The notes under the pieces were generated by a model, which saw only the letters and a program-made list of their open reading frames with translations, was not told the origin of the DNA and made no database searches. A program made the translations under genes and the position numbers. A DNA stretch of 24,000 nucleotides from NCBI GenBank assembly GCA_026398135.1, contig JAPLTN010000073.1, positions 18,043 to 42,042 on the forward strand, given 5' to 3'. Below, piece after piece: positions 1 to 24,000 of the stretch. Source of the stretch: Verrucomicrobiota bacterium. Lineage in GTDB: Bacteria > Verrucomicrobiota > Verrucomicrobiia > Opitutales > Opitutaceae. Numbering within the stretch: the first letter of the stretch is position 1; each line of letters opens with the position of its first letter.

Positions 1-336
1 TCCGAGGGCATCGTGGATCTCATCTCCGGCGGCAGCCACATCGTCCTGTTTGTCACCGGACGCGGCAGCGTGATCGGCAGTCCCGTCTCGCCGCTGATCA
101 AGATCACCGGCAACGCCCGCACCTACGAGCGCATGCGCGAGGATATGGATTTCAACGCGGGCACGGTGCTTTCCGGCGAGCAGACGCTGGACGCCGCCGC
201 GCTCGACCTGCTCGGCCTGGTCACCCGCGTGGCGGCCGGCGAACCCTCCAGGCCCGAGAGCCTCGGGCACCGCGAATATTTCATCATGTATAAACATCAA
301 GAACCCCCCGGTCTTCAACAGGGGTGCCGCGCATGA
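1..336 (+). CDS. UxaA/GarD-family sugar-acid dehydratase, C-terminal fragment (gene begins upstream of the window)
   Basis: Frame 1 is open from base 1. The translation [26 protein letters not shown]...[10 protein letters not shown] parallels the C-terminus of the full-length UxaA in this window (HLILFTTGRGNPMGFPVPTVKISSN...GHREIAIWK). The stop TGA 334-336 overlaps the next ATG (ATGA). Confidence 0.8.
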
Positions 337-1136
337 ACGCCGCACCCTCCTCCGCTTCCGGCGCGGCCCTGCCCTCGCTCTCGGCGGCGTTCGACCTCAC
401 CGGTCAGGTCGCCCTCATCACCGGCGGCGGCAGCGGACTCGGCTTCGGCATGGCCCGCTGCCTGGTCGCCGCCGGCGCCCGGGTCGTCCTCGTCGGACGG
501 CGCGAAGCCGAGCTGAAGGACGCCTGCCGCGCCCTCGGCGAACGCGCCTTTGCGCTGCCGGGGGACATCACCCGGCCGGGCATCGCCCCCCAGCTGGTGG
601 ACCAGGCCGAGGCGCTGGCCGGACCGGTCGGCATCTTGATCAACAACGCCGGCGTGCATCTGAAAAAGCCCGCTACGCAGACCACCGACGTGGAGTTCGC
701 CGCCGTGATTCAGACCCACGTGTTCGCCGCGTTCGCGCTCACCCGCGAGGCCGGCGCCCGCATGCTGGCTCGCAAGAGCGGCTCGATTATCTTCACCGCA
801 TCGATGACTTCGCTCATCGGCATGCCGCTGGTCGTGGCTTACTCGGCGGCCAAGTCGGCCCACCTCGGCATGGTGCGTTCGCTCGCCACCGAATTCGGAC
901 CGGAGGGCGTGCGCGTCAACGCCATCGCCCCCGGCTGGATCCAATCGGAGATGCTGGACAAGGCCCTGAGCGGCGATCCGGCGCGCAAGGCCAAGATCAT
1001 CGGCCGCACGCCGCTCGGCCGGTTCGGGCATCCCGACGACATCGGCTGGGCCGCCGTTTATCTCTGCTCCCCGGCGGGGCGCTTCATCAACGGACTCGTG
1101 CTGCCGGTGGACGGCGGCGCGGCGGTGGGCTTCTAA
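333..1136 (+). CDS. Short-chain dehydrogenase/reductase (gluconate-5-dehydrogenase / KduD-like SDR)
   Basis: Carries the SDR motifs [10 protein letters not shown] (TGxxxGxG), NNAG and YSAAKSA (YxxxK). ATG 333 forms an ATGA overlap with the upstream stop. The ORF track begins at GTG 324, which is the alternative start. Confidence 0.9.
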
Positions 1137-1138
1137 CC

Positions 1139-2401
1139 ATGACAAGTTCGCTACCCCTCCCCCAAATCGCACCGACCGTCGCCCGCCTCGTCGCCGGCGC
1201 GCCGGTGCTGGACATCCACACCCATCTCTACGACCCGGCCCAGGGCGAGATCCTGCTCTGGGGCATCGACGAGCAACTGACCTACCACTACCTGGTGGCC
1301 GAGGCGTTTCGCTGCCTCGACCTGCCTTATGCGCGGTTCTGGGCGATGAACAAAACCGAGCAGGCCGACCTGATCTGGCGCACGCTGTTCGTCGAACGCG
1401 CGCCCGTGTCGGAGGCCACCCGGGGCGTGGTCACCTCGCTCAATCTGCTCGGTCTCGACGTCGGGCCGGGCGAACTCCCGCGCATCCGTCGCTGGTTCGC
1501 CGAACAAAAACGCGAGCGGTTCGTCGATCTGGTGCTGGAAAAAGCCAACGTTCGCGCGCTGGTGATGACCAACTCGCCCTTCGACGATCTGGAGCGGCCC
1601 GGCTGGGAGCGAGGCTTCGCCCGCGATTCCCGTTTCAAAGCCGCGCTGCGCATCGACCCGCTGCTGCACGACTGGCCGCAAGCCGTCGGGCAACTCCAAC
1701 AAATGGGTTACGCGGTGAGTCTCGATTTTACCGCGCAGACCCTGTCCGAAGTGCGACGGTTCCTGGCCGACTGGGCCAGGCGGCTCGACGCGCTTTACGT
1801 GATGGCTTCGCTCCCGCCGAGCTACGCCTACCCCGACGTATCCGCCGTCACCACAGTGATCGAAAAGGCCATTTTGCCCTTCTGTCGCGAGCACGGGTTG
1901 CCCTTTGCCCTGATGCCGGGGGTAAAACCCAGGCTCATCAACCCCGAGTTGCGCATCGGCGGCCACGGCATGGGCCGCGTCGATCTGGACGGCTACGAAC
2001 GGCTGATCGGGGAAAACCCGGACGTGAAATTCCTGCTCACTGTGTTGTCGCGGGAAAACCAGCACCAGGTCTGCGTGATGGGCCGGAAATTCCGCAACCT
2101 CCATCCCTTCGGCTGCTGGTGGTTCCTGAACAACCCGGTCATCATCGAAGACATGACCCGTATGCGGCTGGAGATGCTCGGCCTGACCTTCACCGCCCAG
2201 CACTCCGACGCGCGCGTGCTCGATCAGTTGCTGTATAAATGGCCGCATTTCCGCGCCCTGGGCGCGAAGGTCCTCGCCGCCAAATATGAAGACACCGCGC
2301 GGTCGGGCTGGCCGGTCACCGAGACGATCATCGCCGAGGGCGTTCACGCCTTGCTCGGCGGCGAGTTCGAGCGCTTTCTACCTCCGCCCAAGGCAGGCTG
2401 A
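1139..2401 (+). CDS. Amidohydrolase-superfamily uronate isomerase-like protein (Bh0493-type, not canonical UxaC)
   Basis: 420 aa with the N-terminal metal-ligand motif VLDIHTHLYDP (HxH). The stretch GEILLWGIDEQLTYHYLVAE...FWAMNKTEQADLIW resembles, from memory, the divergent uronate isomerase family. It sits between an SDR and a hexuronate transporter. Confidence 0.65.
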   Translation: MTSSLPLPQIAPTVARLVAGAPVLDIHTHLYDPAQGEILLWGIDEQLTYHYLVAEAFRCLDLPYARFWAMNKTEQADLIWRTLFVERAPVSEATRGVVTSLNLLGLDVGPGELPRIRRWFAEQKRERFVDLVLEKANVRALVMTNSPFDDLERPGWERGFARDSRFKAALRIDPLLHDWPQAVGQLQQMGYAVSLDFTAQTLSEVRRFLADWARRLDALYVMASLPPSYAYPDVSAVTTVIEKAILPFCREHGLPFALMPGVKPRLINPELRIGGHGMGRVDLDGYERLIGENPDVKFLLTVLSRENQHQVCVMGRKFRNLHPFGCWWFLNNPVIIEDMTRMRLEMLGLTFTAQHSDARVLDQLLYKWPHFRALGAKVLAAKYEDTARSGWPVTETIIAEGVHALLGGEFERFLPPPKAG

Positions 2402-2463
2402 GGAGCACTCCCCGCCGCTTCCGCCACCGCCCCAGCCGTTACCCGTTTACCCTTACCCCACCC

Positions 2464-3867
2464 ATGACGTTTACCCCTTCCCCGGCGAAACCGGGCTCCG
2501 CCAACCTGGCGACCGGGCGCACGCGCTGGATTATCTGCGCGCTCCTGTTCTTCTCCGTCACGGTCAACTACATCGACCGGCTGGTGATCGGCATCTTGAA
2601 GAAGCCGATCAGCGCCGAGCTGGGTTGGACGGATGCCGACTACGGCTACATCACGGCGTTTTTCTCCTTCGCCTATGCGTTCGGCTACCTGATCGGCGGC
2701 CGCATGATCGACAAGTGGGGGGTGAAAAAGGGCCTGCCTGTATTCGTGTCGTTATGGAGTTTTGCCGCCGTGGCGCACGGTTTGGTCAGCTTCGTGGACA
2801 AGACCGCGCAATTCCGCCTGGACTATCCCTGGTTTTCTTTCGCCGAGGTCGGCTTCACGTGGTTGACGCTTGCCATGCCGATGACCGCGGTCGGCTTCGT
2901 ACTCGCCCGGGTGGCGCTCGGGCTGACCGAGGGGGCCAATTTCCCCGCCGCGATCAAGACCGTCGCCGAATGGTTCCCGGTCAAAGAGCGGGCGCTGGCG
3001 ACAGGCTGGTTTAACGCCGGCACCAACGTCGGCGCGGTGTTATGCCCGATCGCCGTGCCCTGGATGTATTATCACATCGGCTGGGCCTCGACGTTCTACG
3101 CCACCGGCGCGACCGGCTTCGTGTGGTTGATCGCCTGGTGGTTTGCCTATGACGAACCCGAGAAACACCGCTGGCTCTCGCGCGACGAGCTGGCCTATAT
3201 CCGGGCCGGGCAGCCGCCGGTTGAGACCGTGCCGGTCAAGGTGCCCTGGCTTTCCTTGTTTAAATACAAACCGGTCTGGGCCTATGCGCTGGCCAGCATG
3301 TTGGCCGGGCCGGCCTGGGGCTTTTATCAATCCTTCGTGCCGGACTTTTTGGAAAAACGCTTCCACCTCAGCCTCCAGCAGACGGGATGGTGGACCGGGG
3401 CCTTTTTCGGCATCGCAGCGGTGGGGGGCATCGTCGGCGGCTGGCTGGCCGGCGTATTACTCGGCCGCCAATGGTCCATCAATGCCGCGCGCAAAACCAC
3501 CCTGCTCATCTGCGCGCTGGCGGTGGTACCGGTCTTCCTCGCTCCCTACGCCGGCAGTGTGTTGCTCACGGTGTTGATCGTCGGGGTGGCCGGCGCGGCG
3601 CATCAAGGTTGGTCGGCCAATTTGTACAGCGTGGTCTCGGATACGATGCCCAAGCAGGCCATCAGTTCGGTGATCGGACTCGGCGGGTTTCTGGCCTATT
3701 TTACCGGCGGCTTCGTAAACGGTATCACCGGGACGATTTTACAGAAAACCGGCAGCTACGTGCCTGTTTTCGCCTACTTTTCCGGTACGTATTTGTTATC
3801 ACTGCTCGCCATTCAACTGCTGGTTCCGACGCTGGGTGGCCGGGATTCCGCACCCCGGGCACCTTAA
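2464..3867 (+). CDS. exuT: MFS transporter, ACS family, hexuronate transporter-like
   Basis: 467 aa with about 12 hydrophobic segments. The N-terminus TRWIICALLFFSVTVNYIDRLVIG...GYITAFFSFAYAFGYLIGG and the motif AAIKTVAEWFPVKERALATGWFNAGTNVG align with the E. coli ExuT pattern (SSEWFPAKERSIAVGYFNVGSSIG). Confidence 0.8.
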   Translation: MTFTPSPAKPGSANLATGRTRWIICALLFFSVTVNYIDRLVIGILKKPISAELGWTDADYGYITAFFSFAYAFGYLIGGRMIDKWGVKKGLPVFVSLWSFAAVAHGLVSFVDKTAQFRLDYPWFSFAEVGFTWLTLAMPMTAVGFVLARVALGLTEGANFPAAIKTVAEWFPVKERALATGWFNAGTNVGAVLCPIAVPWMYYHIGWASTFYATGATGFVWLIAWWFAYDEPEKHRWLSRDELAYIRAGQPPVETVPVKVPWLSLFKYKPVWAYALASMLAGPAWGFYQSFVPDFLEKRFHLSLQQTGWWTGAFFGIAAVGGIVGGWLAGVLLGRQWSINAARKTTLLICALAVVPVFLAPYAGSVLLTVLIVGVAGAAHQGWSANLYSVVSDTMPKQAISSVIGLGGFLAYFTGGFVNGITGTILQKTGSYVPVFAYFSGTYLLSLLAIQLLVPTLGGRDSAPRAP

Positions 3868-3907
3868 TCGCTCTTTCCCACTCCCGTTCCACTCCATTTA
3901 GTAAATT

Positions 3908-5956
3908 ATGCACACAACCCCAAACAATTATACCATGAATATAATTCTCCCCGCCAACGGCCTTTATCATAGTTTGAAAACCCGCTTGCAGCGCACTGCG
4001 TCCGGTTCCTTGCGTTGCGCATTGCTGGCGCTCAGCCTTTGGGCGGCCCTGCCGGATACAGGCCGCGGCGCCGACGCACCGGTGCCCGCACAGCTGCCCA
4101 GGGGCTCGTGGGTGGAGCCGACGCAGGGCTTTGCGGCGGAAACCTTTACCCTTGGTGATGGCGAAACCCGCAAAGGTGGCTGGGGGGGGTATTCACCCAA
4201 TGAGCGCCGGTATTTTAACGAATATCTGTCGGCGCTATTCGAACGCACGCTCGTGGTCAATGCGCCGTCCGACAAACGGGCCTTGCGATGGGTTTTCACC
4301 GGCGAGCGTGCCATGCTCACGATCAGGCATGACGGCCCGAAAAAAGCGCTCAAGTTGTGGCTTAGTTTCCACGATTCGCCAGGCTTCGATTTTCTGGAAA
4401 AAGACGCTCTAACCAAAAACTTAGATAAAACACACCCGACCCGTAACCCCCAGTTTGAGGCGAAAGAATTGTCCTTTAGTCTCCCTGAATCGGCGGAGCC
4501 TCGCGCCTTGACCGTAAGGATAGACCAAAATCAGTCGCTGGTCGTTTTGGTCGATGGTACAGAGGTGTTGAAAACAACACCCTGGGTGCATACTTTTACG
4601 CGTCATCAGTTACAATTAGACAGCGGATCGGGCCCGCTGGCCTTCCGCTTGCTCACTCCGCAGCCCCGCAAGGTGACCGTGACGGTGGATTCCTCCAAGC
4701 CGCATCAAACCATGCTGGGTTGGGGCGGCATCGGCACGCCGACCGCCTATCGTGAACTAAGCGAAGAAGGTCGTCGGCAATGGTGGCGTTGGGTCGCGGA
4801 CTATAACCTGCTATTTCAGCGCGAGTATCCAGTCGGCTCGGAGTTGACCCCGGAAATGGACAACTGGGAGAAGCTTAGCGACGCCAAGGCTCATTATTAT
4901 GGCGAAAACTTCCCTAACGGTGAAGTCAGCGACTTCGCTTATAACAAAGCCATTCAGGCTTTGGGCGGCTTTGTTATTTTCGAGTTTTGGGATTTCCCCC
5001 GCTGGATCGGCACCAATGCAGAGGAGTATGCCAGGGCGATGGTCAATTATTGCGAATTAGCTAAAGCGAAGACGGGCTTGGCGCCTTTTGCCGTCGGTGT
5101 TCAAAATGAAGTCCCAATGAAACCGGAACTGGTGGAGCCTTTTGTTACAACCTTGCGCAAAAGACTGGATGAGAAAGGTTTTAAGGATGTCAAAATCCAC
5201 ATGGCCAACGCTCCCTATTTTTACCTCGCACTCGAAGTCTTGCCTCCTTACCGAGACAATCCCGTTGTGTGGGATAAAATCGATTTCGCCGCTACCAACA
5301 ACTATGATGTGCAGAAGCACTTCACCAATATCGACAATATAGACGGTATTCTCCTAAAATGGAATGAACGCACGGGGGACAAGCCCTTCTTGGCTACCGA
5401 GTGGTGTGTCAATGATCGGCCTTCGCAGAACGATGGGTACATCTTGGCGCTCACGAGTGGTCAAATTTATCATAAACTGCTTACTATAACGGATGCGGTG
5501 CTGATTAGTTATTGTTGGACTATACTCAACACCGAGCAACCTAGCTATGCGATGACCCGGTCATTATTCGCGATCGACCGCGCCAATGGTTTCGTGCCCA
5601 AACCCTCCAGTGCGCAACTGCGCGTGTATGGTGCGTATAGCCGCCGTGTGCAGCGCGGCATGGTGCGCAGCGAGACGGTTTCCAGCGATCCCAATGTGTT
5701 GGCTACCGCATTCAAAGACCAAGCCGGGCGAACAACCCTGGTCTTGCTCAATCGCGGCACCTCACCGGCGCAAGTCACCTGGAACTGGCCCGGAGCAAAA
5801 CCGACCACCGTGGAACTCACCGATCCTTATCATCAAAACCAAATTCTCACCGGAGCGCCGTCGCCATCCCGGCCAGTGATTATTCCGGCCGGCGCAATCG
5901 TCACCCTAAGCGACGTGCCGCTGGTGACGCTTCCGGCTGGTTTCCAGGTGCCTTGA
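3908..5956 (+). CDS. Secreted clan GH-A glycoside hydrolase, GH30-like, with about 250-aa N-terminal region of unknown function
   Basis: Signal-peptide-like segment LRCALLALSLWAALPDTGRGADAP. The catalytic-domain start resembles GH30 (HQTMLGWGGIG). A candidate acid/base glutamate sits in GVQNEV and a candidate nucleophile in LATEWC, 97 residues later, which is GH30-like spacing. The C-terminus looks like a beta-sandwich (ATAFKDQAGRTTLVLLNRG). An alternative start is ATG 3935. GC is visibly lower than in the flanks. Confidence 0.55.
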   Translation: MHTTPNNYTMNIILPANGLYHSLKTRLQRTASGSLRCALLALSLWAALPDTGRGADAPVPAQLPRGSWVEPTQGFAAETFTLGDGETRKGGWGGYSPNERRYFNEYLSALFERTLVVNAPSDKRALRWVFTGERAMLTIRHDGPKKALKLWLSFHDSPGFDFLEKDALTKNLDKTHPTRNPQFEAKELSFSLPESAEPRALTVRIDQNQSLVVLVDGTEVLKTTPWVHTFTRHQLQLDSGSGPLAFRLLTPQPRKVTVTVDSSKPHQTMLGWGGIGTPTAYRELSEEGRRQWWRWVADYNLLFQREYPVGSELTPEMDNWEKLSDAKAHYYGENFPNGEVSDFAYNKAIQALGGFVIFEFWDFPRWIGTNAEEYARAMVNYCELAKAKTGLAPFAVGVQNEVPMKPELVEPFVTTLRKRLDEKGFKDVKIHMANAPYFYLALEVLPPYRDNPVVWDKIDFAATNNYDVQKHFTNIDNIDGILLKWNERTGDKPFLATEWCVNDRPSQNDGYILALTSGQIYHKLLTITDAVLISYCWTILNTEQPSYAMTRSLFAIDRANGFVPKPSSAQLRVYGAYSRRVQRGMVRSETVSSDPNVLATAFKDQAGRTTLVLLNRGTSPAQVTWNWPGAKPTTVELTDPYHQNQILTGAPSPSRPVIIPAGAIVTLSDVPLVTLPAGFQVP

Positions 5957-6547
5957 GCCTAAATCCGGCAGCAGGAATTAACCACCGATTGCAGAGAGAG
6001 TACGGATAAAGGCAGTTACTGATCAGATATCCATGAATGAATAATCACCCGAAGGGTGAGCATAGTGAGTTCTATAATGCCTTGATAATACGTGTCTATC
6101 TGTGGAATCCGTGGTTCAACTGCTTTTTCCAGGTATAATACCGCCCCCAGCCAATGATACTATAATCCAAAGTGATCTGCTTTATTTTAATAAAACGACC
6201 GCACCTGGCTCCGATTTCCGCCAAATCATAACAAGCAAACAAAAACCACATGATTAATACTATTTCGCATTCTGTAATATAAAATCTCATTATCTCCCGT
6301 AGGGCGTTCGCTCGCGAATGCCGTGCCGTGCGATATGCGTCGGGCGAGCGCGGACGTCGGCGAGCGACGTCCCTACAATCGGAATCAGGCATCACTCCGT
6401 TTTTATACGTTTGAAAGCGAAAGGGTATCAGGCTGCCCGTGCTTCATGAACCCCAATCAACCGCCGTCAGCAAAGCGGCAGGCCGCACTCGCCGCATCGC
6501 CCACTCCATACGTTGGGCTCCAGTGTTACACCGGGCATCACGGCGCG

Positions 6548-7663
6548 TCACCTATCCAGCACGCTTGAAAGCAGCGGTGCGGAGCGGCCAAAGCGGGTCC
6601 GATACTCGGCCAGCGTGGGCACTAAGCGCACCTTCACCTTGGCCTCGTGATTAAGCGCAATGCTGGAAAGCGCGTGGTTAAGAAACGGATTCCGAAATCG
6701 ATCCAGCGTAGCGCGCGCGAAGGCCTCGGCCTCCGGCGCACGCTCGGCAATAACCGGCACGATCTCCTCGGCCAAAACCCGCTCCAGCCAGGGACCGACC
6801 TCGGGGTGCTCGACACACTCACGGACGGTTTTTAGGCCCATGGGCATTGCGTGCGCCACCAGCGCGGTATGCGCGCCGTTGAGGATTCTCACTTTGCGCA
6901 GATAATACGGCGCGAGATCGGAAGTAAGCGTGACCGCCGGATGTTTAAAAAACGGTTGATCCCCCTGCACCTCCACGCCCCAAAAGGCGAAGGGCTCGGC
7001 ACTGAGCAGCAGGGGGTCGGTGTCCTTTAATGGATGCGTTTCCGGCGGGCCGGGCACGATACGGTCAACGAGATTGTCCACCCAGCGGCAGGCTTCCCGC
7101 AACCAGCTTTGGGCGGCGGAAGAAACGCTCCAACGCACGGCCTGGGTGAGCACCAATTCGCGGAGTTTTTGACCATTTTTCTCGATCAATTCGCAGGGCA
7201 CAATGGCGGGGGCGGGCAGTCCGGCGGCATGACGGGCGAGCAACACGTCGAGTAATTTGGCCGGAAACGAATGCGGCGTTTGCCCGCAGCCCGGCGGGAG
7301 TGGGCCGTCACGATCGTCCAGGGCGAAACCGGCCTCGGTGGTGTTGGACAAGATCCAGCGCAAGTCGGGCGAACAGGCGACCTCGCGCACCTCGCTCCAC
7401 TGGGTGCCCGCGTGCAAGGCGCGTGAAATCGAATCCACCGTTTCGACTTCATTCACGACCTGACCTGCGGCGTAACCTTGGATGGCTACGTGGTAGCGAC
7501 CGGCGGCGGCGTTGAGCGCATCGGCGCGAGCGCGGTCGGTGGACTGCACCACCACGATCCGACCGATACAAGTGGCCGGATCACGGTTCGCCTGGGCGAT
7601 GAATAAATCGGCAAAGGCTCGCAGGAAATTACCGGCGCCGAATTGGAGGATGGTTTCAGACAT
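6548..7663 (-). CDS. uxaB: Mannitol-dehydrogenase-family oxidoreductase, tagaturonate reductase (altronate oxidoreductase)-like
   Basis: The N-terminus ILQFGAGNFLRAFADLFI matches the UxaB/UxuB Rossmann start (E. coli IIQFGEGNFLRAFVDW). It lies directly downstream of uxaA on the same strand. At 371 aa it is shorter than E. coli UxaB. Confidence 0.7.
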   Translation of the reverse strand: MSETILQFGAGNFLRAFADLFIAQANRDPATCIGRIVVVQSTDRARADALNAAAGRYHVAIQGYAAGQVVNEVETVDSISRALHAGTQWSEVREVACSPDLRWILSNTTEAGFALDDRDGPLPPGCGQTPHSFPAKLLDVLLARHAAGLPAPAIVPCELIEKNGQKLRELVLTQAVRWSVSSAAQSWLREACRWVDNLVDRIVPGPPETHPLKDTDPLLLSAEPFAFWGVEVQGDQPFFKHPAVTLTSDLAPYYLRKVRILNGAHTALVAHAMPMGLKTVRECVEHPEVGPWLERVLAEEIVPVIAERAPEAEAFARATLDRFRNPFLNHALSSIALNHEAKVKVRLVPTLAEYRTRFGRSAPLLSSVLDR

Positions 7664-7726
7664 GGTCAGATGGGGCGAGTGGGCGGAGGTTTAAAATAGC
7701 GGAAATATCGCGAGGGCAGCCCTCCG

Positions 7727-9253
7727 TCAGAGCGTCACGCCATCCTTCCAGATGGCGATTTCGCGGTGGCCCCGGGTCTCGTTGCGGGTGCGTTGACGGC
7801 CGGAAGCATAGTCGAGAATCTGCTGCCAGAGTGCGTCGCTGAGCTGGTCGAAATCGGCCGTGCCGTCGGCGATGGGACCGGCGTTGAAGTCGATCCAATG
7901 CGGTTTTCGCGTGGCGAGATCGGTGTTGCTGGAGATTTTCACCGTGGGCACGGGGAAGCCCATCGGGTTGCCGCGCCCGGTGGTGAACAAGATCAGGTGC
8001 GCACCGGCCACGGTCATGGCGGTGCCGGACACACCGTCGTTGCCCGGTCCTTGCACGAGGGCGAGTCCGCCGAGGCCGGGTTTTGCGGGCGTTCCATAGG
8101 GAAGAACTTGGGCGACAGGGGCTTGTCCGCCTTTCTGCACGCAGCCGAGGGACTTGTCGGCGAGGGTGGTGATGCCGCCGTCCTTGTTTCCCGGAGACGG
8201 ATTTTCGTCGATGGGCTCGTTGTGCTTTCGGAAATAGGCGCGGAAGTCGTTAACCAGATTCACGACGCCGGTGAACGCCGTTTCGTCCACCGTGCGTTCC
8301 AACAGCATGCGTTCGGCCCCGAACATTTCCGGCACCTCGGTGAGCAGCACGGTGCCACCGGCGGCGGCGTGGCGGTCGGCAATGCGGCCGACCAAGGGAT
8401 TGGCGGTTATGCCGCTAAACCCATCCGAACCGCCGCACTTCATGCCGAGAATAAGCTCGGAGACAGGAATGGGCTGGCGCTTGAAACCGCGGACATAAGC
8501 GGCGAGTTCGCGCACGGCGGCCAGCCCGGACTCGATCTCATCCGAGACCTGTTGCGCGTTAAACCAGCGGATGCGTTCCGAGGCTTGCGGACCGAGCAGG
8601 GCCAAAAAGGCCTTCATCTGGTTGTTTTCGCAACCGAGGCCGAGCACCAGCACGGCGGCCGCGTTGGGGTGGCGGGCGAGGCCGGCCAGGACCTTCTGGG
8701 TGTAGCCAAGATCATCGCCCAGTTGCGAACAGCCAAAGGGGTGGGGAAAAGCATGCACGCCGTCGATGCCTGACCCCGGTGCAGCCAGTTCGGCATGGGC
8801 GGCGGCGGCGATTTTTTCCGAAGCCACGTTCACGCACCCGACGGTGTTGACGATCCAGATTTCGTTGCGAGTCGCGGCGCGGCCGTCCGGGCGACGATAG
8901 CCATCGAAAGTGGCGGTAGGACGCTGGCCAGCAGCGGCGGGGCGTTGACCGGTACGGGCCACCTCCGAAAAACGAAGGGTTTCCAGCGTCTCGGGGAGAT
9001 TTCCCCGGACATTATGCGTATGGACATGAGCACCGGCAGGGATGGCGGTGGAAGCAACGCCGATGGCATAACCGTATTTCTTTACGACGGATCCTGCCTC
9101 GATGCGGGCCAGCGCGACCTTGTGGCCGGCCGGGATGGCTTCCACGACTCGAACCCCGAGACACTCGGCGCCGACCTCGGCCGGACGGAGGGCGACGGCT
9201 ACGTTATCCTCGGGGTGAATACGGAGAAATCCGAAAGCGGGTGTTGAACTCAT
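7727..9253 (-). CDS. uxaA: Altronate dehydratase (altronate hydrolase)
   Basis: 508 aa, the typical UxaA length. It has a SAF-like N-terminus (LRIHPEDNVAVALRP...IPAGHKVAL), a conserved core (GMKCGGSDGFSGITANP) and a C-terminal GD_AH_C-like end (LILFTTGRGNPMGFPVPT). Confidence 0.9.
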   Translation of the reverse strand: MSSTPAFGFLRIHPEDNVAVALRPAEVGAECLGVRVVEAIPAGHKVALARIEAGSVVKKYGYAIGVASTAIPAGAHVHTHNVRGNLPETLETLRFSEVARTGQRPAAAGQRPTATFDGYRRPDGRAATRNEIWIVNTVGCVNVASEKIAAAAHAELAAPGSGIDGVHAFPHPFGCSQLGDDLGYTQKVLAGLARHPNAAAVLVLGLGCENNQMKAFLALLGPQASERIRWFNAQQVSDEIESGLAAVRELAAYVRGFKRQPIPVSELILGMKCGGSDGFSGITANPLVGRIADRHAAAGGTVLLTEVPEMFGAERMLLERTVDETAFTGVVNLVNDFRAYFRKHNEPIDENPSPGNKDGGITTLADKSLGCVQKGGQAPVAQVLPYGTPAKPGLGGLALVQGPGNDGVSGTAMTVAGAHLILFTTGRGNPMGFPVPTVKISSNTDLATRKPHWIDFNAGPIADGTADFDQLSDALWQQILDYASGRQRTRNETRGHREIAIWKDGVTL

Positions 9254-9317
9254 GCAGCCAGATATAGGGGGCGCGGCTGATCGACTGAAGGATTTTAGGA
9301 TAGCTGAAGACCTCGCA

Positions 9318-10163
9318 ATGACCCAAACTGCTTGTTCGATGTCGAAACTGCCCCATGCGATTGTTCGTCCCCCTGCCGGTCGTCCCTGCTGGGTGAGTCA
9401 CGGCAACCTGCCTCTTTTGTATCTTGGCTGGGGCAAGCGGGATTTCCATAAATCACCTTTGCCCAGGCACTGCGACGCGGGGACCAGTTTTTATCTACTG
9501 ACCAAGGGCGAGGCGCTCCTGGCGACGGCGAAAGGGGAACAGAGAATCATCGCGCCCTGCGCTTGTTTAATTGACCGGGACTGCATGTTTGGAATCTCAA
9601 ACAAGCGCGCCACCGGAGTTGAAATCCTGGTGTGGGTCTGGCGCGACGCGCCGGGTTCCGACTCGCTTACTCCATTGGCCGGAGACCTGAGTGTGCGGCC
9701 ACTTCGTTCGGAATCCTTGCCCAGATTGATCGAACTCCATCAGCAATGCCGCGACGAGGTCGCCCGTAATGAACCCGACGTTTCAGTCACGCTTTCGGCG
9801 CTACGCACCTTGGTCGAAGTGGAGCTGCTTCGTGCCGGACGCGCGCCCGAGAACGAAGACCGCCGCCTCTGGCAGCGGGTAAGCGACTGGATTAGCGCGA
9901 ATTTATCCATTCACGCTCCGATCCCTGCCCTGTGCGATTACCTGCGAGTTTCGCCCAGCACCCTGACCCGTTTTTTCAAAAAGCACACGAAGCAGTCTCC
10001 CGGCGTGTATTTCCGAAAAATGAAACAACAGGAAGCGCTGCGCTTGATCCAAAGCGAGGGATGGTCGGTCAAGGCAGCCGCATTCCACTTAGGTTATCGT
10101 CATGCCACGGATCTGAGCCGAGCTTTGGCAAAGGCAGCACCCCCGCCACCGGGTCTTACCTAA
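9318..10163 (+). CDS. AraC-family transcriptional regulator
   Basis: C-terminal double HTH: IPALCDYLRVSPSTLTRFFKKHTKQSPGVYFRKMKQQEALRLIQSEGWSVKAAAFHLGYRHATDLSRALAK. The ORF-track start at 9252 would overlap the divergent uxaA start, so an internal ATG at 9318 (or 9339) is preferred. Confidence 0.85.
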   Translation: MTQTACSMSKLPHAIVRPPAGRPCWVSHGNLPLLYLGWGKRDFHKSPLPRHCDAGTSFYLLTKGEALLATAKGEQRIIAPCACLIDRDCMFGISNKRATGVEILVWVWRDAPGSDSLTPLAGDLSVRPLRSESLPRLIELHQQCRDEVARNEPDVSVTLSALRTLVEVELLRAGRAPENEDRRLWQRVSDWISANLSIHAPIPALCDYLRVSPSTLTRFFKKHTKQSPGVYFRKMKQQEALRLIQSEGWSVKAAAFHLGYRHATDLSRALAKAAPPPPGLT

Positions 10164-10305
10164 TTCTACTTTGTTAAAAACGAAAAATGGCCGCAAAAAA
10201 GTCGCAGAAGTCACAAAAATGAAGGCTTGTTTTTGCGCTTTTTGAGCCTTTTTGCGGCATTCGCGGGTGTTTCCGTCGTAATGTTTCCGAATTAACAAAG
10301 TAGAA
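10164..10305. repeat. 142-bp imperfect palindromic element with perfect 14-bp terminal inverted repeats (TTCTACTTTGTTAA ... TTAACAAAGTAGAA)
   Basis: The left inverted repeat is 10164-10177 and the right is 10292-10305. The interior is A-rich on the left and T-rich on the right, with internal complementary blocks (aatggccgcaaaaa / tttttgcggcatt; aaggct / agcctt). It is bounded exactly by the araC stop TAA (10161-10163) and the rpoZ stop (10306-10308, minus strand). Confidence 0.7.
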
Positions 10306-10524
10306 CTAGCGCTGGGCCAGCTCTTCCGCCGTAGGCAGCCGGTAGCTGATTTTGCCCTCAATGATCTCGCGCAAGGCGACATCCTCGGGAGCCAGTTTTT
10401 CCAGCGAAACAACCAGGGGACGCGCTCCCGCCCGCAGTTGCTTCACGCGGCGCGAAACCACGTTCACCAAGATATTCGGATCGGTAATCAACCGCCGGGC
10501 GTTTTGCAGATAATCGTCTCTCAT
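10306..10524 (-). CDS. rpoZ: DNA-directed RNA polymerase subunit omega
   Basis: 72 aa. NILVNVVSRRVKQLRAGARPLV...EDVALREIIEGKI parallels E. coli omega ([22 protein letters not shown]...VIALREIEEGLI). Confidence 0.75.
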   Translation of the reverse strand: MRDDYLQNARRLITDPNILVNVVSRRVKQLRAGARPLVVSLEKLAPEDVALREIIEGKISYRLPTAEELAQR

Positions 10525-10729
10525 GGTTGGGTGGCTAACAGGGTGGAAAAGTTCATGGGCTTAGGCAGAACGTGAATGATATAAATGCTTAAAAAATAAC
10601 GCGATACCTATTAAATATTCACCCGAGTTAAGGGCAATCCGCTCGCCCGCCAGCGCCTTGCGCATCCCCGTTCCTTCAGATCCGTCACCCAAATACGCTC
10701 ACCCCACGTCGCCACCGGCTGACCTAGGC

Positions 10730-11512
10730 TCAGCCGCGTGCCCGGCGCAGCGCGATCACCGCCTCGCGCAGCTCCTCCGCCAAGGCCTTTCGTTCTCCCG
10801 CCGCGCCCCGCACGCAGCCCCAGGCCACATGCGCGCGCACCCAGGGCACGGTGGTCAGATTCGTCAGATGCGGGCCCAACTCCATGGCGCCCCACCAAGC
10901 GATTTCCTCGGCCACCGACACCCCCGCCGCCGCCGTATAATCCAACGCCACCGGCACCACCGGCCACCCCGCCGTGATCGCCGGCTCCAGCAACGCCGAC
11001 TTAAACCGCCCCACCCCGCCGCCATCGGTCGAGGTGCCCTCAAGAAAAACCGCCACATTCACCCCCGCCCGCAGCGCCGCCGCCATTTCCGCGCCCACCC
11101 GCGCCGCATCCCGCACCCGTCCCCGATCAATAAACAAGGTCCCCGCCCGCCGCGCCAAGCCGCCGAAAACCGGCCAGCCCGCCACCTCCTTTTTCGCCAC
11201 AAACACCGTCGGAGCCAGCGCGCCCAAAACCAACACATCCAGGTAACTCAGGTGGTTGGCCACGATCAGAGCCCCCTGCTTCGGCGGAGTGCCTGTGGTC
11301 TCCAGATTAATCCCCAACACCCGCAAGAGCCGCGCGCACAAGCCCTGCAAACCCCGCGCCCGGTCGGCCAATCCCGCCTCCCCCGCCAAGCCGCCGAGCA
11401 CCACCCCGCCCGCCCACGCGCCGCCCAGGACCAGCCCGAGGGCCAGGCCCCGCCCCGCCCCCCGTCCGTAATCCGTGATCGTTCGCCTGCGCATTTCCCC
11501 ACCCCGCATCAC
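10730..11512 (-). CDS. Lysophospholipid/lyso-aminolipid O-acyltransferase (PlsC/OlsA-like)
   Basis: Contains the HX4D motif in LIVANHLSYLDVLVL, plus FLEGTSTDGG (the FPEGT-type block) and an N-terminal hydrophobic anchor. The start lies in GTGATG (11512-11507) and overlaps the upstream stop TGA 11511-11509. Confidence 0.8.
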   Translation of the reverse strand: MMRGGEMRRRTITDYGRGAGRGLALGLVLGGAWAGGVVLGGLAGEAGLADRARGLQGLCARLLRVLGINLETTGTPPKQGALIVANHLSYLDVLVLGALAPTVFVAKKEVAGWPVFGGLARRAGTLFIDRGRVRDAARVGAEMAAALRAGVNVAVFLEGTSTDGGGVGRFKSALLEPAITAGWPVVPVALDYTAAAGVSVAEEIAWWGAMELGPHLTNLTTVPWVRAHVAWGCVRGAAGERKALAEELREAVIALRRARG

Positions 11513-12321
11513 GCGAGGTATTTACGCAAGACCCGCTCCGGCACCGCCTGCAAATCGAGCCAGGTCAAAAAATCCACCGTGCCAAACTCCCGGTCCAGCG
11601 CCGGCGCCCCGCAGAGTTTCGCCCCGAGCGCCAGATACGCCCCCAGCAATCTCGGTATTTTCACCTGTCCAAAGCCGGTTAACCGTCTCGTTTTTCGCTC
11701 ATTTACACCCTCTTCCACTCCCGCCTCGTCGCAGCTCCAACCCGCCAGCGGCACCGTGCGCCAGCGCGGCTCCACCCAATGCCGCTCGGCCAACACCGCC
11801 CAAGCCTCGCGCCCTTCCGACGCCTCCCGCGAGGTCAAGGAACTGCACCCGGTCAGATAACGCGCGCCTCGCTCCGCCGCATACTCCGCAATTCCGCGCC
11901 AGAGCAGCGCCAGCACCGTCTGGTTGCGATGCTCCCGGTCCACGCAGGCCCGCCCCAGCTCCACCAACTCGCCCCGCACCGGCTCGAAGGGCGCGAAATC
12001 AAATTCCCGCGCCGAGTAGTAACCCAGCCCGCTCGCCGCCGCCCTCGCGCCGGTCTGCAAACGATAGGTTCCCACCACCCTTCGCTCCGACCGCGTTTCC
12101 ACCAGCAAGTGATCGCACACCGCATCAAACTCGTCCGCATCCCGCCCGCTCGCCACCGAACGCGCCAGCCCTTCCGCCAGCTCCAGGTTAAACACTTCAA
12201 ACCGCAAACGCTGCGCCGCCGCCACGTCCGCCTCCGTGCCCGCCAGCCGCAGGCGATACGCCCCGGTTTCCCGCGTCGCCGCCAAGGTATTCCGTTTTCC
12301 CGTGCTCAGATGTATTTTCAT
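11509..12321 (-). CDS. GNAT-fold N-acyltransferase, OlsB-like (aminolipid N-acyl amino acid synthase family)
   Basis: AAQRLRFEVFNLELAEGL...GRDADEFDAVCDHLLV follows the pattern of S. meliloti OlsB (AAQRLRYRVFVEEM...DFDAWDSVCDHLLV). Its ATG forms an ATGA overlap (12318-12321) with the upstream gene's stop. Confidence 0.8.
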   Translation of the reverse strand: MKIHLSTGKRNTLAATRETGAYRLRLAGTEADVAAAQRLRFEVFNLELAEGLARSVASGRDADEFDAVCDHLLVETRSERRVVGTYRLQTGARAAASGLGYYSAREFDFAPFEPVRGELVELGRACVDREHRNQTVLALLWRGIAEYAAERGARYLTGCSSLTSREASEGREAWAVLAERHWVEPRWRTVPLAGWSCDEAGVEEGVNERKTRRLTGFGQVKIPRLLGAYLALGAKLCGAPALDREFGTVDFLTWLDLQAVPERVLRKYLA

Positions 12322-13967
12322 CGCGCGCCCTCCGCTTTGCGCCCCGACGCCCGCACCAGCTCGCGCACCTCGCGCCAGCTCCAGACCCGCGCCCCGCGCG
12401 CCCGATTCGCCGCCCCGATCTCATAGGCCAGCCGCCACTGCCGGCACAGCATCCGCCAGCCAAACCAGACCGAATGCCTCGGATCATAGATGCTCGTCGC
12501 CTCCGAGCTCAGTCCATTCAGCTCGATCACGGTAAACTCCCCGCGTTGCAACGCCTCCGCCGACGCTGTGCGCACATCGTAACGCCCGAAACAAAATCCT
12601 TCAAAAGTCGCACTCACCGCCTCGACCGCCGCCTCCAGCGCGGGCGTGCGCCAGCCCTCCCCATCCAAAAACAACGCCCCCCGGCAATGCGTGCCCAGCT
12701 CGGCCAACACCACCGCCACCCCCGCCGCCGGCATTTCCCCCAAGCGCGCGCCATAGGTATTAAGAAAAAACTTCGCCATGCCCACCGCCCGGTCGTCACC
12801 GAGAATCAGTTCCTCCAGCGTCCGCCGCCCGTCCCCCGTCACACGCAACACCCGTTTGTCCGTGATCGCGAACAGCTCGCCCCGCGCCGCCGCCGGGTGC
12901 CGCGTGTAAAACAACCCAAACTCCACCCCCGGCACATAGGCCTGCGCGATCAGCCGCGCCGGATCCGCGGCCACTTTCTCCCCCACCTCGGCCACGCTGC
13001 GCGCAATAACCACGCCCGTGCCGCGTTCGCCCACATCGGGTTTCAACACCACCGGCCACGCCGTCGGCAAACCGGCCTGAAACGCCGCCACCGCCTCCGC
13101 CCGCGTATCCGCCGCGCCGGGCTCGATCACCGTCCATGTCGCCACCCGTTCGCCCGCGCCCGCCAGGCCGCGCAAAATTTCGCTCTTCGATTCCCCCACC
13201 AGCCCGCCACCCGCGCCGATCCCCGGATTCGCCGCCGTGCAGACCGTCCACCCGCCGTGCCGCCAGCCCAGCCATAGCACGTAAATCACCACCGGCGGAT
13301 ACACCGCCCAGCTCGGCCAGTATTCCCAATGCGTAAGCCGCCGTAGCCGCGAAACCCAGAGTCGCCGCCCGCGCCAGCTCGCCAGACTTTGCCCCAGTCG
13401 CAGCCCCGCCCAAGCCAGCAAAGCCGCCGCCGCAAGCCCGGCCGACCACTGCCGCCAACCGGCCAGATCCGTCACCACCGCCTCGCCCAAGCTCCAGCTC
13501 AAGCCCACCACCAGGGGAGCCCACACCGCCACCGCCGCCGCGAACCACAGCGCCAGCCGTCCCCACGGAGCGCGCAAGACCCCCGCCGCCAGATAAAGCG
13601 GCAAACGCGTACCCGGCACGAAGCGACTGATAAAAATCGCCCGCCCTCCGCGTTGCGCGAACCACGCCTCCGCCCGCGCCAGCCCCTCCGCCGACACCCG
13701 CCCGCGCAAGGGCCAGCGTTGCAAAGCCGCCCGCCCCAGCCCCCGGCCCACCGCGACCAGGATCAGATCACCGGCCACGATGCCGGTAAAACACGCCAGC
13801 GTCGCCGCCCAGAAATCCAGCCGCCCCGCCGCCACCAGCAACCCGCCCGCCACGCAGGCCAGATCATCGCTGGCAAATGTCGCCAGGGCCAAGGCCAGCA
13901 GCACCCAGGCCGTCCCGCCCCAGGCCGCCGCATTCGCCACCCACTCCAGGACTGTCGCCGGGCTCAC
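12318..13967 (-). CDS. Fusion protein: N-terminal DedA/VTT (SNARE-associated) membrane domain + extra TM helices + C-terminal ATP-grasp ligase domain
   Basis: The DedA signature is GDLILVAVGRGLG...FISRFVPGTRLPLYLAAG. Further hydrophobic helices follow (YWPSWAVYPPVVIYVLWLGW). ATP-grasp blocks are VVLKPDVGERGTGVVIARS, AQAYVPGVEFGLFY and VIELNGLSSEATSIYDP. The start is reassigned to GTG 13967, which forms GTGA with the NRDE stop. The ORF-track start at 14084 would overlap the NRDE gene by 121 nt. Confidence 0.75.
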   Translation of the reverse strand: MSPATVLEWVANAAAWGGTAWVLLALALATFASDDLACVAGGLLVAAGRLDFWAATLACFTGIVAGDLILVAVGRGLGRAALQRWPLRGRVSAEGLARAEAWFAQRGGRAIFISRFVPGTRLPLYLAAGVLRAPWGRLALWFAAAVAVWAPLVVGLSWSLGEAVVTDLAGWRQWSAGLAAAALLAWAGLRLGQSLASWRGRRLWVSRLRRLTHWEYWPSWAVYPPVVIYVLWLGWRHGGWTVCTAANPGIGAGGGLVGESKSEILRGLAGAGERVATWTVIEPGAADTRAEAVAAFQAGLPTAWPVVLKPDVGERGTGVVIARSVAEVGEKVAADPARLIAQAYVPGVEFGLFYTRHPAAARGELFAITDKRVLRVTGDGRRTLEELILGDDRAVGMAKFFLNTYGARLGEMPAAGVAVVLAELGTHCRGALFLDGEGWRTPALEAAVEAVSATFEGFCFGRYDVRTASAEALQRGEFTVIELNGLSSEATSIYDPRHSVWFGWRMLCRQWRLAYEIGAANRARGARVWSWREVRELVRASGRKAEGAR

Positions 13968-14695
13968 CAACCCGCCTCCGTGACCGCGCCCCGCCCATCG
14001 GGACGGCTCCAATCCACCACACGATAAACCAGCTTTGGCTCCTCGCCGGCCCGCACCCGCACCCGGCACACGCTGCGCGTGCACGCATCCGCCCGGCTCA
14101 TCCGCACCGACTCCGCCCCCCGCTCCGGATCATGCCGCCAATGCAACGCCTCCGCCGTTTGCGCGGTCAGGCCCGCCCGCACCGCCTCCGCGTAACGCGC
14201 CTCCCGCGCCACCCTGATCTGGCTCGACGCATACGACGACGAGGTCGCAAAGCCCGCCCCGGCCCAGTCGCGCCATTCCGCCCCGTTCCAATGCAATCCT
14301 CCGCTCCGTCCGCGTGCATCCACCGCCACGGTCAAAAACGGCCCGAAATTCGCCGCGCCCGAGCGCTCCACCCAAACCCGCATTGCGCGCAGGGCCTCCC
14401 CGGCATCCGAAGCGTCCATGCCCGCCAGCGGCACGCCGCCCCGGCTCATTTTACCCCCCGCTCCGCCGCCGGTTTCGTAATCGTTGAGTAACCCCACGCT
14501 CAGCCCGGCGCGGTTCAAAGCCAGCCAAGTTCCGCCCCGCGCCCCATCGCGTGGAGCCACATACTCCATACCCGCCGCCGTCACCGCCGTCCCCGGGGCG
14601 AATTCCGGCGCGCGCGTGCGCTGCTCGTCGCGATTAAACCACAAATCATAACCGCCGCCCGACTCGGGCGCGGGCAAAATACTCACGGTGCACAT
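13964..14695 (-). CDS. NRDE/TANGO2-family protein (Ntn-hydrolase-like, Cys2)
   Basis: The N-terminus MCTVSILPAPESGGGYDLWFNRDEQRTRAP contains the family's eponymous NRDE motif and a Cys directly after the initiator Met. It is 243 aa. Confidence 0.8.
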   Translation of the reverse strand: MCTVSILPAPESGGGYDLWFNRDEQRTRAPEFAPGTAVTAAGMEYVAPRDGARGGTWLALNRAGLSVGLLNDYETGGGAGGKMSRGGVPLAGMDASDAGEALRAMRVWVERSGAANFGPFLTVAVDARGRSGGLHWNGAEWRDWAGAGFATSSSYASSQIRVAREARYAEAVRAGLTAQTAEALHWRHDPERGAESVRMSRADACTRSVCRVRVRAGEEPKLVYRVVDWSRPDGRGAVTEAGW

Positions 14696-14717
14696 GGTTT
14701 ATTCTAATTCACCTTCA

Positions 14718-14749
14718 AGTTTGGCTGAATTGGCCGGGACGGCCAAACT
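14718..14749. repeat. REP-type hairpin singleton (TTGGCCG-GGA-CGGCCAA) with an alternative outer stem
   Basis: 14730-14746 is identical to the core hairpin of the REP units at 23080-23096, 23767-23783 and 23870-23886. An outer pair agtttggc (14718-14725) / gccaaact (14742-14749) competes with the inner stem. It lies in the 86-bp gap between the DinB stop and the NRDE start. Confidence 0.7.
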
Positions 14750-14781
14750 CAGTAAAACCTCATCTCGTAGGCTAATGGAAT

Positions 14782-15321
14782 TTATCCCCCGCAACGGCGA
14801 AACCGCAGGGTGGATGGCGCCACTCCGAAATCCACCGGCGTCGGTTTGCCGCCGAGCGCGCACACCACCGCGATCAAGGCATAATGGTGAATCGTGTGAC
14901 TGAGCAAAAACTCCAGCTCACGCCCCACGCTCGATGGATTGAGAACCGCGGCATCCTCCCGCCCCACCATCTCGGATCGCACCTCCACGGTGCTCTCCAG
15001 AAAATCGTCGGCCAGCGCCGACAGCTCTTCGCGCAGCTGCTCCAGGCGTATCACCGCATACGCAGGCTCGTTTTCAATCCGCGCATCGCGCGCCCTCGCC
15101 TCGTAATCCACCACCCCGGTGCGCCGCGCCTGCAGGAAGCTCTCATAGTGCTCGATCACGTGGCGCAGATGCCCGCCGATGGAGCTGTTAAAACACGCCG
15201 GTTCGCGCCGCACGTAAGCCGCCTCGCCCAGCGCCGCCAGTAAATCGCGCCCCTGCGCCAAGGCTTCCAGATTGTCGCGCACCGCCAGATCGAGATGCGG
15301 TGATTTAAGTAAGGATGTCAT
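14782..15321 (-). CDS. DinB-superfamily (DinB_2-like) metal-dependent protein
   Basis: Histidine-rich helix motifs HLRHVIEHYESF and LLSHTIHHYALI are typical of the DinB four-helix-bundle family. The start is moved to ATG 15321, which forms an ATGA overlap with the YHS gene stop. The longer ORF-track form (15387) would overlap that gene. Confidence 0.6.
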   Translation of the reverse strand: MTSLLKSPHLDLAVRDNLEALAQGRDLLAALGEAAYVRREPACFNSSIGGHLRHVIEHYESFLQARRTGVVDYEARARDARIENEPAYAVIRLEQLREELSALADDFLESTVEVRSEMVGREDAAVLNPSSVGRELEFLLSHTIHHYALIAVVCALGGKPTPVDFGVAPSTLRFRRCGG

Positions 15322-15761
15322 TTCTTGAGTAGTTCCGGCCAGTTTTGCTGTGCTTTGACGATATTGCCCGGCACGTCGTCTTCCCACTGCTTCTGCACCT
15401 TGAGACTATAGTTCAGGTATAAGCGATCCCCGACTAGTTTCCACGCCGCCGGATCGATGCCCGCCGTGTAGCCCCGGCTCACCGCCCAGGCGCAGTAGCC
15501 GCCAAACTGCGGCGCGTATTTGTCCGGTGCGCCGGCAAACAGATCCCGGTTGGCCGCGCTGGCAAAACGCCAGGTCGCGCCGTTCCAGCTGAACTCAAAT
15601 CGATCCGACCCTTCCACCGGCCTCGCCTGGGTAAAATACGCCACCGGATCGTAGCCTTTAATGGCCACACCCGTCCACGTGGTGTTGACCGGTTTTTCCG
15701 CCCGCAGGCCGCCCAGTCCGAGACACAGCCCGGCGATAATAAAACGTATCAGTTTTTTCAT
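15318..15761 (-). CDS. Secreted YHS-domain protein
   Basis: Signal peptide MKKLIRFIIAGLCLGLGGLRA. The body AIKGYDPVAYF...FEFSWNGATWRFASAANRDLFAGAPDKYAPQFGGYCAWAV is the characteristic YHS-domain periplasmic protein pattern. Confidence 0.75.
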   Translation of the reverse strand: MKKLIRFIIAGLCLGLGGLRAEKPVNTTWTGVAIKGYDPVAYFTQARPVEGSDRFEFSWNGATWRFASAANRDLFAGAPDKYAPQFGGYCAWAVSRGYTAGIDPAAWKLVGDRLYLNYSLKVQKQWEDDVPGNIVKAQQNWPELLKK

Positions 15762-15772
15762 AAAAAGGAGTT

Positions 15773-16177
15773 TCAGAGTTTAGCGCCGATGATGGGTAAG
15801 GCCCGGCGATGCAGCCAGATCACCCCGGCGGAGGCCGCCCACGTGATCAGCGCCAGCGCGAAGAGCAAACCGCCGTCGCCCTGCACCGCGATTCCGAGTT
15901 TCGTCAGGTGGAAAAAAATCGCCCCGCTCATCGTGCCCAGCGCCAGCAACGCGCCCAAGGGCGTCGTCGCCGGCACCCACAAGAGCACGCACGCGATCAG
16001 CTCCACCACGCCCGAACCGATGCGGCCGGCCGGCTCCTGCCCGACCTGCTCAAAGATATAGACGGACTCCGGCGCGCCGGAGAATTTAAAGAACAGGGTT
16101 TGTCCCAGGATGATGGTCGCGGTGAGACGCAGCGCCCGGCTGAGCCAGCGGTATTGAGTGAGGTTCGTTTCGTTCAT
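15773..16177 (-). CDS. DoxX-family small integral membrane protein
   Basis: 134 aa with four hydrophobic segments. The pattern GQTLFFKFSGAPESVYIFEQVG...GVVELIACVLLWVP...MSGAIFFHL is DoxX-like. Confidence 0.65.
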   Translation of the reverse strand: MNETNLTQYRWLSRALRLTATIILGQTLFFKFSGAPESVYIFEQVGQEPAGRIGSGVVELIACVLLWVPATTPLGALLALGTMSGAIFFHLTKLGIAVQGDGGLLFALALITWAASAGVIWLHRRALPIIGAKL

Positions 16178-16234
16178 GCGCGGGTAAGAGTCGTCCTCGC
16201 CGGGTTTATTCCCGGCGATTTTTAGCGCACCGTT

Positions 16235-16984
16235 TTAGAGCACCGCATGCAGCGCATCCATGCCCGCATCCGACACCATCACGTAGGCGAGCCGGGCGTC
16301 CGCCCAAGTGACGGCGGCCAGGTTACCTTCTTCGCGAAACCGGGGTTTCACATCAAAACCCGCACCACCGAAATCATCCCGTCGTGCAATGTAGAGATGC
16401 ATCTCGCCCACGCCTTCGCGCACGAAACACACCTCCAGCAACTCGCGTCCCGCGATGGTCACGGTGCGGCAGCCGCCCGCCTTGAGTGCCGCGAAATCCA
16501 GCGGCAGTCCCGCCGCCAAACGGAAGCGCGCATCGGCCAGAATGGTCTTCAAGGCACCCCGTCCGCCCAGGGCCAGCGGCGCGTGTTCCGGCGAACTCAT
16601 CTCCGCCATCACCCCCAGAGCCAATTGCTCCGCACCGGGGCCGGATCGCAGGCCGTTCCAAAACACACCGAGACCAAAAACCAGCGTCAGGCTCGCCGCC
16701 AGCGCGAGGGCTCGGCCGGTTTGCCACCACGGCGTGGAGCGCTGCATTCTCGCGCCGGCCAGAATGGCGTCGCGCAGACCGGGCGGCGGCCCCACTTCGC
16801 GCAAACGCTCCGCCACCGCCGAATCGAAGGCCTGTTCCCGCGCCAGCCAGCCGGTCAAAACCGGATCGCGCGCGGCCTGGGCCAGCGCCTCGGAAAAGGG
16901 CGCTTGCGCATCATCGCGCCCATCGGGACGCCGCGCCTGCAGGATGAATTTTGCCTCGTTGGTATTCATGATGTTTTTCGCCAT
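16235..16984 (-). CDS. Membrane anti-sigma factor (single TM, periplasmic C-terminal domain)
   Basis: It immediately follows and overlaps the ECF sigma gene. The N-terminal cytoplasmic region is followed by one TM segment (ALALAASLTLVFGLGVFW). An alternative start at ATG 16969 forms an ATGA overlap with the sigma stop (16966-16969). Confidence 0.6.
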   Translation of the reverse strand: MAKNIMNTNEAKFILQARRPDGRDDAQAPFSEALAQAARDPVLTGWLAREQAFDSAVAERLREVGPPPGLRDAILAGARMQRSTPWWQTGRALALAASLTLVFGLGVFWNGLRSGPGAEQLALGVMAEMSSPEHAPLALGGRGALKTILADARFRLAAGLPLDFAALKAGGCRTVTIAGRELLEVCFVREGVGEMHLYIARRDDFGGAGFDVKPRFREEGNLAAVTWADARLAYVMVSDAGMDALHAVL

Positions 16985-17526
16985 TCCCGTCCCTCTTGGT
17001 TTAAAAACGGAATCACTTTGCGTTCCTCCGCCCCCGCCAGCCGCCCCAGTGCGGCGCGCAACTGCGCCTTCCCGCGCGAAAGCCGCGACATCACCGTGCC
17101 GACCGGCACCTCCAGGAGCGCCGCGATCTCCTGGTAGGCCATTTCCTCCAGATAAAACAGGGTGAGCGCCGCCCGGAATCCTTCGTCCACTTCCTGCAAG
17201 GCCTGCACCACCAGCTTGGCGTCGAATTTCAGATCGAGATTTTCCGCCTCGTCCGCCGGATCCTGTTCACCGGGCGGCAAATCCTCCAACGCCGTCACCC
17301 TCGCCCCGCGCCGCCGCCCGCGCAGAAACTCGCGGTAGAGGGTGGTAAACAGCCACGTCTTCGCCTTGGCAATTTCGCGCAACGACTGCCCCTTCGTCGC
17401 CCACACGTAGAAGGTCTGCTGCACCAAGTCGCACGCATCGGCTTCGCTGCGCGCCAAACTGAGCGCGAAACGATACAGGGCCGCGTAATGCGCATCGACC
17501 AAGCGGTTAAAAAGTTCATCTGCCAT
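16966..17526 (-). CDS. ECF-type RNA polymerase sigma-70 family factor
   Basis: Region 2 reads YAALYRFALSLARSEADACDLVQQTFYVW. Region 4 HTH reads FYLEEMAYQEIAALLEVPVGTVMSRLSRGKAQLR. The start is taken at ATG 17526 (MADELF...); the track start at 17556 is the alternative. Confidence 0.9.
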   Translation of the reverse strand: MADELFNRLVDAHYAALYRFALSLARSEADACDLVQQTFYVWATKGQSLREIAKAKTWLFTTLYREFLRGRRRGARVTALEDLPPGEQDPADEAENLDLKFDAKLVVQALQEVDEGFRAALTLFYLEEMAYQEIAALLEVPVGTVMSRLSRGKAQLRAALGRLAGAEERKVIPFLNQEGREWRKTS

Positions 17527-17739
17527 TGCAGGCAAGAGATACGAACCGCCCCGCATATTCCCGTTAAATACGATAATTCATCAAAACGTCACGTATCGGA
17601 GCGTTTTCAGCGGCGGCAAAAACGAACATCCGCTCGCTGTGCAGCCGTTCTTTCCGAGTTCTTGCCGCTCCTTCTGCGCATGCACCTCCGCGTTTTTCCT
17701 TCCGCCGCCGCCCGCGCCCGCCACAGTGGCCGTTTCCGC

Positions 17740-20196
17740 ATGCTGCGCCTCCTGCTCCCGCCCAATCTTCCCGCCGCCGCCATCCGCGACGCCATCCCGG
17801 TCAAAGTCGAGTTCGACCCCGCCACCCCGCCCCCGCCCGCGCAACTGCCCGCCCTCGCCCTGCTCTCCCGTATCTGCGGCGGAGCCCCCACCCCGCCGCC
17901 CTTCGTCCAGCTCACCCGCACCCAGCTCCGCGAACTGGTCGCCGCCCTCTCCGGCCAGCCCGTCTTCGCCGCCATCGCCGAACCCGCCAAAAGCCTGCTC
18001 TGGCTCGGCCCCCGCCTGCGCGGCGTCAGCGAACACCTCACCGCCGCCACGCCGCTGCCCGCCACCCCGCCCCCGCCCGCCGCCTCCGCCGGTCCGCGCT
18101 CCCTCTCAATGCGCACGCCCCGCATCGTGCCGCGCGACGAACCCGTCACCCCTATGCAAGTGGACGGCAGCGAACACTTCCTCGCCATCTCCCTGCCCTC
18201 CCGCGAAGCCCCCGCCTACGCCGCCGCCCGCGAACTGCTCTCCGCCCAGGGCTTCGCCCTCGATCCATCCTCCAAAAAGTGGTGGCTGCGCGACCGCCAC
18301 AAGGTGCTCAACTTCCTCGCCCAGCACGGCGACACCCTGCGTTCCCGCTTCCACGCCGACTTCACCCCCAACTTCGACAAAAACGCCGCCCTGCTCGCCA
18401 CCGCCGAGGTCGAGACCAAGGTCACCGACGCCGGCAATGGCGAATTCTCCGTCACCGTCGGCCTCGCCGCCGGCAAGGTCACCGAAGAGGACCTGCGCAA
18501 CGCCCTCGCCACCGGCCGTCGCTTCGTCGAGGACGGGAAAAAAATCTACCTCCTCCCGCCCGAGCAAATCGAACGCCTCGCCAAGGCCCAGGCCGCGCTC
18601 GCCGGCGGCACCGCCGCGCCGGTCGTGGCCCGCAAGGTCCAGCGTGTCACCGCCGCCCGGATACCCGAGCTCCAGGAAATGCTCGACGAGCTCTCGCCCG
18701 ATTACCAGCCGCCCGCCGCCTGGCGCCGTCGCGCCGAGGCCCTGCGCGACCTCGAAAAACTGGAGGCCGCCCCCCTGCCCCCTACCTTCGCCGCCACCCT
18801 TCGCCCCTACCAACACATCGGCGTCGCCTGGCTCTGGCACCTCCACCGCCACGATCTCGGCGGCATCCTCGCCGACGAAATGGGCCTGGGCAAAACCGCC
18901 CAGGCCATCGCCCTGCTCTCCGCCATCGCCCACGCCGCGCCGGAGAAAAAACGCCAGCCATCCCTCGTCGTCTGCCCCGCCTCCCTGGTCGAAAACTGGC
19001 GGCGCGAGGCCGCCCGTTTCGCCCCCGCCCTGCGCGTCTTCGTGCACCACGGCAGCAACCGCCTGCCCTCCGTCGCCGCCGCCAGCGACTACGATATGTT
19101 TATCACCTCCTACGGCACCCTCGGCCGCGACTCGGAGCTGTTTTCCGAGATCGACCTCGCCACCCTGATCGCCGACGAAGCCCAGCACGCCAAAAACCGC
19201 CGCTCGCTCAACGCCCGCGCCCTGCGCTCCCTCCACGCCCGCAGCCGTCTCCTCCTCACCGGCACCCCGGTGGAAAACTCCCTCGAAGACCTGCGCACCC
19301 TCTTCGAGATCGTGCTCCCCGGCTACGTGGACGCCAAACTGCCCGCCTCCGCCGGTTCCGGGGTCAAGACCACCGACCGCGACTGGCAGGACGAACGCCT
19401 CCGCCGCCAGACCGCACCCTACATTCTGCGCCGCACCAAGTCCGCCGTCGCCACCGAGCTCCCGCCCAAGATCGAGCAGGTCATCCACTGCACGCCCACC
19501 AGCGAACAGCTCTCGCTCTACAACGAATACCAGCGCAAATCCGAGGACCAACTCAACGCCCTCGCCGCCGACGGCGCTTCGGAAAACTCCCAGCGCATGG
19601 CCACCCTCACCCAGCTCCTCCGCCTGCGCCAGATCTGCTGCGATCCGCGCCTGGTCGAGCAAATGGCCGAGGCCTCCTCGTCGTCCAAACTCGAAGCCTT
19701 CCGCGAACTGCTCGCCGAAGCGGTGGACGACGGCCACCGCCTGCTCGTGTTTTCCCAGTTCACCAGCCTGCTCGGCCTCCTCCGCGACGAGTTGGACAAA
19801 CAGGAACTCACCTACTGCTACCTCGACGGCTCCACTCCGCAAAAACAACGCCAGGCCGAGGTGGACCGTTACAACACATCGCCCGACATCCCCGTTTTCC
19901 TCATCTCGCTCAAGGCGGGCGGCACCGGCCTCAACCTTACCGGCGCGGACACGGTGGTGCACTTCGACCCGTGGTGGAACCCCGCCGCCGAGGCCCAGGC
20001 CACGGATCGAGCGCATCGCATCGGCCAGACCAAAGTCGTGACCAGCTACAAGCTGATCTGCACCGGCACGGTGGAGGAAAAGGTCATGATGCTGCAGGAC
20101 GAAAAACGCCGCCTCCTGGCCGACGTCTTCGAAGCCAGCGACGCCGTAAACGCCAAACTCACCCTCGCCGACCTGCGCAGCCTGCTGGTGGGTTAG
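17740..20196 (+). CDS. SNF2-family (RapA/HepA-like) DEAD/DEAH-box helicase with long Pro/Ala-rich N-terminal region
   Basis: Helicase motifs: ILADEMGLGKT (I), IADEAQHAKN (II, DEAQ), LLLTGTPVEN (III), and C-terminal LISLKAGGTGLNLTGADTVVHFDPWWNPAAEAQATDRAHRIGQ (V/VI). The track ORF starts at 17488, inside the divergent sigma gene, so ATG 17740 (or 17680) is preferred. Confidence 0.9.
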   Translation: MLRLLLPPNLPAAAIRDAIPVKVEFDPATPPPPAQLPALALLSRICGGAPTPPPFVQLTRTQLRELVAALSGQPVFAAIAEPAKSLLWLGPRLRGVSEHLTAATPLPATPPPPAASAGPRSLSMRTPRIVPRDEPVTPMQVDGSEHFLAISLPSREAPAYAAARELLSAQGFALDPSSKKWWLRDRHKVLNFLAQHGDTLRSRFHADFTPNFDKNAALLATAEVETKVTDAGNGEFSVTVGLAAGKVTEEDLRNALATGRRFVEDGKKIYLLPPEQIERLAKAQAALAGGTAAPVVARKVQRVTAARIPELQEMLDELSPDYQPPAAWRRRAEALRDLEKLEAAPLPPTFAATLRPYQHIGVAWLWHLHRHDLGGILADEMGLGKTAQAIALLSAIAHAAPEKKRQPSLVVCPASLVENWRREAARFAPALRVFVHHGSNRLPSVAAASDYDMFITSYGTLGRDSELFSEIDLATLIADEAQHAKNRRSLNARALRSLHARSRLLLTGTPVENSLEDLRTLFEIVLPGYVDAKLPASAGSGVKTTDRDWQDERLRRQTAPYILRRTKSAVATELPPKIEQVIHCTPTSEQLSLYNEYQRKSEDQLNALAADGASENSQRMATLTQLLRLRQICCDPRLVEQMAEASSSSKLEAFRELLAEAVDDGHRLLVFSQFTSLLGLLRDELDKQELTYCYLDGSTPQKQRQAEVDRYNTSPDIPVFLISLKAGGTGLNLTGADTVVHFDPWWNPAAEAQATDRAHRIGQTKVVTSYKLICTGTVEEKVMMLQDEKRRLLADVFEASDAVNAKLTLADLRSLLVG

Positions 20197-20240
20197 GTCA
20201 CACACTGTCGCGACACAAGGCCGTCCGTACTTTGCCTTTC

Positions 20241-20278
20241 TTGACCCGCTGAGCATTTTCGCATAAAAATGTTTTTAT
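20241..20278 (+). promoter_or_regulatory. Putative sigma-70-type promoter plus palindromic operator for vapBC-1, possibly giving a leaderless mRNA
   Basis: TTGACC (20241-20246), a 17-nt spacer, then TAAAAA (20264-20269). The palindrome ATAAAAA-TG-TTTTTAT (20263-20278) spans the -10 and the first two bases of the vapB ATG (20277). Only 7 nt separate the -10 from the ATG, and no SD is visible. Confidence 0.35.
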
Positions 20279-20537
20279 GAGAACCACCCTCGACCTGCCC
20301 GACCCGCTGTTTCGCGAACTCAAGGCCCGGTCCGCCTTGCGCGGTGTGCTGCTCAAGGACTTCGTCGCCGAAATCATCCAGACCGGCCTCGCCCAAACCA
20401 CCGCCGCCCAGGCTGAAGCCCGTCCACGCAGTCCCCTGCCCGTGATCCGCAAGGCCACCGGCGTCGCCCACCCCGCCCTTTCCAACCGCGAAATCGACGC
20501 CCTGCTCGTCGCCGAGGATGCCCATGGCGGCAATTGA
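20277..20537 (+). CDS. vapB: Type II antitoxin, VapB-like
   Basis: 86 aa. The N-terminus MRTTLDLPDPLFRELKARSA is typical of antitoxins paired with PIN toxins. It overlaps the downstream PIN gene by 20 nt. Confidence 0.7.
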   Translation: MRTTLDLPDPLFRELKARSALRGVLLKDFVAEIIQTGLAQTTAAQAEARPRSPLPVIRKATGVAHPALSNREIDALLVAEDAHGGN

Positions 20538-20958
20538 CGTCCCCGACCTCAACCTCTGGCTCGCCCTCATCGACCCGGACCACGCGCACCACACCCGCGC
20601 CCGCCGCTACTGGGATCACGAGGCCGCCGCCGAAATCGCCTTTTGCCGCGTTACCATGCTGGGCCTGCTTCGCCTGCTCACCAACTCGCGGGTGATGCAT
20701 GGAGTGCCGTTTACACCCGGCGAGGCCTGGGATGCCTACCGCGCCTTCGCCGTGTTACCCGAGGTCTATTTCGTCGAAGATTCCCTCGCCGCCGAAAAAC
20801 GCTTTGAACTCTGGAGCCGCGTCCCTGGATTTCCCGCCCACCGTTGGACCGACGCCTGGATCGCCGCCCTCGCCTCGTCTGCCGGAGCCCGGGTCGTCTC
20901 CTTCGACTCCGATTTCACCAACTTCCCCGACCTCGATTTTCTCCACCTGCGCCCATGA
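20518..20958 (+). CDS. vapC: PIN-domain ribonuclease toxin, VapC family
   Basis: IDVPDLNLWLALIDPDHAHH matches the DVNVWLAL-type N-terminus carrying the first acidic residue. The C-terminus is DAWIAALASSAGARVVSFDSDF. ATG 20524 is an alternative start. Confidence 0.8.
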   Translation: MPMAAIDVPDLNLWLALIDPDHAHHTRARRYWDHEAAAEIAFCRVTMLGLLRLLTNSRVMHGVPFTPGEAWDAYRAFAVLPEVYFVEDSLAAEKRFELWSRVPGFPAHRWTDAWIAALASSAGARVVSFDSDFTNFPDLDFLHLRP

Positions 20959-21150
20959 CCGACACCAACCAAAAGAAGCTGGGCTTCCACCCTCTGGAGC
21001 ATCGCTGACCAACTGCGCGGGGCGATGGATGCGGACGATTTCCGCGACTGCATGCTGTCCTTCCTCTTCCTGCGCTACCTCTCGGACACCTTACGCCCCC
21101 TCAAATCGGTATCAGGTTTAAAACACTCGCCTATACCGCCGCCTCGTTGA
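20955..21150 (+). pseudogene. hsdM: Type I restriction-modification methylase (HsdM) N-terminal remnant, frameshifted and truncated
   Basis: ATG 20955 (ATGA overlap with the vapC stop) gives MTDTNQKKLGFHPLEHR*. The adjacent frame, from 20995, gives WSIADQLRGAMDADDFRDCMLSFLFLRYLSD, the conserved HsdM_N start. Removing one T in GGCTTCC (20982-20988) restores LGSTLWSIADQLRG. Similarity ends near 21090 and the frame stops at 21148-21150. No methylase catalytic domain follows. Confidence 0.7.
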
Positions 21151-21204
21151 CCACCGCTGGCAAATCGCCATCATGGTAAATTACCAGCCAGGCCCAATCT
21201 CGCC

Positions 21205-21447
21205 ATGATCAAAACCCAAGTTCAGATCCCCGATCATCTTTACCACGAGGCCAAGCGTGTCGCCGACGATTACGAGATGAGCTTCGCCGAAGTTGTCCGC
21301 CGCGGCCTTGAACGCGTGACCGCCGAGTTCCCGCGTCGCGCCCGCCCTGGCGCATGGTCCCCGCCCGCACCCGAAAACCTTGGCTGCTACCCGCTCTCCG
21401 CCGCCGAACTTAAAGCCGCCGCCCAAGACAACGAACCAAGCCTTTAA
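21205..21447 (+). CDS. Type II antitoxin, ribbon-helix-helix (CopG/VapB-like)
   Basis: 80 aa. MIKTQVQIPDHLYHEAKRVADDYEMSFAEVVRRGLERV reads as beta-strand, helix, helix. It lies immediately upstream of a PIN gene. Confidence 0.65.
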   Translation: MIKTQVQIPDHLYHEAKRVADDYEMSFAEVVRRGLERVTAEFPRRARPGAWSPPAPENLGCYPLSAAELKAAAQDNEPSL

Positions 21448-21481
21448 TCGCGCCTCCTTACCCTCGCCTCCCACGCGGCCC

Positions 21482-21922
21482 ATGCTCTCCCTCGATACCA
21501 ACCTGCTCTTCTACGCCTTCGCCGCCGACCGCCCCGAGCACGCCGCCGCGCTAGCCTGGCTTACCCCACTGCACGCCTCCGCCGACATCGTTCTCTCCGA
21601 GTTCGTCCTCGTGGAATTCTACCGGCTACTGTGCAACCCCACCGTCTCCCGCCAGCCCAAATCCGCCGCCGCCGCCGCCGCGATCATCCAGAACTACCGC
21701 GCCCACCCCGCCTGGCGCATCCTTGGTTTTACCCGCGACAGCACCGCCCTTCACGACGAACTCTGGATCCACGCCGCCGCCCCGCAGTTTGCCTACCGCC
21801 GCATCTGCGACGCCCGCCTCGCCCTCACCCTCCGCCACCACGGCGTCACCGAGTTCGCCACCGCCAACGTCAAAGACTTCGAGGGCTTCGGGTTCACCCG
21901 CGTCTGGAACCCCTTGGCATAG
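21482..21922 (+). CDS. vapC: PIN-domain toxin, VapC family
   Basis: MLSLDTNLLFYAF is the LDTN-type first acidic residue. Other blocks are VLSEFVLVEFYRLL and CDARLALTLRHHGVTEFATANVKDFEGF. The track ORF (21380) extends upstream into the antitoxin gene, so ATG 21482 is preferred. Confidence 0.8.
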   Translation: MLSLDTNLLFYAFAADRPEHAAALAWLTPLHASADIVLSEFVLVEFYRLLCNPTVSRQPKSAAAAAAIIQNYRAHPAWRILGFTRDSTALHDELWIHAAAPQFAYRRICDARLALTLRHHGVTEFATANVKDFEGFGFTRVWNPLA

Positions 21923-21924
21923 GG

Positions 21925-21946
21925 CGTTGGCCGGGACGCCCAACCA
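21925..21946. repeat. Degenerate REP-like hairpin copy (gcgttggccgggacgcccaacc)
   Basis: It shares gcgttggccgggacg with the REP units but the right arm has diverged (gcccaac instead of gccaac). It sits directly after the vapC-2 stop codon. Confidence 0.35.
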
Positions 21947-22025
21947 GGCCGGCTGATGGGGTTTTGCCCGCATAGAATGCCGGTATTCTTCGCTAATTCC
22001 CAAATACGGGCTTCACCGTAACTGT

Positions 22026-23006
22026 ATGTCCGTAACTCCCGCCGCGTCCCCACTCAACGACCCGGCCTACGATATTACCCTTCGCGTGGGTTGCAGTCTG
22101 GCCTACGAGGCGACCGGCCCAGCCTGCGTTTTACTCAACCTTCAACCGCGACGAAACCGCCACCACGCCCTCGTCTTTGAGGCGCTGACCCTTGGCGACG
22201 GACTGCCAAGCGAGGCTTTTACCGACACCCACGGCAACCTCGTCTGGCGGGTGCAACTCGCCCCCGGCACGAACTATTTTCGCCACGACGCCATCGTCGC
22301 CGCCTCCTCACTGCCCGACAACCAGGACCTGCCCGCTTCCGCTGCGCTCACCCCCGCCGAACTACCCGCCGATTTGCTCCGCTACGTGCTACCCAGCCGC
22401 TACTGCGATTCGGACAAACTCACCAACTTCGCCTGGGAGAAATTCGGCCAGATCGAACACGGCCTGCCCCGCGTGACCGCCATCAGCCAGTGGATCCACG
22501 AAAACATCGAATACCGCTTTTTCTCCGGCCGTTCCGACCTCTCCGCCTGGGACGTGCTGCAACGCGGCTACGGCGTGTGCCGCGACTTCGCCCACCTCGC
22601 CATTGCCCTGAATCGCACCTTCAACGTGCCCGCCCGCTACGTCACCGGACACCTGCCCGATATCGGCTACCCCGACCTCGGGAACCACATGGATTTCCAC
22701 GCCTACGCCGAAGTTTACCTCGGCGGCCACTGGTTCACCACCGACGCCCGCTTCCATGTGCCCCGCATCGGCCGGATCAAAATCTCCTGCGGGCAAGACG
22801 CGGTGGATGGCGCCTTCTCCACCATTTACGGCGGCGCGAGCCTCAGCTATTTCCAAGTCTGGGCCTACCAAGTCGCGCGAGGCACCGTGGGCGTGGGCGA
22901 CCCGCTGGATTTCAGCCTCCGGCTCGATAACCGAACCACCATCACGACCGAGCCGGCTTATCGGGTACCGCCGCCTAACGTTTATCCTGATTCACCATCA
23001 GGCTGA
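22026..23006 (+). CDS. Transglutaminase-family protein (Bact_transglu_N + transglutaminase core)
   Basis: The Cys-His-Asp core is YGVCRDFAHLAIAL (Cys), DFHAYAEVYLGGHWFTTDA (His, Asp). The N-terminal domain is typical of bacterial transglutaminase-like proteins of about 300 aa. Confidence 0.9.
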   Translation: MSVTPAASPLNDPAYDITLRVGCSLAYEATGPACVLLNLQPRRNRHHALVFEALTLGDGLPSEAFTDTHGNLVWRVQLAPGTNYFRHDAIVAASSLPDNQDLPASAALTPAELPADLLRYVLPSRYCDSDKLTNFAWEKFGQIEHGLPRVTAISQWIHENIEYRFFSGRSDLSAWDVLQRGYGVCRDFAHLAIALNRTFNVPARYVTGHLPDIGYPDLGNHMDFHAYAEVYLGGHWFTTDARFHVPRIGRIKISCGQDAVDGAFSTIYGGASLSYFQVWAYQVARGTVGVGDPLDFSLRLDNRTTITTEPAYRVPPPNVYPDSPSG

Positions 23007-23010
23007 ATTA

Positions 23011-23165
23011 GCCGGTGTCGCGTTGGCCGGTGTAGCGTTGGCCGTCTCCGGCCAAAGACCAGTTTCCGTCTCCAAACCCTTGGCCGGGACGGCCAACCCT
23101 ACACCAATCACATCCCGCGTCGCGTTAGCCTGTGTAGCGTTGGCCGTCCCCGGCCAATTTAGCCT
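23011..23165 (+). repeat. REP cluster A: one full about 88-bp composite unit (23029-23116) plus partial units
   Basis: The unit is gtgtagcgTTGGCCGtctcCGGCCAAagacc..gtttccgtctccaaacccTTGGCCGggaCGGCCAAccctacaccaatcacatccc. Hairpins lie at 23038-23055, 23080-23096 and 23140-23157. A tandem 15-mer NGTGT(A/C)GCGTTGGCC occurs at 23014-23043. Confidence 0.85.
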
Positions 23166-23199
23166 TTCCGAAATCCGAACGCCCTACCGATAATCCCGA

Positions 23200-23664
23200 T
23201 CAAAACGTCAGGTTCACAATTTCACCGGTAAAAGGCCACTCCGCCGCATCGTTCACTAGCCCCGCCCGCACCGGGTTGTTCACTACATAATTCCATTTCT
23301 CCGACAGACTCTCCTCCCGCCTCAACACGTGATCGAAAAACCCAGGCTGCCACTCACCTCGATCTTCACCTGCCACCGCGTTGCTCAAAACGCGCTTCAA
23401 CCCCCTCACCGTCATGTCGAGTCGGCGCTCAGGTGCCAATCGCACGAAAAAATGCATATGATCCGGCATAATAACATATCGACCGATGGAGACCCCCATA
23501 GCCTTTCCACGCAGGCCAAACTCCTGCCAGGCAACATGAATCTCCGGTTTGGCCAACCACGGCCTGCGCTGCAACGCACAGCACGTGATAAAATAAACCG
23601 GCCACTTGTTATCGCCGAATGGATTTATCCGGGGCGGACGCCCCTTAAAAACGACTGGCGGCAT
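23200..23664 (-). CDS. REP-associated tyrosine transposase (RAYT; IS200/IS605 TnpA-like HUH Y1 enzyme)
   Basis: The HUH motif is in YVIMPDHMHFFV. The catalytic-Tyr helix is WNYVVNNPVRAGLV (the YxxxNP(V)xAGL pattern). It is flanked on both sides by REP units. The start is set at ATG 23664; the track ORF's first 101 codons (to 23967) are read-through of REP repeats. Confidence 0.85.
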   Translation of the reverse strand: MPPVVFKGRPPRINPFGDNKWPVYFITCCALQRRPWLAKPEIHVAWQEFGLRGKAMGVSIGRYVIMPDHMHFFVRLAPERRLDMTVRGLKRVLSNAVAGEDRGEWQPGFFDHVLRREESLSEKWNYVVNNPVRAGLVNDAAEWPFTGEIVNLTF

Positions 23665-23713
23665 GGGTGAAACGTCGCCCGTTAGCGCATAAAAGATCAA
23701 CTCTCTAAACTCG

Positions 23714-23925
23714 TGTACGTGCGTTGGCCGTCTCCGGCCAAAGACCTGTTTCCGTTTCCCAATCCCTTGGCCGGGACGGCCAACCCTACACCAATCACAT
23801 CCCTGTGTAGCGTTGGCCCGTGTAGCGTTGGCCGTCTCAGGCCAAAGATCCTTTTCCGTTTCCAAACCCTTGGCCGGGACGGCCAACCCTACACCAATCG
23901 CATCCCTGTGTCGCGTTGGCCCGTG
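23714..23925 (+). repeat. REP cluster B: two tandem about 88-bp composite units plus a partial 15-mer
   Basis: Units at 23714-23803 and 23820-23905 are near-identical to 23029-23116. Hairpins lie at 23724-23741, 23767-23783, 23828-23845 (one stem mismatch) and 23870-23886. They have the same + orientation as cluster A. Confidence 0.85.
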
Positions 23926-23934
23926 ATCGGATGG

Positions 23935-23960
23935 GCTCACGGGGATTGCGCCCCGTGAGC
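23935..23960. other. Perfect 10-bp stem hairpin (gctcacgggg-attgcg-ccccgtgagc)
   Basis: The two arms are exact reverse complements with a 6-nt loop. It lies directly after REP cluster B and is unrelated in sequence to the TTGGCCG stems. Confidence 0.5.
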
Positions 23961-24000
23961 CTTCCACACCACCGGACGTGCGGTTTTCCGCATCCGGCGG

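Follow-up and report, generated by a model that had tools for sequence, protein, structure and literature searches.

The genes described here belong to a conserved and undescribed module that we tentatively link to acyloxyacyl aminolipid metabolism; the best reading, to which we give somewhat less than an even chance, is that an ATP-grasp ligase amidates the lipid head group and that a DedA domain fused to it translocates the lipid. The module was studied in a 24-kb stretch of Opitutaceae DNA (the window) and in 47 related loci whose flanks were complete. No functional name for it was found in databases, nor any paper describing it. An initial annotation had reported a unit of four minus-strand genes running head to tail, encoding an NRDE/TANGO2 protein, a DedA::ATP-grasp fusion, an OlsB-like GNAT and an OlsA-like PlsC protein, and all four are present in the ORF list at the positions given there (Table 1). 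The unit, however, is larger. The four form the distal end of an array on one strand, which counts seven genes, or nine with the regulators, in the order ECF sigma, anti-sigma, DoxX, YHS, DinB, NRDE, DedA::ATP-grasp, OlsB-like and OlsA-like. The ligase gene is accompanied most constantly by DinB (41 of the 47 loci), ahead of NRDE (33 of 47), and DoxX and YHS also recur.

Table 1. Features of the array in the window, in the order of transcription.
Feature	Coordinates	Strand	Details
ECF sigma-70 family factor	16966..17526	-	Pfam Sigma70_r2 + Sigma70_r4_2; 186 aa from ATG 17526
Putative anti-sigma factor	16235..16969	-	244 aa; weak Pfam DUF3379 match, E 3e-4, under gathering score
GC-rich hairpin	16197..16218	.	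Terminator-like site between the anti-sigma and DoxX genes (gap of 57 nt)
DoxX-family small membrane protein	15773..16177	-	Pfam DoxX_2 + DoxX
YHS-domain (seleno)protein family member	15318..15761	-	NCBIfam NF041384, E 5.5e-49, over cutoff
DinB-family four-helix metalloprotein	14782..15321	-	Pfam DinB E 1.2e-9, DinB_2 E 5.6e-8; 179 aa from ATG 15321
NRDE/TANGO2-family protein	13964..14695	-	Ntn-hydrolase fold; putative nucleophile Cys2; Pfam TANGO2 E 1e-5
DedA/VTT membrane domain	13380..13967	-	aa 1-196 of fusion; Pfam VTT_dom E 2.4e-12
ATP-grasp ligase domain	12318..13379	-	aa 197-549 of fusion; Foldseek + PDB profile matches
OlsB-like N-acyltransferase (GNAT, Acetyltransf_5)	11509..12321	-	Pfam Acetyltransf_5 E 8e-30; NCBIfam OlsB E 7e-41
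OlsA-like lyso-aminolipid O-acyltransferase (PlsC family)	10730..11512	-	Pfam Acyltransferase E 3e-26; NCBIfam OlsA E 7e-39

The gene junctions were read directly from the sequence. The TGA of the NRDE gene (13966-13964) lies within GTGA, whose GTG (13967-13965) starts the fusion gene; in a 95%-identical relative the gene call uses the same start and gives a 549-aa protein. The ATGA at 12321-12318 combines the stop of the fusion gene with the start of the GNAT gene, and both junctions read as originally described. The third, GTGATG (11512-11507), is also present and contains the GNAT stop (TGA, 11511-11509), but the acyltransferase start previously placed within it is uncertain. On the 95%-identical contig L001, the acyltransferase is called from the next ATG, which is preceded by a Shine-Dalgarno-like GGAGGA, and the counterpart in the window is ATG 11494-11492, 14 nt past the GNAT stop. 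Of the possible starts (GTG 11512, ATG 11509 and ATG 11494) the last is the more likely, and the two genes, overlapping or 14 nt apart, are tightly spaced either way. Farther upstream, ATGA is found again where the YHS stop meets the DinB start (15321-15318) and where the ECF sigma stop meets the anti-sigma start (16969-16966); the DinB, anti-sigma and ECF sigma starts were adopted by transferring L001 gene calls to the window ORFs. The curated HMM matches, together with database homologues numbering in the thousands, indicate that the ORFs are real genes and not chance ORFs in GC-rich DNA.

Every domain originally assigned is supported by HMM searches, by an AlphaFold model compared with Foldseek or by profile matches to the PDB, and the motifs MC..., WFNRDE, AAQRLRFEVF, DEFDAVCDHLLV, NHLSYLD and FLEGTSTDG are found in the window translations. 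The AF2 model of the fusion protein (pLDDT 85) has an all-helical DedA domain. The ATP-grasp domain finds no match in Pfam; by Foldseek its best PDB hits are the ATP-grasp domains of the cyanophycin synthetases CphA1 and CphA2 (E 2e-8), followed by GshF and Ddl, and a profile search of the PDB returns cyanophycin synthetase (G domain) at 4.7e-10. Its catalytic core is intact, with invariant K309, R462, D464 and E482-L-N484 (Lys, Arg-x-Asp, Glu-x-Asn). A conserved hydrophobic 'RWEFWP' segment precedes the domain, including in the stand-alone homologues of 360-420 aa known in databases. The nearest relatives phosphorylate the alpha-carboxylate of a peptide or amino acid and then add an amine.

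The resemblance to Ddl, and the fact that in NCBIfam the DedA domain scores best against UptA, the undecaprenyl-phosphate transporter, would suit a fusion protein that modifies a polyprenyl-phosphate-linked envelope precursor in place of an aminolipid, for instance one that attaches an amino acid to the stem peptide of a lipid II-type molecule. We consider such a role very unlikely: the UptA score is 56 bits, far under the 250-bit equivalog cutoff, and neighbourhood clustering shows no recurring peptidoglycan or polyprenyl genes, aminolipid synthases recurring instead.

The GNAT, named by NCBI (MCX6937979.1) merely as 'GNAT family N-acetyltransferase', matches the OlsB family by HMM, as had been anticipated, although its 141 bits are under the 350-bit equivalog cutoff; the PlsC-family protein carries the HX4D (NHLSYLD) and EGT (FLEGTST) motifs and scores 133 bits on OlsA against a cutoff of 300. 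Both are well under these cutoffs, so that the labels OlsB-like and OlsA-like do not specify the amino acid used. L-amino-acid ligases belong to the ATP-grasp enzymes, and the ligase might act before the acyltransferases, making a dipeptide or some uncommon conjugate of an amino acid. The OlsB-like enzyme, whose acceptor could be unusual given its low score, would then N-acylate this product, and the head group would be a peptide. Head groups of the Ser-Gly and Orn-Ser-Gly kinds do exist (PMC12971839). This order of events is nonetheless distinctly unlikely, as a ligase of soluble substrates has no evident need for a DedA fusion or a hydrophobic N-terminal segment.

By the preferred, amidating reading, the OlsB-like and OlsA-like enzymes would work on the cytoplasmic side of the inner membrane and produce an N-(3-acyloxyacyl) amino acid lipid there. 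The membrane-tethered ATP-grasp domain would then activate the free head-group carboxylate for amidation with a soluble amine or amino acid or, alternatively, join a soluble acid to a side-chain amine of the head group. The DedA domain would hold or translocate the lipid, the part played in MprF by its flippase domain, and the NRDE protein (Cys2, Ntn-fold) may cleave or transfer the acyl-amide bond of the lipid or an intermediate. Carboxylate amidation, DedA as flippase and NRDE as amidase, all proposed at the outset, remain putative roles. The view that the extra genes lie outside the characterised ornithine-lipid pathways agrees with a 2026 review, in which none of the five known modifications involves these protein families (PMC12971839). 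The same review describes an ATP-dependent transfer of taurine onto the ornithine-lipid carboxyl and states its gene to be unknown, in line with the earlier remark that this amidation has no assigned ligase (PMC12971839).

Linkage of the NRDE and fusion genes to OlsB/OlsA-type genes, on which the initial proposal depended, proved to be conserved across many phyla. An aminolipid synthase, scored within 6 kb, accompanies the core in 31 of the 47 loci (27 OlsBA-type; 4 OlsF-type, with ORFs scoring 380-430 bits on NCBIfam OlsF), and the synthase genes often overlap core genes in the same operon. That one core has two evolutionarily distinct synthase types beside it points to function and not to inheritance. 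Only 2 of the 47 loci have none of the partners (DinB, NRDE, hydrolase or synthase). The module spans at least ten phyla, its carriers including Verrucomicrobiota, Acidobacteriota, Gemmatimonadota, Calditrichota, KSB1, Planctomycetota, Desulfobacterota, Gammaproteobacteria, Bacteroidota/Rhodothermaceae and Spirochaetota; no published lipidome of any carrier was found. In L088 and L089, three neighbouring genes encode DedA (about 204 aa), NRDE and ATP-grasp separately, and such split versions support a single functional unit. Six distant homologues, of NRDE or of the stand-alone ligase, were examined, and every one of them lies in the module as well. Bacterial operons often have four-base overlaps, which would fit an ordinary olsBA operon beside unrelated genes, its overlaps incidental to a compact genome; this is extremely improbable, being contradicted by the same partners in 45 of 47 loci, in many phyla, in varied order and in fused and split forms. 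By rough estimate, with some twelve neighbours in a genome of several thousand genes, a single-copy synthase would fall within 6 kb by chance in well under 1% of genomes.

In 35 of the 47 loci, the fusion protein is extended by an N-terminal alpha/beta hydrolase, the form found in most other phyla; in L087 the hydrolase is a separate adjacent gene. The N-terminus is signal-anchor-like in all seven long forms read, from which the hydrolase is probably periplasmic; in the preferred reading it would act at the outer face, trimming or transacylating the lipid. A hydrolase and an ATP-requiring ligase predicted to lie on opposite sides of the membrane would also suit salvage or repair, analogous to LplT-Aas for lysophospholipids: the hydrolase or an NRDE amidase would make a lyso or deacylated aminolipid, DedA would return it to the inner leaflet, and ATP-grasp would re-ligate a carboxylate to the hydroxyl or amine. 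VanA-type ATP-grasp enzymes form ester bonds, hydrolase-type partners are frequent (the hydrolase and NRDE), the ECF sigma linkage hints at a response to stress or damage, and the redox partners (DoxX, YHS and a Rieske/ferric-reductase protein) would fit the handling of oxidised lipids. Against this, we know of no ATP-grasp enzyme that activates a long-chain fatty acid, the nearest relatives use amino-acid or peptide carboxylates, and the window has no such hydrolase, either in the fusion protein or elsewhere in its 24 kb. Salvage is unlikely, while still deserving some weight.

The remaining core proteins are less readily placed. The NRDE protein scores 26.1 bits on Pfam TANGO2 (cutoff 22.6), matches the human TANGO2 structures 9bwa and 8sv7 by profile (E 1.6e-6) and has invariant M1-C2-T3 and N21-R22-D23-E24 among 30 homologues. 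DinB has invariant H51, H54, H142, H145 and H146 in a homologue alignment, and many members have a conserved Cys three residues from the C-terminus. DoxX lies within 6 kb of the fusion gene in 21 of 47 loci and is the first gene of the split-form clusters L088-L090; YHS, which has an N-terminal signal-peptide-like segment, does so in 10 of 47 and is also found in the Moritella and L086 variants. As placeholder roles, DinB, DoxX and YHS may provide a metal- or redox-dependent step.

About a third of the loci (16 of 47) have no aminolipid synthase within 6 kb, among them L004, the closest species-level relative (fusion protein 85% identical), Cerasicoccus and several other Verrucomicrobiota. The Moritella variant combines DinB-NRDE, DoxX-YHS, two small ATP-grasp genes and a polytopic membrane protein, with no synthase seen. 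Attachment to olsBA is therefore not obligatory for the module, and its core may act on a substrate other than an aminolipid. Most of the DinB-fold proteins characterised are either thiol transferases or enzymes that form C-S bonds in an iron-dependent way. This chemistry, the conserved DinB cysteine, the selenoproteins in the YHS family name, the likeness of the ligase to GshF and the synthase-free loci would fit an envelope redox or small-molecule system (DoxX, YHS, DinB, NRDE and ATP-grasp) making or using, for example, a peptide-like or thiol compound, with the synthases merely co-regulated neighbours in a shared stress regulon. Its probability is likewise small but appreciable; co-regulation alone poorly explains two unrelated synthase architectures in the core operon across about ten phyla, and the ligase is fused or adjacent to a lipid-transporter-family membrane domain and has its own hydrophobic segment. 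The peptide- or taurine-aminolipid producers Bacteroides, Porphyromonas and Gluconobacter are absent among the best 80 genome loci listed, which is weak evidence against the amidating reading.

An ECF sigma/anti-sigma pair lies on the same strand, upstream of or inside the module, in eight Opitutaceae loci, the anti-sigma being accompanied by the ECF sigma in all eight. The sigma factor is a candidate regulator of the module in this family, and the pair may put its expression under envelope-stress control. The hairpin downstream of the pair has a T-run on the plus strand only.

The module, then, is possibly stress-regulated, and its probable task is to make or remodel a new head group on a membrane lipid.

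The genes of the module, whose coordinates are collected in the table, are carried by a metagenome-assembled Verrucomicrobiota genome held at NCBI. The initial annotation had described four coupled minus-strand genes, encoding the NRDE protein, the DedA::ATP-grasp fusion, the OlsB-like GNAT and the OlsA-like PlsC. ORF calling on the window recovers all four, and a reading of the reverse strand bears out the codon overlaps at both the NRDE/fusion junction (GTGA, 13967-13964) and the fusion/GNAT junction (ATGA, 12321-12318). At the GNAT/PlsC junction the GTGATG at 11512-11507 is present, but a PlsC start within it is less certain: in a 95%-identical relative PlsC is called from the next ATG, behind GGAGGA, the equivalent of which in the window is ATG 11494, 14 nt past the GNAT stop. 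The fusion of the 95%-identical relative is annotated with 549 amino acids, from a GTG that overlaps the NRDE stop. The extent of four genes proves too narrow, as DinB, YHS and DoxX also lie upstream on the same strand. Beyond DoxX, after a gap of 57 nt, is found an anti-sigma/ECF sigma pair whose members overlap by ATGA; on the 3' side, PlsC is followed by a 205-bp gap and then rpoZ. The G+C content of the region is 66-72% and other frames hold many long spurious ORFs, so ORF length alone is no proof; the four ORFs match curated HMMs and have very many homologues. The observation is real and its candidate status is well founded. Long alternative-frame ORFs, such as one of 400 amino acids at 10658-11860 on the plus strand, are artefacts of high G+C, and across the module (11000-14000) the plus strand has a very strong GC skew of about -0.33 and a positive AT skew.

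Coordinates of the module genes, of flanking features in the window and of related loci
Feature	Sequence	Position	Strand	Basis or content
PlsC (OlsA-like) ORF	window	10730-11512	minus	ORF call
GNAT (OlsB-like) ORF	window	11509-12321	minus	ORF call
DedA::ATP-grasp fusion ORF	window	12318-14084 (longest form)	minus	ORF call
NRDE ORF	window	13964-14695	minus	ORF call and reverse-strand reading
DinB gene	window	14782-15321	minus	upstream of NRDE; start overlaps YHS stop
YHS (seleno)protein-family gene	window	15318-15761	minus	upstream of DinB
DoxX gene	window	15773-16177	minus	upstream of YHS
GC-rich hairpin	window	16197-16218		8-bp stem; between anti-sigma gene and DoxX
SNF2-family helicase	window	17488-20196	plus	divergent from ECF sigma gene
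PIN-domain	window	21380-21922	plus	
Transglutaminase-like	window	22026-23006	plus	
IS200-like (Y1_Tnp) transposase	window	23200-23967	minus	
Downstream flank of module	window	324-9253		
Module region	L004 (Opitutaceae MAG)	11635-17913		DoxX-YHS-DinB-NRDE-fusion
Module region	L006, L010 (Horticoccus and relative)	~4800-11550		regulator pair and module genes
Rearranged version	L073 (cultured Opitutaceae bacterium D2-102)	9818-13537		ATP-grasp, two tandem GNAT copies, PlsC
Variant cluster	L084 (Moritella sp.)	5471-10915		
Rieske/ferric-reductase protein	L047 (related locus)	4792-5883		
Rieske/ferric-reductase protein	L086 (related locus)	1926-3781		
Rieske/ferric-reductase protein	L089 (related locus)	1683-3535		

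We rate the locus as one for aminolipids in which the partner enzymes form a new combination. By domain, the GNAT and PlsC proteins are members of the OlsB and OlsA families, with a putative function and a putative amino acid. The GNAT (MCX6937979.1, which NCBI names just 'GNAT family N-acetyltransferase') matches Pfam PF13444 (Acetyltransf_5; E 8.1e-30, 104 bits against a cutoff of 22.4). PlsC matches PF01553 (E 3.4e-26), and its translation contains the HX4D (NHLSYLD) and EGT (FLEGTST) motifs. Their best NCBIfam matches are OlsB and OlsA, respectively, both far below the equivalog cutoffs (NF052554, 140.6 against 350 bits, and NF052555, 136.6 against 320 bits, for the GNAT; NF052552, 133.4 against 300 bits, for PlsC). 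The HMMs thereby place the GNAT in the OlsB family, as had been proposed. With OlsBA and OlsF lipid loci the window shares an Acetyltransf_5 N-acyltransferase and an HX4D O-acyltransferase, an OlsF-like fusion being found at other loci, and it resembles them also in having modifier genes in the same locus. The known modifiers of these lipids include OlsC, OlsD, OlsE and OlsG. A 2026 review of acyloxyacyl aminolipids describes three synthesis routes and five ornithine-lipid modifications, none with the partner families of the module, which are ATP-grasp, DedA, NRDE, DinB, DoxX and YHS (PMC12971839). Our full-text literature search found neither a description of the module nor a lipidome of a carrier, and no paper that joins OlsB with DinB, NRDE or TANGO2; on these grounds the set of partner enzymes is rated as new.

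Linkage of the NRDE and DedA::ATP-grasp genes to OlsB/OlsA-type genes, on which the idea of a common pathway had depended, is conserved across phyla. HMMs of the module proteins were run against the ORFs called at 81 related loci; of these, 47 have 4 kb or more upstream and 3 kb or more downstream and form the counting set, and partners are counted within 6 kb of the fusion. DinB is present in 41 of the 47, NRDE in 33, an aminolipid synthase in 31 (27 OlsBA-type and 4 OlsF-type, the OlsF-type ORFs scoring 380-430 bits with NCBIfam OlsF), DoxX in 21 and YHS in 10, and only two loci are without DinB, NRDE and synthase alike. The DedA::ATP-grasp protein bears an additional N-terminal alpha/beta hydrolase domain in 35/47 loci, and these proteins are referred to here as long forms. 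An unbiased clustering of the neighbours returns the same top families. The gene order is DoxX-YHS-DinB-NRDE-fusion-GNAT-PlsC in Opitutaceae, GNAT-PlsC-DinB-NRDE-fusion in Acidobacteriota, Gemmatimonadota, Calditrichota and Gammaproteobacteria, and fusion followed by OlsF in Verrucomicrobiales and Desulfobacteraceae. Split forms are also found, with DedA, NRDE and ATP-grasp as three adjacent genes, and one locus has the hydrolase in an adjoining gene of its own. The same module also surrounds every distant NRDE homologue and stand-alone ligase that was looked up independently. That two different synthase architectures have been recruited, and that genes have fused and split more than once, speaks strongly for a functional unit. 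The fusion family has many members, with 2252 matches in the first search, around 975 clusters (50% identity, E<=1e-30) and relatives in at least 577 species-representative genomes; the database names of the best 240 homologues are all generic (DedA, VTT, alpha/beta hydrolase, RimK-like or hypothetical).

The remaining 16 of the 47 loci, which include L004 and those of the cultured Cerasicoccus species, have no synthase nearby; it may be encoded elsewhere in the genome, or else the core may act on another substrate or on a broader range. Among cultured carriers, Rariglobus hedericola, Horticoccus sp. 23ND18S-11 and Opitutaceae bacterium D2-102 have a synthase next to the module, and Cerasicoccus maritimus and C. 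frondis have the core only. L004, whose fusion is 85% identical, comes from the closest species-level relative in the genome collection and keeps the genes from DoxX to the fusion, with GNAT and PlsC absent downstream, so that linkage to the synthase is labile even inside one family. In the place of the synthase is an opposite-strand gene that, from its motifs, resembles one for a sigma-54-dependent response regulator. In the Moritella cluster, the DinB-like and NRDE genes overlap, and the opposite strand encodes YHS, DoxX, two small ATP-grasp-like proteins of 290 and 302 aa, and a polytopic membrane protein of 393 aa that is unrelated to DedA; GNAT and PlsC are absent nearby, which suggests that the core of DoxX, YHS, DinB, NRDE and ligase can occur where no aminolipid synthase adjoins it. 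At L073 the match is limited to the ATP-grasp part (query residues 198-543).

The C-terminal 353 residues of the fusion (aa 197-549) give no Pfam match, even at E<=1, and the fold was therefore established through an AF2 model with Foldseek and a profile search against the PDB. The model (pLDDT 85) contains an ATP-grasp fold. Foldseek returns 260 PDB matches at E<=0.001, of which the best 50 are all ATP-grasp enzymes, with cyanophycin synthetases, GshF and Ddl in the lead and CphA1 first (2.4e-8); a profile of stand-alone and fused members finds the cyanophycin synthetase G domain at 4.7e-10, and NCBIfam gives for the ligase part weak cyanophycin synthetase matches only (~3e-4). The G domain of CphA1, GshF and Ddl are thus the nearest solved folds and share the ATP- and Mg-binding residues, at an identity of only ~20%. 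The full N + G + M architecture of cyanophycin synthetase is not found, as the alignment is limited to chain residues 244-458 of 879; in comparison with CphA1, the fusion is without the N and M domains and adds a unique hydrophobic N-terminal segment and the membrane fusion. The ligase core looks intact because K309, R462, D464 and E482-L483-N484 are invariant across 32 sequences, the roles of the ATP-binding Lys and the Mg-binding Glu-x-Asn being assigned by analogy with Ddl. The hydrophobic 'RWEFWP...' segment that precedes the ATP-grasp domain is conserved even in stand-alone proteins, which suggests that the ligase may itself be membrane-associated.

The N-terminal part of the fusion contains a VTT domain (Pfam PF09335, E 2.4e-12, 47.8 bits against a cutoff of 33.9) with the RF-P-G-x-R motif conserved as in the DedA transporters UptA, YqjA/YghB and TMEM41B/VMP1; it is not a UptA equivalog, scoring 55.9 bits against an NCBIfam cutoff of 250. 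To our knowledge, no enzyme fusion of a DedA protein has been described so far, and the literature search found no relevant paper joining DedA and ATP-grasp. The N-terminus of the long forms resembles a signal anchor, with a basic and then a hydrophobic stretch in all seven sequences read and an A-x-A site in one, so that their hydrolase domain is probably periplasmic. The ligase must be cytoplasmic, and a long form would then be one protein working on both faces of the membrane. Within the 24-kb window no alpha/beta hydrolase of this type is found elsewhere.

From these parts and their conservation, which are matters of observation, we infer the chemical roles. The module is probably tied functionally to aminolipid metabolism. 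A specific model of head-group amidation plus translocation is more tentative, falling a little short of probable. In this model, an acyloxyacyl aminolipid would offer its head-group carboxylate at the membrane surface to a ligase anchored to a domain from a family of lipid transporters; the ligase would turn the carboxylate into an acyl phosphate and add an amine, and amidation would be coupled to translocation in the manner of MprF. Amidation with translocation would be the most economical model because the nearest ligases (the CphA1 G domain, the GshF ATP-grasp domain and Ddl) activate an alpha-carboxylate as an acyl phosphate to which an amine is added, because the aminolipid has such a carboxylate and because the ligase is tethered. 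The likeness to MprF, in which a cytoplasmic enzyme that modifies head groups is joined to a membrane domain of lipid-translocating type, is architectural only: there is no sequence relationship, and a Pfam scan of the fusion gives VTT_dom only, with neither the flippase nor the lysyl-PG synthase domain of MprF. The chemistry of MprF draws on aminoacyl-tRNA rather than on an ATP-grasp reaction, and its membrane domain belongs to a family other than DedA. The disposition of the long forms over both membrane faces would also agree with salvage as in LplT-Aas, where a lipid transporter works with, and in some cases is fused to, an enzyme that uses ATP to re-ligate outer-face substrates generated by hydrolases; the LplT-Aas families, an MFS transporter and an acyl-ACP synthetase/acyltransferase, are unlike those of the module. 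For head-group amidation itself, we know of no ligase assigned to Ser-Gly or Orn-Ser-Gly head groups. The activity that makes the taurine-ornithine lipid (cerilipin) of Gluconobacter cerinus is an ATP-dependent amidation of the ornithine-lipid carboxyl, the reaction type of an ATP-grasp ligase, and the gene for this taurine transfer has been unknown since the 1970s (PMC12971839). The likeness of the fusion family to this activity is one of reaction type.

The NRDE protein scores 26.1 bits with Pfam TANGO2 (cutoff 22.6), over its N-terminal half only, and a profile of 30 homologues matches the human TANGO2 crystal structures (PDB 9bwa) at 1.6e-6, with the alignment again confined to the N-terminal half and the bacterial subfamily measuring ~245 aa. 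M1-C2-T3, which contains the putative nucleophile Cys2, and N21-R22-D23-E24 are invariant in the 30 homologues, and in the contexts examined the gene adjoins DedA/ATP-grasp genes or, in Moritella, the small ATP-grasp genes. Loss of human TANGO2 leads to metabolic disease. Crystal structures of the TANGO2/NRDE family reveal an Ntn-hydrolase fold, and acyl-CoA binding is reported (PMC12359130, PMC11867700), the latter in PMC11867700; the function of human TANGO2 is unsettled and disputed (PMC12359130, PMC11867700). Structural comparison relates the family to N-acylethanolamine acid amidase, bile salt hydrolase and isopenicillin N acyltransferase (PMC12359130), and by this analogy a role of NRDE as an acyl-amide hydrolase or transferase would fit.

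The DinB protein matches Pfam DinB (E 1.2e-9) and DinB_2 (E 5.6e-8) and has invariant histidines of the putative metal site, H51, H54, H142, H145 and H146; the nearest PDB entry to its profile, the unannotated 'DinB-like protein' 3dka (E 0.05), gave no functional lead. An FGVAPST motif is invariant in module DinB proteins (alignment A3, the DinB alignment), and a Cys stands three residues from the C-terminus in 14/22 of them (CAQ, CAR, CVQ), the C-terminus in the window being CGG (14785-14793). An ergothioneine-like logic, with a ligase, a DinB-domain EgtB and a Cys2 Ntn amidase EgtC, was considered and rejected: the DinB protein has 179 aa and no FGE-sulfatase domain, and a methyltransferase and a PLP enzyme are both absent. 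Upstream of the module in 14 loci, mainly of Acidobacteriota, is encoded a ~360-aa membrane protein composed of a ferric-reductase-like (MsrQ-like) transmembrane domain and a Rieske 2Fe-2S domain, followed at L086 and L089 by a ~265-aa protein without a family match.

Eight Opitutaceae loci keep the ECF sigma/anti-sigma pair together with the module, and ECF sigma genes of other types occur near the module in two further lineages, which suggests that the module is under stress control. At L006 and L010, DinB-NRDE lie upstream of the regulator pair and DoxX-YHS-fusion-GNAT-PlsC downstream, so that the pair sits inside the module. The hairpin beside DoxX has a T-run on the plus strand, where no gene ends; on the coding (minus) strand, an A-run comes before it instead. 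The hairpin is a candidate attenuator or opposite-strand terminator. Terminator-like sites are not commoner in the window than in shuffled sequence, a scan of the window found no sigma-70 promoter, visual inspection of the sequences that precede the sigma gene and DoxX gave no convincing ECF-type promoter, and Rfam and tRNA scans of the window returned no matches. The arrangement of helicase and sigma gene is kept in the 95%-identical contigs L001 and L002. The downstream flank, which encodes an SDR, a 420-aa protein without assignment, an MFS transporter, a GH30/GH59-like glycosidase, a mannitol dehydrogenase-family protein, altronate dehydratase and an AraC regulator, belongs to ordinary catabolism of sugar acids and has no relation to the module.

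Among membrane lipids free of phosphorus, aminolipids are a major class, and the module provides a concrete, testable candidate enzyme family for the amidation of their head groups. Through it, a TANGO2/NRDE homologue is found within a conserved operon alongside enzymes of N-acyl-amino-acid lipids, and a DedA domain in physical fusion with enzymes, which could show the cargo of at least one DedA subfamily. It is possible, if rather unlikely, that the module represents an unrecognised, perhaps stress-regulated pathway of many phyla, in which a membrane-integrated ATP-grasp ligase and DedA translocator would extend the head group of an acyloxyacyl aminolipid made by OlsBA or OlsF, by amidation with an amino acid or amine, and so yield a new lipid class, with the TANGO2 homologue acting on an acyl-amide bond of the lipid. 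If true, the enzyme class that is missing for ATP-dependent amidation of aminolipid head groups would have been found, a DedA protein would for the first time have a substrate assigned through a coupled enzyme, and the TANGO2/NRDE family would gain a functional lead from its gene context.

Follow-up and report, generated by a model that had tools for sequence, protein, structure and literature searches.

Is a membrane domain of the DedA/VTT type really joined to an ATP-grasp ligase in a single protein of this Opitutaceae bacterium, and what would such a protein do? The window, the whole stretch of 24,000 nt that was analyzed, harbors an ORF for which the original prediction had claimed this combination. 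The ORF was present and uninterrupted exactly at the predicted position; it lies on the minus strand, a detail absent from the prediction, and all four quoted peptides were found in its translation (GDLILVAVGRGLG...FISRFVPGTRLPLYLAAG, VVLKPDVGERGTGVVIARS, AQAYVPGVEFGLFY and VIELNGLSSEATSIYDP). From the N- to the C-terminus the protein comprises a DedA/VTT domain, a linker and an ATP-grasp domain:

12318-13967, minus strand: complete ORF of the DedA-ATP-grasp fusion (549 aa, GTG start, TGA stop at 12318-12320)
13380-13919, minus strand: DedA/VTT membrane domain (aa 17-196)
13500-13841, minus strand: Pfam VTT_dom match (aa 43-156)
13254-13379, minus strand: linker and aromatic helix between DedA and ATP-grasp
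12378-13253, minus strand: divergent ATP-grasp ligase domain (aa 239-530)

Translation is likely to start at the GTG at 13967, which overlaps the stop codon of the upstream gene (GTGA) and is preceded by GGAGG 9-13 nt upstream. Split DedA and ATP-grasp genes occur in some loci, which would speak for a missed frameshift or stop that has joined two separate genes here. A homolog search with the fusion protein, however, yielded 2252 matches, of which the best 120 each covered at least 82% of the query, and the junction residues W198, R199, R201, R202, L203, E215 and W217 were invariant in 56 sequences. Given these full-length homologs and the invariant junction, the fusion is an artefact neither of chance nor of assembly. 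The closest homolog (P0001) also has 549 aa and is 95% identical at 100% coverage. Thousands of full-length fusions with a conserved junction were found in Opitutaceae, Acidobacteriota, Gemmatimonadota, Phycisphaerae and KSB1; they stem from independent assemblies and also from isolate genomes, including Rariglobus hedericola and Horticoccus, and Actomonas aquatica and a Blastocatellia isolate are further cultured carriers. The AF2 model (pLDDT 90.4) was confident across the junction as well, and we rejected the frameshift, stop or assembly artefact, whose probability is negligible. DedA/VTT and ATP-grasp are joined in one conserved polypeptide, and the fusion is ancient and widespread. The co-occurrence of both domains was also seen in domain databases, where some entries are annotated with PF09335 and PF08443. 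In agreement with the earlier statement that no characterized example was known, the architecture was not described in the literature searched.

The assignment of the N-terminal half to the DedA type was confirmed by Pfam: VTT_dom matched above threshold (E=2.4e-12, 47.8 bits, cut-off 33.9) over profile positions 6-120 of 123. D35, D67, R115 and R121 of this domain were invariant in an alignment of 56 close homologs. In E. coli YqjA the charged residues E39, D51, R130 and R136 are essential. The last three have D35, R115 and R121 as their aligned counterparts in the fusion; no acidic residue of the fusion aligned with E39, and D34 lies adjacent. The fusion shares VTT_dom and the equivalents of D51, R130 and R136 with the DedA superfamily (YqjA, the undecaprenyl-phosphate transporter UptA, TMEM41B/VMP1). 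It differs from these transporters in being joined to an enzyme and in having a further invariant Asp within its second hydrophobic segment (D67). It is also neither the UptA nor the E. coli DedA equivalog: UptA was the best NCBIfam match of the DedA half (E=5e-15), but the score of 56 bits was far under the cut-off of 250 (NF052604), and E. coli DedA was likewise rejected by its NCBIfam score. The match to UptA, and Ddl-type ligases among the fold matches, would fit a role in which the DedA domain recycles undecaprenyl phosphate and an intermediate bound to a carrier, such as lipid II, receives an amino acid from the ATP-grasp domain. Given the low UptA score, and with no cell-wall genes in any neighborhood surveyed, we regard such a role as very unlikely.

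HMM support for each domain, which the original prediction had set as its own test, was obtained in Pfam for the DedA half only. No Pfam ATP-grasp family matched the fusion protein or its C-terminal half alone, even at E≤10, and NCBIfam ATP-grasp matches (around 2e-4) were far below cut-offs; evidence for this half came from fold and family profile instead. Three relatives (P0141, P0193, P0162) pass the Pfam RimK gathering score. While single-sequence phmmer against the PDB gave weak matches, the family profile matched CphA2 (7ta5, E=3e-9, profile positions 293-483, about 190 positions) and CphA1 (E=5e-7). Foldseek with the AF2 model returned 245 PDB matches at E≤1e-3, and all 50 of the 50 listed were ATP-grasp enzymes. 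The matches listed include cyanophycin synthetase, GshF and Ddl, with CphA2 7ta5 leading (1e-8). On the strength of the modeled fold and the family profile, the C-terminal half belongs to the ATP-grasp superfamily, as originally proposed, and ligase activity is predicted.

Conserved elements of the domain are an NPGxxxGGxxGESKS motif, K309 in VVLKP, the Gly-rich loop GERGTGV, the hinge Q342...E349, D464 and E482-x-N484. In the 56 close homologs K309, Q342, E349, D464 and E482 were invariant and N484 was at least 90% conserved; in 52 sequences with 40-67% identity K309 and Q342 remained invariant and E349, D464, E482 and N484 were at least 90% conserved. The ATP-grasp site residues align with VVVKP and IEIN of 7ta5. 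Judged by these alignments, the residues with a predicted function are conserved in both domains of the fusion.

By fold and profile, the ATP-grasp domains of CphA1/CphA2 and GshF were the closest solved relatives among the matches listed. CphA, by its ATP-grasp domain, and GshF add an amino acid to a C-terminal carboxylate. The fusion shares with them the VVxKP Lys, the Gly-rich loop, a GDGxxT...LI segment and E-x-N, but only the ATP-grasp core is common, at an identity of about 20%. The fusion protein lacks the Mur-ligase-like or N domain and is membrane-integrated. Its usual N-terminal substrate domain is reduced in the AF2 model, and a membrane-proximal helix and the NPG...GESKS motif stand in its place. 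Cyanophycin synthetase was rejected as an assignment (NCBIfam cya_phycin_syn, 19 bits versus 850), the alignment being confined to the ATP-grasp segment.

The two domains are connected by a basic linker (aa 197-216) with six Arg and, after it, an aromatic helix of moderate hydrophobicity (aa 219-236); the N-terminus of the protein has no Lys or Arg. The topology arguments for the fusion rest on such hydropathy and charge. Stand-alone family members start with the basic-linker/aromatic-helix segment. Most relatives have an additional N-terminal alpha/beta hydrolase of the esterase type (Abhydrolase_1/6, Thioesterase), which the window's protein lacks. In 11 loci DedA is a separate neighboring gene, and in one locus (L005) an NRDE protein is fused to ATP-grasp. 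Three architectures without DedA were inspected: P0151 and P0237 have the order TM, hydrolase, one TM, basic linker, ATP-grasp, and P0221 has the order ATP-grasp, one TM, hydrolase. Since only one TM helix is predicted between hydrolase and ATP-grasp, and the number of passes is thus odd, the membrane is predicted to lie between the two. The family is abundant in phyla of soil and freshwater (Acidobacteriota, Verrucomicrobiota, Gemmatimonadota, Planctomycetota).

In the window the fusion gene is part of an operon with the order ECF sigma/anti-sigma, DoxX, YHS, DinB, TANGO2-like Cys-Ntn protein, DedA-ATP-grasp, OlsB-like and OlsA-like:

16966-17556, minus strand: ECF-type sigma factor (Sigma70_r2 and r4_2)
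16235-16984, minus strand: putative anti-sigma factor (weak DUF3379 match, below the Pfam cut-off)
15773-16177, minus strand: DoxX-family membrane protein
15318-15761, minus strand: secreted YHS-domain protein (GGYCAW motif; hydrophobic leader at the N-terminus)
14782-15321, minus strand: DinB-family protein (ATG probably at 15321, overlapping the stop codon of YHS, ATGA)
13964-14695, minus strand: NRDE/TANGO2-family protein (invariant Cys2; stop overlaps the fusion start, GTGA)
11509-12321, minus strand: OlsB-like N-acyltransferase (Acetyltransf_5; ATG overlaps the fusion stop, ATGA)
10730-11512, minus strand: OlsA-like lyso-aminolipid O-acyltransferase (PlsC family; NHLSYLD = HX4D; Pfam Acyltransferase)

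Start and stop codons overlap by 4 nt at YHS/DinB, NRDE/fusion, fusion/OlsB and OlsB/OlsA, and from its sequence the operon is predicted to be translationally coupled. The adjoining ECF sigma/anti-sigma pair suggests that it is under envelope-stress control. Scans of 10000-18200 revealed no sigma-70-like promoter sites, and terminator-like sites were at chance level. The OlsB-like protein matched Pfam Acetyltransf_5 and the OlsA-like protein, with its HX4D motif, matched Pfam Acyltransferase, but unlike the enzymes of the OlsB/OlsA ornithine-lipid pathway both acyltransferases of the window scored far under the NCBIfam equivalog cut-off (140.6 versus 350 and 133.4 versus 300).

PDB sequence searches with DinB and NRDE gave no match. 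With Cys-Ntn enzymes of the TANGO2/bile-salt hydrolase type the NRDE neighbor shares Cys2, the NRDE motif and a fold like that of TANGO2; unlike these, it is encoded beside the fusion as a separate gene in the window, and its counterpart in the locus mentioned above is fused to ATP-grasp. Nearest folds of its model were TANGO2, acyl-CoA:isopenicillin N acyltransferase, bile-salt hydrolases and penicillin V acylase. TANGO2, isopenicillin N acyltransferase and bile-salt hydrolases are all enzymes of lipid-like acyl amides (PMC13044924). A function of NRDE as class-II glutamine amidotransferase supplying ammonia, following the AsnB logic, was not supported, with no GATase among the top 50 folds.

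We also analyzed the neighborhood of the fusion in relatives, counting genes within 8 kb at the 38 loci whose upstream flank measured 2.5 kb or more. DinB was present in 32 of the 38 loci, NRDE in 26, OlsB in 21, DoxX in 19 and OlsA in 12, and YHS was a conserved neighbor too. The 80 metagenome loci were the best-scoring matches and are phylogenetically non-independent. Gene order in Opitutaceae differed from that in the metagenome loci, and linkage was kept; the operon-type neighborhood, including OlsB/OlsA-like genes, recurs beside the fusion across phyla. OlsB was adjacent in only about 55% of the well-flanked loci, DinB and NRDE being the more constant partners, and loci of the Bacteroidota type have DinB-NRDE-ATP-grasp without DedA or OlsBA nearby.

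The partners DinB, NRDE, DoxX and YHS hint at thiol or redox chemistry, and DinB-fold enzymes are often thiol-dependent. DinB, DoxX and YHS are conserved neighbors even without OlsBA, the Cys in GGYCAW of the YHS protein is conserved, GshF is among the closest folds and ECF sigma control is indicated. All this would suit a thiol/redox stress system in which a small peptide or conjugate with a thiol is the product of the ATP-grasp domain, DinB is a thiol transferase, DoxX and YHS are redox partners in membrane and periplasm, DedA exports with PMF coupling, and the aminolipid genes are merely co-regulated envelope-stress cargo. The tethered ligase, the lipid-amidase-like NRDE fold and the translational coupling to OlsB point to a lipid instead, and we consider such a stress system improbable.

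We favor a function as bifunctional inner-membrane protein of an aminolipid-remodeling operon, in which the ligase would act on the head group of an aminolipid, amidating or extending it, and DedA would serve to translocate the lipid, although we put this at somewhat below even chances. Within the cytoplasmic leaflet, OlsB-like and OlsA-like enzymes would produce a lipid of the acyloxyacyl amino-acid type, and the basic linker and aromatic helix would hold the ATP-grasp domain at the membrane surface. Using ATP, this domain would activate a carboxylate as acyl-phosphate, in all likelihood the alpha-carboxylate that is free in the head group of the aminolipid, and ligate an amine or amino acid to it, so that the head group would be extended or amidated. 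The DedA domain would then carry the lipid to the periplasmic leaflet. In most relatives the fused periplasmic alpha/beta hydrolase may turn the lipid over, a step for which the window's protein has no domain, and the TANGO2-like Cys-Ntn enzyme is a likely cytoplasmic amidase or transacylase partner. We infer here both the substrate of the ATP-grasp domain and flipping by DedA. The earlier suggestion that the substrate is membrane-embedded and that its modification is coupled to translocation is supported, as far as sequence comparison goes, by the OlsB/OlsA linkage, DedA as a separate gene in some loci and the predicted topology of the hydrolase.

The proposed reaction can be likened to that of the taurine-ornithine lipid (cerilipin) synthetase, an ATP-dependent amidation of the ornithine-lipid carboxyl; this taurine transfer is known biochemically, without an assigned gene, and ornithine lipids build up in the outer membrane (PMC12971839). 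In a more specific version, the family would be the first ATP-grasp acting on a membrane lipid, a counterpart of MprF that does without tRNA. It would amidate the carboxylate of an ornithine-type aminolipid, or extend it by a peptide, through cerilipin-type chemistry and flip the product via its own DedA domain, with the TANGO2 homolog as matching Cys-Ntn de-conjugase. We put this version forward tentatively and with some doubt.

The linkage to OlsB/OlsA would fit equally well if the ATP-grasp domain first built a soluble head group (a dipeptide or modified amino acid), which the OlsB-like enzyme would N-acylate, while DedA would export the lipid or anchor the ligase. The nearest solved relatives GshF, Ddl and CphA act on amino acids or peptides, and aminolipids with dipeptide and tripeptide head groups exist (PMC12971839). 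However, the basic and aromatic membrane-proximal segment is kept in every family member, including the stand-alone forms. Such a segment is needless for a soluble substrate and therefore counts against this order of events, as does the reduced substrate domain, and we judge it to be unlikely.

Remodeling of an aminolipid by the fusion would resemble the action of MprF and other aminoacyl-phosphatidylglycerol synthases, which likewise combine a cytosolic head-group-modifying domain and a lipid-translocating membrane domain in one polypeptide, these activities being inferred for the fusion. The MprF architecture of cytosolic synthase and flippase and its operon-encoded periplasmic hydrolases have been described (PMC6103681). 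In MprF systems the hydrolase (AhyD, VirJ) is encoded alongside, whereas in most relatives of the fusion it is part of the protein. There is no homology: the synthase of the fusion is an ATP-grasp domain (ATP, acyl-phosphate) instead of a tRNA-dependent GNAT-like domain, DedA/VTT takes the place of the MprF flippase in the membrane, and an aminolipid is a more likely substrate than PG. Membership in the MprF/aaPGS family was rejected, as neither a tRNA-dependent synthase nor an MprF-type flippase was matched in Pfam or NCBIfam. By functional analogy, the system may be MprF-like but tRNA-independent.

The same precedent of MprF with AhyD/VirJ (PMC6103681) would also allow that the fusion is a tRNA-independent aminoacyl-lipid synthase, whose ATP-grasp domain activates a free amino acid at its carboxylate and passes it on to a lipid hydroxyl or amine (PG, glycolipid, ornithine delta-amine) before DedA flips the product and a periplasmic hydrolase de-esterifies it. 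The hydrolase fused in most relatives belongs to the esterase type, and the membrane is predicted to separate it from the ligase. Ester formation is possible for ATP-grasp enzymes, as with VanA and its product D-Ala-D-lactate, and 1e4e was among the fold matches. This alone leaves the tight linkage to OlsB/OlsA, NRDE and DinB unaccounted for, and we see little likelihood that such a synthase is the answer.

The fusion module may bear on how aminolipids pass the inner membrane and on the enzymes that extend head groups, as in taurine-ornithine lipid, serine-glycine lipids and ornithine-serine-glycine lipids. The lipid cargos of DedA proteins are only now being assigned, and an enzyme-fused DedA in an operon with the synthases of the lipid gives direct access to the questions of cargo and direction. 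Membrane lipids of Acidobacteriota, Verrucomicrobiota, Gemmatimonadota and Planctomycetota serve as environmental biomarkers. Through the tight coupling to NRDE/TANGO2, at times as a fusion, a human disease protein of disputed biochemical role can be approached in bacteria, where it is tractable; if the TANGO2 homolog is indeed a de-conjugase, the TANGO2 family would gain a defined lipid-amide substrate class. Real, widespread and usually found beside genes for aminolipid synthesis, the fusion makes a good candidate for a novel mechanism by which membrane lipids are modified and flipped.

The fusion gene ends at window position 12318 on the minus strand, and two starts are readable, GTG at 14084 (588 aa) and GTG at 13967 (549 aa). 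GTG 13967 is the likely start: it shares bases with the preceding gene's stop codon (GTGA), GGAGG lies ahead of it, and the protein is then exactly as long as its closest homologue, P0001 (549 aa, 95% identical at 100% coverage). All peptides quoted in the original prediction, which gave no strand, were found in the translation. Its claim that DedA and ATP-grasp domains are joined in a single ORF was borne out: both domains are real, full-length homologues exist, and the junction residues W198, R199, R201, R202, L203, E215 and W217 show no variation. Searching with the full-length protein returned 2252 matches; the top 120 each cover at least 82% of the query, showing that the junction is not a frameshift artefact.

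The DedA half matched VTT_dom of Pfam over almost the entire model (E=2.4e-12, 47.8 bits versus a gathering score of 33.9). In the alignment with YqjA, a DedA protein of E. coli, residues D35, R115 and R121 of the fusion correspond to D51, R130 and R136 and are invariant among 56 homologues; an equivalent of YqjA E39 was not found in this alignment. The best NCBIfam match of the DedA half was the undecaprenyl-phosphate transporter UptA. It scored 56 bits where the cut-off is 250, which rules out the fusion as a UptA orthologue.

HMM support for the two predicted domains was uneven. While the DedA half scored above the gathering threshold, the C-terminal half had no match in Pfam even at E≤10, and its ATP-grasp identity was recovered by fold and family profile. 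Cyanophycin synthetase and related ligases were matched at only about 1e-4 (NCBIfam and single-sequence PDB search). The AlphaFold2 model, built from 56 homologues, was confident (mean pLDDT 90.4, pTM 0.77). Foldseek against the PDB returned 245 matches at E≤1e-3, and 50 of 50 among the matches listed were ATP-grasp enzymes, including CphA2 (7ta5, 1e-8), CphA1, GshF, many Ddl, VanA and PurD. The family profile also matched 7ta5 (E=3e-9), spanning the central and C-terminal ATP-grasp subdomains. K309 (VVLKP), Q342, E349, D464 and E482 are invariant in the 56 close homologues, N484 is at least 90% conserved, and a GERGxG loop is conserved in their consensus. In a set of 52 sequences with 40–67% identity, K309 and Q342 were invariant and E349, D464, E482 and N484 at least 90% conserved. 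Three relatives passed the RimK gathering score of Pfam, and some database entries already carry the annotation PF09335 plus PF08443. From the VTT_dom match, the model, the fold and profile matches and the conserved residues, both domains are real and look catalytically competent, and we are very confident that the fusion is real and functional.

An exhaustive search with aa 201–549, the ATP-grasp half, yielded 2605 clusters at 50% identity (E≤1e-3), 968 of them at E≤1e-30; searching with a profile gave 4829 clusters (90% identity, E≤1e-10).

Architectures among the best 150 of the 2605 clusters
alpha/beta-hydrolase-DedA-ATP-grasp: 62
DedA-ATP-grasp: 56
ATP-grasp alone: 21
hydrolase-ATP-grasp: 10
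ATP-grasp-hydrolase: 1

The additional N-terminal alpha/beta hydrolase is found in the majority of family members, including locus L003 (7044-9638) and most metagenome loci, and is absent from the Opitutaceae-type protein of the window. The taxa represented among named members are Blastocatellia and other Acidobacteriota, Gemmatimonadales, KSB1, Opitutaceae and Phycisphaerae, under generic labels such as "alpha/beta fold hydrolase", "VTT domain-containing" and "DedA family".

Since it uses ATP, the ATP-grasp domain is inferred to be cytoplasmic. The linker ahead of it contains six Arg; the N-terminus of the fusion has no Lys or Arg. Residues 219–236 are aromatic-rich with a hydrophobicity below transmembrane level, stand-alone family members start with an equivalent segment, and we read it as a putative interfacial anchor. 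The three DedA-less relatives inspected have exactly one strong transmembrane (TM) helix between hydrolase and ATP-grasp domain.

Layouts of DedA-less relatives
P0151 and P0237: basic N-terminus, TM, hydrolase, TM, basic linker, ATP-grasp
P0221: ATP-grasp, TM, hydrolase

This single separating helix predicts a periplasmic location for the hydrolase; in proteins with all three domains, DedA would span between both compartments.

The fusion gene is part of a co-directional block extending from an ECF sigma factor gene to an OlsA-like gene.

Genes of the block flanking the fusion gene
16966-17556, minus strand: ECF sigma factor (Pfam)
16235-16984, minus strand: putative anti-sigma factor (weak DUF3379 match), overlapping the ECF sigma gene
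15773-16177, minus strand: DoxX membrane protein
15318-15761, minus strand: secreted YHS-domain protein with conserved GGYCAW motif
between the YHS and NRDE/TANGO2 genes, minus strand: DinB
13964-14695, minus strand: NRDE/TANGO2 protein with invariant Cys2
after the fusion, minus strand: OlsB-like GNAT (Acetyltransf_5 8e-30; NCBIfam OlsB 7e-41, below cut-off)
after the OlsB-like gene, minus strand: OlsA-like PlsC-family acyltransferase

At four junctions, start and stop codons overlap by 4 nt (YHS/DinB, ATGA; NRDE/fusion, GTGA; fusion/OlsB, ATGA; OlsB/OlsA), which indicates a single, translationally coupled operon. The 86-nt DinB-NRDE spacer (14696-14781, minus strand) is predicted to form a stable hairpin (MFE -24.8 kcal/mol, z=-3.4, equalled by 0 of 200 shuffles), whose core TTGGCCGTCCCGGCCAA is retained in locus L001 despite an adjacent insertion. 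The hairpin may act as an RNA element within the operon.

The remaining window genes are unrelated to this operon. Positions 1-9253 hold a sugar-acid (hexuronate) catabolism block (SDR, MFS transporter, GH30/GH59-like hydrolase, mannitol-dehydrogenase-family enzyme, altronate/galactarate dehydratase), beside an AraC regulator (9252-10163). A transglutaminase-like gene is also present, and an ORF near the window end (23200-23967, minus strand) matches an IS200-like Y1 transposase domain weakly, at 24.7 bits. A 716-aa ORF (18106-20256, minus strand) without Pfam match has a conserved counterpart in L001 (85% identity) and a partly conserved one in L002. From 10001 to 24000, GC skew of the plus strand is strongly negative (to -0.33), coincident with the long series of genes on the minus strand.

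We analysed 13 genome-derived and 80 metagenome loci, using iterated profiles built from the window proteins; these loci are best-scoring matches and phylogenetically non-independent. The window order is common to Opitutaceae; the commonest metagenome order is OlsB, OlsA, DinB, NRDE, hydrolase-DedA-ATP-grasp, then often DoxX. As the two orders differ, the linkage outlived rearrangement. For the 38 loci with a complete fusion-family gene and at least 2.5 kb upstream, neighbours within 8 kb were DinB (32), NRDE (26), OlsB (21), DoxX (19), OlsA (12) and YHS (12). Assuming that the neighbour genes are roughly single-copy per genome, this adjacency, counted in non-independent loci, is far above chance. 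A separate DedA gene occurs in 11 loci: it immediately precedes the ATP-grasp gene, lies between DinB and NRDE, or is transcribed divergently. Rariglobus (L011) likewise has an ECF sigma/anti-sigma pair beside the cluster, and L095 (9.5-Mb genome) has one by weak or faint matches. Some analysed loci lack recognisable partner genes beside the fusion, and Bacteroidota-type loci lack DedA and OlsBA nearby. In L005 (7254-9044), NRDE is fused to ATP-grasp in one 596-aa protein. This contig (QFQQ01000007.1, 46% GC) is labelled as a Citrobacter freundii MAG; its neighbourhood resembles the Bacteroidota loci L007–L010, and it may be misbinned.

Cys2, R22-D23-E24 and further residues of the NRDE protein are invariant in 51 homologues. 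The closest folds to its model (pLDDT 94.8) are human TANGO2, CV2077, acyl-CoA:isopenicillin N acyltransferase, bile-salt hydrolases and penicillin V acylases. TANGO2 was argued to be a Cys-Ntn hydrolase acting on fatty-acid derivatives (2026 crystallography, PMC13044924). An enzyme from such a clade would fit cleavage or transfer of a lipid-amino-acid amide.

A link of the fusion to aminolipid metabolism is somewhat favoured. OlsB/OlsA-like enzymes would make an acyloxyacyl aminolipid; the membrane-tethered ATP-grasp domain would phosphorylate a carboxylate, for which the head group's free alpha-carboxylate is the simplest choice, and attach an amine or amino acid. Chemically, this carboxylate resembles the peptide C-terminus that the CphA ATP-grasp domain extends. 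DedA would then move the lipid outward, with turnover by the cytoplasmic NRDE enzyme and, in relatives, by the periplasmic hydrolase. Taurine transfer to the carboxyl of ornithine lipids, which accumulate in the outer membrane, is ATP-dependent, its gene unknown (2026 review, PMC12971839). The arrangement mirrors that of MprF, including operon-encoded periplasmic hydrolases (PMC6103681), but the fusion has no sequence relationship to MprF. This specific sequence of carboxylate amidation plus flipping is tentative, and we hold it to be rather less probable than the aminolipid link itself. Against a lipid model, DinB and NRDE accompany the fusion more constantly than OlsB, whose sub-cut-off match does not predict amino-acid specificity, and the Bacteroidota-type loci without nearby DedA and OlsBA do not fit it either. 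DoxX and the Cys-containing YHS protein, conserved cluster neighbours across phyla, suggest periplasmic or membrane redox or thiol chemistry that aminolipid modification does not explain, and a thiol system carries appreciable weight. So do pre-synthesis of the head group, aminoacylation of a different lipid through an ester bond, and a role in the polyprenyl or peptidoglycan pathway.

A full-text literature search, with one potentially relevant survey outside its reach, found no description of a DedA-ATP-grasp protein or of an ATP-grasp enzyme acting on aminolipids. The component families and the enzyme-plus-flippase logic of MprF are known; what is new is a large uncharacterised DedA-ATP-grasp family, whose coupling to NRDE may inform the disputed function of human TANGO2.
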